From contig JBBDPM010000001.1 of NCBI GenBank assembly GCA_040876345.1, positions 192,314 through 256,313 of the forward strand: DNA of 64,000 bases. The letters are read 5' to 3'. Below the pieces are notes generated by a model. It saw nothing but the letters and a program-made list of their open reading frames with translations, did not search any database and was not told where the DNA came from. The position numbers were made by a program, and so were the translations under genes. Below, one piece after another: positions 1 to 64,000 of the stretch. Source of the stretch: Candidatus Woykebacteria bacterium (GTDB taxonomy: Bacteria; Patescibacteriota; Microgenomatia; Woykebacterales; RBG-16-39-9b). Positions within the stretch are counted from its first letter, which is position 1. Every line of letters starts with the position of its first letter.

Positions 1-46
1 TCTTTACTTCCGGGGATATAAACAAGGTTTGAGCAAACCCTTCTAT

Positions 47-682
47 CTAAAATAATAAGCTTGCAAAAAAGCCTGCAATTACAGGAAGCAAAAGGTTATC
101 CCACCCTTTTGTAGTAGCTGCTTCAGCAAAAGTCAGAACCAGAGAAAAAACAACAAAAGTAACTAGACTTGATATCGAAATTTCGCCATAGTTAAACCCA
201 AAGAAGCAAAATATAGAAAATGTTGTCAGAAGGAAAGCTAGGCTGCCTTCAGAAGTTACAAAGAAAAGTTTTCTTTTCCCATATTTATAACCAACAAAGC
301 CAGCTACAGAATCTGAAATAGCTAGTACCAGCACCGAAAGTTTAAAGGCAGTCAAATTAGAGTCCCAAAATAAGAGTCCTGAAGTAACCAAACCTAGTGG
401 GAATAGGATTGATCCTAAAGAACTACGATTCACTCTTGTTACGCTCGGTAATAGCTTAAAGACTTCTGAGAACGCCAAGACCAATGTGAATAGAATTCCC
501 AAAGCTACAGCCTGTCCTAAAGTTAGGTGATAAGGCATCATAAATGCAACTAAGCCGCTAAGAAGATGAGTAGATCTTCTGGTTATCTCGGAGTTTAAAC
601 GAAGATACTTAAAAGAAATCTCCCCAATTAGAAATATTGTTACAAACAAAATAAGGAAGCTAATTAAAGGGACATCCATCAT
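47..682 (-). CDS. polytopic membrane protein of the CTP-transferase superfamily (CdsA / dolichol-kinase / CarS-like)
   Basis: 211 aa, about 6 TM segments. C-terminal DSVAGFVGYKYGKRK-type motif and overall topology resemble phosphatidate cytidylyltransferase/dolichol kinase family. Last gene of the lipid operon (overlaps the upstream gene by 4 nt). Confidence 0.45.
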   Translation of the reverse strand: MMDVPLISFLILFVTIFLIGEISFKYLRLNSEITRRSTHLLSGLVAFMMPYHLTLGQAVALGILFTLVLAFSEVFKLLPSVTRVNRSSLGSILFPLGLVTSGLLFWDSNLTAFKLSVLVLAISDSVAGFVGYKYGKRKLFFVTSEGSLAFLLTTFSIFCFFGFNYGEISISSLVTFVVFSLVLTFAEAATTKGWDNLLLPVIAGFFASLLF

Positions 683-1191
683 TTATTTTTTCTCAGAAAG
701 TAGGCAAATCCTTTATTTTTAAGTTTTAAAAGCTTAAATAAACTTCTCAGATTAAAGTAGCGAAGTAAAAGTAGTCTAGTTTTAACCATAAGAGGTAAGG
801 TATTGAGACTGACTTTTTTAAATCCTATATCGAAAAGCATGGATTGAATTAGGTTATTTGTTGTCGCTGCAAATATATTCTTTCCGACTAATTCTTTTGC
901 TGCTGAAGAGATTAATAGTTTCTTACTAATTTTCTTGCCTCTATACTCAGGGAAAACATAAAGGGTAGATAGCCCCCACCAGTTATTCCAGATTTTATAC
1001 TTTTCTACCCACCCAAGAATTTTACTGTCCTCGTTTGTGGCGATAAGAAAGTCGCCTTTCTTAAAAGAGTTTGTTATCAAACTTGTTGATCTGTAGCTTA
1101 AGTTCTCATCTTTAAGGCTAATCTCTGAGATTTTTTGTATAAGTTTATGATCTTGACTCATTGCCTTTCCGTTAACAACTAAAATTTTCAT
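679..1191 (-). CDS. GNAT family N-acetyltransferase
   Basis: YVFPEYRGKKISKKLL...AAKEL matches acetyl-CoA binding motif A of GNATs. Likely start MKILVVNG at 1191, forming an ATGA overlap with the upstream CDS stop; the track ORF extends to 1251. Confidence 0.55.
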   Translation of the reverse strand: MKILVVNGKAMSQDHKLIQKISEISLKDENLSYRSTSLITNSFKKGDFLIATNEDSKILGWVEKYKIWNNWWGLSTLYVFPEYRGKKISKKLLISSAAKELVGKNIFAATTNNLIQSMLFDIGFKKVSLNTLPLMVKTRLLLLRYFNLRSLFKLLKLKNKGFAYFLRKNK

Positions 1192-1793
1192 TTTAGTCCT
1201 AAGTAAAACATGTAAAGTGCTATAAGTAATAAAAATGTTACGATCGGCCAAATCCTTTGGGGTTTAGGGAATGCAAAAGTACCTATCATTAAAGAGCTTT
1301 GCAGAATTATTAAAAGCCACGAGGCCAATCTTAAAGAGAGGCCACTTATGGCAAGTGAAATAACTGAAACGGAAAAAATGGTAAGATAGCTGAAAACTAC
1401 TGGCAGGCCTGGGTATCCCATCTTGGTTTTCTCTCCGACATAACCCACAATGTTAAACCTGACTAGTCGAAAGACGCCAGCTAAGACAAAGATGTAAAGT
1501 ATCACAACTGATGTTAAGTCTTGCAATTTAAAATGTAGATAGAAAACAAGGGATGGGTAAATAAGATAAATAAAGGCGTCGACAAAACTATCCAATTGTC
1601 TACCAAATTCTGACTCCTGCTTAAACCTTCGTGCTAAAAAGCCGTCAAACGTGTCGGCTATAAAAGCAACCAAGGCAGTTCCAAGTGATAAGTGAAACCT
1701 ACCGTTGATTAGGAGAAGAATAGAAATCCAAGCAAGGAGAAGAGCTAAGTATGATACAAGGTTTGAAATACTAAAAGGTTTTATTTTATCCAT
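1188..1793 (-). CDS. CDP-alcohol phosphatidyltransferase
   Basis: DTFDGFLARRFKQESEFGRQLDSFVDAF matches the D-G-x2-A-R-x8-G-x3-D-x3-D signature. 201 aa, multi-TM. Confidence 0.75.
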   Translation of the reverse strand: MDKIKPFSISNLVSYLALLLAWISILLLINGRFHLSLGTALVAFIADTFDGFLARRFKQESEFGRQLDSFVDAFIYLIYPSLVFYLHFKLQDLTSVVILYIFVLAGVFRLVRFNIVGYVGEKTKMGYPGLPVVFSYLTIFSVSVISLAISGLSLRLASWLLIILQSSLMIGTFAFPKPQRIWPIVTFLLLIALYMFYLGLK

Positions 1794-3519
1794 TTAATGC
1801 AACTAATCCAGTTTCAAGATCCATTTTAATTTCCTTGTCGTTAGGGATTATCTTAGTAGCATTGCTAGCATTAATTATGCAAGGGATACCAAATTCTCGA
1901 GCCACTATTGCTGCATGAGATAATGACCCGCCCCGTTCCACTACTAGACCTCTTAATGAGGGGAAAATGATTGTCCAGCCAGGATCTGTTTGTTTGGTAA
2001 CAAGTATTTTGTTTGAATAATCTTTATTAGGATCAAAATCTACAACCACCAAAGATCTTCCTTCAATTACTGTGCCAAACTTACCTTGCGAGGCTAGGTC
2101 TCCTTTGACTGATTTTTCTTTAGTCTCAGTCGTTAATTTACGGGTCTGATTCTTAAGTAAGGTTTTATTATAAATTTCTGGTGTAAAGTTGGTAGTAATT
2201 CTTCTTGGCAGATCAATACTTTTCCAAGACTTTTCTTGACTTTTTCTTTCCGCAACAGTCTTGATAAACGAAGTTTTTTTACTTTGGTGGGATCTAAAAA
2301 AGGTAAATATTTCTTCCACTTCTAGATAGAAAACATCACTGCGGCTCTTTAATGCCTCTCGTTTTTCTAATCTTTTCCCAAACTCTCTAAAAACTTTTCT
2401 AGCAATGCCAAAAATTAATGATCTTTTAAATCGAGTCTCTTCGCGCATCTTTATTGAAGATTCCGACCAGTTTAGAATAAAGTTAAACACTAGGCGCTTA
2501 AAAAGTTGAAGATTTTTCACTTCTATTTCCAGATATCTAGTCGAGATGATTTTGCGGGGTTTTATCTCACTTCTTAAACTATTTTTTAGCAATTTTATTA
2601 AAACCAGAGGATCGTCTTGAAAACTTATTGACTCAAGTTTTAGTTCCCCGGGCATTCGTGAACCAAAATCTTCTATGTAACGGCGAATCTTTTTTCTTAT
2701 CTCGGCTAACTGACGGTCTGAATTGATTTCCGATAGTATTTTTTGGGAAGACTGAGATTTAAACAGACTTTTGGCTTTTTCGTCATTAAAAATTGTTCTG
2801 GCTATTTCCTGCATAGCTTTGCCTGGCTCGGCACTTTTTAAACCTATACCACCGGAGATAAAGTAGTTTGCTTTTGAATTATCTTTGTCATCAAGCCATT
2901 TTTTGGTTAATTTCTTCAAAATACCGACACTTATCATTACTGCAAAGTCGTTAGCAATCGGAGTACTGAAATCTTTTGTGAGAGTTTCCTCAAAACTTTC
3001 GTAAAATTCTACCAACTCTTTATCATCCTTGACGTCATAGCGCACTTTATTTAAATAGGAAAAGTTTCTATCAAAAGTCTCATTGAATCGCCTAATTAAA
3101 AGCTTCATAAACACGAACGAAATAGAGATTCGAAAGATACGATAAAAAAGATTGGCCAGATCGAATAGCCTTTCAATTAAATGGGTTTTTTGCCCGGCTT
3201 CGTAAAAATACTCTTCATCTACTCCAAGCATTTGCTCCAAGAACTTACCGTTGAATCTGTATCCTGGTAGCAAGGCGATGAGTCGGTGCCAGTTAATTAG
3301 ATGGTAATACATACTCCCGCCAATAAATGCCAACATATTTGGAAAAAGATCGGCATTTTCTGTTAAATCCTTATTACTTACGCCAAACAATTTACAGAAG
3401 CTCACATAAACTTTTTCGTAGGCTCTCTTAGCAAATGAATAAGTTAGAGGTGTAGTTACGCCTGAGTAGCTTTCATTTAAGTTTGAGTTGTCGAAAATAA
3501 AGCCTATTTTGCTAGCCAT
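1786..3519 (-). CDS. PEP-utilising-enzyme mobile (phosphohistidine swivel) domain protein with an unrecognised ~480 aa N-terminal region
   Basis: C-terminal GGSLSHAAIVAREFGIPCI is the conserved phospho-His motif of PEP synthase/PPDK/rifampin-phosphotransferase swivel domains. No ATP-grasp motifs recognised N-terminally. Confidence 0.55.
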   Translation of the reverse strand: MASKIGFIFDNSNLNESYSGVTTPLTYSFAKRAYEKVYVSFCKLFGVSNKDLTENADLFPNMLAFIGGSMYYHLINWHRLIALLPGYRFNGKFLEQMLGVDEEYFYEAGQKTHLIERLFDLANLFYRIFRISISFVFMKLLIRRFNETFDRNFSYLNKVRYDVKDDKELVEFYESFEETLTKDFSTPIANDFAVMISVGILKKLTKKWLDDKDNSKANYFISGGIGLKSAEPGKAMQEIARTIFNDEKAKSLFKSQSSQKILSEINSDRQLAEIRKKIRRYIEDFGSRMPGELKLESISFQDDPLVLIKLLKNSLRSEIKPRKIISTRYLEIEVKNLQLFKRLVFNFILNWSESSIKMREETRFKRSLIFGIARKVFREFGKRLEKREALKSRSDVFYLEVEEIFTFFRSHQSKKTSFIKTVAERKSQEKSWKSIDLPRRITTNFTPEIYNKTLLKNQTRKLTTETKEKSVKGDLASQGKFGTVIEGRSLVVVDFDPNKDYSNKILVTKQTDPGWTIIFPSLRGLVVERGGSLSHAAIVAREFGIPCIINASNATKIIPNDKEIKMDLETGLVALNG

Positions 3520-4421
3520 AAAGAAGTAGACATACCTATGTTTAACAATATTGCGTAAATGATAGAACAGAAAAATACCTTTTTAGAAGTCTTAACATTT
3601 GGCTTTTCTTTGAACTTATTAATTACTACAGCCAAATACAAAAAACAAACTAGCGCTGGAAGCAGTGGTATGAGGCTTGTACTTTTGGCCACTATAGATA
3701 TAAAAACTGAAAAAATAAGACTTAAAGCAGATAAACCAGCTAGCAATTTACTGGCGCCGTCGATGCCGTATTGAGCTGTGTATGTGTCTTTTGATGGAAT
3801 CTCTAAAGTCTTTGGTCTTATTTTCCTGGCAACTTCTAAGCTGAAAAACGAAGCCGTTAAAAGGAGGGAGTGAGCCGTAAAGAGGTAATTGGTGAGAAAA
3901 TCGAAGCTTTTTATATTTATAGAGTATAGGTAAAAGAATATGGGTATTGCTAGAACCTCATGCACTGCAATATAGACAGTAAAGTGTTTCTTTAGCCAAT
4001 ACTTGGCAAAAAATTCTTTTAATAGGAGTAAGGAATACGAAAGAGCAATAATAAAAAAAACAAAAGCTGCTCCCCCTGAATAGAGGCTTAATATCAACTC
4101 AAGTGCAAAAATAATAAAAACTAGACTTCTTAACTCGGAGAGGGAGATTAATCCTCTTGGGACAGGCCTGGTGGCGTAGTGCTCTTTATCATGCTCAAAG
4201 TCTTTAAATTCATCAAAAAGACGAAGTCTAAATAAAAAAAGGAACAGAGCAAGACAACTGAGTAAACCCCTCTCTAGTTTATAACTACCCTCTGAAAAAA
4301 CTTGAGCGAACAAACTTGCGTGTAAACCAAATATTAGAGATAGCGTAACGAACTGATACAAAGGGAAACGCTCGCTTAGATAAATAAAACCCCTTTTTAA
4401 TAATCCGCTTGTGTTCTGCAT
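3504..4421 (-). CDS. UbiA-family aromatic/isoprenoid prenyltransferase (membrane)
   Basis: D-x3-D-x3-D (LFDEFKDFEHD) Asp-rich motif and ATRPVPRGLIS (compare RPLxSGxIS of UbiA/DGGGP synthases). 8-9 TM helices. First gene of operon. Confidence 0.6.
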   Translation of the reverse strand: MQNTSGLLKRGFIYLSERFPLYQFVTLSLIFGLHASLFAQVFSEGSYKLERGLLSCLALFLFLFRLRLFDEFKDFEHDKEHYATRPVPRGLISLSELRSLVFIIFALELILSLYSGGAAFVFFIIALSYSLLLLKEFFAKYWLKKHFTVYIAVHEVLAIPIFFYLYSINIKSFDFLTNYLFTAHSLLLTASFFSLEVARKIRPKTLEIPSKDTYTAQYGIDGASKLLAGLSALSLIFSVFISIVAKSTSLIPLLPALVCFLYLAVVINKFKEKPNVKTSKKVFFCSIIYAILLNIGMSTSLWLAK

Positions 4422-4616
4422 AAATTTCCCTATTCATAATATACTGACTTAAACTAGGAAACAATCATTTCTTAACACAAGTTGAGTAGTTTTTAATGAT
4501 AATTCCGCGAACTAAGTAACAAATAAGTGGATTGAGTCTTGAGAACGGAAAGATCGATTGTTAATTGTGGAAGTTTGGAACCAATGATACCTAATGATTG
4601 TCTAAAACTAGAAAAT

Positions 4617-5564
4617 TCAATATATCAGGCCAGCTAAATTTTTGCTTACTTTTAAGCCTAAAAAGTTTAAGTTAACGCACCTAAGACTAAATAGCTTATT
4701 AGGTAAGAAATTGAGGGGACTGTTGTAATTGTTTGAAGGATTTGTTTTGTTTTTGGTTTGGTTGTAAGGAATTTGAAGATTGAAACAGTAGTAGCCTTGG
4801 GGATGGTAGTAGGGTTGATCAGTGGAACCGTAAGAGCCTCTATTCTCTGATGAAGAGGTATCAAAAGTAGCACAGAGCTTGTAATAAGTATCTGTTGTTG
4901 GTTGATATTGATATGGTTGCCCAGTCTTAGGATCAGCAACATAACCATAGTAACTTAAAGTTGTGTCGCTTAGTGTTGCCGGCAGTTTACCGTTTTGACT
5001 GTAATAGTTTTCAATCGCGTACTTTAGATTATAGATGTCATTAATCCTTTGTTGATCAGATTGCTTGGCTTTAGATTGAGATCGATTCAGGGCATTAAAA
5101 AAGTAAATACCGCCAACAACTAGAATTAGTATTAGAGCTACTATAATCGCTTTTGTTCTATCAGGTTTAATGGGTTGGGTTTCTTTTTTAGATTCTTGAG
5201 GCGCTGATTCTTTACCTAATGCACTTAAGATTTGAGATTCAGCCCAGCCTTTTTCTCTTAATCTGAGAAAAATGTCACTTTCGGGCATACCATTTTGTTT
5301 TGCTTGATTTGCATAATTAATTAAAGCCGTCTCTTCTTTGGTCAAGGCTTTTTGCGGAATTTGCGTTGGTTTAGGCTTTCCGAACCAAGCATCTACCAAC
5401 CAAAGTGTAAAAGACCCAGTAGCATAGGAGAGCGGAATCCAAATAATTAGGCCAAGCCCAAGGGTGCAAACTACCGAAGCTAAAAAAATAATTGGTCCGC
5501 CAATAGGTAAGAGGACAACCATTAAAACAACAAAACCGATCAAAGTTTTAATAGGTTTAGACAT
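4617..5564 (-). CDS. membrane-anchored protein with C-terminal type-IV-pilin-like domain
   Basis: 2 N-terminal TM helices. Central TM helix followed by QQRINDIYNLKYAIENYYSQNGKLP, the helix-DNG-YP pattern typical of CPR pilin/pseudopilin proteins. No canonical prepilin leader. Pro/Tyr/Gln-rich tail. Confidence 0.4.
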   Translation of the reverse strand: MSKPIKTLIGFVVLMVVLLPIGGPIIFLASVVCTLGLGLIIWIPLSYATGSFTLWLVDAWFGKPKPTQIPQKALTKEETALINYANQAKQNGMPESDIFLRLREKGWAESQILSALGKESAPQESKKETQPIKPDRTKAIIVALILILVVGGIYFFNALNRSQSKAKQSDQQRINDIYNLKYAIENYYSQNGKLPATLSDTTLSYYGYVADPKTGQPYQYQPTTDTYYKLCATFDTSSSENRGSYGSTDQPYYHPQGYYCFNLQIPYNQTKNKTNPSNNYNSPLNFLPNKLFSLRCVNLNFLGLKVSKNLAGLIY

Positions 5565-6586
5565 TATCGTTTGTTATCCAATATAATCTCCCAATATCTA
5601 ATAAAACAGATTATCAGAGCTAGGTAAAATGGAATTGCCAAGGCAACCTCAACTGGCGTGTGCGTAATTGGTGTATTGATCCCCACGAAATTTTCCACCG
5701 CACTTGGGCCATAGATGCGAAGACCACTGGCTATAAACCAAGACTCGAGTGGAAGGAATACAGTTGTCCCAACGATCAGATAAAGAGCGAACCTCTTAGC
5801 AATGTCTAGTTGAATAAAAATTCTATCCACCAACCCTGTAGCAAGCCAGATAATTATTATCCAAACACCGCTCATTAAAATACTAATGTCGCGGTACATA
5901 TACGACCAAGATGGAAATTTGGCATTAACCACCATTGGCTCTACCATTAGTTCAAAGAAAAATACACCAATAAATGCGAGGGCCAAGTTTCTAAGCCAGG
6001 CTCTGTTTTTCACTGGCACAATAGCTTTATCATCAAGTGAAAAGCTCCAATATTTATAAAAGGCTATTACTAAACTAGTAAATACCGGTATGTAATAAAG
6101 AGCCTCGATAGGAACGTTTATTATGAAATAGCCAACCAGAGTATCCAAAACCTCTGGTGAGTAGGCTCTTATACCAAGGCCGACTACGCTAGACTCTGCA
6201 ATAAATACAGCTACAGTTATTAGTAGTAAGTAAACAATAAACCTCTGCCACTCAATATATTTTGAAAAAAACTTATCCACCAAAATTACAGCCGTCAAAA
6301 TCATTGTTGACCAACCAACAGTTAAAATCCAACTCACATCTCTATAAACATACGCCCACCACCCAAGTTTAAAATTGTTCCACATTGGAGCAGTAAAGAT
6401 TTCAAATATTAGGACTCCGGCGGCTACTAGGAAATAACGTTGAGGAATCTTATCCTTAATTCTGGATAGTAGAAAAAGAATAATTATTGTACCGAGTATA
6501 ATAAATATTTCGAAAAAAAGAATTGATAACGTTGGTGTTTTATCAAACTCGTGTAGTAAATTATATGTTATATCTTTTGGTATCAT
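5564..6586 (-). CDS. polytopic integral membrane protein with internal duplication
   Basis: 340 aa, about 10 TM. The two halves share the WW(A/S)Y(V/M)YRD(V/I)S...W...GLVD(K/R) motif. 4-nt overlap with radical SAM gene upstream; start overlaps the stop of the pilin-like gene. Confidence 0.5.
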   Translation of the reverse strand: MIPKDITYNLLHEFDKTPTLSILFFEIFIILGTIIILFLLSRIKDKIPQRYFLVAAGVLIFEIFTAPMWNNFKLGWWAYVYRDVSWILTVGWSTMILTAVILVDKFFSKYIEWQRFIVYLLLITVAVFIAESSVVGLGIRAYSPEVLDTLVGYFIINVPIEALYYIPVFTSLVIAFYKYWSFSLDDKAIVPVKNRAWLRNLALAFIGVFFFELMVEPMVVNAKFPSWSYMYRDISILMSGVWIIIIWLATGLVDRIFIQLDIAKRFALYLIVGTTVFLPLESWFIASGLRIYGPSAVENFVGINTPITHTPVEVALAIPFYLALIICFIRYWEIILDNKR

Positions 6587-7806
6587 TTAGTTATCGGAAT
6601 TCTACTAGGTTTTCTACCGTTGCCGTTGCTAGCCTGTTTTTGAGCGAGTACCTTGTCTAATATGTGTTCACCAGGCGATACTGCGTCTTTCTCTCTAAAT
6701 TCGGAATCTTTTATTTTACACCCACCCCATTTAGCACAGGTAAAACCTTCAGTGGAGGTGAGCCTATCCCAAACCCTGTAAAGAGGCTCCTCAATAGCAT
6801 TACCAAAAGTTGCATGGTTGAAATCACACGACATGACGTCTCCATAGGGCGAAAGATAAAAATAACTTGTACCACAAGAACACCCGACGCTTCGGTGGCT
6901 GGATGCATAGGCCCAAACTATGACGCCTGGGTACGATTCATCCTTATTATATTTCACACTCCGATTGATAATTTCTTCAACCCAGTTTTCATTATCAATT
7001 AAATCTTTTCTGAATTTATATCTTCCCGTTGGCATCGCATCAAATATTACGACCTCATGTATGCCCATCTTCTTAGCAAGATCAAGAATCTTTTCCATCT
7101 CACCTTCAGCAAAAGATTCTGGTGTCAAAGTGGTTGAAATACCAACAGAAAAACCCAATTCCTTTGCTTTCTCAAGGCCCTTCATCGCTTCTTTAAAGAT
7201 GCCCTCTCTGCCACGGAATAAATCATGTTTTTTAGAATCTGCAGAGTCGATGCTTACATAAACACTGTCTAAACCAGCATTTCGCAGGGTCTTTGCTTTT
7301 TTTGCTAGTAAGATTCCGTTGGTGAACATTAGAGTAGTAGATAAATCCTTATTCACCGAATCAATAATTTTTGGCAAATCCTCACGAAGTAATGGCTCAC
7401 CACCGACAAAGTTCATTACTGAGACACCAAGCTCTTGGGCGTCCTTTATCAACTTCTTCGCCTCCTCTAAAGTTAGAACTTTTCTTGATCTATCTTCCAC
7501 GGCAGTAAAGAAGCTGCAGTGTTCGCAATGGGCGTTGCAGATGTCATTTATGGCGTAGCTCATCATATTTGGAAGATTTTTATTTTGAATGGTTCTGTAG
7601 AGTTGTCTCGCGAAAAAATTTGCGGCTGGTTTACTGTATAAAGATGGAGTAGATAGAGAGTAAACAGGCTTACCATCTCGCCAGTGAATAACTTTGTTGT
7701 GGTTTAAATAAATTTTATAAATCTGATCTAAATAATCCGAAGTATAACCAAGCGTTTTAGTAGCAAGAAACCACTTTAGCTTTACTTTATTAAATAGTGA
7801 GTTCAT
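6583..7806 (-). CDS. radical SAM enzyme with C-terminal SPASM/twitch-like Cys cluster
   Basis: CNAHCEHC is the CxxxCxxC motif. FVGGEPLL glycine-rich SAM motif. C-terminal Cys-rich CSCG...C...C...C region. ~100-aa N-terminal extension of unknown type. Confidence 0.75.
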   Translation of the reverse strand: MNSLFNKVKLKWFLATKTLGYTSDYLDQIYKIYLNHNKVIHWRDGKPVYSLSTPSLYSKPAANFFARQLYRTIQNKNLPNMMSYAINDICNAHCEHCSFFTAVEDRSRKVLTLEEAKKLIKDAQELGVSVMNFVGGEPLLREDLPKIIDSVNKDLSTTLMFTNGILLAKKAKTLRNAGLDSVYVSIDSADSKKHDLFRGREGIFKEAMKGLEKAKELGFSVGISTTLTPESFAEGEMEKILDLAKKMGIHEVVIFDAMPTGRYKFRKDLIDNENWVEEIINRSVKYNKDESYPGVIVWAYASSHRSVGCSCGTSYFYLSPYGDVMSCDFNHATFGNAIEEPLYRVWDRLTSTEGFTCAKWGGCKIKDSEFREKDAVSPGEHILDKVLAQKQASNGNGRKPSRIPITK

Positions 7807-7813
7807 TTATAAC

Positions 7814-8285
7814 TAACCTTCTTCTAATATGGTCTTAAGATTTTTAAGCATCTCTTCTGCCGAGTGCTGATTTAGTTTGTCGAGCACAGTTCTGCCAAAC
7901 AACTTTTGTAAAACACCTTCTGGGAGCGCATACTCTACCTCTACTGTAACTTTAGTTCCACCGCCTTTCTCGCCAAATTTATAAGTCCAGGTAGATTCGC
8001 CACCATTCTTTGTTTTTATTTCAACTAGTGTGGTCTTTCAAATTTAGTCCCCTCGGCCCTACCAGTCAAGTCTAAACCTGCAAAGTTGAACCGCCAATTA
8101 AATGTTTGGCCTACCCCAGGCTTTTCTGGATTTATATTCGTATTTTCCATTAAATTAGGAATAAAGGCGGGGCCATTTTGTGGGTCTGCAGTATAATCAA
8201 AAACCTTTTCAAGCGGTTTCTTGATAAATATGGAGGACTTTACTTTACCCAATTTAAATATCTCCTCTGCAAATAATACTAACAT
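7814..8285 (-). pseudogene. SRPBCC (Bet v1-like / polyketide-cyclase-like) ligand-binding protein, interrupted by a 1-nt frameshift
   Basis: Track ORF 8025-8285 encodes the N-terminal half. The C-terminal half (KTTLVEIKTKNGGESTWTYKFGEKGGGTKVTVEVEYALPEG...LEEG) is in the -1 frame from ~8040 to the TAG at 7814-7816. The shift sits in an A-run (tttgaaaga). Stop lies 8 nt upstream of the radical SAM start. Confidence 0.5.
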
Positions 8286-8437
8286 TTAAAAAATTAAAAG
8301 GGAATACAATAGACTTTTTGTCCACAGTCTTACCATCTCAACAAAAAGTATATGGCGCAGCATAGTAGTCTCAAGCACCTAATCGTTATAGTCAGGTCTA
8401 ACTTTGAAGCTAAATGAGGCAAGTATATTTGTAAGTG

Positions 8438-9720
8438 TTAAATTCTTTTGACTCCTATTGTACAGCTACCAAAAAGACCAGTTAGAGTACCTCCTAGGTC
8501 AACGCTAACCCTGTCCCCGGCGGCTATAGTGGTCGGAGAAGAAATTAGCGTTCCACTAACAACTGTATTTATAGTTCCGGAGAGATTTATATTGCTGGTC
8601 AATTGAGATGTACCCGAACCTGGGGATTGTGTTCCCGTGTCAACTGTTAACTGCAGAGTTCCCAACAAGAGAGCTTTTACCGAATAGACGCATTTTACGC
8701 TGGTTAAACTATAGTTTGCATCAGCGATAAAGACAGTGTTATCAAGTAGTGAAGATAGTAGGTTAACACTGACAAAAAGCGTCTGCGGAACTATCGACCC
8801 TCCAACAGTCAAATTATCGGCAGTGGTGACAGATAAAGTCTTTCCAGATGATATTGTAGTGTTACCCGCTAACGTTATCGCCCCAGTTCCCGTATAAAAT
8901 GTGCCGGCTGAAGAAGACATATCAAAGTTTCCGTTGATAGATAAGTTACCAGTGCTGCCCCCATCAGCGATACTGAAAAGCGTGTTGGAACCATCACGGA
9001 AAACAATTGACCCAGTGTTACCCACGTCAATGTTAAAGGTAGTAGCTGTTGTAGTAAGGTTACCACCGTTTATGCCTAAATTTCCAGTTAAGGTACCACC
9101 AGATAAGGGTAGATAATTGGAAACTGTTATTAAATCAGAAATATTACTATCAGTAATGGAGCCAGTTATACTGCCAAATGATCCAAGGGCGAGAGTTAAT
9201 CCTAAATTACCCAGGGTACCCGAATTTAGAGCTGAAGCTGAAATTGAAGATCCGGATCCTAAGGTCAAAGTATCGGAAATATTTGTGTCTCCCATACTGC
9301 CAGGTTATTGACCCGAAACTTCCCAAAGCTAAAGTAACCCCAGCGTTACCAAACGTTCCCGAGTCTATGGCGGTAGACGATAGGGAAGAGGTTGGTCCAA
9401 CTGTTAGCACATTTGGTATATCAGAATCTGTCAAACCGCTAACACCAAAAACAGTCAAACTTCCCAACAACGTTCCACCCGCGAGAGGTAAATAACTCGA
9501 AGCCGTAATATTATCGGCAATATTTGAGTCAGCTAAAGTGCCGGAAACACTGCCAAACGACCCAAGGGCCAAGGTAATTCCGGAATTACCAAGCGTCCCG
9601 AAGAAATGTTTGAAGCGTTAAGTGAAGTAAGATTTGCACCGCTTAAGACTGGCAATAGACCAGAGCCATTAAGCTGAACAAGCTGACTGGCACCATTTCG
9701 GTTGATAATTCTGATGAGTT
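8438..9720 (-). pseudogene. phage-tail-fibre-like Gly/Thr/Ser-rich repeat protein, multiply frameshifted
   Basis: Repeated about 50-aa units (ALNSGTLGN.G.TLALGSFGSI.G...DSNI.D.IT.S.YLPL.GGTLTG.L). The YLPL(S/A)GGT(L/M)TG motif is characteristic of tail-fibre proteins. Reading frame changes at least three times (about 9290, about 9600, about 9720). No intact N-terminus. Confidence 0.5.
9150..9610 (-). repeat. tandem diverged DNA repeats (about 140-240 nt period) inside tail-fibre-like gene
   Basis: actgccaaa(c/t)ga(c/t)ccaagggc...aattacc recurs at about 9165, about 9305 and about 9545, encoding the LALGSFGSI..DSNI..YLPL unit. Confidence 0.5.
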
Positions 9721-9807
9721 ATCAGTTTTTACAAAGATGAAATAAAAGTTTCGTTTATCTACTACCCCTTCTCTCACTCCTTCCCAGTCGAAAAATTAGA
9801 CAATGAA

Positions 9808-10113
9808 TTGCAGCTTTTCTCAGTTAAGGACATAGCGGTTATTAAAGCTTACACCATTGGTAGAAGAGGTGAATATCGAGATTATTTTGATTTATATACG
9901 ATTCTGAAGAATGACTACATTAGGTTGCCCGAACTTATATCCAAAGCAAATAAAGTGTATGGTGGTGTTTTTGAGGAAAAGATATTTTTACAGCAGCTAG
10001 TGTATTTTGGTGATATTTTAAACTTTGGTATTACACCAACTACTGATCCCTCACCTAAAGAGGACGAAGTAAAACGTTTCTTCGAGGAATTAGCCAAAAA
10101 CTACTTACTTTGA
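9808..10113 (+). pseudogene. C-terminal remnant of AbiEii/DUF1814-type nucleotidyltransferase toxin
   Basis: 101 aa containing RDYFDLYTIL (compare the R-D-L-Y-D-L-Y block near the C-terminus of AbiEii family). No N-terminal NTase domain and no AbiEi partner upstream. Confidence 0.35.
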
Positions 10114-10117
10114 ATAG

Positions 10118-10957
10118 TTATTCTACCTTCTGCCAAATATCAGGTTTTATTCCTCTTGATTTGATCTGGTCGATCGTGGTGAGGTAAAAAGAAATGTTTG
10201 CTCCTTCTGAATCCAACTCCTTGACGATGAATTTTGAAAGAAATCCTTTGGTTACATAACTTGGGCAAATCATTAAAATTTTAGGAAAGGGATGCTTTGT
10301 ATTCTCTAGCCACTCATTTGAAAAGTAATATTCAATTAAATCTTTGATACGGCTCCGAAGAGCGTACCTTGGAACTTGCGGGCTGACCATCTCTTGAAAA
10401 TAGCGCCTAATTTCGTTATTTTCCTCCCAGGCGATGTAGGCGTTGGGTAAAGGCTGGGGAAGGTATTTGTGATCCTCAAGGTCAGTTTTAGTGAAAAGGT
10501 GGATTTTGCCTTTTGTTTCTTTTACCGCTTTTTGCAGATTCATAAAAATATCGGCTAGAAACATGCTTTGGTCTCTGAAGTACGGGGAGCGGGTCTTTTC
10601 CCGGTAGATGCGGTTTAATAAGTCTAAATTTATGTTCTTTTGCTCCTTCAAGATACTTCGGCTTTTGTTATCAAGAAAGTAGACTGCCGGTTTTGTGTTC
10701 TCACCAAGCTTTCGGGAGTAGGTTCTCGCTAAGACTCCTTTATCTGTTAACTTGGATAACCATGATCTAATACGACTGTGGTATTTGTGACTGAGCAAAG
10801 TCTGGATCTGTTGTCTGTTTAGAAAACGGAATCGGTAAAGTAGAAGAAGTATTTCAGTTTGTTTGTTAGTTACGGTCGGTGGTTGCACTAGTTTTAGGAA
10901 GGTTAGGACAGAGGCAGAGGTATTATTGATATTCCTCAAGTCGAGAGTATAGCACAC
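10118..10957 (-). CDS. replication-relaxation family protein (plasmid/mobile-element associated)
   Basis: N-terminal LTxxQxEILLLLYRFRFLNRQQI wHTH segment typical of the replication-relaxation (PF13814-like) family. 279 aa. Confidence 0.5.
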   Translation of the reverse strand: MCYTLDLRNINNTSASVLTFLKLVQPPTVTNKQTEILLLLYRFRFLNRQQIQTLLSHKYHSRIRSWLSKLTDKGVLARTYSRKLGENTKPAVYFLDNKSRSILKEQKNINLDLLNRIYREKTRSPYFRDQSMFLADIFMNLQKAVKETKGKIHLFTKTDLEDHKYLPQPLPNAYIAWEENNEIRRYFQEMVSPQVPRYALRSRIKDLIEYYFSNEWLENTKHPFPKILMICPSYVTKGFLSKFIVKELDSEGANISFYLTTIDQIKSRGIKPDIWQKVE

Positions 10958-11027
10958 CTCCCCCCTTCTTTAGAAGGGAAAGAGGTAAGGAAATTTGGAA
11001 AAATAGATTCAAAAATAGCCAAATTAT

Positions 11028-11048
11028 GTGTCAGAGCGCTGACACAAT
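11028..11048. promoter_or_regulatory. 8-bp inverted repeat TGTGTCAG-AGCG-CTGACACA upstream of replication-relaxation gene
   Basis: Perfect 8-bp arms with 4-nt spacer in the 570-bp non-coding region 5' of the 10118-10957 gene. Candidate operator/nick site. Confidence 0.3.
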
Positions 11049-11532
11049 TTGGGAAAACAAAGTAATAAACATCACTTATCGAACTCTATATTAGACCGTT
11101 GTATCAATCAATAATCACCTTTATAACTCCTGGTGTCCACTTTGGTGACCCTAACAACTCTGCAATTAAACACCTTGGTTCAGGTTCTGAAGGAATGGAA
11201 GGGTTTGAATATACTTGGAGGAATTGAGGCTAGTGATAGGTTAGGAAGTAATTACCTAAGTTGATTAGAATCGTAATTACTTTATACTTAAAAGTGAATA
11301 ATGGAAAACTATTTAATCAATTTATGAGGTAGGCTACCGAACGATGTCCGAACCTACTACAGCACATTATCTCAGAAAGATATTGCGTTCTTCAAGCATT
11401 CGTTTCTTCAACTCACTTAATTTTCCCTCGTGTAAAAATGTGAAGAAAATGTTTTTTAGTAACTCTGCGGTTTCTATTTCCTTTTGAATATTAGATCAGT
11501 TGTCAAAGTAGAAATTATGTGACTTTGAAGAA

Positions 11533-11922
11533 CTATTTATTAGGAGAAAATTCAATTATCCACTCAATACCGTATTTATCTCTAAACATACCCATATATG
11601 ATCCCATACCATCAGTCATAGGTACTTCTACATTACCTCCAGATGAAAGGCCATTAAATATTTTTTCTGCCTCTTCTTTACTTTCTGTACTTATTGCAAT
11701 TTTACTTCTATTTTCATTTTCATTTACTTGTCCCATACCTTCTGGAACATTATTTGCAATTAACATATTATCTTTACCAATAGGTAAGGTAATAAACATC
11801 ATTTTATTTTCATCTTTATCATTTAGTACTTTTCTAACATCCCCACCGAAAACCGATTTATAAAAATCAAATGCTTCTTCAGCATTACCGTTAAAGTTGA
11901 TCCAAGGATTTATTTTAATCAT
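11533..11922 (-). CDS. PhnB-like / VOC (glyoxalase-fold) family protein
   Basis: 129 aa. NFNGNAEEAFDFYKSVFGG... pattern of the PhnB/3-demethylubiquinone-9 methyltransferase-like VOC proteins. Markedly AT-rich relative to neighbours. Confidence 0.55.
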   Translation of the reverse strand: MIKINPWINFNGNAEEAFDFYKSVFGGDVRKVLNDKDENKMMFITLPIGKDNMLIANNVPEGMGQVNENENRSKIAISTESKEEAEKIFNGLSSGGNVEVPMTDGMGSYMGMFRDKYGIEWIIEFSPNK

Positions 11923-12011
11923 AGTTTAATAATATCAAATTATTGTAAATTTTAGAAGATGATTTGTATTTAAAAATAAAGAGATATATAAATCCATATT
12001 AAACTATATCG

Positions 12012-12350
12012 ATGGGTGAGGGACCACACAAACCACTTTGGTGGGTTTTAACTCTCACAATTCCAGTAATATTATATGTCGTTCGAAGACTTACAATTAA
12101 TAAAGGTGTAAATAGCTTACTTCCTTCGAATAAAGTCTCCTTTTTTATTATAGTAATTGGTTTGGTTTCATTGATTATTATTTTCTGGATTGGATATCAA
12201 ACTTATATACAAGTGGTTTTGAACAGATGCAAGAGTTATATGACTCAAGATGACAGAAAAGTGGTTAAATTAATTGACAGAACAGTCAAATATGGTGACC
12301 CCGGGGGGATTCGGACCCCCGATCTCCTGGATGAGAACCAGGTATCCTAG
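12012..12350 (+). CDS. small hypothetical membrane protein (3' part doubtful: runs antisense through the tRNA)
   Basis: ORF with 2 predicted TM helices; overlaps tRNA-Glu on opposite strand from 12293 onward. Confidence 0.2.
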   Translation: MGEGPHKPLWWVLTLTIPVILYVVRRLTINKGVNSLLPSNKVSFFIIVIGLVSLIIIFWIGYQTYIQVVLNRCKSYMTQDDRKVVKLIDRTVKYGDPGGIRTPDLLDENQVS

Positions 12351-12369
12351 GCCGCTAGACGACGGGGCC
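12293..12369 (-). tRNA. tRNA-Glu (anticodon CUC), CCA encoded
   Basis: Minus-strand sequence GGCCCCGTCGTCTAGCGGCCTAGGATACCTGGTTCTCATCCAGGAGATCGGGGGTCCGAATCCCCCCGGGGTCACCA. 7-bp acceptor stem (one G-U), D arm, anticodon loop TTCTCAT, T-arm GGGGG-TCCGAAT-CCCCC. Confidence 0.8.
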
Positions 12370-12389
12370 ACGATCATTTTGGCCGAGTA

Positions 12390-12418
12390 ATTATATTAAA
12401 AAATGGTTTGGAATGCAA
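12390..12418 (-). promoter_or_regulatory. sigma70-type promoter for tRNA-Glu
   Basis: On minus strand TTGCAT-17 nt-TATAAT, about 20 nt upstream of the tRNA 5' end. Confidence 0.5.
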
Positions 12419-12465
12419 TCTGAGTTGGGGTAGCGGGCAGACGCTCCGGAGAGAATCTGCCACAG

Positions 12466-13447
12466 CTATACCTCTCCATTCTCTTTCTTTCTTGCGTCTC
12501 CTCCTTTTCCGTTGCCGAGTCGCTCCCGACGCGTCTTACCGTAGAAGCCGGCGTATTCTGGGTGACCATTATCGATCATTAGCCGGGCGATCCTACGCAT
12601 AACTAGATCACATAGAGCCCGGTCTTCGCTAACGCCGTACCTCTTGCTGATCCGCTTGGCGCGCCGATCCCCCTCCTCATATGAGATTGGCTCACCGAAG
12701 ATGACGGTGACCTTGCTGAATGGGTGTGGACGCCAATTTCCAGGCCTCCACATCTTATCCGTTCCTATGAGGGCCATCGGCAGAATGTTCGTGTCAGGGT
12801 GACGTAGAGCAGTGGCTACTCCATCGTGGACCTTCTTCATACCCGGGACCAAGACACGAGTTGCTTCCGGGTAGATAAGTGTCCAGTAGCCCAACTTTAG
12901 AAACCTTCGTAGTTCCGGAAAAGCGGCCGTGTTGATCCGGTCCGCATTTCTCAGATGCTGTTTACGTTCCTTGCTTGTCAGTGTGCGTAGGAATTTCCTC
13001 TCCAGCATCTTTTCGGGGACGATGGGAATATAGTGGCCGCCTTCGGTTAACGAAGATCATGCCGATGACAGAACGGAACAAGTCTTCAGCGAGTTCTACC
13101 TCCCCTAGGAACCTGATGGCGGTTTGAGGGATGAACGCATCAGGCATCGCCTTGTGGTTACCGACCACTTGGGTGCCCCTTCCACTCGCCAAAGCCCCTT
13201 CAACGTTCTCGGCTCCCTTTACCACTAAGTTGCCGAGCCACCACTTTAAGTAGCCCAGCGGGAGGATAGCTGCCTTGGCGATTTGCCAAACGAGCTTATT
13301 ACGAGGATGAAACCCAGCTGGATCATCATCGTCAAGAAGCAGACCGGTCTTTGTATCCATCAACCATCTGCGTGTTAGCTCACCTACCGCGATTGTGAGA
13401 GCGGCGGTGGCAACCACGGATAGCCTGGACGCCGTTTGCTCACGCAT
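12466..13447 (-). pseudogene. PlsC-type (lysophospholipid) acyltransferase, frameshifted, in a GC-rich foreign block
   Basis: N-terminal part (12962-13447) has the HX4D motif (GNHKAMPD). C-terminal part (12466-13008) has YPEATR (compare FPEGTR) and ILPMALIG. The two are in different frames; shift near 13010-13030. G+C visibly about 55-60% versus about 38% elsewhere. Confidence 0.55.
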
Positions 13448-13558
13448 AGTGGCTCTCCCTTCCTTGAACTAACTGCCTGTAGATTTATCGACCCCTCAAC
13501 TAATCTACCATATGAATACTTGCCAGGCAAGATATATCCTAGAGTAAGCACTTATATA

Positions 13559-13587
13559 TTGACAATTTTGAAGCTGGGGAGTAGTAT
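13559..13587 (+). promoter_or_regulatory. candidate sigma70 promoter for greA
   Basis: TTGACA-17 nt-TAGTAT, about 60 nt upstream of greA. Followed by a (TA)7 tract at 13634-13648. Confidence 0.4.
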
Positions 13588-13646
13588 ACGTGCAAGTGTG
13601 CTGGCCTCGTTGTTAAAAGCGGGGTCTTTCTTTTATATATATATAT

Positions 13647-14126
13647 ATGATGCCTCAACTAAACATGAAAAACGAAGCCATTTACCTTACTTCAGAAGGT
13701 TTAAAAAAATTAAAAGACGAGTACGAAGAACTCACTAAAGTGAAAAGAAAAGAAATTACTGAGCGTATCTCCAAAGCTAGGGAATTTGGTGATATCAGTG
13801 AGAACTCCGAGTACGATACTGCCAGAGACGAGCAATCTTTTATCGAAGGTAGAATTTTAGAAATCGAGGAAATTCTTAAACACGCTAAGAAAATTAATGA
13901 AGGGGTAAAACACAGCCTTGTAGAAATGGGATCTCACGTTAAGGTTGAGGTAGATGGACATAATGATGATTTTGTTATCGTGTCTTCGGTAGAGGCTAAT
14001 CCGATCGAGGGCAAAATTTCCAACGAGTCCCCTGTGGGTAAAGCCCTTTTGGGTGCTAAGATTGGGGATGTTGTAACTGTAGCCTCATCGATCAAATCCA
14101 CCTTCAAAGTTCTTGATGTAAAGTGA
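13647..14126 (+). CDS. greA: transcription elongation factor GreA
   Basis: MKNEAIYLTSEGLKKLKDEYEEL...ISENSEYD coiled-coil plus FKBP-like C-terminal domain. True start may be the ATG at 13665. Confidence 0.85.
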   Translation: MMPQLNMKNEAIYLTSEGLKKLKDEYEELTKVKRKEITERISKAREFGDISENSEYDTARDEQSFIEGRILEIEEILKHAKKINEGVKHSLVEMGSHVKVEVDGHNDDFVIVSSVEANPIEGKISNESPVGKALLGAKIGDVVTVASSIKSTFKVLDVK

Positions 14127-14224
14127 GTTCAGGTATTTTGCTTATCAGTCCTCCAAAAATTAATTTCCATCAAGTATTGATTTCAGGTCAATAATTTTAT
14201 AGTATTTTAGTTGTCTAAATTCTT

Positions 14225-14854
14225 ATGAACGATTTAATAAAGTTTTTTGAAGAAATTGGCAGATTGAAACAAACTTCAAGGCGGGGTTGGCTACTGCGTA
14301 AGGTTGAATCACCAGAGAGTATAGCTGATCATAATTTTAGGCTGATTTTAATCGGCTGGATATTGCCAAAAATCAAGAAATACAGAATAAATTTTGGTAA
14401 GCTCACGAAGATGATTTTGGCCCATGATTTGTACCGACTTTATTATGGTGATGACACACCTTACGACTTTATGATAAAGAAGGATGATCAGGTTGATACT
14501 AAAATTTTTGAAAAATGGCCCCCACGGGAGCGTCCAGAGCGTATTGAAAAGGCTTTTGAGGAGAAAAGGAGGAAGTTAAAGGATTTTCTTGCGGATCTTC
14601 CAACAGATGTCAGAAAAGAAGTCTTAAATATGTGGGAAGAATTTGAGTTTGGCGGAAGTAACGAAGCTAAGTTTGCAAGACAATTAGACAGACTAGAGAC
14701 CCTCCTTCAGGCAATTCAATATGAGAGGGAAGGAAAAGAAGTAAATTCTTACCCTTTTTGGAGAGAGGTAAAAGAAACAGTCGACCACCCGATCCTTCTA
14801 GAGTTTATGGAAGAAATAGATAAATATTATTATTCCCCTTCGAAAAAGAAGTAA
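14225..14854 (+). CDS. HD-domain phosphohydrolase (YfbR-like)
   Basis: IADHNFRL...AHDLYRL H/HD/D metal-binding pattern. 209 aa. Confidence 0.55.
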   Translation: MNDLIKFFEEIGRLKQTSRRGWLLRKVESPESIADHNFRLILIGWILPKIKKYRINFGKLTKMILAHDLYRLYYGDDTPYDFMIKKDDQVDTKIFEKWPPRERPERIEKAFEEKRRKLKDFLADLPTDVRKEVLNMWEEFEFGGSNEAKFARQLDRLETLLQAIQYEREGKEVNSYPFWREVKETVDHPILLEFMEEIDKYYYSPSKKK

Positions 14855-14902
14855 CCTACTGCTGATTTCCAAAATAACTTAAATCTATTATACTAAGGAC
14901 GT

Positions 14903-16438
14903 ATGTTTTGGGCAGATATAGTTGCAAAAGAAGCAAAAATAAAAGAGCCAATACTTGTTAACGATGCTAAAACTCCTTCCGGGAAAATTCACGTTGGTTC
15001 CCTGCGTGGTGTGATGATTCACGATTTTGTTTATAAATCTTTTATAGGAGCAAGTAAAAAAGCTAGCTACACGTACCACTTTGATGATTTTGACCCGATG
15101 GATGCTTTGCCTGCAAACCTACCAAAGGAAAAATATGAAAAGTATATGGGGACCCCACTAAAAGATATTCCCGCACCGGAAGGAAGTGTTAGATACTCAG
15201 ACTACTATGCCGAAGATTTTATCAGAGTTTTTAACTCTCTTGGAGCGGAGCCAAAAATAATATGGGCGTTTAAAGACTTGTACAAAGCGGGGAAATTGGA
15301 TGGGGCGATAAAAATTGTGCTTGAAAATGCTACCAAAATTCAAGAAATTTACCATGAGATCTCCGGATCAAAAAAGGAGAAAGATTGGTATCCGTTTCAG
15401 CCAGTGTGCGAAAAATGCGGCAAAATTGGGACCACGAGAGTATTTGCCTGGGACGGCAAGGAAGTCAGTTATAAGTGCGAGAAAGAACTGGTGAAGTGGG
15501 CATTTGGCTGCGGCCACGAAGGTAAAGTGAGCCCTTTTGGTGGAAGCGGGAAAATTCCCTACAAGGTTGAATGGTCAGCAAAGTGGTTTGCACTTGGGGT
15601 TAACTTTGAAGGGGCGGGTAAGGATCACACCTCAAAAGGTGGAACTCGAGACGTGGCTAATCATATCGCCGAAGAGGTTTTTAAAATAGAGCCGCCTGAA
15701 GACCTTCCCTATGAATTCTTTATTTATGGGGGCCGGAAGATGAGCTCTTCTAAAGGGGTGGGTGCAAGTGCGTCTGACGTTGCTCAAATCCTACCACTAA
15801 ATCTATTGCGCTTTTTGATGGCCCGATTCCAGCCGAAAGTTGCTATTGATTTTGATCCAACTCGTTCTGATACAATTCCAAATTTATTTGACGAATATGA
15901 TCGGGCAAGAGAAGAATATTTCCAAGATGTAGAATCTGATTTGGGCAGGACTTTTGAGGCAGGTTACGTTGGCAAACCAGTGAAAGTTTTTACCACCCGT
16001 TTCTCGACTTTAGCCAATTGGTTAAGGCAACCAGGAATAAGTGTTGACGAGGAAGCAAAGAGAGCAAAAGGTGCAGATTTGAGCAAAGAAGAAAAAGACG
16101 CTTTGGAGGAACGCACTCATTATGCTCGGATTTGGTTGGAGAATTTCGCTCCAGATAATATGAAGCCTTTCAAGTTTTCTGAGAAAAAAGAAACTGCTTT
16201 GAGCGAAAAGCAACTAAAATTGCTTAGCGCCTTATCTAAAAGATTGGAAAAAGAGTTAGCAGATGAAGAAGTGCAAAATCAAATTTTCCAATTAGCCACA
16301 AGCTTTGGCTTGTCTCCCAAAGAAGCGTTTCAAACTCTTTATCAGGTTTTAATCGGTCAAACTCAAGGTCCGAGAATCTCGTCATTGATTACTGATCATA
16401 AAGAGAAAACCAAAGAAATTCTGAATAGATATGAGTGA
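14903..16438 (+). CDS. lysK: class I lysyl-tRNA synthetase
   Basis: 511 aa. HIGH-like KIHVGSLRG and KMSKS-like GRKMSSSKG motifs. Overall LysRS-I architecture (archaeal type). Confidence 0.8.
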   Translation: MFWADIVAKEAKIKEPILVNDAKTPSGKIHVGSLRGVMIHDFVYKSFIGASKKASYTYHFDDFDPMDALPANLPKEKYEKYMGTPLKDIPAPEGSVRYSDYYAEDFIRVFNSLGAEPKIIWAFKDLYKAGKLDGAIKIVLENATKIQEIYHEISGSKKEKDWYPFQPVCEKCGKIGTTRVFAWDGKEVSYKCEKELVKWAFGCGHEGKVSPFGGSGKIPYKVEWSAKWFALGVNFEGAGKDHTSKGGTRDVANHIAEEVFKIEPPEDLPYEFFIYGGRKMSSSKGVGASASDVAQILPLNLLRFLMARFQPKVAIDFDPTRSDTIPNLFDEYDRAREEYFQDVESDLGRTFEAGYVGKPVKVFTTRFSTLANWLRQPGISVDEEAKRAKGADLSKEEKDALEERTHYARIWLENFAPDNMKPFKFSEKKETALSEKQLKLLSALSKRLEKELADEEVQNQIFQLATSFGLSPKEAFQTLYQVLIGQTQGPRISSLITDHKEKTKEILNRYE

Positions 16439-16634
16439 ACGAATTATTACAACCGCCTTCAATAACGCGACAGCAAAAATGTTGGTTGAAAAACTGCAAA
16501 AAGCAGGAATTCCGGCTCGTGTAGGAACTGACAGCGCTTGGACCGGTGTAGGTGCAATTGAGCAATCGAGAACAGTGCTCGTGCCCGAAGAATATGAAAA
16601 AGAAGCTAGGGAAATAGTAGGAGAATTAGAGTAA
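16431..16634 (+). CDS. DUF2007-like small protein (putative signal-transducing PII-like fold)
   Basis: 67 aa. ...AKMLVEKLQKAGIPARV...VLVPEEYEKEAREIV pattern. Confidence 0.4.
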   Translation: MSERIITTAFNNATAKMLVEKLQKAGIPARVGTDSAWTGVGAIEQSRTVLVPEEYEKEAREIVGELE

Positions 16635-17867
16635 ATGTTGGACATTAAATTTATCAGGGAGAACAAAAAAATAGTTTGGGACTCGATCAAGAAGCGTCGA
16701 GTTGATATGGATATAGATCGTTTAATTGAAATTGATGATAAAAGACTTGAACTTATCAAAGTTGTCGAGCACTTAAGACGCGACCGTAGAGAGGCGGCTG
16801 AAAAAAAGGATATCGAAAAAGGCCGGAAAGTAAAGGAGAAATTGAATCGAGAGGAAGAATCCCTGCGAGCAGTCGAGCAAGAGCTTGATTTGTATCTTGA
16901 GCAAGCTCCAAACCTTATCTCCGATGAAGTTCCAGAAGGTGAAAGCGAGGCGGATAGCCAAGAAGTTAAAAGTTGGGGTGGTAAGCCTACATTTGACTTT
17001 AAACCAGCCGACCACGTTCAAATTGGAAAAGAGTTGAAAATAATCGATGAAGAATCTGCTGCAAAAGTTTCCGGCCACGGATTTTATTATCTAAAAGATG
17101 AAGGGGCCTTACTTGAGCTTGCGTTAGTTTCGTGGGTAGTTAATTTTCTTGTTAAGAAAGGCTATATGCCGACTATCACGCCCTCCCTTGTCCGGAAGAG
17201 ATTTGTTGAAGGGACTGGTTACCTGCCTCGTCGGGAGGAACCAGATATTTACAAGATTGAAGGTGAAGATCTCTATCTTGTCGCCACAGCTGAGATTACT
17301 TTAGCCGGATTACACTCAGACCAGATTCTAAATGAGGAGGACCTTCCCTTAAATTACGCTGGTTTTTCTCCGTCGTTTAGAAAAGAGGCGGGAAGTTATG
17401 GAAAATACGCTAAAGGAATTTTCCGAGTCCACCAATTTGATAAAGTAGAGATTTTCAAGTTTGTAAAGCCAGAGGATTCCACTAATGCCTTCAAAGAAAT
17501 TGTTTCCTTGGAAGAGGAGATATACCAAGCTTTAAAAATTCCCTATAGAATAGTCAACATTTGTTCTGGAGAGATGAGTGCGGCTGCTTATCTGAAGTAT
17601 GATATTGAATACTGGAGCCCAGCTGAAAAAGTGTATCGGGAAATAACATCAGCATCGAATACTACGGATTATCAGGCGAGGCGGTTGAATATCAAATACC
17701 GTAAAAAAGACGGCTCAACCGAATTTGTCCATACTCTCAACGGCACAGCCGTGGCCGTAAGCCGCACAATTGTTGCAATTTTAGAAAATTATCAATTGGA
17801 AGATGGATCTGTAAAAGTTCCTGAGGTTCTTTGTGATTTTCTTGGAAAAGACACTTTGGGAAGGTAG
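16635..17867 (+). CDS. serS: seryl-tRNA synthetase
   Basis: 410 aa. N-terminal coiled-coil arm and class-II core motifs (FRKEAGSYGKYAKGIFRVHQFDKVE, GSGEMSAAAY). Confidence 0.9.
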   Translation: MLDIKFIRENKKIVWDSIKKRRVDMDIDRLIEIDDKRLELIKVVEHLRRDRREAAEKKDIEKGRKVKEKLNREEESLRAVEQELDLYLEQAPNLISDEVPEGESEADSQEVKSWGGKPTFDFKPADHVQIGKELKIIDEESAAKVSGHGFYYLKDEGALLELALVSWVVNFLVKKGYMPTITPSLVRKRFVEGTGYLPRREEPDIYKIEGEDLYLVATAEITLAGLHSDQILNEEDLPLNYAGFSPSFRKEAGSYGKYAKGIFRVHQFDKVEIFKFVKPEDSTNAFKEIVSLEEEIYQALKIPYRIVNICSGEMSAAAYLKYDIEYWSPAEKVYREITSASNTTDYQARRLNIKYRKKDGSTEFVHTLNGTAVAVSRTIVAILENYQLEDGSVKVPEVLCDFLGKDTLGR

Positions 17868-18480
17868 TTCCCCTTACAATGGAAAAGTTAAGGTAGTAAA
17901 ATCAAGCCGAGGAGTCCGGTTAGTTGCGCAAGGTTATGTGCAATCCTGTACTTTAGACAAAAATGGAAATGCCGGGTTTTACTGGGACTCTTTTACTCAA
18001 GATCTTCCGCCCCTTTCAAAGAATTCAAAAATATTAATACTTGGTTTAGCGGCCGGCACGAGTGCAAAAGTATTCACTAATAAATTTGGACCCATTACTA
18101 TCCACGGGGTTGAAATAGACCCTTTAATTGTCGAGATTGGTAAGAAATATTTCTATCTAACCGAGCCAAATCTAAAAGTCTTTATAGAGAACGCCCAAGA
18201 GTTTGTTAAGAATTTTAAGACTAAGTATGATGTAATTTGTGTTGATCTTTTTCATGGATACAAGTCACCTAAGTTTCTGCTTGAGTCAGAATTTTTGGAC
18301 AATGTTAAAAAAGGTTTAACTAAAAATGGAGTAATCATAATAAATAAAATTTGTAACGATCATCAGGAAGATGTGGACTTTGTGGAATCAGTTGGAAAAG
18401 TATTCCCAGTCAACCAAATTCTGAGGAGTCGCGGAGATATTTATCAACAAAACGTTCTTTTTTACGGAAGCAGACAGTAG
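17833..18480 (+). CDS. spermidine-synthase-like (aminopropyltransferase-fold) protein
   Basis: VEIDPLIVEIGKKYF and DVICVDLF motifs of the SpeE family. Confidence 0.5.
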   Translation: MIFLEKTLWEGSSPYNGKVKVVKSSRGVRLVAQGYVQSCTLDKNGNAGFYWDSFTQDLPPLSKNSKILILGLAAGTSAKVFTNKFGPITIHGVEIDPLIVEIGKKYFYLTEPNLKVFIENAQEFVKNFKTKYDVICVDLFHGYKSPKFLLESEFLDNVKKGLTKNGVIIINKICNDHQEDVDFVESVGKVFPVNQILRSRGDIYQQNVLFYGSRQ

Positions 18481-18483
18481 AGT

Positions 18484-19302
18484 ATGGAAATTTTTCAAGC
18501 GGCAGTTTTAGGAATAGTTCAAGGTTTAACCGAGTTTTTACCAATTTCATCTTCGGGGCATCTTATTTTAGTGCCGGCCGTTTTTGGTTGGAGTGATTTT
18601 TCTAACAACCTAACATTTGATGTAGCCCTTCATGTGGGTACTACTTTTGCGGTCGTTTTATTTTTTTGGAAAGATTGGCTTCAAATGGTGGGATCATTCG
18701 TCAAAAACCTACCCTATCCAAACAAAGTATTAGCTGATTTTAATTCTAAATTCTTCTTAATGATTTTGGTTGGATCTATCCCTGCTGCTATCGTTGGTCT
18801 TAATTTTCAAGATTTAATTGAGGAGAAAATTAGGAGCTCCCAAATTGTTGCAATAATGCTCATTAGTTTTGCTCTTTTGCTTTTTGCGGCCGACAGGGTC
18901 GGTGCTAAGAAAAGAACTCTGGATAATCTTGGTTTTCTTGACTCGGTAGTTGTCGGGATAGCCCAAGCTGTTTCTCTAATTCCAGGGGTTTCTCGCTCTG
19001 GTATTACTATTACGGCTGGACTTTTCAGAGGAATTAACAGGGAAAGTGCTACCAGATTTTCGTTTCTTCTCTCAACCCCTGCGATAGCCGGAGCTGCCGC
19101 TTTGAGATTTAAGGATTTTCTCGAGGTTGGAGTTGCTAATCAAGGCGCTGGAGTATTTTTAGTGGGTTTTCTGACTTCAGCAGTTACCGGCTGGATTGCA
19201 ATTAAGTTTCTATTAAAATATATTGCAAATAATAATTACAATATTTTTGTTTGGTATAGACTAATTGTAGGGATAGGTATTTTGATTTGGTTTTTTCGAT
19301 AA
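18484..19302 (+). CDS. uppP: undecaprenyl-diphosphatase
   Basis: MEIFQAAVLGIVQGLTEFLPISSSGHLIL and PGVSRSGITI signature motifs of BacA/UppP. Confidence 0.85.
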   Translation: MEIFQAAVLGIVQGLTEFLPISSSGHLILVPAVFGWSDFSNNLTFDVALHVGTTFAVVLFFWKDWLQMVGSFVKNLPYPNKVLADFNSKFFLMILVGSIPAAIVGLNFQDLIEEKIRSSQIVAIMLISFALLLFAADRVGAKKRTLDNLGFLDSVVVGIAQAVSLIPGVSRSGITITAGLFRGINRESATRFSFLLSTPAIAGAAALRFKDFLEVGVANQGAGVFLVGFLTSAVTGWIAIKFLLKYIANNNYNIFVWYRLIVGIGILIWFFR

Positions 19303-19304
19303 TC

Positions 19305-19583
19305 CTACGTCTCGTATCTAATTTCCTTATGTTTTATCTTCCGTTCCAGAGCCCAATTCAGAGTATTTACCACAGTGGCACCAATCCTCAGTCCAGTAAA
19401 AGATCCCGGTCCAGGGTTAAAGTCGATATCTTCTAGATCTTCAAGTTTAATTTTTTGCTTTCGCAGCAGCTTGTCGATTGATTCAAGAGGAGAATCGGTA
19501 GTAGCCGAATCAATGGTCTTATCATTATTAATAAACTTGGCTTCAGCCTTTTTTCCAACTGATGTATCTAAAAATAGTCTCAT
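19305..19583 (-). CDS. tsaB: TsaB/YeaZ N-terminal domain protein (short form)
   Basis: GPGSFTGLRIG motif of TsaB. Only 92 aa (minimal form). Confidence 0.5.
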   Translation of the reverse strand: MRLFLDTSVGKKAEAKFINNDKTIDSATTDSPLESIDKLLRKQKIKLEDLEDIDFNPGPGSFTGLRIGATVVNTLNWALERKIKHKEIRYET

Positions 19584-19588
19584 TAACC

Positions 19589-20887
19589 TTACTTCCTTTT
19601 TGCTTTATGTTCGCTTGCAACTGGTAAACTAAACGTGAAAGTTGAGCCTTTACCTTCTTCGCTGTTGATCCAAATTTTACCACCCATTATCTCAACGTAA
19701 TTTTTAGTAATGTAAAGTCCAAGACCGCTTCCTGTGCTTTGAGCAATCGTTGAATAGTTTTTCGCAATTCTACCAAATTTTGTAAATAGCTTTGAAAGAT
19801 CCTCCTTTGATATCCCAATACCAGTGTCTGTTACTGAAGTCTCCACGAAGCCACCCTGCTTTGCAAACGAAACAGTTATCGTACCTCCCTTTGGAGTGAA
19901 TTTCAACGCGTTACCAACTAAATTTACAAGTATCTCGTTTAGCTTCATTGGGTCTGAAGCTACCATAGGGACGTGCTCGTCCTTTTTAATTTTTAGCTCA
20001 ATTTCCTGTTCGGTGGCTCTAGGAGCAAGTGTGTCGGCTACTTCTTGGGCCACTTTGAGGGGTGAGATAGGTTGAGTTTCTACTTGGATCCGCCCAGTTT
20101 CAATATGTGAGACATCTAGCACATCATTTATTAACCCAATTAGGCGCTCGGAGGATTCATAAACCTTGGTGAGGTAATTTTTCATTTGGTCATTAAGCTT
20201 TCCTGCCCTTCCGTTTAGAGCAAGCCAAACATAACTTTTTATCGCGGTCATTGGAGTGCGTAGTTCATGGGAAACGATTGAGACGAATTCATCTTTGGCT
20301 TTGTCGAGGTCATGCAATTGGGCGTTCATTTTATAGACTTCCTGGGTAATTTCGGTTAAAGAAGCCTGAGTATCCTGCAAGCGAAAGCAAAATCCAACCA
20401 GGTTTGTAAAAATCTCGATTAGTTCTTTTGTTTCCTCATCAACGCTAGGTTTACCTGTTGCGAGTGTAATTACACCAGTTAGCTTATTGGCTACGAACAC
20501 TGGGGAGAAAATGCCGATACCACCATCTTGAATATTTTGGTTTGTGTATCCAAAAAAGGCTTCTACCTCAGGAAAAGTAGCTAGTTTGTTGGCCAAAAGA
20601 TCAGTTTTAATCGCACTTCCGTCTTTGAGCATAGCATCTACTTTGTGAACTATTTTTGAGCTGATTTTATCAGGGGAGTTCCCACCCTGATCAGTATAAA
20701 AAGTTTTGTAAACCGCCCCATTTTGATCTAGAAAAACGACACTAATAAAATAGAAATCGAGACCTGCCCCCGAAAATTCGGTAAGAGAGCGGGCAAGCAA
20801 GTTGTCCACTAGTGATTTGTTGTCTTCATTATCAAGAACGACTTGCTGAAGCTTTAGGAAAATTGCTGACTTTTCATTATCAGTCAT
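19589..20887 (-). CDS. sensor histidine kinase with N-terminal GAF-like domain
   Basis: H-box HELRTPMTAIKSY. HATPase_c G1/G2 boxes (GNALKF, GSGLGLYI). No cognate response regulator in window. Confidence 0.75.
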   Translation of the reverse strand: MTDNEKSAIFLKLQQVVLDNEDNKSLVDNLLARSLTEFSGAGLDFYFISVVFLDQNGAVYKTFYTDQGGNSPDKISSKIVHKVDAMLKDGSAIKTDLLANKLATFPEVEAFFGYTNQNIQDGGIGIFSPVFVANKLTGVITLATGKPSVDEETKELIEIFTNLVGFCFRLQDTQASLTEITQEVYKMNAQLHDLDKAKDEFVSIVSHELRTPMTAIKSYVWLALNGRAGKLNDQMKNYLTKVYESSERLIGLINDVLDVSHIETGRIQVETQPISPLKVAQEVADTLAPRATEQEIELKIKKDEHVPMVASDPMKLNEILVNLVGNALKFTPKGGTITVSFAKQGGFVETSVTDTGIGISKEDLSKLFTKFGRIAKNYSTIAQSTGSGLGLYITKNYVEIMGGKIWINSEEGKGSTFTFSLPVASEHKAKRK

Positions 20888-20916
20888 AAAGGCATCGTTA
20901 CCTTACTTTGATTATA

Positions 20917-21195
20917 CTAGGATTTTAGAATATCCGGAAGTTCACCAGAAGGTATTTGATTAATAAGAGGGGCGATTGCTTCTTTGCAGACTTCTACCGA
21001 GGCTCTACCGAAGAATTTTTCATACTGTTCAACTAAGTGTTCGAGGACTTCTTTGCCGTTGCCTTGAATGTTGACATCATCTGTGCTAGTAGCTGCTAAA
21101 CCAGCGACTTTTTTAGCTTGATCCATAGCAAGGGGTCCAATTATGCCTTGTTGTTCTTTAATTATTCTGGCAGCAAGTTGGGCATGAATATCCAT
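20917..21195 (-). CDS. hypothetical protein
   Basis: 92-aa ORF immediately upstream of the kinase; no recognisable motif. Confidence 0.3.
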   Translation of the reverse strand: MDIHAQLAARIIKEQQGIIGPLAMDQAKKVAGLAATSTDDVNIQGNGKEVLEHLVEQYEKFFGRASVEVCKEAIAPLINQIPSGELPDILKS

Positions 21196-21225
21196 TATGT
21201 TCTAATCCTAAAGCATAGTAATTAG

Positions 21226-22053
21226 TTAATTATCGGTTACTATCCTTTGATAAGTGTGCCCCAAGACAATAAGGCTCAAAGCCATTAAGAAGTAGGACAC
21301 TAAGTACATATAATCTACAGCCCCTCCAGGTACATAAGTACCTCGGCTTGATTGGTAAAGAAAGGTGAAATCGGACGAGTATTGGACAACTAACGCGATA
21401 AGAAAAAGTAAAGTGGGCGTTCTTAACATTCCTCCAAGAATCTTACGGGATAGAATGAAGATTAAAACTGCGATAGAAACATATAGAGCCTGACCTAAAG
21501 GATAGCCAAAGTCCAGGAAAGTTTTAATTGGTAGCGACCAGTCAAACTGATACTCCCGAAGGAAAACATAATAAGAAATAGCCAGCATTAGTAGCGGTAA
21601 TATAAGAGCTGATACCTGCTTAGAGTAAGACTTTAAAGAAACGTTAGCTCTACTTGCTTGGCCTAAAAGAACCACCCCGTAAATATAAAACGGAATACTC
21701 CCGAAAAAACCAACGTCACCAAGAGAAGGGTATAAAACTTCTGCCCCTTTATAGAAGTAATAACTGTAAACACTCTGGCCAAATACTTGGGCAAGCAGGC
21801 CACAAGAAAAGGCTAAACTGGCTCTACCGATCACACTTTTAAACCCACCCCAGTGCCTCGAATAATATATCCCACAAATTGCTCCCCAAAGAGCAACTAT
21901 TTGATAGGTTGTTCCCCAGACCAGGGATCGTTCATTGATATCACCAGCGAAAGGTAGGAATAAAATCACAACTCTCCACGCGGTTAAAATGACAAAAAGG
22001 GATATTAGGGTTATGAGTAACCTGTTTTTAATTATACCAGTCACCTCATTCAT
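21226..22053 (-). CDS. hypothetical polytopic membrane protein
   Basis: 275 aa, about 8 TM helices. Confidence 0.4.
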   Translation of the reverse strand: MNEVTGIIKNRLLITLISLFVILTAWRVVILFLPFAGDINERSLVWGTTYQIVALWGAICGIYYSRHWGGFKSVIGRASLAFSCGLLAQVFGQSVYSYYFYKGAEVLYPSLGDVGFFGSIPFYIYGVVLLGQASRANVSLKSYSKQVSALILPLLMLAISYYVFLREYQFDWSLPIKTFLDFGYPLGQALYVSIAVLIFILSRKILGGMLRTPTLLFLIALVVQYSSDFTFLYQSSRGTYVPGGAVDYMYLVSYFLMALSLIVLGHTYQRIVTDN

Positions 22054-22102
22054 TTCCTAAATAAATTATACAAGCGTAAACAAATAAATTCAACAGTTTC
22101 TA

Positions 22103-23014
22103 TTATACTGAAATTAAAATGTATTTTTTCAAGTTAATATGTAAGTCGTAACTATTTTTCCATTTTCTTAAATTGGGCAATCCAAGATCTTGTTCTATGT
22201 TTATAAACTCGCAACCCTTTTCTGATAAAATACGCGCATTCTCTTGCATCAAATATGCATAAAGTCCAGTTGAAATTTCAGGGTTAACTTTCCAAAAGTG
22301 ACTAGTAGCAAAACCGTCATTAAGAACTTCACTAAAGCAAAAGCCTGCGAGTTTATTATCTATATATATTCCAATAGGTATGAATTTTATTTTTTTGGAT
22401 TTATCGATTAGCCTTCTCATAGCTAACAACTCATTGCTAGTTTCTTCTAACTCGGTTAGCTGTTGGTCCTTATGCTTTGACCATTTTTTGAATACTACTT
22501 CAATTTCTTTTCTTTGATTTGAGTCTGAAAGGTCAATTATTCTCGTCTCGCAACTGTGCCTTTCGAGGAGCTGCCTCACGGATTTTTTCCTTGATCTAGT
22601 TTTTTGAGTGTTGTATAGCCTTAGTGGATGGATTAACAAGACATAATCAAAGTTATTTTTATCTTCAAGTATAATGAATTTGTCTTTATCAATACCCTCG
22701 ACTGAAATTTCCGGTAGTAGTTTTAATTCTGATCTAAAACCTTCCGACTTTGCAAGTTTGACCAAGTCATAAGCAGTCTCATTTACATTATTCGTACCGA
22801 TAAAGGAATAAAAAGGTTCGCTAGTAACGTAGTCGGTGAAACGCACTAACAGATTACCATTCAACTCACAAATTCTTATCTCACCCTTAGTGTCCCAAGA
22901 CCACATGCTTATAAAGTTGAAGTCCGAATAAGGTGGGTATTTGCGGGTAATATGTTCAATCTCAGCTTTGTCGGCTAACTCAAGTTTTTTAAAATGTGGG
23001 AATTTGGGGATCAT
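22103..23014 (-). CDS. DUF2156 protein (MprF C-terminal aminoacyl-phosphatidylglycerol-synthase-like domain)
   Basis: N-terminal YPPYSDFNFISMWSW and overall length resemble standalone LPG-synthase-C/FemAB-like acyltransferase-fold proteins. Confidence 0.45.
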   Translation of the reverse strand: MIPKFPHFKKLELADKAEIEHITRKYPPYSDFNFISMWSWDTKGEIRICELNGNLLVRFTDYVTSEPFYSFIGTNNVNETAYDLVKLAKSEGFRSELKLLPEISVEGIDKDKFIILEDKNNFDYVLLIHPLRLYNTQKTRSRKKSVRQLLERHSCETRIIDLSDSNQRKEIEVVFKKWSKHKDQQLTELEETSNELLAMRRLIDKSKKIKFIPIGIYIDNKLAGFCFSEVLNDGFATSHFWKVNPEISTGLYAYLMQENARILSEKGCEFINIEQDLGLPNLRKWKNSYDLHINLKKYILISV

Positions 23015-23124
23015 GGATATTAATTTACTAGAATTTTAACATAGGAAATTGCTTATAGTCGAATATATCTTGCAAATGTATAATAAGCTCCTAGTAACTT
23101 ACTTTATCGAAATTTGACCAATCT

Positions 23125-24036
23125 ATGAACTGGTTTTTGATTGCTTTACTTTCCCCAGCCCTGCACGGTCTTACCAACCACATTGATAAATACTTGTTAA
23201 GTAAGTATTTCAAGGGTAGCGATAGTGCAGCGCTACTAATATTTTCTTCTATCTTTGGAGTTTTTATCCTGCCGCTCATAATTTTAATTGAGCCTGATGT
23301 TTTTAACATAGAAGCCAGTCATACATTTTTACTACTTGTTGGGGGTGTTATGTATACAGTGTGTCTTATTCCTTATTTTTACGCTTTGAGTAAAGATGAG
23401 GCTTCGGTGGTAGTGCCATTATTCCAAACAGTACCAATTTTTGGGTATATTCTTGCTTTTTTGGTGTTAGGTGAGACTTTGACACGTGAGCAAATTTTAG
23501 CATCTTTTTTGATCATCTTAGGAGCAATAACCTTATCACTTAATCTTGATGAGAGAAGACCAAAACTTAAAAAAACAATTTTCTTTTCTATGCTTATTTC
23601 ATCACTCCTTGCTGCATTTGGCGGTTTAATTTTTAAATTTGTTGCCATCGAAGAGGGCTTCTGGACATCTAGCTTCTGGATTTATATCGGTTATGCAATT
23701 GTTGGATTGTTTTTACTAATATTTACCAAAGTTTACAGGTTAAAATTTTTGAAACTGATCAGAACTAACAAAATCTCAATACTTGCCGTCAACTCACTAA
23801 ATGAAACCCTTTTCATTATTGGGGCTTTGGGGCTAGCTTTTGCTTCGTTACTAGCACCACTTGCTCTTGTTTTGACAGTAGATGGATTACAACCCCTCTT
23901 CGTTTTTACCTACGGTGTAATTATTACCTTATTTTTCCCAAACTTGGGGAAAGAAAGCTTGGTGAGAAAGAATCTAATTCAAAAAACGATCGCCCTCTCT
24001 GCGATACTTCTAGGCGCCTACTTGTTAAATACTTGA
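23125..24036 (+). CDS. EamA/DMT-family transporter
   Basis: 303 aa, 10 TM helices in two EamA repeats. Confidence 0.7.
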   Translation: MNWFLIALLSPALHGLTNHIDKYLLSKYFKGSDSAALLIFSSIFGVFILPLIILIEPDVFNIEASHTFLLLVGGVMYTVCLIPYFYALSKDEASVVVPLFQTVPIFGYILAFLVLGETLTREQILASFLIILGAITLSLNLDERRPKLKKTIFFSMLISSLLAAFGGLIFKFVAIEEGFWTSSFWIYIGYAIVGLFLLIFTKVYRLKFLKLIRTNKISILAVNSLNETLFIIGALGLAFASLLAPLALVLTVDGLQPLFVFTYGVIITLFFPNLGKESLVRKNLIQKTIALSAILLGAYLLNT

Positions 24037-24063
24037 GCTGTCTAGATAACCTTTCAGAGTAAC

Positions 24064-24561
24064 TTAAATCCAGTCCTGGGATTGATAGACTGCAGCGACT
24101 AAGACGCAAGTGGGTCTGTTTTTTACCTCTGCGGAAGTAATCAAAGTTTGGTAATTCTTTTTTCTGAAAGGATAATTTCTATTTGCACAAAGATCTCGCA
24201 CAGTTGCCCTAAGCTTTTTAGCCACATTTCTTTCGGCTTCTTTTGCATTCAAGTTTTCGATTATGTCATGCTGTTCGGCGAAAACACCCCGGCCGTCTTC
24301 TGACTGGTACCAACCTATACCAGCAGCAATAGAACGACCAAGTTGATCAGTTCTAATCTCGGCAAGTACAGTGTAAAGCTTTTTCCCATGTTCTGTTGGA
24401 GAATTTTTCCACTTTTCGATAACCACCTCACTACCCGGAGGTATAACCGAGGAAAGTTTAATTATATTGTAGTTGTGGATTCCTGCAGGTTTTAAGGCTG
24501 CATCAAACGCAGAGAGAGTGGTGTTGCCAGCCCCACTCCCTGCTGTCACAGTTATTCTCAT
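24064..24561 (-). CDS. pdaD: pyruvoyl-dependent arginine decarboxylase
   Basis: MRITVTAGSGAGNTTLSAFDAALKPAGIHNYNIIKLSSVIPP, including the self-cleavage Ser-Ser site (LSSVIP). 165 aa. Confidence 0.75.
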   Translation of the reverse strand: MRITVTAGSGAGNTTLSAFDAALKPAGIHNYNIIKLSSVIPPGSEVVIEKWKNSPTEHGKKLYTVLAEIRTDQLGRSIAAGIGWYQSEDGRGVFAEQHDIIENLNAKEAERNVAKKLRATVRDLCANRNYPFRKKNYQTLITSAEVKNRPTCVLVAAVYQSQDWI

Positions 24562-24652
24562 AAATCTTAATTTATATCACATTAAAGTGTGATATCTCTA
24601 CGATTATATTATATCCTAGAGTATCAAGTAAGAGCAATTAAAATGGGTAGTT

Positions 24653-25378
24653 TTAAGAAATCACCGTTCCTTCAAACTTCTTTCCAGAAAGAAAATTTTC
24701 AAAGTTCCCCAAATTTTTCCCATCCATTACAACCACTCTTAGCTTTAATTTTTCGGCTTCTTTAGCGGCGATTGGGTCAAAGGGGTGATTGGCACCTGGA
24801 TCCCAGGTGTCTCCGACGAGTTTTCTGAAGCTCGCCCAGCTGATTTCCTGAAGAGGTTTAGCACCCTCATTTTTATTTGGATCCGAATCATAAACGTAGG
24901 GTATATTGGATAGATTGATTACAGTATCGGCTTCGTAAAGTTTTGCCTGGCGCACAGCGTCAAAATCAGTGGAATGGCCTGGTTTCCAACCAGCCGCAAT
25001 TAAAAGAGGCTCGTCGAACTCTTCTTTTTCGGTGTAGTGGGTAACTACTTTTAAGTGGGCGTAGTCTCGGAAAATAGTTCTAAGGAGATGAGCGTTGAGG
25101 TGGGTGACATGAACTCCAATCCAATCTACATCTTCTGGGTTCAGCGGACCCACGTCTTGAGCTGCCTTTTGGTAGTGTCGACAAATTGCCCCGCCACCAG
25201 CAACTATAATGAAGCGTTTACCTTCTTCTATTTTCGATATAATGCTTGCTCGAAAACGTTTTAAAAAAAGGTGGTCAACGCCACCATTTGGGATAATTAA
25301 AGATCCGCCGAGAGATATTACAATTGGAGTTGTGTACATCCAAGAAGATATTATATAACAAAGCCCAAATATTTGCAT
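24653..25378 (-). CDS. pyrH: UMP kinase, archaeal type (amino-acid kinase family)
   Basis: IVISLGGS, IVAGGGAICRHY, IGVHVTHLNAHLL and KPGHSTDFDA blocks align with archaeal UMPK. Isopentenyl-phosphate kinase not fully excluded. Confidence 0.6.
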   Translation of the reverse strand: MQIFGLCYIISSWMYTTPIVISLGGSLIIPNGGVDHLFLKRFRASIISKIEEGKRFIIVAGGGAICRHYQKAAQDVGPLNPEDVDWIGVHVTHLNAHLLRTIFRDYAHLKVVTHYTEKEEFDEPLLIAAGWKPGHSTDFDAVRQAKLYEADTVINLSNIPYVYDSDPNKNEGAKPLQEISWASFRKLVGDTWDPGANHPFDPIAAKEAEKLKLRVVVMDGKNLGNFENFLSGKKFEGTVIS

Positions 25379-25417
25379 TCTTAGGAAATTTTAGATAACA
25401 TACTGATTCGCGCTATT

Positions 25418-26548
25418 ATGCAAGAAATACCACAAATCGCCCCGTATAGTTCGGATCTAGTCTTTAGAGAAGAATCTCTTGGAGAGGAGGCTGAAAAACT
25501 TCTTTCTTGGTTTAAAAAAGAAATTGACCACCACATCTTAATTTTCCTTAAAGAAAAAGAAGGGCAAGCAAATGAAATCTCAAAGGAAGCAGCCGATCTT
25601 GTAAAAGAGGTCGAAAGGTTTATTTTGCAGGGTGGAAAAAGAGTGCGTCCGGCCTTTCTTTATTCTGGTTATATAGCCAGTGGTGGTATGGCGCATGATG
25701 CTGCCCTTTACGCTTCAATGTGTGTTGAGTTTTTACACACCTTTGCCCTGATGCATGATGACATTATTGATCGCTCAAACACAAGACGAGGAGCCCTGAC
25801 AACTCACAAGAGCTTTGAAGGACTTTTTAGCAAAAGGAGGCTTCTTGGTAACAAAGTGCAGTTTGGTCTTTCAGCAGCAATTTTAGCCGGCGACCTCTCT
25901 TACAGTTTTGCTGAGGAAATATTAAGTACGGCGCCTTTCCCCCAGGAGAGAATTAAAAGAGCGCGCCATGTTTTTGATCAAATGAAATTTCAGGTTATAT
26001 CAGGAGAGTATCTCGACGTTTTGGGTGGCTATAGGAGAAGTCTTTCAGAGGAGGAGATACTAAACATTCTTGAGTACAAGACAGCAAAGTACACAGTTGA
26101 GCGCCCGCTTCATTTAGGGGCAACTCTTGCAGGCGCGGAAGTTCATATATTAGAGACCTTTACCGCCTACGCTATTCCTTTAGGTCAAGCATTTCAACTC
26201 CAAGATGACATTTTTGGGGTTTTCGGTGATAAAGAAAAGATGGGTAAGCCAATTGATTCTGATATTCGAGAAGGTAAAAAAACAGTTTTGATTGCAAAGG
26301 CTTATGAGTGGGCAAGACCAGATCAAAAAAAAGTTTTGAAAAAATTGGTCGGTGCTTCCCACGCAAATAAAGAGGAAATAAATGAAGTTAGAGATATCAT
26401 TTATAAGACGGGAGCCTACGATTACGCCGTATCCCTCTCCCACAGATTAATTGAGCAGGCGGTTAAAGCAGCCGAAAGTGCAAAATTAAATGAAAGAGGT
26501 AAGGAATATCTTTTGGCAGCTGCAGATTATTTATTGAACAGGGTATAG
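25418..26548 (+). CDS. polyprenyl diphosphate synthase (GGPP/FPP synthase family)
   Basis: First Asp-rich motif LMHDDIIDRS and second FQLQDDIFGVFGD. Confidence 0.8.
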   Translation: MQEIPQIAPYSSDLVFREESLGEEAEKLLSWFKKEIDHHILIFLKEKEGQANEISKEAADLVKEVERFILQGGKRVRPAFLYSGYIASGGMAHDAALYASMCVEFLHTFALMHDDIIDRSNTRRGALTTHKSFEGLFSKRRLLGNKVQFGLSAAILAGDLSYSFAEEILSTAPFPQERIKRARHVFDQMKFQVISGEYLDVLGGYRRSLSEEEILNILEYKTAKYTVERPLHLGATLAGAEVHILETFTAYAIPLGQAFQLQDDIFGVFGDKEKMGKPIDSDIREGKKTVLIAKAYEWARPDQKKVLKKLVGASHANKEEINEVRDIIYKTGAYDYAVSLSHRLIEQAVKAAESAKLNERGKEYLLAAADYLLNRV

Positions 26549-26570
26549 GGGCGAAGGTCGCGGAGGTCTT

Positions 26571-27053
26571 CTAAACAATTGTAATTTTGCGTTTGTTTTC
26601 TCCATTACTTTGTAGCCTTACTACGGTTATGTTCTTAGGGAGGAATTCCTCAATCTTCTCGGGCCATTCAATTGCAACTATTGCATTTTTGTCCTCCAAA
26701 ACTTCCTTAAGACCGATGGCCTCTATATCCTTCTTAGAATCTAATCTATAAAGATCCACATGGTAGAAGATAGCTTGCTGTTTTTCTAACTTGTACTGTC
26801 GTATGAACACAAAGGTTGGTGAAAGGACTCTTTTGGTAATTCCCAATCCTTTAGCCAAGCCTTGAATAAAAGTAGTTTTTCCAGCACCAAGGTCACCATA
26901 TAGAGCGATCACTTTTGGAAGGCTCAGTTTATGAGCAAAATCAAAGGCAATTCTTTTAGTTTGATCTGCAGATTCAGTTGTTATCGTTTTTGTCGCCATT
27001 ACTTGTGAAGATATTAGTAGATAGAGTCTGTAACAAAGGCAAGCTAAAAGCAA
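26571..27053 (-). CDS. tsaE: tRNA t6A biosynthesis ATPase TsaE
   Basis: Walker A GDLGAGKTTFIQG and LSPTFVFIRQY motif. Confidence 0.8.
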   Translation of the reverse strand: MLLACLCYRLYLLISSQVMATKTITTESADQTKRIAFDFAHKLSLPKVIALYGDLGAGKTTFIQGLAKGLGITKRVLSPTFVFIRQYKLEKQQAIFYHVDLYRLDSKKDIEAIGLKEVLEDKNAIVAIEWPEKIEEFLPKNITVVRLQSNGENKRKITIV

Positions 27054-27092
27054 TTACCGCCGATTTTATTAATAGGAACTTGGAGCCAATTG

Positions 27093-28244
27093 CTACTTGA
27101 TATGCCAATAGATGGACTTGAGGCCACCGCCATGGTCGATTATTACCCCTTTTCCTACGGTTCCAGTGAGCCAACATGGAGAAGAATCCGAAGCGGCATA
27201 AGCTATACCAGAGGAGGCTGCATAAATTGGGGCACCAAAACCGGCTGTCATATCAATGGCATTGTGACCGGGAAGACCGAAATTCTGAATATACCAATCA
27301 TAATTTGCGCCAAACTCCTGGGTGATTCGGAAACCTTTTAAAGGCCAAGAAAGACGTCCATTGTTTATATAAATCCTTGGATTTACGGCTACTCCATTAA
27401 CATATACACCAAAATGAAGATGAGTTCTCGTGGAACATCCAGTGTTGCCTTGGAAGGCGATTACCTCACCTTTTCTAACAGGTCCAAGTCTAACTGCCCC
27501 ACCACCCAGAGCGCGGGAGATGGACTCAAGCTCAATCTGTACTTGGGCGAGCAGGCGCTGGTAGTTTTCCTCCTGATTTTGAGTAACTCCAAGCAGATAT
27601 TGCTTACTATTGTTTTGGCTTACCAAGGAAGAGCGTTTGTTGCTAAGATCTTTTCTTAGCTTCTCTTCTTTGGCTTTTTTATCTTCTAGATTATCTTTTT
27701 GGTCAGCGAACAGCTCTTTAGTTTTTTTCAACTCTTCTAGCAGGGAAATGTCTTGAGCTCGTATAGCCTCTGTATAAACTTTTCTTACAAGATAATCGTT
27801 GAAACTGTTGCTTGATAAGAATTCTTCTGTGGGTTCAATGTAGCTTTGACGGTAGATGTCCCTTATACGAGTGCTTGCAACTTCTGTAGTGAAGTCCAAT
27901 TCCTCCTTGGTATTACTTAGTTTTTTTGAAACGTCGCCTATGTCTATCTTTAGTTGGTCAAGTCTATTTTCGGCTTCTTCTATCTCTAGTCTTGTCAGCT
28001 CTATTTGGTTTTCGAGATAACCTATTTGGTTTTTAAGGGTGTTTTCCTGATCCTGGGCAGAGGTGATCTTATCTCTTAATTCATCTTGCCTTTTGATGTT
28101 GTCGTTCAATCTTCGAACAAGATCACTGTAGCTAGCACCAGATTTTTCCAGGCTGCTACTACTTTTTACTTCAGCAACTGAAGCAAAAAGCGAAACTAAT
28201 ATGAAAATAGAAATTACAACAAAGCTAGAGATTTTTCTAAACAT
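27093..28244 (-). CDS. M23 family metallopeptidase with N-terminal coiled coil (EnvC-like)
   Basis: Signal/TM then long coiled coil. C-terminal HLHFGVYVNG M23 motif. Located downstream of ftsEX. Confidence 0.7.
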   Translation of the reverse strand: MFRKISSFVVISIFILVSLFASVAEVKSSSSLEKSGASYSDLVRRLNDNIKRQDELRDKITSAQDQENTLKNQIGYLENQIELTRLEIEEAENRLDQLKIDIGDVSKKLSNTKEELDFTTEVASTRIRDIYRQSYIEPTEEFLSSNSFNDYLVRKVYTEAIRAQDISLLEELKKTKELFADQKDNLEDKKAKEEKLRKDLSNKRSSLVSQNNSKQYLLGVTQNQEENYQRLLAQVQIELESISRALGGGAVRLGPVRKGEVIAFQGNTGCSTRTHLHFGVYVNGVAVNPRIYINNGRLSWPLKGFRITQEFGANYDWYIQNFGLPGHNAIDMTAGFGAPIYAASSGIAYAASDSSPCWLTGTVGKGVIIDHGGGLKSIYWHIK

Positions 28245-28245
28245 C

Positions 28246-29127
28246 TTACACCTTGAGGTATTTTCGCGTCGCTATTAAAGCACCTATCGACCCGATAATA
28301 ATACCGAAGGTTATCTCGGCAAGTAGGAGATATAAAAATATGACTTGGTTGATAGGAAAAATTGGTATATCTGCTAAAAATTTGTCCAAAAACGGACTAA
28401 TCCAGTAGACCCCAAGCCATACAAATGCTGTCGCCAAAATAGCAGCAGACACCCCGTAAAAAATTCCTTCCATAATAAATGGGGTACGAATATACCATTC
28501 AGTCGCACCGACCAAACGCATTGTTTCTATCTCATCTTTGTGTAGGGAAATGTTTAGGCTAATCACAATAAGAGTTGTGAGAATACTTGTGATAATTAAG
28601 AATACTACAATAGAGGCTCCGACGTTACGAATAGCTTTTGTCCAGGAAGAAAGAGTTTTCACCACGTCTTTTTGGAAAACTACGTCTTCCACAATTTGTT
28701 CTTTAGATACAATATCGGCAATCTCTTCCAAGTCGTTGATATCTTTAGTAGATATTTGGAAAGATGCGGGAAGTATATCGGATGTTACAAATTCGGTAAG
28801 CAGTGGTTCCTCTTGATTTCTCTCTTTATATATCTTCAGGGCTTCTTCTTTTGAGATAAATTTGATATTTTCTATTTTCCCAGTCGAGACAAGCTTTTGC
28901 TCAAGAGAGTCGATGTCCCCCTGACTAGTCCCTTCTTTAAAAAAAGCATCTATTTGGGGTTTTGATTCAAAATAGGAAAGTGCAGCGTCTGAGCCGAGAC
29001 TTATCATTACAAAAATACCACCGACAAAAAAAGTTAAAAACATGACGAAGACAGCTCCGACTGAGTGATAAGGATTTCGACTTATCCTCTGCGTTGTTGT
29101 TCTTATAAGTCTTGATAGATTATTCAT
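28246..29127 (-). CDS. ftsX: cell-division ABC permease FtsX
   Basis: 4-TM FtsX topology with large periplasmic loop. Immediately follows ftsE with overlap. Confidence 0.75.
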   Translation of the reverse strand: MNNLSRLIRTTTQRISRNPYHSVGAVFVMFLTFFVGGIFVMISLGSDAALSYFESKPQIDAFFKEGTSQGDIDSLEQKLVSTGKIENIKFISKEEALKIYKERNQEEPLLTEFVTSDILPASFQISTKDINDLEEIADIVSKEQIVEDVVFQKDVVKTLSSWTKAIRNVGASIVVFLIITSILTTLIVISLNISLHKDEIETMRLVGATEWYIRTPFIMEGIFYGVSAAILATAFVWLGVYWISPFLDKFLADIPIFPINQVIFLYLLLAEITFGIIIGSIGALIATRKYLKV

Positions 29128-29843
29128 TTATGGATTTTTTCCTTTGCAGAAACGTTTTTCTTAGAATCTGAGAAAACTCTTCCTTCTTTAATTTCTAGTT
29201 TCCGGTGGGGAAGGTTTGAACTTATGTCCAAATTATGAGTCGCCATTAATATAGTAGTTCCAAGGCTGTTGAGTTTTGCAAGAAGCTGCATTACCTCCCA
29301 GGCAGATTGCGGATCAAGGTTTCCAGTGGGCTCATCTGCCAACAGCACGTCGGGCCTCATTATCATTGCTCTTGCAATTGCTGCTCTTTGCTCCTCACCT
29401 CCAGAGAGTTGGTAGGGGAAGTGATAGGCTTTATCACTCAGGCGAACAAGCTCTAACATCTCCTTTGTTGCACGAGAGATTTCTTGATCAGAAAGTCCGA
29501 GAATTTCCATAGGGAAAGAGACATTTTCAAACACCGTCTTTTGGGGTAGAAGCTTAAAATCTTGAAAAATTGTTCCAACTTTACGACGAAGGTGCGGCAA
29601 TCTTTCCATTGGTAGGTGAACAATGTCCCATTCATCTACGTATATTTCCCCGTGTGTTGGGAACTCCTCACGAATTAAAAGTTTAAGGAGTGTTGATTTA
29701 CCGGCTCCAGATGGACCAGTCAAAAAAACAAACTCAGAATCATCTATCCCAAGATTTACGTTGGAAAGGGCGAAGATCCCATCGTATTTTTTAGAAACGT
29801 CTTTAAACTCTATCATGGCAGTTGCCAGATTCAAGGATAGCAA
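29124..29843 (-). CDS. ftsE: cell-division ATP-binding protein FtsE
   Basis: Walker A GPSGAGKST, ABC signature LSGGEEQR, Walker B LLADEPTGNLD. Confidence 0.9.
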   Translation of the reverse strand: MLSLNLATAMIEFKDVSKKYDGIFALSNVNLGIDDSEFVFLTGPSGAGKSTLLKLLIREEFPTHGEIYVDEWDIVHLPMERLPHLRRKVGTIFQDFKLLPQKTVFENVSFPMEILGLSDQEISRATKEMLELVRLSDKAYHFPYQLSGGEEQRAAIARAMIMRPDVLLADEPTGNLDPQSAWEVMQLLAKLNSLGTTILMATHNLDISSNLPHRKLEIKEGRVFSDSKKNVSAKEKIHK

Positions 29844-29943
29844 AATTGAATCACAAAATCAAACGAAGGGGATTTAGGGAGTCATGAATTACCAATATGA
29901 GGTATTAATTACGATGTTACATAAAAGTACCCGGCACCCGTAA

Positions 29944-31092
29944 CTAATCATTTGGAGTTAATCTGATTTCGGCTTCGATGAACTCGGTTAGTTCTCCATT
30001 TAAAACTTTTTCGGGATCTTTCGACTCTAGACCTGTCCGCAAGTCTTTGACCATTTTATATGGGTGCAGTACATAAGATCTAATTTGTGTTCCCCAAGAG
30101 GCAGATATGCGTCCTCCTTTTAGTTTTTTCTCCAAATCCTGTTGTTCTTGCTCCTTGATTTTTGATAGTTTTCCCAGAAGTACCTTCATAGCATTTTCTC
30201 TATTTTGGGCCTGGGAGCGCTCGGATTGACAAGTAACAACTATACCAGTTGGTTTGTGACGCAGTCTTACGGCAGAGCTAACCTTTTGAACATTTTGTCC
30301 ACCAGGAGCAGAAGCACGAAAAGTTTCAAGCTCTATATCGTCTGCTTTTACGCCCACTTCACCTGTGCCCTCAATAACCGGTAAAACTTCAACCAAAGCA
30401 AAAGAAGTTTGACGTAGCGAGTCGGCGTTAAATGGCGATTGTCTTACTAGTCGGTGAGTGCCTGCTTCGTTCTTCAAAAACCCGTAGACCTTGAGTCCTT
30501 CTATTTCTACAGTCGCTGATTTTACACCAGCCTCTTCGCCTTTGGTTTCATCCAACAGTTGTGTATACCAGCCCTTATTTTCCGCAAAACGAAGGTACAT
30601 GCGAAGCAATATCGCCGCCCAATCCATCGCTTCCACACCGCCTTGACCGGCGTGGATTGAAAGTATGGCAGAATTAGTATCATATTTTCCAGAAAGAAAG
30701 AGACTATCTTCTAACTTAGACAAACGTTGTTCGATATTATAGAGTTCGGATTTAAAATCCTCGGTATTGTCTTCTGTTTCTTCAGAACGATGTTGAAGAT
30801 CGACAAGTTCTTTTGTAGCGGTAAGACTTTCCTTCAACTCATTAATCTCATTTATTTCTTTTTGAAAGTCTGAAATTTTTTGCATGGTTTTTTGAGCCGA
30901 AAAAACGTCTGCCCAAAAATCACTTTTCATACTTTCTGCTTCAAGTTCTCTTAAGTTTTTTCTTTTTTCCTCTAAATTAAGCTTTGCAACTAAGGCAGAT
31001 AGTCTCTCATTAAGATCTTTTATTCTGGTTTTTATTTCTTCCATAGGCCTCATTATACTAAAAAGCGAGCTGTTGTGATGCTGTTTTGACAA
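29944..31092 (-). CDS. prfB: peptide chain release factor 2
   Basis: SPF tripeptide (RF2-specific), GGQ motif ([10 protein letters not shown]). No internal in-frame stop/+1 frameshift site. Probable true start at MEEIKTRI (31044), 7 nt downstream of a TATAAT. Confidence 0.85.
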
Positions 31093-31104
31093 TTAGAACT
31101 TATA

Positions 31105-31797
31105 GTGGTTAAATACCCTCAACTTATGCCTTATTCTAGATTTGGTGAAAAAGTTTATATAGGAGGGCAGTGGGAGTCGAAAAAAAAGTATAACTCTTTG
31201 TCCAATGTTTTTCCAAAAATTTTTACCGCCTTCGGATTGGCGGTACTTCTAGGGTTTTTTGTGAGTCTGGGAGTTTTTTTCAGCGCCTTTTCTAGTTGGT
31301 TTGGAGAAAATCCCAAAAGTTCAAAACAAACTTCTGCTTCTCTTCTCAGATTTAATGATGAGGTCCAGGCAAGCCAAGCTTCTGGGGAGGAGATAGCGTT
31401 TTCCAGGAGCAGTGTTGATCCGAGCGCTCTGCGCGTAAATAGAAAAATCCAATGGCCGATTAAAGGTTACGTAACGGGCGGTTTCAATAGTTACCATCAG
31501 GGTATTGATATAGGTGCACTTTACAACACCCCAATTTATCCCTTTATGGAGGGCAAAGTCTTAAAGGTAGTCTATAATGGCGCGAATCTGGGCAGATATG
31601 TTGAGATACAACACGAAGGCTCTCTTAAATCACTCTACGCCCACATGAATTTCATCGCCGTAGAGAAGGGCCAGAAAGTAACTCTTCGCACCAAGATTGG
31701 AAGCGTCGGGTTGACAGGTTACACAACCGGTCCACACCTTCACTTTGGTCTTTTCGACCACACTAGGGCAGTCAATCCCCTGTTGTTTTTACGCTAG
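31105..31797 (+). CDS. M23 family peptidase
   Basis: N-terminal TM. GIDIGALYNTPIYPFMEGKV and GPHLHFGLF motifs. Confidence 0.7.
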   Translation: MVKYPQLMPYSRFGEKVYIGGQWESKKKYNSLSNVFPKIFTAFGLAVLLGFFVSLGVFFSAFSSWFGENPKSSKQTSASLLRFNDEVQASQASGEEIAFSRSSVDPSALRVNRKIQWPIKGYVTGGFNSYHQGIDIGALYNTPIYPFMEGKVLKVVYNGANLGRYVEIQHEGSLKSLYAHMNFIAVEKGQKVTLRTKIGSVGLTGYTTGPHLHFGLFDHTRAVNPLLFLR

Positions 31798-31805
31798 ACA
31801 AATCT

Positions 31806-32204
31806 CTATCTAGATTCATGGAGCAGTCCTAAAGAAGCGCCCCAAACAACGTGGAGAATCAAAGTTAAAAATATCACTTGACCAGCTCTAGCTTCTGGAT
31901 AGGTTGCTTCCTTGAAAAATACTGAAACACCACCTAGTATTAACATTAAAACCCACACCAGCACTCCGTAAATAGCACCTCGGGCGGTCGGAGTTCCAGG
32001 AAGGAAAGAATTAAACCAAGAGCTATAAATATAAGCAAGAGCTACGGATAAGACTACTGCGATTATCCAGGAACCAAATTGGGCACTGGAAAGTTGGAGA
32101 ACTGCACTCCAACCACCATAAGTTCCGAGTACACCGCCAACAATAAGAGCTAAGATAGCCGAGCCAAAACCAGATTTAAGTACACGAAGATCCATTTTTA
32201 CCAC
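31806..32204 (-). CDS. hypothetical membrane protein
   Basis: 132 aa, 4 TM helices. Confidence 0.35.
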   Translation of the reverse strand: MVKMDLRVLKSGFGSAILALIVGGVLGTYGGWSAVLQLSSAQFGSWIIAVVLSVALAYIYSSWFNSFLPGTPTARGAIYGVLVWVLMLILGGVSVFFKEATYPEARAGQVIFLTLILHVVWGASLGLLHESR

Positions 32205-32290
32205 CCCCTTTCACTTCGAAGTTGTCAGTGTAAAGTTTTGTGAGTCAGAAAAGGACTTTAATATTATATTATCGGCCTAGGAAACATGAG

Positions 32291-33319
32291 TCAAGTAGGA
32301 AGTTGTAGTTCTTTTTTGGGATTGATACGAGAGGGAATAATTATTAGTGACAAGCTTATTATAACAATAACTATAGATTGCGGTATTATTCTTGAAAAGA
32401 CAACTTTTTGGGCTATAACATTTAACAAATTTACCAGAAGATTAGCTGACTGTCCAAGTGTGCCGACCAGAGAACTTGCATACCCAGAAAGGAGATAGAA
32501 AGTTAGACTTACGATAATCAATAATGTTGATGAGATGAGTAAGGACCAGCCGATCCATCTGACTGCCGATCTAAAAGAGCCCCACTTTATAAGTACAATT
32601 AAAGACAAGAGCGCTACTAATGCACCAAATCCTGCATTCAAGGCAATAGGAAGTTTAGAAAGCGGTTTTCTAATGTCAGTAAGAACTTCTCCAGGGGTTT
32701 TGTCAGATTGAATCTTGTTTGGTTCAGGTCTAGTGATAACTTCTTTTTCGGTAAGGATTAATTGGTCTGGTAATTCATCAAGAAGGTTATCGAAATCCCC
32801 ATTAGTTATCTCATTCAATAGCGCCTTTGGTGATGTTTGGGCTGGCCTGCATTCTGGAATTCCCTCCTGACTTTCCTCTTGGAGATTTTTAAATTGGTTA
32901 TTTGTACATTTGGGCAGACTTTCAATTTTCTTTAACAACATTTTTTTAGCTTCGGTCAAAAATGTATTTTTGTACTCCCTCAGATTGTATTCTAGATTCA
33001 TATTGTCTTTTTCCGAGAGTAAGTATGGGTAGGAACCATCGATCGTTTTCTCGACTTCTGTTTTTAAGGTTTCTGGAGGAAAAGTTTTATCAACAAGGCT
33101 TGTTAGATCATCTTCGCTAATAAGTGATATTTTAGCTCCAGATTCAACCAGGTCCGCTATTGCAAATCTGGTTATTTTTTCATAAAAACCGACCCTTTCT
33201 ATCGAGTCTTTCATCGCCTCTTTGTTTAAAACAACAGCTTGTAAGTTGAAGATAAATATGGTTATAACAAAAAGCGGCATGAAAAGAGTTACTATAAGAG
33301 TGCAGAGAAAATTTCGCAT
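32291..33319 (-). CDS. hypothetical membrane protein with large extracytoplasmic domain
   Basis: N-terminal TM, about 200-aa soluble region, C-terminal TM bundle. Confidence 0.4.
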   Translation of the reverse strand: MRNFLCTLIVTLFMPLFVITIFIFNLQAVVLNKEAMKDSIERVGFYEKITRFAIADLVESGAKISLISEDDLTSLVDKTFPPETLKTEVEKTIDGSYPYLLSEKDNMNLEYNLREYKNTFLTEAKKMLLKKIESLPKCTNNQFKNLQEESQEGIPECRPAQTSPKALLNEITNGDFDNLLDELPDQLILTEKEVITRPEPNKIQSDKTPGEVLTDIRKPLSKLPIALNAGFGALVALLSLIVLIKWGSFRSAVRWIGWSLLISSTLLIIVSLTFYLLSGYASSLVGTLGQSANLLVNLLNVIAQKVVFSRIIPQSIVIVIISLSLIIIPSRINPKKELQLPT

Positions 33320-33358
33320 CTAAAGTATATTAAATCAAAAAACCTTGATCCAGGCAAG

Positions 33359-34597
33359 CTAGCGGCCGAATAATGGTACACCAAGGGCTCTAGTGAGCCA
33401 AAAATAAATTAAAAATAGTATTAAGATGAAGGCTCCGTAAAAATACCACACGGCTTTACCAGATTTTGCATCTCTAAAAGTCCAGCGGCTGTTTAGTAAG
33501 TAATTGAAAACAAGGACAATTGGTATGGTCAGAGCTTTTGCCCCGAGGTCATAAATGTTGAAAAACTTATTAAATAATAGCAGGCTAGTTTGTGAAAGTG
33601 CTAGGCCACCTAATGACACAAACTGAAACACTAAAAATCGACTTAAGAGAGATTGTTCCACCTTTCTTTCTGAAAAAGTCCAAATACTATTCCAAGTGAA
33701 GCTCCAAAGTATGGCTAGTTCCACGGCGATTGGGTTTGCCTTGAGAGGATCAAGCCCAAGGATGCGTGTCAGAGCGATAAATATGCCGTAATCTACAAAT
33801 GTATTGGTTGCCCCAACTACAGAAAAACGCCAAAAGGTACGATAGTGGTAGATTAAATAAAAGATTTTGTCCAGCAGTGTCCCTTCTTTTTCTGAATGGT
33901 AAAGTCGGATTTTAAAAAGATCAACAAGCATTTTTAGCGAGTCTTTAACAGGGTGGACGCTACTTCGTGGATCATTGTACCAAAGAGTTGGGACCTCGGC
34001 TATTTTCAGCCCCTTTTTAGAAGCACAGTAAAGTATCTCCACATCAAAGCCAAAATCAAAAATCCTTTGGTTTTCAAAGATCCCATAAGTGGATTCTCTT
34101 TTGAAGAGCTTAAAGCCACACTGCGTATCAACTATTCCTTTAACCGTCAGGGTTTGGACTAAGATATTGAAGGTGCGGCCCATGTATTCTCGGAGGGGAT
34201 TTTGTCTCTTTTGAACAGTGGAGCGCTCAAGGGCTCGAGAGCCGATGGCGACATCATAACCGTCATCGATCTTACTTATTAACTTTTCGATTTCTTCAAT
34301 TGGAGTTGAGCCATCTGCATCAGTGAAAAGGATGAGATTTCCCTTGGAGGCCAAGACACCTTTGTTGACGGCGTAGCCTTTTCCAGCGAATGGAGATTTT
34401 TCTAAGCGTAAAACCTTAAGGTTTTGAATCTTGCCTTCAAAACTTTGGGCGACTTGGCCGGTTCCATCTGTACTTGCATCATCGACAACAATGACTTCGT
34501 AGCCTTCAGGATTTTTATTTACATAGTCGGCAATTTTCCGAAGTGTCTTCGGAAGACGTTCCTCTTCGTTGAATGTGGGTATGATTATGGAAATCAT
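33359..34597 (-). CDS. GT2 polyprenol-phosphate glycosyltransferase fused to GtrA-like membrane domain
   Basis: IIIPTFNEE...VVDDASTDGT DPM1-like GT2 core and C-terminal 4-TM GtrA-type segment. Confidence 0.75.
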   Translation of the reverse strand: MISIIIPTFNEEERLPKTLRKIADYVNKNPEGYEVIVVDDASTDGTGQVAQSFEGKIQNLKVLRLEKSPFAGKGYAVNKGVLASKGNLILFTDADGSTPIEEIEKLISKIDDGYDVAIGSRALERSTVQKRQNPLREYMGRTFNILVQTLTVKGIVDTQCGFKLFKRESTYGIFENQRIFDFGFDVEILYCASKKGLKIAEVPTLWYNDPRSSVHPVKDSLKMLVDLFKIRLYHSEKEGTLLDKIFYLIYHYRTFWRFSVVGATNTFVDYGIFIALTRILGLDPLKANPIAVELAILWSFTWNSIWTFSERKVEQSLLSRFLVFQFVSLGGLALSQTSLLLFNKFFNIYDLGAKALTIPIVLVFNYLLNSRWTFRDAKSGKAVWYFYGAFILILFLIYFWLTRALGVPLFGR

Positions 34598-34682
34598 GAG
34601 GCCTTACCCCTATTATCTTCTAAATGTAAATAATATGTCAACGAATTTTGACATTAATTTGATTTGGGAATAAGATAAAAAT

Positions 34683-35942
34683 ATGAACCCTGCCCAGAGT
34701 GGAAAACCTATTTTGCAGCCCCCCTCCCCATTAGCTCGTCCAACCCTACATGCACCTTTAGCTTCCCCTGGGCGCCCGCAAATTCCTTTAGCTAAACCTA
34801 GTCTTGCTCAAACGCCAGTTTTACAAGAGCGGTCAACATACACACCAGGACAAAGAGACTTGAAGGGAAACCCAAAAGGAAAAATATCAAACCACACCCC
34901 CCTAGAAAATCAAGAGTTAAAAGATCTTTTGGTCGAGGTTGGTAGGGTGCTCTTAATGACCCAGATTTATAGAATTGCCCACCCGATTGTCCAGAATAAA
35001 CTAAATGATCTGTCGGACAACATGATCAGGACCGTAAATAAATATGGACGGTTAGTTATATCAAATCGGGAAGACCAACTTTTTATAAACGGTTTTCTAG
35101 AAAACGTAGGTGCCGGGCCCTTAAGAAAACTTATCGACACTTATAAGTTTTTAAAGGTGTCCAGTTTTGAGTTTGAAAAAGGGGTTACCAGACAGGAGAT
35201 AGCCTCGTTTTTTTCACTTGTTGTAGCTCAGAAAGCTTCAAGAAAAACTGGCAACATAAAGGAGGTTCTTCAGAAAGCGGGGCTTGTCCATATCAAGCCA
35301 ATCTTTCTTCAATATATTGAGGTTGATGATATCCCTAAGGATGTTCCAGAGCCGAAAAACGTAGATGCAGAGGTGTTCAAGAATCTTAAAAAGGGTAGCA
35401 GCGGTGGAGAAGGGGGCGAGGAGCAAGTAATAGCCGATTTCCTTCAAGGCAAAGTTGGTGAAGTTCCAAAAAAAGTAAATAGCTTTCTTTTGGAGCATCC
35501 AAAAGCAGCCGCTTTGACCATCCTTAAATTAATTGATGAGTATGAAGACCAAAACTTAGATAGCTTCAGCGCCTTTCAAGCATTTGTTCAATCCATTAGT
35601 CACTATATGGCCAGACTTTCCAGACTTATTGACAACCCCGATAAAGTGGCAAACACCCTGGAAAAATTGGAGAAACACCTTGTAGTGAGACTAAAATCTC
35701 TAAAGAAAGATCGTAAGTATGTTTATGAAACAAGGAAACAGATAAGTGACGCTCTTTCTTGGGTGGCGGCTGAACAGATACTTTCTCATTATAAATTGGC
35801 AAAAGAAAGTCTTGCTAACGAAGAGATAATTGTAGCGTCGGCAATCGAAAAAAGAAAAGTGCCGAATTTAACCTTGTTCAGAGAGCGTTTAGCCGAGATT
35901 GGATTATTCCAAAGCACACTTGGAGTTTATCTGAAAAAATAG
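34683..35942 (+). CDS. hypothetical protein, Pro-rich N-terminus
   Basis: 419 aa; no recognisable catalytic motif. Confidence 0.4.
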   Translation: MNPAQSGKPILQPPSPLARPTLHAPLASPGRPQIPLAKPSLAQTPVLQERSTYTPGQRDLKGNPKGKISNHTPLENQELKDLLVEVGRVLLMTQIYRIAHPIVQNKLNDLSDNMIRTVNKYGRLVISNREDQLFINGFLENVGAGPLRKLIDTYKFLKVSSFEFEKGVTRQEIASFFSLVVAQKASRKTGNIKEVLQKAGLVHIKPIFLQYIEVDDIPKDVPEPKNVDAEVFKNLKKGSSGGEGGEEQVIADFLQGKVGEVPKKVNSFLLEHPKAAALTILKLIDEYEDQNLDSFSAFQAFVQSISHYMARLSRLIDNPDKVANTLEKLEKHLVVRLKSLKKDRKYVYETRKQISDALSWVAAEQILSHYKLAKESLANEEIIVASAIEKRKVPNLTLFRERLAEIGLFQSTLGVYLKK

Positions 35943-36047
35943 CCAATCTTTTCAGTAAGCATATAACCAATCGTCTGGTTGTCCGTTTACTTTTTTTACT
36001 GAACCGTCTAAATTTAAACAGCCTCCCTACACAAAAACTCACCTTCA

Positions 36048-36368
36048 ATGTTTATAAGATTACTTCTACTTACGACAGGAATCACTTCTTTTATGTACTT
36101 CTTGATGCCCCAAAAATTTGAAAATTTTGACCCAAAGAAAAAGGACGTGCTAGGTATTCAAACAATTAATGCAAATTTGAATATTAGTACTATTGAGACT
36201 ACTCTCATGGCATATTGTATAAGTGAGGGAGTACTGCCTGAAAATCTAAATAAACTTTACGAGGGTTATTTAAGTCAAAAAAGAAGGCTAGATTTAGACA
36301 AACTATTTAATTACGAGGTCAAAAGTAACTCGGATTGCACTTATGATTTAGAGCCTCTCTTTTCCTAA
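36048..36368 (+). CDS. small hypothetical secreted/membrane-anchored protein
   Basis: 106 aa, N-terminal hydrophobic helix. Confidence 0.3.
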   Translation: MFIRLLLLTTGITSFMYFLMPQKFENFDPKKKDVLGIQTINANLNISTIETTLMAYCISEGVLPENLNKLYEGYLSQKRRLDLDKLFNYEVKSNSDCTYDLEPLFS

Positions 36369-36429
36369 CTGTGATCTTGAACTCCTTCGCCAATAGAGTT
36401 ATGATTCTTAAAAGGGAGGTGAAAACCTT

Positions 36430-36915
36430 ATGACTTATTCTGCCAAGGTTAGCCTTTTTCTGCTGAGGCTAGGAATTGGGTGGGTGTTTTTCTATGCTGG
36501 TTGGTCCAAAGTCATTACGTTCTTTACGGATACGAAAAACTGGACGGCCGCGGGATTTCTGATCGGTGGTGCAAAAGACCCAACGCATATTTTTGCTCCT
36601 CTTTTTGAATCACTGGCCGGTAACACCACTATCGATTATCTTAATGCTTACGGACTCTTATTTATCGGAATTGGTCTTTTATCGGGCGGTATGGTAAGGC
36701 TGGCGTCTTTATTTGGGATTATTCTAATGCTTCTCTATTACCTTCCCGGTTACCCACCAGAAAACGCCTTTATAATCGATGATCACATAATTTACTCTTT
36801 AGTCTTAATTTTTCTGGCAGCAGCTGGTGCTGGAAGAATGTGGGGATTGGATAAAAACATAGAAAAATGGCCGATGGTGAAGAAAAATCCCTGGCTAGTT
36901 AAAATCCTCGGATAG
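36430..36915 (+). CDS. DoxX family membrane protein
   Basis: LLRLGIGWVFFYAGWSKV DoxX N-terminal signature. 4 TM. Confidence 0.7.
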   Translation: MTYSAKVSLFLLRLGIGWVFFYAGWSKVITFFTDTKNWTAAGFLIGGAKDPTHIFAPLFESLAGNTTIDYLNAYGLLFIGIGLLSGGMVRLASLFGIILMLLYYLPGYPPENAFIIDDHIIYSLVLIFLAAAGAGRMWGLDKNIEKWPMVKKNPWLVKILG

Positions 36916-36929
36916 GCCCTTACCTTGAA

Positions 36930-38189
36930 ATGAAGAATACTGCCGTATCAAAGGTGGTGATTGTTGGTGCTGGTTTTGCCGGCGTCAGAGTTGCCCTAGA
37001 TCTTGCAAAATCTAAGTATCCTCAAGAAATAATTCTAGTTAACAAAAATTCTTACCACGAGTTTCACGCTGATCTTTATGAGATAGCCACCACCACACTT
37101 CCGGAGCCGCAAAGAAAACAAATATCTCGATTTACCTATGAAAACTTGAAAGGTTCGGTTGCCATACCCTTAGAGCAGATTTTTAAAGGTACAAACGTCA
37201 AAATTATCACCGATACAATAATCTCACTCGATCTAGAAAGTAAGAAGTTAGCGTTAGAATCTAGCAAGCCACTATTTTATGATGTCCTAGTTCTTGCTCT
37301 TGGAAGCGAGACAAACTACTTTGAAATTTCAAATTTGGAAAAATACTCTCTTCCCCTGAAGACAGTAGATGATGCTCTTAATATCAGGGACGAAATCGAC
37401 GAGATCTTCATGAGGAAGAAGAATGGCGATAAAATTTCGATCGTAGTTGGGGGTGGGGGTTTCACTGGGGTTGAGTTTGCCTCAGAATTAGTCGGATTTT
37501 TAAAAGATTTAAGTTTAATTCACGTGCATAAGGGACATGATGTTAAGCTGTCGGTAGTTGAAGCATGCCCAGCTTTGATAAATGGTGTCTCTCCTTCAAT
37601 TCAGGATGAAGCGAGGAAACGCCTTGAGCACTTAGGAATTCGACTGTACTTGGACAGCAAAATTACAAAAGTTACCAAAAAAATCGTTTATGCCGAACCA
37701 CACTTGGCTATCCCTTACGATTTGCTTGTCTGGACAGCCGGTATAAAGGCAAACAGTTTAGTCTCATCTCTAACTGGAGTTCATGTCGAAAAAACTTGTT
37801 TAGTGGTAGATAAGACCTTACGAGTTATACATTTTAGAAATGTTTTTGCGGTTGGTGATCTAGCCTACTGCTTTGATGAGGAGAAAAGCTGCCCAGTTCC
37901 CTCAACTGCCCAAACCGCAATTCACCAAGGCAAACATACGGCAATAAATATCGCTAGATTTCTAAAAAAGGAGGACCTCTTGCTTTATAAACCCAAAATG
38001 CCAAATTTTATTATTCCGCTTGGAGGCAAATATGCAGCCGCCCAAGTTGGCAACGTTATTATCAAAGGTACTCAAGCTTGGTGGTTAAAAAGAGCTGCTG
38101 CCCTTCGTTATTTTTCCTCTATCTTACCAGCTGCGGATGCCCTGAAAGTATGGGCTTCTGGTAACCGCTTCTTTGTAGCCAATGATTAA
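36930..38189 (+). CDS. ndh: type II NADH dehydrogenase / FAD-dependent pyridine nucleotide-disulfide oxidoreductase
   Basis: Two GxGxxG dinucleotide folds (VVIVGAGFAGV, VGGGGFTGVE). Confidence 0.75.
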   Translation: MKNTAVSKVVIVGAGFAGVRVALDLAKSKYPQEIILVNKNSYHEFHADLYEIATTTLPEPQRKQISRFTYENLKGSVAIPLEQIFKGTNVKIITDTIISLDLESKKLALESSKPLFYDVLVLALGSETNYFEISNLEKYSLPLKTVDDALNIRDEIDEIFMRKKNGDKISIVVGGGGFTGVEFASELVGFLKDLSLIHVHKGHDVKLSVVEACPALINGVSPSIQDEARKRLEHLGIRLYLDSKITKVTKKIVYAEPHLAIPYDLLVWTAGIKANSLVSSLTGVHVEKTCLVVDKTLRVIHFRNVFAVGDLAYCFDEEKSCPVPSTAQTAIHQGKHTAINIARFLKKEDLLLYKPKMPNFIIPLGGKYAAAQVGNVIIKGTQAWWLKRAAALRYFSSILPAADALKVWASGNRFFVAND

Positions 38190-38249
38190 ATTTTAGGTAT
38201 TGACATATGCAACTTAGTTGCATTAGTATACTTAGAATAGTAAAAAATT

Positions 38250-38663
38250 ATGCAGCTGACCGATTATCTTAGAAAAATAGGGGCTCGGGTAACCCCGGCC
38301 AGAAGATCTATCCTTGGGGCAATTGCTGAATCTAGTAAACCAATCTCCGCTGATGAAATTGGTGTTAAATTGATCAAAGATGGGTTTGAAGTAAATAAAA
38401 CCACTATTTACCGCGAGCTAGAGTTTCTAAAAACGGAAAATCTAATTCGCGAAATAGATTTTTTGGATGGTAGGAAAAGGTATGAGGCAACCTCCTATGG
38501 TCACCATCACCACGTAATCTGTAAAGCATGTGGTGGTGTCGAAGAGCTAGGATCCATCCCCGAATATTTCATAAACACTTTTTCCAGAAAGTCCCAGTTT
38601 TTAATACAAGATCATAATTTAGAATTTTTTGGTCTTTGTCAGAGTTGTCAAAAGGAGGTCTAA
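38250..38663 (+). CDS. Fur-family metalloregulator (probably Zur)
   Basis: TPARRSILGAI...HHHHVICKACG metal-site pattern. Directly precedes ZIP transporter. Confidence 0.75.
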   Translation: MQLTDYLRKIGARVTPARRSILGAIAESSKPISADEIGVKLIKDGFEVNKTTIYRELEFLKTENLIREIDFLDGRKRYEATSYGHHHHVICKACGGVEELGSIPEYFINTFSRKSQFLIQDHNLEFFGLCQSCQKEV

Positions 38664-39406
38664 TGACTTTAGCTTATATTTTAGTTTTTACGTTTATAGG
38701 TAGTATTTTTTCACTGATTGGAGGATTACTTCTACTACTTAAAAAGGGCTTTGCCGTAAAGATTTCGCACTACTTAGCTGCTTTTGCGGCTGGGGCTTTG
38801 CTTGGCACGGCTTTTTTTGATCTTTTGCCCGAGGCTATCGAAGAATCTGCAGATGGTAGTATTTTTGTCTGGACACTATTTGGAATTTTGCTCTTCTTCA
38901 TTCTTGAAAGGACTCTACATTGGTTTCACCATCATCATCGTGAGCACGGTGAAGAGCAGGAACCAACAGTGCTTTTGCTAAACTTTGGGGATGCTATTCA
39001 TAATTTCCTTGACGGTGTAGCCATAGCGGCTACCTTCTTAGTCGATATAAAACTTGGTATTATTACCTCCTTTGCCGTAGCTGCTCACGAAATACCGCAA
39101 GAAATAGGTGATTTTGGTATTATGCTTCACAAAGGTTTAAGCGGCCGAAAAGTCCTGCTCCTTAACGTTTTGGTTGCCCTGACAGCAATTGCCGGCGCTC
39201 TTATCACCTACTTTTTGGGCGACATGATAAAACCTCTTTTACCAGTTGCTTTATCTATCACGGCAGGATTTTTTATTTATATAGCTTCATCAGACTTGAT
39301 ACCAGAAATACATAATAAAAATGCTCAAAAGTTAGCCGCAATAGAAAGTGGCTTACTTATTCTCGGAGTGGTAGTGATTTACGTATTTGTAAAACTTTTT
39401 GAATAG
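38663..39406 (+). CDS. zupT: ZIP-family zinc transporter
   Basis: HWFHHHHREHGEE His-rich loop, HEIPQEIGDF motif. Start after AAAGGAGGT RBS with TAATG overlap of Fur stop. Confidence 0.75.
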   Translation: MTLAYILVFTFIGSIFSLIGGLLLLLKKGFAVKISHYLAAFAAGALLGTAFFDLLPEAIEESADGSIFVWTLFGILLFFILERTLHWFHHHHREHGEEQEPTVLLLNFGDAIHNFLDGVAIAATFLVDIKLGIITSFAVAAHEIPQEIGDFGIMLHKGLSGRKVLLLNVLVALTAIAGALITYFLGDMIKPLLPVALSITAGFFIYIASSDLIPEIHNKNAQKLAAIESGLLILGVVVIYVFVKLFE

Positions 39407-39455
39407 ACCCCACTATTCGTCTTGCCCAGTTTGTCTAGTCAGTAAATGTGAATGC

Positions 39456-39484
39456 TTGACAAGATATAGTTTAGTTACTATACT
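39456..39484 (+). promoter_or_regulatory. candidate promoter plus imperfect palindrome (AGTTACTA-N7-TAGTAGCT) upstream of MarR gene
   Basis: TTGACA-17-TATACT. Palindrome overlaps -10 and may act as autoregulatory operator. Confidence 0.35.
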
Positions 39485-39506
39485 ATTTAGTAGCTTAACT
39501 ACAATA

Positions 39507-39983
39507 ATGGATAAGAATCGAGAAGAACTACTGGAAAAACTTTTTAAAGAGATGATCTATACTTTCCGCTCTCTTAAGCCGGAAGGCCATAACTTTAGTG
39601 GTTACGATCATCACTGGAGCAAACGCAAATTTGGACGAGGGCACATGGATCTTTTTTTCCGGCTCATGAAAGAAAAGGAAGGGGTCTTTGCCAAAGATCT
39701 AGCCGATTCTTTGTGTGTAACCCCAGGAGCTATTACCCAAATCGTTGATGGAGCAGTCAAGGGTGGTATGGTCACTCGTATGGAGGATCCAGCTGATCGT
39801 CGCTTTCAAAAAATAAAACTTTCCGACAAAGCTAAAAGTAAAATAGAAGGGTTTAAGAAGAATTATTTTGAAAAACTCGAGCCCAGATTTTCCTCATTGA
39901 GTGATGGGGAAATCTCTCAATTATCTAATTTGCTTGCTAAAGTCAACTCTGTATCGGCCGAAAAGGAAGCTGTCCATGAATAA
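39507..39983 (+). CDS. MarR-family transcriptional regulator
   Basis: wHTH block LADSLCVTPGAITQIVDGAVKGGMVTRMEDPADRR. Start chosen at MDKNREEL. Confidence 0.6.
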   Translation: MDKNREELLEKLFKEMIYTFRSLKPEGHNFSGYDHHWSKRKFGRGHMDLFFRLMKEKEGVFAKDLADSLCVTPGAITQIVDGAVKGGMVTRMEDPADRRFQKIKLSDKAKSKIEGFKKNYFEKLEPRFSSLSDGEISQLSNLLAKVNSVSAEKEAVHE

Positions 39984-40932
39984 TTCGGAATCCATAATAT
40001 CTGTAAAGAATATTTATAAAAGCTTTGGGAAAACCAAGGCCCTTTCTGGTGTCAGTTTTGAGGCGGAAAAAGGCACAGTCTTGGGCCTTCTTGGTCCTAA
40101 TGGTGCTGGGAAGACGACTTTAATAAAAATATTAACCACCCTTCTTGTTCCAGATCAAGGAAGTGCAAGTGTAGCGGGCTTTGATGTAGCAAAAGATGCT
40201 AATAAACTGCGAAATGTCATTGGACTAGCCGGTCAATACGCTGCAGTTGATGAAAATCTTACCGGTCGAGAAAATTTAGAGATGGTCGCCCGGCTCTATC
40301 ACTTAGGAAGAAAAGAATCTAGGGCGCGAGCAAGTGCAGTGTTAAAGGAAATGACTCTTGAAGAAGCTGCCAATCGAACTGTAAAAACCTACTCTGGAGG
40401 AATGAGACGGCGTTTGGATGTTGGTGCCTCTCTTTTGTTTGAACCAAAAGTTCTTTTTCTTGATGAGCCAACTACTGGTCTAGACCCAAGGACTAGAAGC
40501 GATCTTTGGAAATTTGTTCGAAGTTTGGTAGAAAAAGGCACCTCGGTTGTTTTGACCACTCAGTATTTGGAAGAAGCAGATGCCTTGGCAGATACTATAG
40601 TGTTACTTGATAAAGGGAAAATAATTGCCGATGGAACTAGTCGTGAGTTGAAGCGCAAAATTGGCGGTAGCATGGTGGAAATTGAACCAAAAAATTGGGA
40701 ACAAGCGAGCCAAATCGAAGGTCTTTTAAAAAATAAATTTAAAGAAAGAATTCACGTGAAAGATAGTCATCAGCTAATCACTCTACCAGCGCCAAATGGC
40801 CCAGCCGATCTTCGGGATGCCCTAAATATTTTGGAAGAAGCAGATATCGAGCTGGTCCATATTAGTTTGGCCCAGCCGACTTTAGACGAAGTTTTTCTCA
40901 CTTACACCGGGAAGGAGGTTGTTAGTGAATAG
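39976..40932 (+). CDS. ABC transporter ATP-binding protein (DrrA-like exporter)
   Basis: Walker A GPNGAGKTT, signature YSGGMRRR, Walker B LFLDEPTTGLD. Confidence 0.85.
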   Translation: MNNSESIISVKNIYKSFGKTKALSGVSFEAEKGTVLGLLGPNGAGKTTLIKILTTLLVPDQGSASVAGFDVAKDANKLRNVIGLAGQYAAVDENLTGRENLEMVARLYHLGRKESRARASAVLKEMTLEEAANRTVKTYSGGMRRRLDVGASLLFEPKVLFLDEPTTGLDPRTRSDLWKFVRSLVEKGTSVVLTTQYLEEADALADTIVLLDKGKIIADGTSRELKRKIGGSMVEIEPKNWEQASQIEGLLKNKFKERIHVKDSHQLITLPAPNGPADLRDALNILEEADIELVHISLAQPTLDEVFLTYTGKEVVSE

Positions 40933-41695
40933 TATATCAAACGCTATAAGCGACGTACTGGTAATTACTGAGCGCAATTTAATTAGATACAGGCGTATTC
41001 CACAACTTTTGATATTTTCCACCATACAACCAGTAATGTTTTTGGTTCTTTTTAACTACGTGTTTGGAGGTGCTATTTCTCAAACGGGCCAAACCGGAAA
41101 TTATATTAATTTTCTTTTGCCGGGGATCATTGTTCAGACAGTACTTTTTGGGGCAAGCCAGGCAAGTGTGGGAATGTCAGCTGATATGGCTTCCGGAATT
41201 ATGGACAGGTTTCGCTCTCTACCGATAGCCCGTTTTTCAGTAATTGCTGGAAGAGTATTGGCAGACACGATAAGAAATATTTTTGTGGTATTGATAATGT
41301 TGGCAGTTGGTTTACTGCTTGGCTTTGAATTTCAAAATGGAATTGGAAACCTAATTATAGGAGTTCTTTTAGCAGTGCTTTTTGGATTTTCTTTCACCTG
41401 GATATCGATCGCAATTGGGCTGATGGTTAAGGATCCCGAGGCTGCCCTGCCAGCTGGTTTTTTGTGGATTTTTCCTTTGGTTTTCGCAAGCGGGATTTTT
41501 GTACCAGTGAAGACCATGCCTGAATGGCTTCAAGTTTTTGCAAGAAATCAGCCAGTTACAAGGGTTGCAGATGCGGTGCGCTCTTACATGATTGGTGGCT
41601 CACACGACAGCCTAGTCCCAGCTCTTTTATGGATGGGTGCCATAACAGCCGTTTTCATATTTTTAAGCATATGGTTTTACCGAAGAGCGAAATAA
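40919..41695 (+). CDS. ABC-2 type transporter permease
   Basis: 6 TM ABC-2 topology; overlaps ATPase gene. Confidence 0.7.
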   Translation: MLVNSISNAISDVLVITERNLIRYRRIPQLLIFSTIQPVMFLVLFNYVFGGAISQTGQTGNYINFLLPGIIVQTVLFGASQASVGMSADMASGIMDRFRSLPIARFSVIAGRVLADTIRNIFVVLIMLAVGLLLGFEFQNGIGNLIIGVLLAVLFGFSFTWISIAIGLMVKDPEAALPAGFLWIFPLVFASGIFVPVKTMPEWLQVFARNQPVTRVADAVRSYMIGGSHDSLVPALLWMGAITAVFIFLSIWFYRRAK

Positions 41696-41725
41696 CGAAA
41701 AAAAAATAAAAGAAAGGTTACTGAT

Positions 41726-42667
41726 GTGAAAGCAGCTCAGATTAATAAATATGGTGGTGTTGATGTTATTGAGATTAATGAAAACGCCCCAAAACCATCT
41801 GTATCAGAAGGCCAAATTCTAGTCGCGGTTCACGAAGCTAGTATTAATCCTATCGATTGGAAGATTAGAGCGGGTTACTTACAGGGTATGAATCTACCGT
41901 TCCCAATGACTTTAGGAGGAGATTTTTCTGGTGTAGTTATAGAAGTTGGTGGAAATGTAACCAATTTCAAAGTGGGAGACGCAGTTTATGGGCAAGGTGG
42001 CGTTTTAAATGAAGGATCCGGATCCTTTGCCGAGTTTGCAGCAGCGAGTGTCAACAAAGTAGCTGCCAAACCAAAAAATTTGGATTTTCGGCAGGCAAGC
42101 TCCCTCCCGCTCACTGGCGTAAGTGCTCTGCAAGCTTTAGAGGGTCACATTAACTTGAGTAAGGGCCAAAAAATTCTCATTCATGGTGGTGCTGGTGGTA
42201 TCGGTACTATTGCTATTCAAATAGCAAAAGCTTTAGGTGCTTATGCCGTGACTACAGTAAATGGTAAAGATATAGACTATGTTAAAAGTTTGGGGGCAGA
42301 CGAAACAATTGACTATAAAAATAATGATTTTGAAAGGAAATTAAAAGACTTTGATGCGGTTTTTGATACTGTTGGTGGTGATACCACAGATAAATCTTTC
42401 AAAGTGCTAAAAAAAGGTGGGACTCTTGTTTCGATGGTTAGGGAACCTAGCCCAGAACTAGCGGAAAAATATGGAATTACGGCCATTCGGCAAGGTACAG
42501 ATTCTAATCCAGAGCGTTTAAGCAGGCTTTCAGAATTAGTTGAGAGTGGAAAAATTAAAGCCCAAATAGATAAAGTATTTCCTTTAGAACAAGTGAGAGA
42601 AGCGTTTAAACACCTCGAAGAAGGCCACCCAAGAGGTAAAGTAGTTTTAGAGATTAAGAAAAACTAA
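41726..42667 (+). CDS. zinc-type alcohol dehydrogenase-like / NADPH:quinone oxidoreductase (MDR family)
   Basis: GTG start. GGAGGIGTIAIQIAK NAD(P)-binding motif. Confidence 0.75.
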   Translation: MKAAQINKYGGVDVIEINENAPKPSVSEGQILVAVHEASINPIDWKIRAGYLQGMNLPFPMTLGGDFSGVVIEVGGNVTNFKVGDAVYGQGGVLNEGSGSFAEFAAASVNKVAAKPKNLDFRQASSLPLTGVSALQALEGHINLSKGQKILIHGGAGGIGTIAIQIAKALGAYAVTTVNGKDIDYVKSLGADETIDYKNNDFERKLKDFDAVFDTVGGDTTDKSFKVLKKGGTLVSMVREPSPELAEKYGITAIRQGTDSNPERLSRLSELVESGKIKAQIDKVFPLEQVREAFKHLEEGHPRGKVVLEIKKN

Positions 42668-42675
42668 CCTTTATT

Positions 42676-42745
42676 CTATGCTGGGGGGCATTTATCAAAC
42701 CGCATTTCTTGAAGTGCTATTTCAAGGGTACGACATTAGATTTGC
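42676..42745 (-). repeat. degenerate copy A of the secA 3' end (encodes ...PLK*HFKKCGLINAPQH...)
   Basis: About 75% nt identity to copy B and recognisable similarity to the real secA terminus (KKCGLVNSPTHQ). Out of any intact ORF. Confidence 0.55.
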
Positions 42746-42769
42746 TGCTATGTTTTTGAAAAAATAGCA

Positions 42770-42802
42770 TTGACAAATTGTACATAAAGTGGTACATATA
42801 AT
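42770..42802 (+). promoter_or_regulatory. promoter and GTACATA direct repeats (candidate Phd operator) upstream of phd
   Basis: TTGACA-17-TACATA (and TATAAT 4 nt further). GTACATA at 42780 and 42792. Confidence 0.4.
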
Positions 42803-42804
42803 AT

Positions 42805-43059
42805 ATGAGTGACTTAGTATCTATCTCTGATGCAAGAACAAACCTTCCCGACCTTGTTGCCAAGGTTAGTAATAGTATGGGTAGAGTAGTAATTACTGTC
42901 AACGGCAAGCCTCGGGCTACACTCGTAAGCGCAGAAGAGTTGGAGTCTCTCGAAGAAACAGCAGAAATCCTTTCTATTCCAGGGGCGAAGAAAAGTATTA
43001 TAGAAGGACTAAGACAAGCAAAAAAAGGACAAGGCATTTCTCTATCCCAATTAAAGTAA
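42805..43059 (+). CDS. type II antitoxin, Phd/YefM family
   Basis: 84 aa, MSDLVSISDARTNLPDLVAKV...VVITVNGKPRATLVSAEELESLEET. Confidence 0.8.
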   Translation: MSDLVSISDARTNLPDLVAKVSNSMGRVVITVNGKPRATLVSAEELESLEETAEILSIPGAKKSIIEGLRQAKKGQGISLSQLK

Positions 43060-43063
43060 GCTT

Positions 43064-43312
43064 ATGGAAGTAATTATTACTCCAAAGGCTAGTAAACAAT
43101 ACGACAAAATTCCCAATACTGAAAAGCTTAAAGTAGAAAAGAAACTTCTTGTACTTAGTCAAAACCCATATGATGGTAAGAAGCTTTCAGGTAATTTCTT
43201 AGGATTAAGATCCTTGAGAGCATGGCCATATAGAATAATTTATTACCTTGATGAGAAGTTACAGAAAGTATTTGTAGTTACTATTGCTCATAGGCAAGGT
43301 GTTTATGAATAA
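43064..43312 (+). CDS. relE: type II toxin, RelE/ParE family
   Basis: 82 aa. LSGNFLGLRSLRAWPYRIIYYLDEKLQKVFVVTIAHRQGVYE aligns with RelE C-terminus. Confidence 0.85.
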   Translation: MEVIITPKASKQYDKIPNTEKLKVEKKLLVLSQNPYDGKKLSGNFLGLRSLRAWPYRIIYYLDEKLQKVFVVTIAHRQGVYE

Positions 43313-43317
43313 ATTAT

Positions 43318-43415
43318 TAAGTTCTAGATTTAGCAATATTTTCTTGATGTGTCGGTATATTTACAAGACCACAACGCTTGAAGTGCTGTTTTAATGGGGC
43401 ACATATAGGTTTAAT
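43318..43415 (-). repeat. degenerate copy B of the secA 3' end (encodes ...ICAPLKQHFKRCGLVNIPTHQENIAKSRT*)
   Basis: 50/63 nt identical to the real secA terminus. Starts 6 nt after relE stop. Not part of an intact gene. Confidence 0.6.
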
Positions 43416-43417
43416 GA

Positions 43418-44386
43418 TTAAGAATCAGTTATTATTCTGATTTTTTCAAAATTCCTTCCTTCTAATCCTTCTATCGCTATTTTTTCTTTGGAAAATTTTG
43501 TTTTTTCTATTTGTTTTGGAGAAAGAATGTATTCGATAAAACTATCCCCCATTTTTTTCAAAGCACCAATTCCAACCCAGAATTTTGCGATAGAAGTTTT
43601 GGTTGTGCCAACGATGATAAATTTTCCAGAAGGAAGAGGCTGGCTAAAAACCGGTATTTTATCCTCTTTGTAGTAATAGCCAATGTCTCTTTTTAGTCCG
43701 ATATAAGCGTCGTGAATAGTGCGTATTTTCTCTCTCCATTTGGGGTCTTTTTTCTGCTCGGGGGTTGGATTTGCATTTAGCTCAACTGCCTGCAAATCTT
43801 CCTCAGAAAACGTGGGATTTGTTTTTGTCAGAGCGTTTGTCCTTTCATCTAATGATTCGTAGAAGTCTTCTACGGATGAAACCTGGTCTTCAAATTTAGT
43901 TATGGTCATTTTGAAGTTTTTTGGTTGGTAGCTTCTCAGGAAGTCTATTATCTTGGTGTATTCGGTGATATAAGATTCGACATCTGCAAGTGAGATATTA
44001 TCCATTTTGGGAAGAATGATATCATCCACAAAATAATCGAACCAAACCCCCGGTGTATAAATTTCACAAATTGGTTTTAGCCATTTTGTATAGTACATTG
44101 CAGCGAAGAGTTCGGCCCAATCCGGAAAGGGAGCTTCTTCTAGACTCCAGAGTTTATAGGCTCCATGAGGAAAAGTGAAGTTTATAGGAAGATTTTTTTC
44201 TACGTTTATTTTTATCGCCCCTCTTATTTGATCGGTGAGCTCTGGGCTCGCAGAATATTTTCTAAACTTTTTTGACATTACTATCCTGTAGATAGCCTCG
44301 ACCAATTCCTGATCGCTTGGTTTTGATATACCGGAGGGTTCCAGTAGGTTTTTTAAACTAGATTCTATGTATTCTTGGACCGTCAT
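43418..44386 (-). CDS. hypothetical protein (322 aa), cargo of secA-3' insertion cassette
   Basis: Soluble, no recognisable catalytic motif. Lies between copy B and the higBA pair. Confidence 0.5.
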   Translation of the reverse strand: MTVQEYIESSLKNLLEPSGISKPSDQELVEAIYRIVMSKKFRKYSASPELTDQIRGAIKINVEKNLPINFTFPHGAYKLWSLEEAPFPDWAELFAAMYYTKWLKPICEIYTPGVWFDYFVDDIILPKMDNISLADVESYITEYTKIIDFLRSYQPKNFKMTITKFEDQVSSVEDFYESLDERTNALTKTNPTFSEEDLQAVELNANPTPEQKKDPKWREKIRTIHDAYIGLKRDIGYYYKEDKIPVFSQPLPSGKFIIVGTTKTSIAKFWVGIGALKKMGDSFIEYILSPKQIEKTKFSKEKIAIEGLEGRNFEKIRIITDS

Positions 44387-44549
44387 ATTGGAGATGCGGA
44401 GTAGTCATTACTCTACTGTCGCAGCTTTGCAATCTGCTGCCTATTCTCGGCCACCGCACCACAGACATTATATCTTTATAGGAAGTGTAATTCTACAGCA
44501 AGGCAGATCATAATCTATGCTAGAATGGCAGCTATAAGGATGAGGGGAG

Positions 44550-44822
44550 TTATTTTATCTGAACTAAAAGTTCTGAATCTGTGGCTTTGGTGACTTTTTC
44601 GAGGAATTCGAGAGAAGGGTTTGAGTTACCAGACTCGAGGCGAGCAATGGCGGATTGTTTTGTCCCCACTTTTTTTGCCAGCTGTTCTTGAGTAAATCCC
44701 TTTTTGAGTCGTGCTTCGATAAGTTGAGACACCAGTTGGTAATGAGGCGTAAGTTTTTCGTATTCTTTAGAGATATTTTTATTTTTTAGTAGTTCTGCCT
44801 TGAGAGTTTTCCAATTTTTCAT
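44550..44822 (-). CDS. higA: HigA-like XRE-family HTH antitoxin
   Basis: 90 aa. FTQEQLAKKVGTKQSAIARLESG HTH. Follows toxin gene with 21-nt gap. Confidence 0.75.
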   Translation of the reverse strand: MKNWKTLKAELLKNKNISKEYEKLTPHYQLVSQLIEARLKKGFTQEQLAKKVGTKQSAIARLESGNSNPSLEFLEKVTKATDSELLVQIK

Positions 44823-44843
44823 AACGCTAATATAACATATACG

Positions 44844-45179
44844 TTATACTAGTGTCAACGTCCCCAATCGTTTCAAGGCTGTGTCTATTTCTTGGCGGGG
44901 AGTTTTCTGTTTCTTTTTTATAAAAGCGTGGAGTAAATAAATATCTTTCTTAGCATAGCCGTAGAGAATACGAATTTCTTGCCTGCCTCTGACTCGAAGT
45001 TCGTATAAGTCTGCTGTTAGCTTCTTAGTATGCGGCATCCCTAACCGAGAACCATAACTTTCCAACAGGTCAATCACGTGGATTACTTTAGCTACTGTTG
45101 GTTCATCTAGAGTTTTAATAAATTCTTCCACGAACTTTTCGCCACGTGATGATTCAAAAAGGACAACATTCCAGGGCAT
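44844..45179 (-). CDS. higB: HigB-like (Gp49/DUF1044) toxin
   Basis: 111 aa. ...LYELRVRGRQEIRILYGYAKKDIYLLHAFIKK pattern of phage Gp49-type HigB. Toxin-first order. Confidence 0.7.
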   Translation of the reverse strand: MPWNVVLFESSRGEKFVEEFIKTLDEPTVAKVIHVIDLLESYGSRLGMPHTKKLTADLYELRVRGRQEIRILYGYAKKDIYLLHAFIKKKQKTPRQEIDTALKRLGTLTLV

Positions 45180-45283
45180 TATGTATTCATAGTACCAAAT
45201 TAGGGGCGATTAGCAAAAAACTATAGTGGTAGTGGCTAAGATTAAAGTCTAAATCAGAGTAATTTCGACTAAACGAGTAAAAA

Positions 45284-45327
45284 TCTTGAGACTCCGCACG
45301 GAGGTCATAAGTACGGAAATCTCAAGA
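45284..45327. promoter_or_regulatory. inverted repeat TCTTGAGA-N28-TCTCAAGA with nested CTCCG-CA-CGGAG hairpin in higB upstream region
   Basis: Perfect 8-bp arms. Lies upstream of a minus-strand TTGCTA-16-TACTAT promoter-like sequence (about 45190-45225). Confidence 0.3.
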
Positions 45328-45362
45328 ATATTGACTTATAGTTTAAGAAAGTTTTGCTGCTT

Positions 45363-45460
45363 CTAGGCTTTAGACTTGGCCATATTTTCTTGGTGTGTCG
45401 GGCTATTTACAAGCCCACATTTTTTATACTTCAGACCTGAACCACACGGACACGGATCGT
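45363..45460 (-). repeat. copy C: functional 3' end of secA (…CPCGSGLKYKKCGLVNSPTHQENMAKSKA*) homologous to copies A and B
   Basis: See copies A/B. Confidence 0.6.
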
Positions 45461-48104
45461 TGCGGCCGATTTTGGTTTTGTGATCACCGGCAAGGCGTTC
45501 TTCTTTGGTGTTACTTTGGACAGGCTGTCCGCTAGTGGTTGATGATAAATGTTCATGACCTTCATGATCTAAAGCCTGCTGTCGAGACGCTGCTTCTTGT
45601 GGGGCCAACTGAATTTTGTAAATTCGGTGGACCACTTCATAGTCAATCGAGTCCATAAGCTGTTCAAAGAGTTTATAAGCCTCTGCTTTATACTCTACCA
45701 GGGGGTCGCGGCCAGCATAGCCCCGTAGCCCAATTCCTTCTCTCAGGTGATCGATATCTTCAAGATGATCTATCCAGAGAGTATCTATAACTGAGAGTAG
45801 AACTAGTTTTTCTACTTGTCTTGTTAGTTCTTTCCCAAATTGCTCTTCCCGCTTTTCGTACACTTCATGAGCGAGCTTTTTCAAAAGCTCTTCAATTTTA
45901 TCGCTCCCAGAAAGTTTATCAATTTGTTCTTTTATTTCCTTTTGGGAAGGTTCATCAAACGGTAGAATTGTGAAAAACTCTTTAGCTATTCTTTCTAGGT
46001 CAGGTTCTTTACTTTCAAGCTCGGATAAACCAACAATCGTCTCTATCTCAGAGTCAATTTTCTCCATCGTCATTTTCTTTAGCTCTTTTTCGGCATCTTC
46101 TTTATCTGGGTTTTCGGGGTTTCCTAGGGAGAGAATTTTCTTGCGCAAAGAGTAAATGATCTCCCTTTGCTTATTCATGACATCATCGTAATCAACTAAT
46201 CTTTTTCGGATATCAAAGTTATGACCTTCGACTCTGGTTTGAGCACTCTCAATCGCTTTGCTTACAATGTTGTTTTCAATTGGAACATCGTCTGGGATTT
46301 TTAGGGTAGTCATTAGGTTAGCAACAGCGTCTCCTCCAAAAAGGCGCATAATGTCATCTTGCAAACTTACGAAAAATTGAGTTGATCCTTGGTCTCCCTG
46401 ACGTCCAGACCGTCCCCGGAGCTGATCGTCAATTCTTCTTGCTTCATGACGCTCACTACCAATAATATGTAGACCTCCGAGCTTTGTGACGCCTTCTCCA
46501 AGCTTTATATCAACACCTCGACCAGCAATGTTAGTAGCAATTGTCACCTGACCTTTTTGGCCAGCCTCAGAAATAATCTGGGCTTCTTTCTCATGGTTTT
46601 TGGCGTTTAATACCTCATGGGGAACACCGCGCCTTTTTAGAAGAGTGGCCAGCAGTTCATTTTTCTCAATTGAGGTGGTACCGACAAGAATTGGTTGCCC
46701 CTTTTCGTGTCGCTCTTTTATATCATCTGTGACCGCTTCAAACTTGGCTGAAGCAGTTTTATATATTCGGTCGGGTAGATCATCCCTCACCATTGGTTTG
46801 TTGGTGGGGATTATTAGGGCGTCAAGTTTGTAGACTTTGTGAAATTCTTCAGCACTTGTGGATGCGGTTCCTGTCATTCCGGCCAGTTTGTTATACAGTC
46901 GAAAATAGTTCTGGAAGGTAACAGTAGCAAGAGTCAGAGATTCTCTTTGGATTTGGACACCTTCCTTAGCCTCAATCGCCTGATGCAAGCCTTCACTATA
47001 GCGCCGGCCAGGTAAAAGCCTACCTGTGAACTCATCGACAATTATTACCTCACCCTCTTTTACCACGTAATCACGATCCTTCTGGTATAAAGTTTTCGCT
47101 TTTAGAGCTTCTTCAATGTGGTGAAGAGTATCAAAATCTTTTTCGTATAGATTATCCACGCCAAGGGATCGCTCAATTTTCGATATTCCAATTTCGGTTA
47201 GATTTGCAGTTTTTAATTTCTCATCAACTTGGTAATCTGTTTTTTCGACTAATTTATCAACTAGCTTTGAGACCTCGTAATATTTTTCGGTTGATTCTTC
47301 GGCTGGAGCAGAAATAATCAATGGAGTACGAGCCTCATCAATTAAAATTGAGTCTACCTCATCTACGATTGCAAAGTGAAGATCACGCTGCGACATTCTT
47401 TTTAAATCGTTCACCATGTTATCGCGCAGATAGTCAAATCCATATTCGTTGTTTGTGCCGTAGGTAATATCAGCTCTATACGCTTCGGATCTGGTGACTT
47501 CTCGGAGATACTTACCAACACCAAGCCCCTCTTGCTCTGGAGAAAGGGAAAGCTCTGGATCCATTTTTATTTCTGCTTCTTCGGTTTTTGGAGTCTGCGG
47601 GTTGGGATCGAATACGTAAGACCTTTCGTGGTTTATAACTCCAACCGACAAACCAAGGGCGTGATAAATTGGGCCCATCCATTCAGCGTCTCTTTTCGCA
47701 AGATAATCATTAACAGTGACAAGATGGGCTCCCTTTCCTTCAAGAGCATTGAGATAAAGAGGGAGAGTAGCAACTAGTGTTTTCCCCTCACCAGTACGCA
47801 TCTCCGCAATTTTTCCCTGGTGAAGAACGGCGCCACCTAAGAGTTGGACGTCAAAATGCCTTTGTCCGATGGCGCGGCGAGAAGCCTCGCGAGTTACGGC
47901 AAAAGCTTCGGGAAGAATATCATCCAGGGTCTCGCCTTTTTCGAGCCTCTTTTTAAATTCTTCTGTTTTGGCGCGAAGTTTTGCGTCGGAGAGTTTTTTT
48001 ACATCAGCTTCAAGAAGATTGATAAGCTCGATGGTAGTGTCTAATTTTTTTAGCTCTCTTTCATTGGAGTCAAAAATTTTTCCAACAGCGTCAAATATCG
48101 ACAT
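45363..48104 (-). CDS. secA: preprotein translocase ATPase SecA
   Basis: 913 aa. DEAD-like motor motifs, C-terminal Zn-finger CPCGSG...C. Extended -10 (TGGTATACT) only 8 nt before ATG. Confidence 0.95.
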   Translation of the reverse strand: MSIFDAVGKIFDSNERELKKLDTTIELINLLEADVKKLSDAKLRAKTEEFKKRLEKGETLDDILPEAFAVTREASRRAIGQRHFDVQLLGGAVLHQGKIAEMRTGEGKTLVATLPLYLNALEGKGAHLVTVNDYLAKRDAEWMGPIYHALGLSVGVINHERSYVFDPNPQTPKTEEAEIKMDPELSLSPEQEGLGVGKYLREVTRSEAYRADITYGTNNEYGFDYLRDNMVNDLKRMSQRDLHFAIVDEVDSILIDEARTPLIISAPAEESTEKYYEVSKLVDKLVEKTDYQVDEKLKTANLTEIGISKIERSLGVDNLYEKDFDTLHHIEEALKAKTLYQKDRDYVVKEGEVIIVDEFTGRLLPGRRYSEGLHQAIEAKEGVQIQRESLTLATVTFQNYFRLYNKLAGMTGTASTSAEEFHKVYKLDALIIPTNKPMVRDDLPDRIYKTASAKFEAVTDDIKERHEKGQPILVGTTSIEKNELLATLLKRRGVPHEVLNAKNHEKEAQIISEAGQKGQVTIATNIAGRGVDIKLGEGVTKLGGLHIIGSERHEARRIDDQLRGRSGRQGDQGSTQFFVSLQDDIMRLFGGDAVANLMTTLKIPDDVPIENNIVSKAIESAQTRVEGHNFDIRKRLVDYDDVMNKQREIIYSLRKKILSLGNPENPDKEDAEKELKKMTMEKIDSEIETIVGLSELESKEPDLERIAKEFFTILPFDEPSQKEIKEQIDKLSGSDKIEELLKKLAHEVYEKREEQFGKELTRQVEKLVLLSVIDTLWIDHLEDIDHLREGIGLRGYAGRDPLVEYKAEAYKLFEQLMDSIDYEVVHRIYKIQLAPQEAASRQQALDHEGHEHLSSTTSGQPVQSNTKEERLAGDHKTKIGRNDPCPCGSGLKYKKCGLVNSPTHQENMAKSKA

Positions 48105-48253
48105 GGCTACCTAGTATACCATTTTAGCCGTAGAGAAACCAGACCGGGCCAATTTATGGGGTTGACAAGAAAAAAATTACTGATAAGATTTTTGCGGGTG
48201 TTACCCTAACCCCGACTCCCTCAAAAGAGCCGGGGTTTTTGTAGAGATAATAA

Positions 48254-49337
48254 GTGTCTAGGACGCGATACATTCCGGGGTAATTAAAGGAAATTATGCC
48301 GGCTGATTGTCGTCGCGCTGTCTACACACTACCCAGGCTTTCAAAGAGAAACTATGATGTTCTCATGAAAACCATTCACACCTCTCTTACTTTTGATACC
48401 TCAGATATTGCTAAGTACCGTTTCCATGTTCTTACAATCTTCTACAAACACGGACTTAAGGCAGTCCAAGATGCCTTTGGAGTCAAGAAAAGTACTTTGT
48501 ATGATTGGCGGAAGACCTATGAGAGTTCTGGTAAAAAGCTCTCTTGTCTAGTTCCTAAAAGCCCAAACCTAAGAGAACCAGAGGGATGGCGATCGATTGG
48601 CGCCTTGAGGTGTTTATTAAGGCTCTCAGAGTTAAGTACGGCCGCCTCTCTAAGTACAAGATTAAAATCTTTCTTGATGAATACGCTAAAAGCCTAGGTA
48701 TTGCCAGTTACGGGGTAACTAAAATTAACAAGATCATTAAAAGAAGACACTATTACTTCTATGGTAAAACTAAGGTAAAAAGAAGGACAGGCGGCGCAAT
48801 TAAACGACTAAGACGAACCCCAAAAGAGACTGTACCCGGTTATCTACAAATGGACTCAATTACTGTCTACGTCACTAGCCAGAAGTATTATTTCGTGTCA
48901 GTGATTGACATTGTGACTAAGTTTGCTTGGTGCTCTTTAGTGGCGAGTTCAACTGCCAAGAACTCCACGGTTACCTTGGAAAAATTCCAAGCTAATTACC
49001 CTTATCCAGTTAGGGTCATCCAAACTGACAACGGTCATGAGTTCTTAGGTGACTTCCAAGCCTACTGTGAAGAGAGGTCGATACCGCCCGAGTTTATTTA
49101 TCCGCGCAGCCCGAAGATTAACGGGGTAGTAGGGAGGTTTAATCAGACTGTCCAGGAAGAATTTATTACCCGCGCCGACGAGCTCTATTACAACCGTTCT
49201 GGGTTTGAGGAGAAACTTACGAAATACTTAACTTGGTACAATAATTCTAGACCACACCATTCCCTGAACCTCCGCACCCCAGTGGCCTACTTAAAGGAGT
49301 TTTAACTAGAATTCCGAAATGTGTCCGTCCTATACAC
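48254..49337 (+). mobile_element. IS481-family insertion sequence (about 1.08 kb)
   Basis: Imperfect terminal inverted repeats GTGTCTAGGACGCGATACATTCCGG (48254-48278) and GTGTATAGGACGGACACATTTCGG (reverse complement of 49314-49337). Encodes HTH+rve transposase. Confidence 0.65.
48296..49305 (+). CDS. DDE transposase (HTH + rve integrase core), reading frame broken by a -1 shift near 48556-48562
   Basis: OrfB-part motifs IQTDNGHEF and YPRSPKINGVVGRFNQT (compare IS481 TRPYSPQTNGKVERFNRT). N-terminal 88 aa and C-terminal 249 aa in frames differing by -1. No canonical A-AAA-AAG slippery site. Confidence 0.6.
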
Positions 49338-49545
49338 TCAAAAGATTTACCAACCAATGGGACTATTAATAGTTTAACGATTTCTACCGGTGGAAAATAT
49401 GTGTTTTTTGAGTTGAGAATTCCTGATGATGAGGGTATCCGTTATAAGACTAGTGAGATTTGGGCGGTTTCCATAGACGGAAAGACGCAAGGCAGGATTG
49501 TAGAAAATGCTGCTTTGACTCCAGTGGTTCCTTGATTTTGACAAC
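49338..49545 (+). pseudogene. C-terminal remnant of a PD40/TolB-like beta-propeller protein truncated by the IS
   Basis: Open frame running out of IRR: ...STGGKYVFFELRIPDDEGIRYKTSEIWAVSIDGKTQGRIV... (the SxDGKxxxF / IWxxxxDG blade motifs). No start codon. Confidence 0.3.
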
Positions 49546-49573
49546 CTCTAATCCTTCATTTATTCTGTAGTAA

Positions 49574-50341
49574 GTGAAAATTGTTGTAATTGTCCCCACT
49601 TATCAGGAGAAAGAAAATATTGGGCTTCTTATTACCGAGCTTCAAAAGGAATTTAGGAAGATTCCTCACGATTGCCATATCCTAGTGGTGGACGATAGTT
49701 CACCGGATGGAACAGCGGAGGAGGTTAAGAAAGTTATCGAGCAATCGAGCAATCGAGAAAATAGTATTCATCTTTTGACTGGAAGGAAGCAAGGGCTTGG
49801 GGCAGCTTATATTCGGGGGATCAAGTTTGCATTAGCTAATCTTCACGCCGACCTTATTGTGGAAATGGATGCAGATTTTTCTCATAAACCTAAAGACGTG
49901 CCAAGGATTCTTGAAGAGATCGACAAAGGAGCCGATTTTGTTATTGGTTCTCGTTACGTGCGAGGTGGTAAAATACCAGATAATTGGAACTTTATACGAG
50001 TTGCAAACTCACGTTGGGGGAATAGATTTGCCCGTTACATTGTTGGTATTGATAACGTTAAGGACTGTACTGCTGGTTTCCGGGCGATTAAGGCGGATTT
50101 GCTAAAAAAAATTGACTTAGATTCCCTTAAAGTGCGTGGTTATTCTTTCCAAATGAACTTACTTTACAGGGCGTATATGCAAGGCGCTAAAATAAAGGAA
50201 GTGCCGGTAGAATTTGTTGAGCGAGAAAAAGGCCATACCAAACTTGGACCAGCCGATATTTTAGAATTTATGGGAAGTTCTTTGATACTTCGCTGGCAAA
50301 GAGGCGTTATAATGCAAAAGCCCAAAGTTAAAAAATTATGA
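49574..50341 (+). CDS. GT2 polyprenol-phosphate mannosyl/glucosyl-transferase (Dpm1/ArnC-like)
   Basis: GTG start. IVVIVPTYQEKENI...VVDDSSPDGT...DADFSH DXD region. Confidence 0.75.
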   Translation: MKIVVIVPTYQEKENIGLLITELQKEFRKIPHDCHILVVDDSSPDGTAEEVKKVIEQSSNRENSIHLLTGRKQGLGAAYIRGIKFALANLHADLIVEMDADFSHKPKDVPRILEEIDKGADFVIGSRYVRGGKIPDNWNFIRVANSRWGNRFARYIVGIDNVKDCTAGFRAIKADLLKKIDLDSLKVRGYSFQMNLLYRAYMQGAKIKEVPVEFVEREKGHTKLGPADILEFMGSSLILRWQRGVIMQKPKVKKL

Positions 50342-51264
50342 AAGTAGTAGTCACTGGTGGGGCAGGGTTTATTGGCTCCCACATTGTAAAAAATTTATTG
50401 GATAAAGGTAACGAGGTTCGGGTGATTGATAATCTTTCAAGAGGATTTGAAGATTTAGTTGACAAAAGAGCTGATTTTCAAAACGAAGATCTTAAAAATC
50501 AAAATGAGATTGAAGGGGCTATCACAGGCTTTGATGCGGTTATTCACCTTGGAAATTATATTGTTGTTCCAGAATCGGTTGATGAGCCAGTAGTTTATAC
50601 AGAAAATAATGTGGTTAATACAGTCCGGCTTCTTGAGGCAATGAAGAGTGCAAAAGTCCAGAAAATAATCTTCTCTTCGTCCGCCACAGTTTATGGAGAA
50701 GCCAAAAACTTACCCTTGAAGGAAGATGAGCCCCTAGGGTTTGCGACTAATCCTTATGGCGCTAGTAAAGTATCCATGGAGCAATTTATCGCAACGTATC
50801 ACAACAGTTGGAGGTTTGATACTGTTATTCTGCGCTACTTTAATCCTTACGGACCAAATGAGCTTCATGAGCCAGAGACTCACGCTATTCCCAACTTTAT
50901 CCAAGCTGTGTTAAAAAGGGAGCCGATTCCTTTATACTGGAATGGAGAGCAAATTCGCGATTTTATTTATGTTGAAGATCTTGCGCAGGCTCACGTGGAG
51001 GTTCTAAATGTTAGTGGTCTTGAGGTGTTCAATATTGGAACTGAATTGGGGACAAAGGTTAGAGATGTTATTGACATTATTTTTAAAATTGTTGGTTATG
51101 AAGTTGAAATCAAGGATTTAGGAGAAAGAGCCGGAGACGCTAAGGCAACTTATGCTTCAGCAAAAAAGATAAAAGAGGCTGTTGGCTGGAGTGCAAAAAC
51201 TAGTCTAGAAGAAGGCCTTTCCCGCACGATCAAATTTTTTAAAGAGCACCAAAATAGCAATTAA
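50338..51264 (+). CDS. NAD-dependent sugar epimerase/dehydratase (GalE-like)
   Basis: VVVTGGAGFIGSH Rossmann motif. YGASK (YxxxK). Confidence 0.75.
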   Translation: MKVVVTGGAGFIGSHIVKNLLDKGNEVRVIDNLSRGFEDLVDKRADFQNEDLKNQNEIEGAITGFDAVIHLGNYIVVPESVDEPVVYTENNVVNTVRLLEAMKSAKVQKIIFSSSATVYGEAKNLPLKEDEPLGFATNPYGASKVSMEQFIATYHNSWRFDTVILRYFNPYGPNELHEPETHAIPNFIQAVLKREPIPLYWNGEQIRDFIYVEDLAQAHVEVLNVSGLEVFNIGTELGTKVRDVIDIIFKIVGYEVEIKDLGERAGDAKATYASAKKIKEAVGWSAKTSLEEGLSRTIKFFKEHQNSN

Positions 51265-51302
51265 TTTGATTTACCATAATTCTACCTTTATACTACAAAC
51301 CC

Positions 51303-52286
51303 ATGGAGAAAAATGATTTAAAAATTGTTGTTGTCGGCGGCGGAACTGGTACTTACACCGTCCTTTCTGGCCTGAAAAGATTTAACAAAAATCTCACGGC
51401 GGTGGTTACTATGATGGACTCCGGTGGCAGTTCCGGCAGGCTTCGGGATGAGTTTGGAATACTTCCGCCAGGAGATGTGCGGCAGTCAATCGTTGCTCTT
51501 TCTGCAGATACTTCAGTGCTTAGGAAACTCTTTAATTATCGTTTCGAAAAAGGCCAAGGCTTAGAAGGCCACTCTTTTGGGAATATCTTCCTCACCGCCC
51601 TCTCCAAGGTTACTGGGGGAATGGATAAAGCTATCCAAGAAACATCTAAAATTCTAAACATTAGAGGTAGAGTACTGCCGGTGACAACAGATCACGCCCA
51701 TTTAGTTGCAAGATATGAAGATGGAAATGTTGTTGAAGGTGAGGGTAATATTGATGAGCCCAAGCACGATGGGAAATTGAAAATAGAAGAGATTTCTTTA
51801 GAACCCTCACCCGCTCCTTATGAAGAGACACTAGAGGCTATTAAAGATTCAAACGTTATCGTTCTTGGTCCTGGTGACCTATTTACGAGTATTATTCCCA
51901 ACCTTCTAGTTCCCGAAGTAGCTAAAGCTATTTGCAGATCTGGCGCAATAAAAATTTATATTGTTAATTTGATGACAAAATATGGGCAAACTTATGGGTT
52001 TTCGGCAGAGAGCCACGTTTCCGCCCTCGAAAAATATCTAGGTAAGGGGTGTTTAAATTTTGTTTTCATAAACAAAACCTCTCTTCCGGATGACATATTA
52101 AAGAAGTATGAAGAAGAACACGATTTCCCCGTAGAAGATGATTTAGAAGATCGAGGTTACAAAGTTGTACGTACTGATTTATTAGCTGAAGGCCCTATTA
52201 AAAAAGCTAAAGGAGACACGTTAAAGAGAAGTCTTATTCGTCATGATTCAAAGAAACTAGCTGAATCAATAATGCGTATTGTTTAA
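51303..52286 (+). CDS. YvcK/CofD-family (UPF0052) protein
   Basis: VVVGGGTGTYTVLSGL and MMDSGGSSGRLRDEFG motifs. Confidence 0.7.
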   Translation: MEKNDLKIVVVGGGTGTYTVLSGLKRFNKNLTAVVTMMDSGGSSGRLRDEFGILPPGDVRQSIVALSADTSVLRKLFNYRFEKGQGLEGHSFGNIFLTALSKVTGGMDKAIQETSKILNIRGRVLPVTTDHAHLVARYEDGNVVEGEGNIDEPKHDGKLKIEEISLEPSPAPYEETLEAIKDSNVIVLGPGDLFTSIIPNLLVPEVAKAICRSGAIKIYIVNLMTKYGQTYGFSAESHVSALEKYLGKGCLNFVFINKTSLPDDILKKYEEEHDFPVEDDLEDRGYKVVRTDLLAEGPIKKAKGDTLKRSLIRHDSKKLAESIMRIV

Positions 52287-54081
52287 TATGTGCGGAATTT
52301 TTGGTTATATCGGCCCTAAAAAAAATGCTGCTGAACTGGTCCTTTCCGGCCTCAAAACTCTCGAATACAGGGGGTATGATTCTTGGGGAGTCGCCTCGGT
52401 AATTCAGAATTCAAAATCTAAAGTTCAGAATGTAAATTTAGTTGTTGAGAAACATGTTGGAAAAATTGGTAAGAGCAAATTAAGCTCAGAACTATCAACT
52501 CAGAACTCATCACTTGCAATAGGTCACAATAGGTGGGCAACTCACGGTGGAGTAACAGATGAAAATGCCCACCCCCATCTTTCTTGTGACGGAAAAATTG
52601 CTTTGGTCCACAATGGAATAGTAGAAAATTTCCAAAAGTTAAAAAAAGATCTAGAAAAAAATCATAAGTTCAAATCTGAAACAGATACAGAAGTTATCGT
52701 TCATTTAATTGAAGAGGAGATTAGGACAAAAGATTTTGTTAGTGCTGTGCGGTCTTCGTTCAATAAATTAGAGGGTCTTAATGCCATTGTTACGCTAACT
52801 TCGGATGGGGAATTGGTAGCTGCCAAAAACGGCTCTCCTTTGGTTGTGGGAATTGGTCGGAGAGAATACTTTGTTGCCTCAGATGCGACTGCAATATCGC
52901 AGCACACAAAAAAAGTAATTTTTCTTGAAGATGGTCAACTTGCCCACCTTAATAATCATGAAGTTTCAATTTTCTCACTTGCCACTGGAGAAAAACTCAA
53001 AGCTAAAAGAGAGACTCTGGAGTGGAAATTTACCCAAGCAAGTACAGGGAACTACCCTCATTTTATGATCAAAGAAATTCATGAGCAGAGAGAAGTGATA
53101 TTAAACGCCGCAGAAAATTTGGTAAATCCTGCCCAGATACTTGCAGAAGCAATCAATAAAGCTAGGGGGACTTTTTTTATTGCCTCAGGTACTGCTTTTC
53201 ACGCATGTCTAGCCGGAACTTATTTGTTTTCCAAAATAGCCAAGCACCACGTTAACACAGCGGTTGCCTCTGAGTTTAACTACCTGGAAGATTTTCTAAC
53301 ACCAAAAAGCTTGATAATCGCTCTTTCTCAAAGTGGCGAGACCATAGATGTAGTTGAGCCGCTTTCCCGCGCTAAGAAAAAGGAGAGTAAGATTGCCTCA
53401 GTCGTCAATAGTTTAGGATCGACGATTTACAGGATGGGAGATATAAAAGTACTTTTAGGGGCAGGCCCTGAGATTGCTGTAGCTTCCACCAAAGCTTATA
53501 TAGCGAAAGTGGCCTTTCTTATTTTGGTTGCTTTTTCCTTGAGAGGAAGGGTCGAAGAGGGCAAAAAACTTTTGGTACTTGCTGCCAAGGAAGTAGAACG
53601 GCTTCTTAAAGATGAGTGCTTAAAGGACATAAAAAAGATAGCCAAAATCTTAGAAAAATCAGAGAATATTTACACAATTGGTCGAGGAGTTTCTTTTGCA
53701 ACCGCTCTCGAGTCTGCACTTAAGATAAAGGAAGTAAGCTACATTCATACCGAAGGGTTGGCCGGTGGTGAACTGAAACACGGAACTATCGCCTTAATTA
53801 GTAAAGGGACTCCGTGTATTGTTTTTGCGCCGGCCGATGAAACTTACGAGGCGATAATATCAAATGCAACTGAGATCAAATCCCGTGGAGGTTTAATAAT
53901 TGGTGTTGGGCCAAAAAAGTCAGAAGTTTTTGATCACTGGATTGAGGTGAAAGATGCAGGTGAAGCCTCACTAATTCCAATGACAATCCCAGCCCAGCTT
54001 TTTGGATACTATCTGGCTTTGGAGAAGGGCTTGGATCCGGATAAGCCTAGGAATTTAGCTAAAGCAGTGACTGTAAAGTGA
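52279..54081 (+). CDS. glmS: glutamine--fructose-6-phosphate aminotransferase
   Basis: N-terminal MCGIFGYIG Ntn amidotransferase. Two SIS domains. 600 aa. Confidence 0.9.
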   Translation: MFNMCGIFGYIGPKKNAAELVLSGLKTLEYRGYDSWGVASVIQNSKSKVQNVNLVVEKHVGKIGKSKLSSELSTQNSSLAIGHNRWATHGGVTDENAHPHLSCDGKIALVHNGIVENFQKLKKDLEKNHKFKSETDTEVIVHLIEEEIRTKDFVSAVRSSFNKLEGLNAIVTLTSDGELVAAKNGSPLVVGIGRREYFVASDATAISQHTKKVIFLEDGQLAHLNNHEVSIFSLATGEKLKAKRETLEWKFTQASTGNYPHFMIKEIHEQREVILNAAENLVNPAQILAEAINKARGTFFIASGTAFHACLAGTYLFSKIAKHHVNTAVASEFNYLEDFLTPKSLIIALSQSGETIDVVEPLSRAKKKESKIASVVNSLGSTIYRMGDIKVLLGAGPEIAVASTKAYIAKVAFLILVAFSLRGRVEEGKKLLVLAAKEVERLLKDECLKDIKKIAKILEKSENIYTIGRGVSFATALESALKIKEVSYIHTEGLAGGELKHGTIALISKGTPCIVFAPADETYEAIISNATEIKSRGGLIIGVGPKKSEVFDHWIEVKDAGEASLIPMTIPAQLFGYYLALEKGLDPDKPRNLAKAVTVK

Positions 54082-54118
54082 TAGCTTTGTTACTTGGGAT
54101 TAGGTTTGGGAGTCTGGG

Positions 54119-55657
54119 TTACTTAGTAGGAGACTTTATAAACACAAAGTAGGATTTGTACTCAGAGAAATTAGACTCATCTGGTAAAAGAGGGTATGTT
54201 TGGTTGAAGTAGTAATTAAATATCTTCCTGAAGCTGTTTACAGGGCTAATTGATTGGTACATAATTTTATCACCTCCGTTTGGTAGGTAGTAGGCATTTA
54301 AAATACCAGTTTTTAACTCAAACCGTTCTTTTGAAACTTGTTCAATTTGCGCCACTGATCCAGGTCCATGGTCACTTTGAATAATTATAATTGGTGGGAT
54401 TTTTGATTTTGAAAGTATAGTGCTCACCGCCTCTTTCACTTTTTTGTTAACAAAAATAAGCTGATTGATATATGCTTCTTCGTTGTACCATGAATCTGGT
54501 TTATCAAATCTTTTGTCATAAGTTTTTAATTTATTTCCGTCTTGGTCAAAGACATATGGAGGGTGTGGTGAGACGATGTGGACAAAAGTAAAAGTTGGCT
54601 CGTTCAATTTGGGAATATCTTTTACTTTATCAAAAGCAAATAATACAGAGTCGGCGTGAAAAAAATCTCGAGTTTCTAGGAGAACAAGGGCGGTTGTTTG
54701 ATACAAAATTTTGGCAAATTCGCTCCTTGCTTTATAACGATATACTAAATCTGCGTAAGGATTTTCTGATGTAACTCCCCAAGATGAACCAATGTTGACG
54801 AATTTATAACCTTTAGACTTAAAAAACTTTGCGACCTCGTTATTCCTTAAAATCTCTATAGCAGTTAATCGTTTTTCCAGTTCAGAAGATTTCATATTGG
54901 CGATATCGTCTAAATACCGCATATTTAGTGATGACGCTAAAGATACAGGGGTCAAAGTGTAATTGGAGTGACTTTTATTCGCTACATAAAAACCACTCTG
55001 TTTTAAGAAATTGATAAAACCACTGTTATCGAATTTATATGTTTTTTGTAAAGAGTTTTGGGATCCATAACCATCCAACATAATATAATAAATATCTGGG
55101 TGTTTATCATCGGTCTTACTCATTACCTTTGATTTGTCTTCATTTCTACTCCTCGTCACTGTTTGGATATCTGATACCCTCAAGCTATTATTTGATGCGT
55201 TGATGCCGATCGATGTTACAGATAGTAAAATTAGCACCAAAACCACAATATTTAAGTATTTTGCTAACACTTTCAAGTTAGTTTTAAGTCTGATTATTAT
55301 AAAAAGAATAATGGAAGACAAAACAGCCATAAAGAGAATGAACTTATTAGGCCCTATTACTAGTTGGCCAATACGTAAGCCATTAACAAGATTAAAAAGA
55401 TGTCCGAAAGAGAAAAATATTATTAAAGCTACCGAAGTTAATAGAGTTGATTTGTAAATATCTTTTAGGATAAATTTAATTGTGTAGAAAACAAATATTG
55501 TCGTTCCTAGTGAAATAAATATGGGTGATATTATTTCTTTAAGAAAAATATCATTGAGGTTATTACTGTATATGAAAAGGATTGGGTATATGGCAAAAAG
55601 AAAAGGGTGTAGAGGCAGATACAGGATCTTAACTAGCCTTTGGGTTAACTGTTTCAT
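54119..55657 (-). CDS. LtaS/sulfatase-like (alkaline-phosphatase superfamily) membrane protein
   Basis: 5 N-terminal TM helices. Extracellular domain with YYIMLDGYG, VSPHPPYVF and IIQSDHGPG metal-site-like motifs. Confidence 0.55.
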   Translation of the reverse strand: MKQLTQRLVKILYLPLHPFLFAIYPILFIYSNNLNDIFLKEIISPIFISLGTTIFVFYTIKFILKDIYKSTLLTSVALIIFFSFGHLFNLVNGLRIGQLVIGPNKFILFMAVLSSIILFIIIRLKTNLKVLAKYLNIVVLVLILLSVTSIGINASNNSLRVSDIQTVTRSRNEDKSKVMSKTDDKHPDIYYIMLDGYGSQNSLQKTYKFDNSGFINFLKQSGFYVANKSHSNYTLTPVSLASSLNMRYLDDIANMKSSELEKRLTAIEILRNNEVAKFFKSKGYKFVNIGSSWGVTSENPYADLVYRYKARSEFAKILYQTTALVLLETRDFFHADSVLFAFDKVKDIPKLNEPTFTFVHIVSPHPPYVFDQDGNKLKTYDKRFDKPDSWYNEEAYINQLIFVNKKVKEAVSTILSKSKIPPIIIIQSDHGPGSVAQIEQVSKERFELKTGILNAYYLPNGGDKIMYQSISPVNSFRKIFNYYFNQTYPLLPDESNFSEYKSYFVFIKSPTK

Positions 55658-57078
55658 TTTTTGATCATTAAGTATAACACCCGATTACTATTTATTATAT
55701 TGGCAGTCTTTTTTATTCTAAAAAGTTTCCTAAACTCTTCTTCAAATTTTTCTTTTGTATAGTTTGGGAAGATGTCCTCCCTTGTAGATAGAAGCTTTTG
55801 GACTTGAGAGTCTTCTTTGGGAACGAATTCAATTATTAAGGATTTACAAATACTAGAAAAAAAGTCCGCCAACTCCCCGAGCGGCAAGTTATTTGATATT
55901 GCTAAGTGATGAATTAAAGCTAAGGCCAGGGCTGCATCGACTGGACCTCGTTTCAAGAGAGAATCTCTTTCGGTGTTTTCCCAGCCTATAGATGGTGATG
56001 GATTGGTGAAATCAATTATTAGGGGTAGAATGTTCTTTTCGGACTTTTCTTTCACTAGTCGATAATTGATTTCGACGGCTGCTGGATCAATATCAAAAGA
56101 AATTGTCCGAATTTCTTTGTCTGCTGCGATGCGGCTGAATAAACCAGTATTTCCACCAACGTCCCACACGGTTTTTGGTCTTTCTTTGTTTAAAAATTCT
56201 TCAACTATTTTTGCCTTTTGCTTCAGAGATTCCGGTATATAATTTAGTTTATTTTCGTAGTAATCTGCCCACTCAGTTCCTTTTGGTTCCCATTTTAGAC
56301 TTTTGACCGCGCCTTCTAAGCTGTCGATCAAACCTAAAAATGATCGTTTGCTCATCTTTCCGCGCATCGCTTCCTTTTTGATGACTTTGTCTTGATACCG
56401 CCTTTGACTAGCAGCGTGCAGATGGAGATGAATAAGGAGAGAGGGTTTGAGTTTAGTTTTTAGAGGTAAGAGACGAGAGGCTAGATCTAGCGGAATTCCA
56501 TCAATATACAACTGAAAAAGGCGAATCAGGCGGATATCTGTGTAGGTCATTAAAGCAAGTGGAGCCAGAAAATGCTGACAAAATTGTTTATACGCAACCC
56601 ATGGATCACCTTCTTTGTACTTTTCAAAAGAAAGAGTGTCGATCAAGACTGGTTTTCCAGCCAAAAATTGAATATTGAAGGCGCTCGCATCCTTGAGGCT
56701 CATGCCATGCTCAAGGGCGATTTTTTGAATCGCAAGGGTTAACAGGGCAGCATCTTTAAGCTGGCTAAAACACCACTCATATGGGTAAGAAATAAAGGGC
56801 ACAGTTTTCGGCTTTATTATTCGATAGGCTTCGGGGCTTTGTTTTTTGTCTGTTGCCACTTCATCGTGAGGGATGAGGTATCCAAGATCAACAAGCTTTT
56901 GGTAAAGGCCCGACTTCATAAGTTGATCGTAGGTTTCCTTGTAAAAAAGATTTATCTGTCGGTAAAGAGTTTTGCCCTCTGAAAACAAAAAACCGCTTGG
57001 GTCCCGAAAGGAAGTAGGTAGCTTACTGCATATCATTGTTTTTAGGGGCAGATTTGGTCTTTTGCTTTTTTCTACCAA
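55654..57078 (-). CDS. class I SAM-dependent methyltransferase with about 270-aa N-terminal domain of unknown function
   Basis: VWDVGGNTGLFS motif I and FDIDP motif II. Overlaps upstream gene by 4 nt. Confidence 0.6.
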   Translation of the reverse strand: MVEKSKRPNLPLKTMICSKLPTSFRDPSGFLFSEGKTLYRQINLFYKETYDQLMKSGLYQKLVDLGYLIPHDEVATDKKQSPEAYRIIKPKTVPFISYPYEWCFSQLKDAALLTLAIQKIALEHGMSLKDASAFNIQFLAGKPVLIDTLSFEKYKEGDPWVAYKQFCQHFLAPLALMTYTDIRLIRLFQLYIDGIPLDLASRLLPLKTKLKPSLLIHLHLHAASQRRYQDKVIKKEAMRGKMSKRSFLGLIDSLEGAVKSLKWEPKGTEWADYYENKLNYIPESLKQKAKIVEEFLNKERPKTVWDVGGNTGLFSRIAADKEIRTISFDIDPAAVEINYRLVKEKSEKNILPLIIDFTNPSPSIGWENTERDSLLKRGPVDAALALALIHHLAISNNLPLGELADFFSSICKSLIIEFVPKEDSQVQKLLSTREDIFPNYTKEKFEEEFRKLFRIKKTANIINSNRVLYLMIKK

Positions 57079-57274
57079 TAAGACTTGTGAAAAAGTCCTT
57101 AATCTGTAGCCAAAATGTTTTCACGGCAAAAAGGGCGCCAACACCAGTGGCAATTAGAATTTGAAGAATGTAACTCCCACTTCCGGGGTCCAAATAAGCG
57201 TGGGCCGGTCGAGCCGAAATTACAAAAAGGGCTAGGAAAAGAAGAAATAAGTTGATGACATTCGATCGCTTCAT
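57023..57274 (-). CDS. small hypothetical membrane protein
   Basis: 83 aa, 2 TM. Confidence 0.3.
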   Translation of the reverse strand: MKRSNVINLFLLFLALFVISARPAHAYLDPGSGSYILQILIATGVGALFAVKTFWLQIKDFFTSLIGRKKQKTKSAPKNNDMQ

Positions 57275-57354
57275 TTTTTAGATTATAGGCGAAAAAATTT
57301 TTTAGCGCAAGTGAATGCTCGTTCGTTGGTTTAGTTTGTGTTAAAATTAAAATA

Positions 57355-57773
57355 ATGAACTGGTTTATTCTGGCAATAATTGCATTTTTTAGTTATGGGG
57401 CGGTTAATCTTTTGTTTAAACTTGCGGAGAGAACTGGATCCAGTGTTGCGGCGATTACAATTGTTCTCTATTTTTTTGGGGGCTCTTTTCGTTAGTTTGG
57501 TTTTGGACTCATAAACAAATAGAACCTTCAGCTTTTCAGTCAAAGGATCTTTTAATTGGAGCTGCTATTGCGGTTGCCAGCCTTAGTGGAAGTATTGCCA
57601 TTCAGCAAGCCTTCAGAGCAGGCCCCGCATCTTTAATATCGCCGATAGTAGCTCTAAATGGAATAATTGTGGTGGCAGCGTCTTTATTAATCTTCAAAGA
57701 GGCGATAACGGCGAAACAATTTTTAGGTTTAATCCTTGCTTTAGCCGCAGTTGTCCTAATCGCCTCGAAATAA
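57355..57773 (+). pseudogene. small EamA/SMR-like 4-TM protein (ArnE/ArnF-size), frameshifted in a T7G5 homopolymer
   Basis: Frame 1 MNWFILAIIAFFSYGAVNLLFKLAERTGSSVAAITIVLYFFGG stops at 57493. The -1 frame continues ...LVWFWTHKQIEPSAFQ...IVALNGIIVVAASLLIFKEAITAKQFLGLILALAAVVLIASK to 57773. Shift at tttttttggggg (57471-57482). Confidence 0.45.
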
Positions 57774-57852
57774 TCAATAATCCAACTAGGTAACTTATAG
57801 GTTTGTTTTACGTTAAATTTGTGTTAGAATTAAGCTCAAATTTTTAATATTC

Positions 57853-59187
57853 ATGCGCGAATTAAAAAAGAAAATTGAAGAAAGAAAAGCAAAAATAGCG
57901 GTTATTGGTCTTGGTTATGTGGGCTTACCAGTCGCCTGCATGCTTGCTAAGGCTGGTTACTCGGTCCTTGGTATAAACCGTGGCCAGGAAAAAGTAGATA
58001 AAATCAACGCTGGTAAATCCCCAATTGAAGGTAAAGAGCCAGGCCTTGAGGATCTTGTGAAGGAGGCAATCGGGACAAAAAGGCTTTTTGCAACCACGGA
58101 GTACGCTGGTCTAAAAGACTCAGACATAATGATTGTGGCCGTAGAAACTCCGGTCGACAAAGCTGACCGCGTGCCTAAATACGAAGCCTTAAGAAGCGCA
58201 CTGACTAGCGTTGCTAAAAACATGAAGAAAGGAAGCTTAGTTATTGTCGAATCGACAATTGCGCCTGGCACCATGAAAAATGTAGTGGCCCCGCTTTTGG
58301 AAGAAGAGTCGGGTCTGAAAGTTGGTAGGGATATTTATCTTGGGAATTGCCCGGAGCGTGTGATGGTTGGGAAGCTCTTGCATAATGTTGCTCATTATCA
58401 CCGGGTGGTTGGCGGTTGGGATAAAGAAACTGCCGCTCTGATGGTCGAGCTTTATAAAACTTACATCGATGGGGATTTGGATCCGGTAGACGTTTCCACC
58501 GCTGAGTTAGTTAAGACAACGGAGAATGCCTACCGTGATTTAGAAGTTGCTTTTGCTAATGAACTTGCTTTAGTAGCCGAAAAACTTGGAGTCAATGTTT
58601 ATGAAGTTCGACGTTTGGTAAACAAAGTTGAGGCGCGTAATGTTCATATGCCGGGAGCCGGTGTGGGCGGGCATTGTATTCCTAAAGACGGGCTTTTGCA
58701 AGTAGCCTTCTTGCGGGGGGATAAGAGTGAAGGGTCAAAACAAGCAATTAATTTGATTGAGACAGTGCGAGCGGTCAACGACTTCATGCCTACCCATATG
58801 ATTGAGCTGTTAGAGGCAGCTTTAAAAGAAGCTGAAATAGAGCCAAAAAAAGCCAATGTTGCCGTGCTTGGGTACAGTTTTTTGGAAAATTCCGACGATA
58901 CTCGCGATACCCCCACCGAGTATCTTTTGAAAAAGTTGGCCAGTAAGGTTGGAAAAATTGTTGTGCAAGATCCTTATGTTGAGTTATACAAAAAGGATTT
59001 AGACAAAGTACTAAAAGAAGCCGATGCTGCGGTTTTTATGGTCGCCCATGATGAATATAAGAGGCTAAGGTTGGAAAAGTTAAGCAAGCTGATGCGTACA
59101 AAAGTTATAATTGATGGGAGAAATATTTTTGATAAAGAAAAAGCAAAAAAATTAGGTTTTGTTTATAAAGGAATAGGTAATGTCTAA
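57853..59187 (+). CDS. UDP-N-acetyl-D-glucosamine/mannosamine 6-dehydrogenase (WbpA/WecC-like)
   Basis: N-terminal IAVIGLGYVGLPVA, catalytic GVGGHCIPKD. UDPG/MGDP dehydrogenase family. Confidence 0.8.
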   Translation: MRELKKKIEERKAKIAVIGLGYVGLPVACMLAKAGYSVLGINRGQEKVDKINAGKSPIEGKEPGLEDLVKEAIGTKRLFATTEYAGLKDSDIMIVAVETPVDKADRVPKYEALRSALTSVAKNMKKGSLVIVESTIAPGTMKNVVAPLLEEESGLKVGRDIYLGNCPERVMVGKLLHNVAHYHRVVGGWDKETAALMVELYKTYIDGDLDPVDVSTAELVKTTENAYRDLEVAFANELALVAEKLGVNVYEVRRLVNKVEARNVHMPGAGVGGHCIPKDGLLQVAFLRGDKSEGSKQAINLIETVRAVNDFMPTHMIELLEAALKEAEIEPKKANVAVLGYSFLENSDDTRDTPTEYLLKKLASKVGKIVVQDPYVELYKKDLDKVLKEADAAVFMVAHDEYKRLRLEKLSKLMRTKVIIDGRNIFDKEKAKKLGFVYKGIGNV

Positions 59188-60214
59188 AAATCCAAAATCC
59201 AAAATCAAAAATCAAAAAAAAATAAAGACTGCGGTGGTCGGTGTTGGTTATATGGGTCAGCATCACGCTAGAATTTACGCAGAGATTCCAAATTCACAAT
59301 TAGTAGCGATCGCCGATTTGAACGAACAGGCTGGAATAGAGATGGCCTCAAAATACAAAGCAAAATATTATAACGACTTTAAAGATATGGTTGAAAAGGA
59401 AAAACCAGACGCTGTTTCTGTCTCAACTCCAACTGCATACCACGCTCCAATAACAATTTGGCTTCTGCAAAAGGGCATAAATGTTCTTCTAGAAAAGCCA
59501 ATCGCCTCTGATATTTTTGAGGCAGCTCAGATTGTAGCAGCAGATCGAGATTCTAGTGGAAAACTTATGGTTGGGCATATTGAATGGTTTAATCCGGTGA
59601 TAATTAAGATTGTAGATTTAATAAAAGAAGGAAAGTTTGGGGAGATACGGGCTCTAGAAGCAGAGCGTCTAAATCCTTATCCACAAGGTAGAGATGATGC
59701 CGTTGGGATAATAAATGATCTTGGTACCCACGATATACACTATCTTCGTAAAATTGCCTTATTAATTGGCAAAAAACCAAATGGAATATTTGCAGTTGGA
59801 GGCACTTCTGGCCTAATTCCAAACAAAAAAGAAAATTATGCCCATATTGTTTTTGACATAGATGATATTGCAATTACCTGTTCTACATCCTGGATTTACC
59901 CGTTTAAGAAAAGAGTCCTTCATGTAGTTGGGGATAAAGGGACTGCGGTTTGTGATTTGGAGCTTAAAAAAATCGAGTTTTTCCCAGCCAATAGTAGGTC
60001 GTATAAAGTTAACTCCCTGCCCTACGATTATGTCGCCCCCGACATGTACACTATTGGTGTCCAGAGAGAGGAGCCATTAAGATTGGAAATTAAAGCTTTT
60101 TTGGACTCAGTTTCAAAGGGCTCTGAAATCCCAATAAGTTCGGAAGAAGCATTTGAGGTGTTAAAAATTGCCAAGGATGCAACTGAGAAAGTTAATGGTA
60201 GAAGTGATGAGTAG
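59180..60214 (+). CDS. Gfo/Idh/MocA-family oxidoreductase (WbpB-like)
   Basis: TAVVGVGYMGQHHA Rossmann start, EKP motif (LLEKPIA). Confidence 0.75.
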   Translation: MSKNPKSKIKNQKKIKTAVVGVGYMGQHHARIYAEIPNSQLVAIADLNEQAGIEMASKYKAKYYNDFKDMVEKEKPDAVSVSTPTAYHAPITIWLLQKGINVLLEKPIASDIFEAAQIVAADRDSSGKLMVGHIEWFNPVIIKIVDLIKEGKFGEIRALEAERLNPYPQGRDDAVGIINDLGTHDIHYLRKIALLIGKKPNGIFAVGGTSGLIPNKKENYAHIVFDIDDIAITCSTSWIYPFKKRVLHVVGDKGTAVCDLELKKIEFFPANSRSYKVNSLPYDYVAPDMYTIGVQREEPLRLEIKAFLDSVSKGSEIPISSEEAFEVLKIAKDATEKVNGRSDE

Positions 60215-60719
60215 GATTCACAAAACTGCAGACATCTCAAAAAAGGTAGTGATAGGGAAGAATACCTTGATTTGGAATAACTCTCAGGTTAGGGATGGAG
60301 CAAAGATAGGTAGAAACTGCGTAATAAGTAAAAATGTATATATCGACCATGACGTCTTTATTGGGGATAATGTCAAGATTCAGAATAATGTTTCGGTTTA
60401 CTATGGTGTGACTGTTGAAGATGGAGTCTTCATAGGTCCGCATGTTTGCTTTACGAATGATAAGAATCCTCGAGCAATTAATCCGGATGAAACGTTGAAA
60501 AAGGGGAGTGATTGGGAAGTGGGTAAGATTTTGGTAAAGAAAGGATCTTCAATCGGAGGCAACGCAACGATATTACCTGGCGTAACCATTGGTGAATGGG
60601 CTCTTGTTGGGGCAGGTAGCGTTGTTACGAAGGATGTAACAGACTTTGGCTTAGTTGTCGGCAACCCAGCAAAGTTGATTGGTTACGTAAACGAAAAAGG
60701 TGAGAAAGTCAAAGATTAA
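60207..60719 (+). CDS. hexapeptide-repeat (left-handed beta-helix) sugar N-acetyltransferase (WbpD/PglD-like)
   Basis: Repeated [LIV]G-x-x-x-x-I hexapeptides. ATG overlaps upstream stop. Confidence 0.75.
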   Translation: MSRIHKTADISKKVVIGKNTLIWNNSQVRDGAKIGRNCVISKNVYIDHDVFIGDNVKIQNNVSVYYGVTVEDGVFIGPHVCFTNDKNPRAINPDETLKKGSDWEVGKILVKKGSSIGGNATILPGVTIGEWALVGAGSVVTKDVTDFGLVVGNPAKLIGYVNEKGEKVKD

Positions 60720-60864
60720 TTTGGATATATATTCTGTCTACCCCCACTCAAACGAATTTTTCATAGCACACGATTTTGTTTAGGATCGAAGAAGTTAATT
60801 ACTTTCTTCGCTTCCCTTAATGTGAAAGAAACCAGCTGATGATTTCTTATCTTGTAACTAGCCT

Positions 60865-60892
60865 TGCTCAATTCAAGTAAAAATAGTAAAAT
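60865..60892 (+). promoter_or_regulatory. candidate promoter for aminotransferase operon
   Basis: TTGCTC-16-TAAAAT, about 12 nt before ATG at 60905. Confidence 0.3.
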
Positions 60893-60904
60893 GTTAGCTT
60901 CACT

Positions 60905-61972
60905 ATGATCCCAATTGCAAAACCTCTTTTAGGTAAAGAAGAAGAAAAAGCAGTTATTGAAGTATTGCGATCCGGTAAACTTGCACAGGGAGAAAAGGTT
61001 GCCGAGTTTGAAGGAGCTTTTGCCAAATATAGTGGTACAAAGTATGCGGTTGCAACCGATAACGGAACAACCGCATTGATGGTTGCTTTGATTGCGGCTG
61101 GTATTGGTTCAGGAGACGAAGTTATAACTAGCCCATTTACATTCATAGCTACCGCTAACTCGATTCTATTTACTGGTGCAAAACCGGTTTTTGTAGATAT
61201 AGATCCAGAAACCTACAATATAGACTCAGCCAAGATCAAGGCAGCAGTTACTAAGAAAACTAAAGCCATTTTGCCAGTTCATCTCTACGGTCTTATGGCC
61301 GATATGCCAGCGATAAATAAAATTGCCAAAAAACACAATTTATTGGTCATTGAAGATGCTGCCCAAGCCCACGGAGCGGATATTGATCGAAAAAAAGCCG
61401 GCAGCTGGGGATTAGTTGGTACTTTCTCTTTTTACCCAACTAAAAATATGACTGCTGGAGAGGGAGGAATGGTTACCACTAATGATGAAACTTTAGCAAA
61501 GAAAGCTAGTATTTTTAGAAACCAGGGAATGGAGAAACGCTATTATCACGACATCCTCGGTTATAACTTTCGGATGACAGATATTGCAGCTGTAATAGGG
61601 ATAGAACAGCTAAAAAAACTAGAGGGCTTTACCAAGAAGAGAATCCAGAACGCTAAGTATTTGACGGAAAAGTTAAAAAATGTCAAAAGCGTTGCTACTC
61701 CGACTGTTCCGGATGGGTATCGTCACGTTTTTCATCAATACACCGTCCGAACAGCTAACCGCCGATATCTAATCTCTAAACTCGAGCAGGCTGGGGTTGG
61801 TTACGGGATTTATTACCCAGTTCCTTTGCACAAGCAGAAGGCGCTCCCTCCTTCTAAACGAGAAACTAAAGCGCCTGTAAGCGAAAAAATAGCTAAACAA
61901 GTGCTTTCTTTACCAATTCACCCAAGTTTGTCTTCGAAAGACTTGGAAACAATCGTTGGGGCTTTAAAATGA
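60905..61972 (+). CDS. DegT/DnrJ/EryC1-family PLP-dependent sugar aminotransferase (WbpE-like)
   Basis: Catalytic-Lys region TFSFYPTKNMTAGEGGMV. Confidence 0.85.
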   Translation: MIPIAKPLLGKEEEKAVIEVLRSGKLAQGEKVAEFEGAFAKYSGTKYAVATDNGTTALMVALIAAGIGSGDEVITSPFTFIATANSILFTGAKPVFVDIDPETYNIDSAKIKAAVTKKTKAILPVHLYGLMADMPAINKIAKKHNLLVIEDAAQAHGADIDRKKAGSWGLVGTFSFYPTKNMTAGEGGMVTTNDETLAKKASIFRNQGMEKRYYHDILGYNFRMTDIAAVIGIEQLKKLEGFTKKRIQNAKYLTEKLKNVKSVATPTVPDGYRHVFHQYTVRTANRRYLISKLEQAGVGYGIYYPVPLHKQKALPPSKRETKAPVSEKIAKQVLSLPIHPSLSSKDLETIVGALK

Positions 61973-62934
61973 GAAAAATAAAGGGTAAAAGTATTTTGGT
62001 TACTGGTGGAGCAGGGTTCATTGGAAGCCACTTGGTGGATGAGTTAATTACAAAAGGGGCGGGAAAAATTATAGTAGTTGATAATTTTTTTCTGGGTAAA
62101 GAAGAGAACTTACAAGAAGCTAAGAAATTTAGAGGTTTTAAGTTGTATCGAGAGGATGCTACAAACTATGGAGTGATGGAAAACATAATCGATAAAGAAA
62201 ATATCGATGTAGTTTTCAATTTAGCTACAAAAGCTCTACTTCATACGTTTGTTGACGCTGATGATGCTTATATAGTAAATGTTGATATAGCTAGTGTTTT
62301 GCTCAGGCTTTTACACAAAAGTAGGTATAAAACCTTAATTCATTTTTCCTCATCAGAAGCTTATGGAACGGCAAAATACGTACCCATTGATGAGAATCAC
62401 CCACTTTTTCCAGAAACGCTTTATGCTGCCGGCAAAGCTTCGGCTGATTTAATGGTCCATTCTTACCACCAAACGTTTGGATTAGATGTTGCAACAGTAA
62501 GACCATTTAATACTTATGGTCCTAGACAAAATGAAGGGACTTATGCTGCAGTAATCCCAATAACAATTAAGAGAATTTTAAATAAAGAAAAACCTGTGCT
62601 CGAAGGAGATGGCAACCAAACAAGAGACTTTACTTTAGTTACTGAAGTTGTTGAAGCAACAATAAAAACATATGAAAATGATAAAACAGTGGGAAAAGTT
62701 ATTAACGTAGCAAGTGGTAAAGAAGCCAAAATAAAGGATATAATTACTACCATTTGCAAGCTTCTTGAATACAAAGGTAGTTGGGAAAAAAAACCAATTC
62801 GCCCGGCCGATGTAAGAAGACATCTAGCTAACATTTCGCTCGCGAGAAAATTGTTGAAATATCAGCCAAAAGTCTCCTTAAAGATAGGTTTGCAAGAAAC
62901 AGTTAGCTGGTATGTAAAAAAATTAAAAAGGTAA
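61969..62934 (+). CDS. NAD-dependent sugar epimerase/dehydratase
   Basis: ILVTGGAGFIGSH. YAAGK (YxxxK). Confidence 0.75.
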   Translation: MRKIKGKSILVTGGAGFIGSHLVDELITKGAGKIIVVDNFFLGKEENLQEAKKFRGFKLYREDATNYGVMENIIDKENIDVVFNLATKALLHTFVDADDAYIVNVDIASVLLRLLHKSRYKTLIHFSSSEAYGTAKYVPIDENHPLFPETLYAAGKASADLMVHSYHQTFGLDVATVRPFNTYGPRQNEGTYAAVIPITIKRILNKEKPVLEGDGNQTRDFTLVTEVVEATIKTYENDKTVGKVINVASGKEAKIKDIITTICKLLEYKGSWEKKPIRPADVRRHLANISLARKLLKYQPKVSLKIGLQETVSWYVKKLKR

Positions 62935-62938
62935 AATA

Positions 62939-64000
62939 ATGATACGATTAGCTTGGCCGGATGTAAAATATGAAGATGTTAAAAATGATTTTAAAGAAAT
63001 TGTCGATTCTGGTCAGCTAACAAGAGGTAAGTTTGTTAAGAGTTTTGAAGAAGGCTTAGCAAGATACATTGGTACGAAATTTGCTGTGGCAACAACTTCG
63101 GCCACTACGTCACTCCATCTCTCCCTAGCTGTTCTAGGAGTTAAAGAAGGGGATGAGGTGCTGGTTTCTGACTTCACTCATCCGGCCACAGGGAATGTAG
63201 TAATAGAAGTGGGAGCAAAACCGGTATTGGTTGATATAAACCCAGAAGATTTTTGTTTGGATTTTGAAGATTTAAAGAAGAAAATAACATCAAGGACGAA
63301 AGCCATTATTCCAGTTCATCCCTTTGGCTACCCGGTAAACATGGAAAAACTAATGTTGATCGCCAGAGAAAAAGGTCTTTACGTAATTGAAGATGCTGCT
63401 ACGGCTATTGGAGCCTCAATAAATGGAAAACTTTGTGGAGCTTGGGGAAATCTAGGCTGTTTTAGTTTTCACCCACGAAAGACATTAACTACAGGAGAGG
63501 GTGGTCTGATCACTACCGATGACAAAAACTACGCCGATGCTGCTCTGGAACTGCGAAACCATGGAGGAAGATTAGAAGGCAAAAACCATGTTTTTACTTT
63601 TCGAAAGGCGGGCTTCAATTATCGAATGACCGAAATGCAAGCAGCTTTGGGACTTAGTCAGATAAACAGACTTGAACAAATTATTGTAAAATTGGAAGAG
63701 TTTGCCCAAGTATATATTGAGAAACTGAGAAGTTTTTCTTACCTTGATCTTCCCAAAGTGCCAACTTATGGTAAAAGAGTTTTTCAGTCTTTTGTGGTAA
63801 CTCTGGACCCTGCCTTAGACCGTGACAAAATCATCGAAAAAATGGCTGAAAAAGGGATTGAGACTACCATTGGTACTTATGCTTTGCATGCCCAAGCAGC
63901 CTACGAAAGTCTTGGTTATAAGAGTGGTGATTTAAAAAACTCCTTTAACGCATTTAGACAGACACTCGCCCTTCCCCTGCATAATCACCTTACGATCAAA
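62939..64000 (+). CDS. second DegT-family sugar aminotransferase (3' end beyond window)
   Basis: CFSFHPRKTLTTGEGGLI Lys region. No stop before window end. Confidence 0.75.
   Translation, partial: MIRLAWPDVKYEDVKNDFKEIVDSGQLTRGKFVKSFEEGLARYIGTKFAVATTSATTSLHLSLAVLGVKEGDEVLVSDFTHPATGNVVIEVGAKPVLVDINPEDFCLDFEDLKKKITSRTKAIIPVHPFGYPVNMEKLMLIAREKGLYVIEDAATAIGASINGKLCGAWGNLGCFSFHPRKTLTTGEGGLITTDDKNYADAALELRNHGGRLEGKNHVFTFRKAGFNYRMTEMQAALGLSQINRLEQIIVKLEEFAQVYIEKLRSFSYLDLPKVPTYGKRVFQSFVVTLDPALDRDKIIEKMAEKGIETTIGTYALHAQAAYESLGYKSGDLKNSFNAFRQTLALPLHNHLTIK

Follow-up and report, generated by a model that had tools for sequence, protein, structure and literature searches.

A tRNA-Cys-like RNA precedes the gene for a CPR-wide protein family remotely related to isonitrile synthases

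The open reading frame (ORF) at positions 43418 to 44386 (minus strand) of the 64,000-nucleotide stretch of Candidatus Woykebacteria DNA analyzed here (the window) encodes a soluble enzyme that shares a common ancestor with the isonitrile synthases (ICS) PvcA, IsnA, and Dit1. The homology is remote; the protein retains the ICS fold and a putative catalytic core in its N-terminal part. A tRNA-Cys-like RNA directly precedes the gene, and the two form one evolutionary unit, a pairing that is new and not described before. We hold with high confidence that the protein belongs to the ICS superfamily, the RNA and the gene form a module, the gene has no link to the toxin-antitoxin (TA) genes around it, and the module sits in a cassette context. 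We propose tentatively, and as not much short of an even chance, that the enzyme recognizes or uses this dedicated RNA.

A protein family of the CPR bacteria

The minus-strand ORF is unbroken over 322 codons plus a stop (protein start MTVQEYIESSLKNLLEPSG), while the plus strand of the same interval carries many stops. It is a real gene, since we found 626 homologues and a database entry 100% identical to the protein from a Candidatus Woykebacteria MAG. An earlier sequence-only reading had described a soluble protein that it could not place, and our searches of curated families bear this out: the protein has a pI of 5.6, hydrophobic runs of at most 8 residues, and no significant match in Pfam, NCBIfam, PADLOC, or PHROGs (0 PADLOC families at E up to 10). 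Likewise, phmmer against the PDB sequences returned nothing, and the protein model had no match at E up to 1e-3 among the viral folds of BFVD.

The 626 homologues (clusters at 90% identity) collapse to 370 clusters at 50% identity, and the best 120 of them align over their full length at 51 to 68% identity. No fewer than 181 species genomes, almost all of them from Patescibacteria/CPR, encode a member of the family, which has invariant motifs of its own (SKKFRKY, HGAYKLW, DWAELF, and GTTKxSIAKFWVG). Neighbors of the homologues include housekeeping genes such as those for DNA polymerase III, ribosomal protein L19, RarA, and SecA. Clustering of the protein neighbors revealed no conserved protein partner; the commonest clusters across 80 loci were Peptidase_S51, Ser_hydrolase, and HAD. 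This protein-only result is incomplete because the conserved partner is an RNA. HAD phosphatases adjoin the gene in 12 of the 80 loci and in locus L102, and one family member (P0257) is fused to such a domain, a recurrence consistent with a phosphorylated cosubstrate. Members next to secA numbered 3 in ~164 loci, which is not clearly above chance. One of them, in locus L101, lies directly after secA and was considered as a sign of ancestral adjacency; this was rejected, given a SecA only 56% identical, no att site, and a different upstream synteny.

A tRNA-Cys-like RNA ahead of the gene

The 163-bp gap between higA and the gene contains a 70-nt RNA element that the sequence-only reading overlooked (44391 to 44460, minus strand), which we identified by covariance model R1, alignment, covariation, and minimum free energy (MFE) folding and assigned to the "type 2" of two classes of tRNA-Cys-like elements. 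Its acceptor stem (GGUGCGG/CCGCAUC) is followed by U73, and its anticodon loop reads UUGCAAA. The D-loop (GAGAAUA) and T-loop (AGUAAUGA; type-2 consensus ..TAATG..) are noncanonical: the canonical G18-G19 D-loop and T54-Psi55-C56 T-loop are absent, as the canonical pair of loops is in most lineages. The CCA end is encoded (C74 at 44391, C75-A76 at 44390 to 44389) and stops 2 nt before the ATG. ARAGORN made no call on this element, and it had no Rfam match (RF00005) at E up to 1. Model R1, which was built without the window, matched it over its full length (37.6 bits; E = 4.8e-7), the MFE fold is a cloverleaf, and the element matches more than 40 type-2 elements column for column. The idea that the window leader is a decayed tRNA relic is ruled out by these aligned elements, which have the same D-loop and T-loop.

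Across the family, model R1 located an element upstream of the gene in ~75 to 76 of the 84 loci from genomes and in 47 of the 78 from metagenomes. In 21 loci the element is of type 1, which ARAGORN calls as a tRNA-Cys(GCA) abutting the gene and which scores 50 to 70 bits with the Rfam tRNA model. The RNA ends 1 to 14 nt ahead of the start codon, and the gap measured from the discriminator to the ATG is 1 to 8 nt. The element has been lost in ~6 of 84 loci, one of which has a tRNA-Pro in its stead (L082); thus, it is not indispensable in cis.

The cloverleaf is supported by covariation. Type-1 elements are 99% paired, with 11 double-change pairs (0/500 shuffles), and type-2 elements, the window included, are 96.3% paired, with 13 double-change pairs (0/500 shuffles); slid controls were 31 to 52% paired. 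The acceptor stem is divided in this respect, in type 1 and type 2 alike: pairs 5 to 7 covary, and pairs 1 to 4 (almost) never vary. The conserved acceptor end comprises G1-A2-U3-G4 / C69-A70-U71-C72 and U73, usually with CCA and usually with a GCA "anticodon."

These data bear on the alternative that the tRNA-like RNA is a cis-acting expression device only, with the enzyme acting on free small molecules and never using the RNA. An ancestral tRNA-Cys would have provided a promoter, and the cloverleaf would define or stabilize the 5' end, its removal leaving a leaderless mRNA. The promoter fits such a role. In the window, a −10 hexamer, TATAAT (44467 to 44472, minus strand), lies 6 nt upstream of G1 of the element; of 120 loci across the family, 76 have a hexamer that matches at 5 or more of the 6 positions and ends 4 to 9 nt ahead of G1, versus 19 of 610 control positions, and the box typically lies 6 to 7 nt upstream of G1, placed for transcription to start there. 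The gap between RNA and start codon is too short for a Shine-Dalgarno sequence. Loci that lost the element are also in keeping with an expression role: in L028, a −10 box lies 7 nt before the ATG, and in the others the ORF is preceded by an upstream gene or the tRNA-Pro. Furthermore, type 2 does not keep the anticodon triplet strictly, some elements having GGA or GAA in place of GCA, and the characterized ICS enzymes act on free amino acids (PMC7949033).

What speaks against a purely structural signal is that it should covary throughout, whereas across 62 of 62 aligned elements the sequence hardly varies, if at all, at U73, at C74, and in the four outermost pairs of the acceptor stem. In E. 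coli, the identity of tRNA-Cys for CysRS resides in the acceptor end, U73, and GCA, and the elbow formed by the D-loop and T-loop is needed for translation. Type-2 elements keep the features that CysRS reads (the acceptor end, U73, CCA, and mostly GCA) and lose the elbow that translation needs. In addition, the Cys type of the element persists as the proteins diverge down to ~30% identity. We therefore consider a role confined to expression quite possible but, on balance, improbable.

Remote homology to isonitrile synthases

PvcA, IsnA, and Dit1 catalyze a condensation between an amino acid, at its alpha-amino group, and ribulose-5-phosphate, at its keto carbon. The sequence-only reading had suggested structure prediction as a means of placing the protein; this placed it near the ICS. 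The AF2 model of the 322-aa protein (pLDDT 90.6) had as its best 8 fold matches in the PDB, and its sole strong ones, PIsnA and PvcA chains (PIsnA 9dhm/9dh4 and PvcA 3e59; Foldseek E of 1e-9 to 4e-6; TM of 0.54 to 0.63). Alignment of the family with 8 annotated ICS by hhalign gave a probability of 97.1% (E = 5.6e-11; 244 columns). The 8 reference sequences were full-length ICS taken from plasmid records, a homology search with the PIsnA fragment having yielded fragments only. The family profile searched against the PDB matched 9dh4 (E = 0.018).

ICS core residues kept in the family are K78, D89, E92, P112-G113, D121, Y139, and W270, and Y228 is also shared. Mapping against the small set of 8 ICS identified P57, K68, D81, E84, P104, G105, D113 (78%), Y131, Y223 (79%), and W273 as kept and F65, P66, N71, K74, D119, R165, R245, H249, P250, P272, and H274 as replaced. 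Several ICS-invariant residues have been swapped for ones common in the family (N71 to R, K74 to L, D119 to K/R, H249 to F, and H274 to V/I), and R245 has no conserved replacement.

Could the protein simply be a bona fide ICS, converting free L-Tyr or L-Trp and ribulose-5-phosphate to an isonitrile, or making an N-formyl amino acid as Dit1 does, for a secondary metabolite? In favor of this are the homology to PIsnA and PvcA over the full length, the match to their fold, and the retained K, D..E, PG, D, and Y of the core; one family member carries the JGI annotation "pyoverdine/dityrosine biosynthesis protein Dit1," and the HAD phosphatase neighbors would suit a sugar-phosphate cosubstrate. However, the window protein did not match PF05141 (DIT1_PvcA; gathering score of 26.4 bits) even at E up to 1. 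Matches to this model were weak in 9 of 37 close members (best E of 1e-3), and only P0270 (26.8 bits) and P0173 (29.5 bits), both of them distant members, exceeded its gathering score. The replacements at N71, K74, D119, R245, H249, P250, P272, and H274 may also count against a canonical ICS. No IsnB/PvcB Fe(II)/2OG dioxygenase, P450 (Dit2/XanG), or other tailoring gene was among the recurrent neighbors in 80 homologue loci, unlike the annotated ICS loci fetched for comparison, where TauD/TfdA or P450 neighbors are present. Finally, the hosts are genome-reduced CPR bacteria in which the gene sits among housekeeping genes. Activity as a bona fide ICS thus appears distinctly improbable.

A candidate tRNA-dependent enzyme

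We propose a mechanism in which the RNA and the mRNA would be made as one transcript from the promoter of the module itself. The RNA would be a dedicated, nontranslational derivative of tRNA-Cys that the enzyme recognizes; it would most likely be charged by CysRS and then serve as the carrier of the aminoacyl group. The enzyme would alter the alpha-amino group of the carried aminoacyl moiety through amine-carbonyl chemistry of the ICS type, the cosubstrate being a phosphorylated carbonyl compound, and the remaining mRNA would be essentially leaderless. The protein would then represent a new class of tRNA-dependent enzyme, an ICS-fold protein acting on Cys charged to a nontranslational tRNA-Cys derivative in the 5' end of its own mRNA, which we put forward as a possibility that is unlikely in this full form.

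Several observations are counterpoints to the use of the RNA by the enzyme. Contact between protein and RNA, like aminoacylation, is predicted from sequence. The GCA triplet is not strict in type 2, position 33 is C and not the universal U in 18 of 21 type-1 elements, and some loci, as noted, have lost the element. Foldseek matches to class I aminoacyl-tRNA synthetase (aaRS) and CDPS folds were weak (TM of ~0.3; E of 2e-3 to 1e-2). To our knowledge, no member of the ICS fold uses tRNA. The folds known to depend on aminoacyl-tRNA do not include that of the ICS, and known ICS use free Tyr or Trp (review PMC12945691).

Alternatively, the leader may be a tRNA-mimic operator that the protein binds, repressing its own translation, with ordinary tRNA-Cys or Cys-tRNA-Cys as the true substrate. 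The evidence for recognition of the RNA by the protein is shared with the proposal of a charged carrier and is compatible with either. An RNA abutting the start codon would be ideal for occlusion, and five loci (L003, L024, L027, L039, and L086) have a separate, ordinary tRNA-Cys no more than a few kb away. On the other hand, the canonical-looking tRNAs at 50 to 70 Rfam bits, found in the 21 genome loci and also in many metagenome loci, are more than a mimic requires, and we regard an operator as very doubtful.

A cassette array at the 3' end of secA

The gene had been described as lying between two TA modules in an apparent insertion cassette, and both parts of that description hold. On one side are a HigA-type antitoxin (HTH_3; 44550 to 44822, minus strand; PF01381, E = 5e-15) and a HigB-type toxin (Gp49/DUF891; 44844 to 45179, minus strand; PF05973, E = 4.5e-25), which share an att-bounded unit with the gene. 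On the other side is a convergent pair on the plus strand (42805 to 43312), identified by Pfam as a Phd (PhdYeFM) antitoxin (42805 to 43059) and a ParE (ParE_toxin) toxin (43064 to 43312), which forms a separate 669-bp unit. The stop codons of the gene and of this second pair are 105 bp apart, close to the ~100 bp given earlier. The gene was also said to follow higBA immediately. It does lie 163 bp past the HTH_3 antitoxin on the same strand; its own promoter and RNA leader, however, mean that it is not a downstream member of a higBA operon.

The higB-higA-gene block is flanked by a 56-nt direct repeat, 82% identical, the upstream copy of which is the 3' end of secA (secA at 45363 to 48104, minus strand). 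This end (45364 to 45428, minus strand), which codes ...YKKCGLVNSPTHQENMAKSKA*, serves as an attL-like unit boundary (direct repeat D1; site profile positions 31 to 95, E = 3e-12). Att-like site A (43318 to 43411, minus strand; site profile E = 1.6e-21), aligned with the sites of loci L098 and L100, reads ...FKRCGLVNIPTHQENIAKSRT* and starts 7 nt past the stop codon of the gene; in it, a left arm of the cassette type precedes a displaced secA tail (85.7% over 49 nt by blastn, E = 4.8e-11; 75% over 20 aa by tblastn, E = 3.4e-8). Site C (42649 to 42742, minus strand; tblastn E = 8.7e-4; site profile E = 1.3e-18), which reads ...PLK*HFKKCGLINAPQHR, is an older, more decayed copy that bounds the Phd-ParE unit. 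Between higA and the gene, neither site profile found a further att site. Together, higBA and the RNA-gene module form one ~2-kb att-bounded unit of an array.

The array is also present in related Woykebacteria. The window has the secA tail and two att-like sites, L098 has four, and L100 has three, and the aligned sites of all three are hybrids in which a common left arm is joined to a host-like tail. Relative L100 also carries the Phd-ParE unit (ParE 83% and Phd 90% identical in amino acids; 80% over 725 nt), its SecA being 73% identical. In four relatives, the GT2-epimerase-CofD-GlmS synteny upstream of secA is kept, and the content downstream of secA is wholly different in each. None of the genes called within ~10 kb in L096, L098, and L100 had a Phage_integrase or Resolvase Pfam domain, and inspection of the att-like site by eye gave no convincing match to a dif-like (Xer) motif. 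An rve-type IS transposase gene lies upstream of secA, the sole such gene noted nearby. The array probably grows by site-specific insertion into the secA 3' end, and the module has been captured there along with higBA; the TA neighbors are therefore array companions, not functional partners.

From the position of the gene, the sequence-only reading had proposed a defense or addiction cargo of a TA-rich mobile cassette, possibly acting with higBA. Its location between two TA modules, in one att-bounded unit with higBA, and the TA-rich array downstream of secA in relatives are what would favor this. However, BLASTP found relatives of HigB, HigA, Phd, or ParE in 0 of 85 homologue loci, leaving a defense or addiction function unsupported, and the site profile found an att-like site in none of the 85. 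Guilt by association across homologues thus points away from TA systems and toward the tRNA-Cys-like RNA as the conserved partner. The blank PADLOC, PHROGs, and viral fold searches, the promoter and leader of the gene itself, the remote but clear ICS homology, and the occurrence of the family, at 50 to 68% identity, across CPR classes in core-genome contexts all run the same way. The last two of these largely match what the sequence-only reading itself had named as grounds for refutation. A TA-linked defense gene is therefore very unlikely; distribution has already largely refuted the cargo proposal, which we find scarcely credible.

Discussion

A large part of bacterial diversity belongs to CPR/Patescibacteria, whose conserved proteins are for the most part without known function. 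Here, a family of at least 181 species genomes is placed in the isonitrile synthase superfamily. The partner conserved with it is an RNA derived from tRNA-Cys that is unannotated and escapes standard tRNA finders in most genomes. A concrete hypothesis is gained, in which the enzyme depends on or recognizes a tRNA and its mRNA is freed, without a leader, from a tRNA-like transcript. If the enzyme does act on Cys charged to this RNA, it would be the first link of isonitrile synthase chemistry with tRNA and would point to a conserved, unseen cysteine or cell-envelope biochemistry in CPR bacteria. The array at the secA 3' end in Woykebacteria offers a simple model of gene mobility in organisms in which such mobility is barely understood, and the case shows that guilt by association limited to proteins can overlook the decisive neighbor.

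The array resembles integron cassettes with their attC sites, Xer-dependent IMEX and pdif modules, and 3'-end islands in its small units, mostly TA, that lack a recombinase; in repeats of ~95 nt that bound units in one orientation from a fixed anchor; and in the way each insertion gives the anchor gene a new 3' end and displaces the old one. It differs from all of these in its anchor, the zinc-finger tail of secA, and from integrons in having no integrase or integron platform within 10 kb and no recognizable attC-like hairpin in its sites.

Among enzymes, the closest likeness is to PvcA, IsnA, PIsnA, and Dit1, with a near full-length fold match and a similar size of ~320 aa. In contrast to these, the family is ~14% identical, has no dioxygenase or P450 partner, is nearly all CPR, and has a tRNA-like RNA ahead of its gene. 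Ranked behind the ICS structures among the fold matches are the catalytic domains of TyrRS and TrpRS and the CDPS 5ocd (TM of ~0.3); an aminoacyl-tRNA-like substrate, as proposed here, would be a likeness to CDPS and to the aaRS-like SbzA.

For an RNA of this kind, the nearest counterparts are the nonproteinogenic tRNA-Gly isoacceptors of Staphylococcus, which serve FemXAB in building peptidoglycan bridges and are kept out of translation by their altered loops. There, too, synthetase identity is retained, the T- and D-loops are altered, and the tRNA is dedicated to a nonribosomal enzyme. Those tRNA genes are free-standing, however, whereas the element here is joined to the mRNA of its enzyme at the 5' end; the amino acid there is another one, and so is the enzyme fold, that of the GNAT-like Fem proteins. 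A tRNA or tRNA-like structure directly before a coding sequence in one transcript is also seen in the thrU-tyrU-glyT-thrT-tufB operon and the thrS operator of E. coli, where ThrRS represses its own translation via the tRNA-mimic thrS leader. In contrast to both, the element described here lies 1 to 14 nt from the start codon without a Shine-Dalgarno sequence, is paired with one protein family across a large radiation, and has diverged into a noncanonical class of RNA.

RESULTS

The gene is a genuine open reading frame of 322 codons on the minus strand (43418-44386, beginning MTVQEYIESSLKNLLEPSG), and stop codons close the plus strand across the same interval. Its product is 100% identical to P0001, a protein entry from a Candidatus Woykebacteria MAG. 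The sequence-only reading had described a soluble protein with no placeable motif, carried between two TA modules, and these observations held up. The predicted pI is 5.6, hydrophobic runs are all ≤8 residues, and searches of Pfam, NCBIfam, PADLOC, PHROGs, and PDB sequences returned no significant match. Pfam matches place an HTH_3 antitoxin (44550-44822) and a Gp49/HigB-type toxin (44844-45179) upstream on the same minus strand, and a convergent PhdYeFM/ParE pair downstream (42805-43312).

The window and the homologue locus L101 share a tRNA-shaped leader, as a comparison of their sequences 5' of the gene revealed. ARAGORN called tRNA-Cys(GCA) on the gene's strand, abutting the start codon, at 21 loci. 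These canonical-looking type 1 elements, whose discriminator base lies 1 to 8 nt from the ATG, score 50 to 70 bits on the Rfam tRNA model. Their acceptor stem is GAUGYGG/CCRCAUC, compared to GGCGCG... in the ordinary tRNA-Cys genes that lie nearby at five loci (named below), and the anticodon loop is CCGCAAG (C33, G38) in 18 of the 21, compared to CUGCAAA or UUGCAAA. A covariance model built from 20 type 1 elements, window excluded, placed a full-length element immediately 5' of the gene at about 75 of the 84 genome loci and another in the window (minus strand, 44391-44460; E = 4.8e-7; 37.6 bits). Most elements found in this way, the window's among them, are of a noncanonical type 2 that both ARAGORN and Rfam missed. 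Type 2 keeps the acceptor stem of type 1, with U73 and an encoded CCA, but its D-loop is short (GAGAAUA) and lacks G18-G19, and its T-loop reads ..UAAUG... We considered that the window element might be a decayed tRNA relic and rejected this, as it belongs to a class with the same D-loop and T-loop features. Covariation backed the cloverleaf in both types: 99.0% of cells were paired in type 1 plus the window row (11 pairs changed on both sides) and 96.3% in type 2 including the window (13 pairs), with 0 of 500 shuffles reaching the observed value in either case and slid controls pairing at 31 to 52%. Acceptor pairs 1 to 4 are invariant or nearly so, and pairs 5 to 7 covary. Among 80 further metagenome loci sampled across the wider family, 78 had enough upstream sequence, and the element adjoins the gene in 47 of these. 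Ordinary tRNA-Cys(GCA) genes lie within a few kilobases in 5 of ~84 loci (L003, L024, L027, L039, and L086, the last with coordinates 2148-2222 and 5927-5999), often beside tRNA-Leu(UAA). This frequency is several-fold above chance for a 1-Mb genome and may reflect the duplication from which the leader arose.

At 76 of 120 loci, compared with 19 of 610 control positions, a −10 hexamer that matches TATAAT at ≥5 of 6 bases ends 4 to 9 nt 5' of G1, the first nucleotide of the element; an extended TG is often present. In the window the match is perfect (TATAAT, 44472-44467, minus strand) and lies 6 nt before G1. Promoter, tRNA-Cys-like RNA, and ORF form one conserved unit. Nine genome loci gave no covariance-model match adjoining the gene, and these proved varied on inspection. 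The element is present in L048 with a fully compensated acceptor stem (GAUACAA/UUGUAUC), and only its 3' end is kept in L009. A tRNA-Pro lies upstream of the gene in L082, a −10 box lies 7 nt 5' of the ATG in L028, and the gene is coupled to an upstream gene in L076 and L079. The 130 nt 5' of the gene in L038, L044, and L085 held no recognizable element.

The protein family is large. A word-indexed search with the window protein returned 626 homologous clusters; the best 120 show 51 to 68% full-length identity and belong to Woykebacteria, Shapirobacteria, Saccharibacteria, and further CPR lineages. When representatives at 50% identity were searched exhaustively, 370 clusters matched at E ≤ 1e-3, with full-length identity falling as low as 25%. 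A set of contigs with one genome per species holds 181 loci that code for a relative, almost all of them patescibacterial; a few family MAGs carry the record titles "Gammaproteobacteria," "Clostridiaceae," or "Bacillota." Forty-four columns are invariant when 37 members are aligned, among them the motifs SKKFRKY, HGAYKLW, DWAELF, EPGVWFD, HDAY, and GTTKxSIAKFWVG, and the alignment places the true start at a conserved MT.QEYI. Gene callers extend the N terminus upstream in many members, running across the unrecognized tRNA-like element in P0004 (337 aa), P0006 (346 aa), and P0083 (340 aa).

Four independent lines agree on homology of this family to isonitrile synthases (ICS). One member bears the JGI name "pyoverdine/dityrosine biosynthesis protein Dit1." The ICS family PF05141 matches 9 of 37 members weakly, two distant members exceeding the gathering score, and the family profile finds PDB entry 9dh4 ("L-tyrosine/L-tryptophan isonitrile synthase family protein"; E = 0.018). 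Structure prediction and profile comparison, proposed as checks in the sequence-only reading, likewise pointed to remote ICS homology. The AF2 model of the window protein is confident (pLDDT 90.6, pTM 0.89), and its only strong PDB matches are PIsnA (9dhm, 9dh4) and PvcA (3e59), with E values of 1e-9 to 4e-6 and TM of 0.54 to 0.63; class I TyrRS/TrpRS and a cyclodipeptide synthase match the fold far more weakly (TM ~0.3). As a direct test, hhalign compared a 214-sequence family profile with eight full-length proteins that plasmid records annotate as isocyanide synthases and gave 97.1% probability (E = 5.6e-11; 244 columns; query residues 26-281 against ICS 12-284 of 313). When columns invariant in this small set of eight (Smel numbering) were mapped onto the window protein, the outcome was mixed. 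Kept residues are P57 (window P67), K68 (K78), D81 (D89), E84 (E92), P104-G105 (P112-G113), D113 (D121), Y131 (Y139), Y223 (Y228), and W273 (W270). Replaced residues are N71 (S81; R in 77% of the family), K74 (L82), D119 (K127; family K or R), R245 (P245; variable across the family), H249 (F247), P272 (F269), and H274 (V271; family V or I). The ICS core is kept and part of the site is remodeled, a statement about sequences rather than catalysis.

Association across homologues, another check proposed for the gene, gave no conserved partner among proteins and the tRNA-Cys-like element among RNAs. Clustering of all neighboring ORFs yielded no conserved protein partner; the commonest neighbors were Peptidase_S51 (13 of 80 loci), Ser_hydrolase (8 of 80), and two HAD phosphatase clusters (together 12 of 80). 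A HAD neighbor occurs in L102 (2634-3278), and a HAD phosphatase is fused to the family member P0257 (585 aa); this fusion and the neighbors hint at a phosphorylated substrate or product. On a Bacillus thuringiensis plasmid (L089), a true ICS gene is likewise followed by a HAD-like fragment (4068-4301). In a Paceibacterota contig (L073), a SAM riboswitch (RF00162; 3194-3343, minus strand; 46.2 bits) lies ~2.6 kb upstream of the module.

The insertion cassette suspected earlier is borne out: att-like direct repeats bound the unit of higBA plus gene. A 56-nt repeat, 82% identical, occurs at 43318-43373 and at 45364-45419, the latter copy being the secA 3' end, and another pair of repeats flanks Phd-ParE. 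When translated, the additional copies read as SecA zinc-finger tails that have been displaced (within-window tblastn E = 3.4e-8 and 8.7e-4; blastn E = 4.8e-11). Four relatives, whose SecA is 73 to 80% identical, keep the GT2-epimerase-CofD-GlmS gene order upstream of secA; the downstream content differs in all and is rich in TA modules. Four att-like sites in L098 and three in L100, all in the secA orientation, delimit small units. The secA-anchored arrays of these Woykebacteria (window, 42649-45428; L098, 9644-16523; L100, 9645-12933) consist of 0.7- to 2-kb units, mostly TA modules, each bounded by an ~95-nt att-like site. We know of no description of such a cassette array at secA. The sites share a left arm (GAAyCTAT...CCATTAAA..GCACTTCAAAAAATGTGG) unlike secA, and this arm of their own rules out that they are merely decayed host secA tails; their right arms look like secA tails, former or current, from the same genome or a related one. 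Such hybrid sites have the structure that would be expected from repeated site-specific insertion, each unit supplying a new tail. L100 also carries the window's Phd-ParE unit, 80% identical at the nucleotide level, compared to 73% amino acid identity for SecA. Among the genes called within ~10 kb, none encodes a recombinase (Phage_integrase or Resolvase domain). Site profiles matched nothing between higA and the gene or around the 85 homologues elsewhere; the RNA-gene module was therefore captured in this genome together with higBA, as one ~2-kb unit.

Several further features of the region were recorded. The 84 nt between higA and the element (44466-44549) contain ACACTTC...ATGTCTGTGG, faintly like the att-like core GCACTTCAAAAAATGTGG, as is the element's 5' end (GATGYGG); given no profile match, this resemblance is probably chance. 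A zinc-type alcohol dehydrogenase/quinone oxidoreductase gene (41726-42667) forms the distal border of the array, and the upstream context (36930-41695) has a typical chromosomal gene content: an NADH dehydrogenase-like flavoprotein, Fur, a ZIP transporter, MarR, and an ABC-2 exporter pair. Between secA and GT2, an IS element (48296-49305; HTH ORF plus an apparently frameshifted rve/rve_3 DDE transposase) is a lineage-specific insertion, since GT2 directly precedes secA in L098 and L099. The module lies directly downstream of secA without TA genes or an att site in L101 (3083-6960) and 1.7 kb upstream of secA in L035 (5513-11084); secA adjacency in three of ~164 loci, counting the window, may be chance.

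DISCUSSION

What the locus holds is more interesting than the defense or addiction cargo first envisaged. Transcription would begin at about G1, and element and mRNA would be made as a single primary transcript, the mRNA lacking a Shine-Dalgarno sequence and being effectively leaderless. In Escherichia coli, the acceptor end, U73, CCA, and GCA are the tRNA-Cys identity features read by CysRS. The D/T-loop elbow comprises features used in translation. The element retains an invariant acceptor end, U73, CCA, and mostly GCA, has lost the elbow, and comes in addition to the ordinary tRNA-Cys wherever one can be seen. This combination favors recognition of the RNA by the enzyme, and we tentatively propose that the enzyme recognizes it most likely as a cysteinyl carrier. 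The enzyme would then use a phosphorylated co-substrate in amine-carbonyl chemistry of the ICS type, which the HAD association fits.

The main rival, somewhat doubtful in our judgment, is that the RNA serves only as an expression and processing device. The occasional loss of the element, the tRNA-Pro in its place in L082, and the leaderless arrangement in L028 speak for it; the selective retention of CysRS-read features favors enzyme recognition instead. That the protein is a bona fide isonitrile synthase acting on a free amino acid is unlikely; the conserved core accords with it, and the remodeled site sets the protein apart from the ICS set. It is still harder to credit that the element is an autoregulatory tRNA mimic. 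A TA-linked defense role, highly improbable, is contradicted by BLASTP finding relatives of HigB, HigA, Phd, or ParE in 0 of 85 homologue loci and by their ordinary chromosomal contexts; this is not a defense gene.

Our literature search found no paper connecting ICS or Dit1 with CPR bacteria or with a tRNA, and the recognized aminoacyl-tRNA-dependent enzyme folds do not include the ICS fold (PMC12945691). Annotated ICS loci have TauD/TfdA dioxygenases or P450s as flanking genes, whereas clustering of 80 CPR family loci found no recurrent dioxygenase or P450 neighbor. The window protein departs from PvcA/IsnA/Dit1 in falling short of the Pfam threshold and in having no tailoring-enzyme partner; a third feature, the invariant residues, gives a mixed picture. 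Judged from sequence profiles and the structural model, the window protein shares descent with the PvcA/IsnA/Dit1 superfamily and is predicted to work like it, and we file its family not as an isonitrile synthase but as a new, divergent branch of that superfamily.
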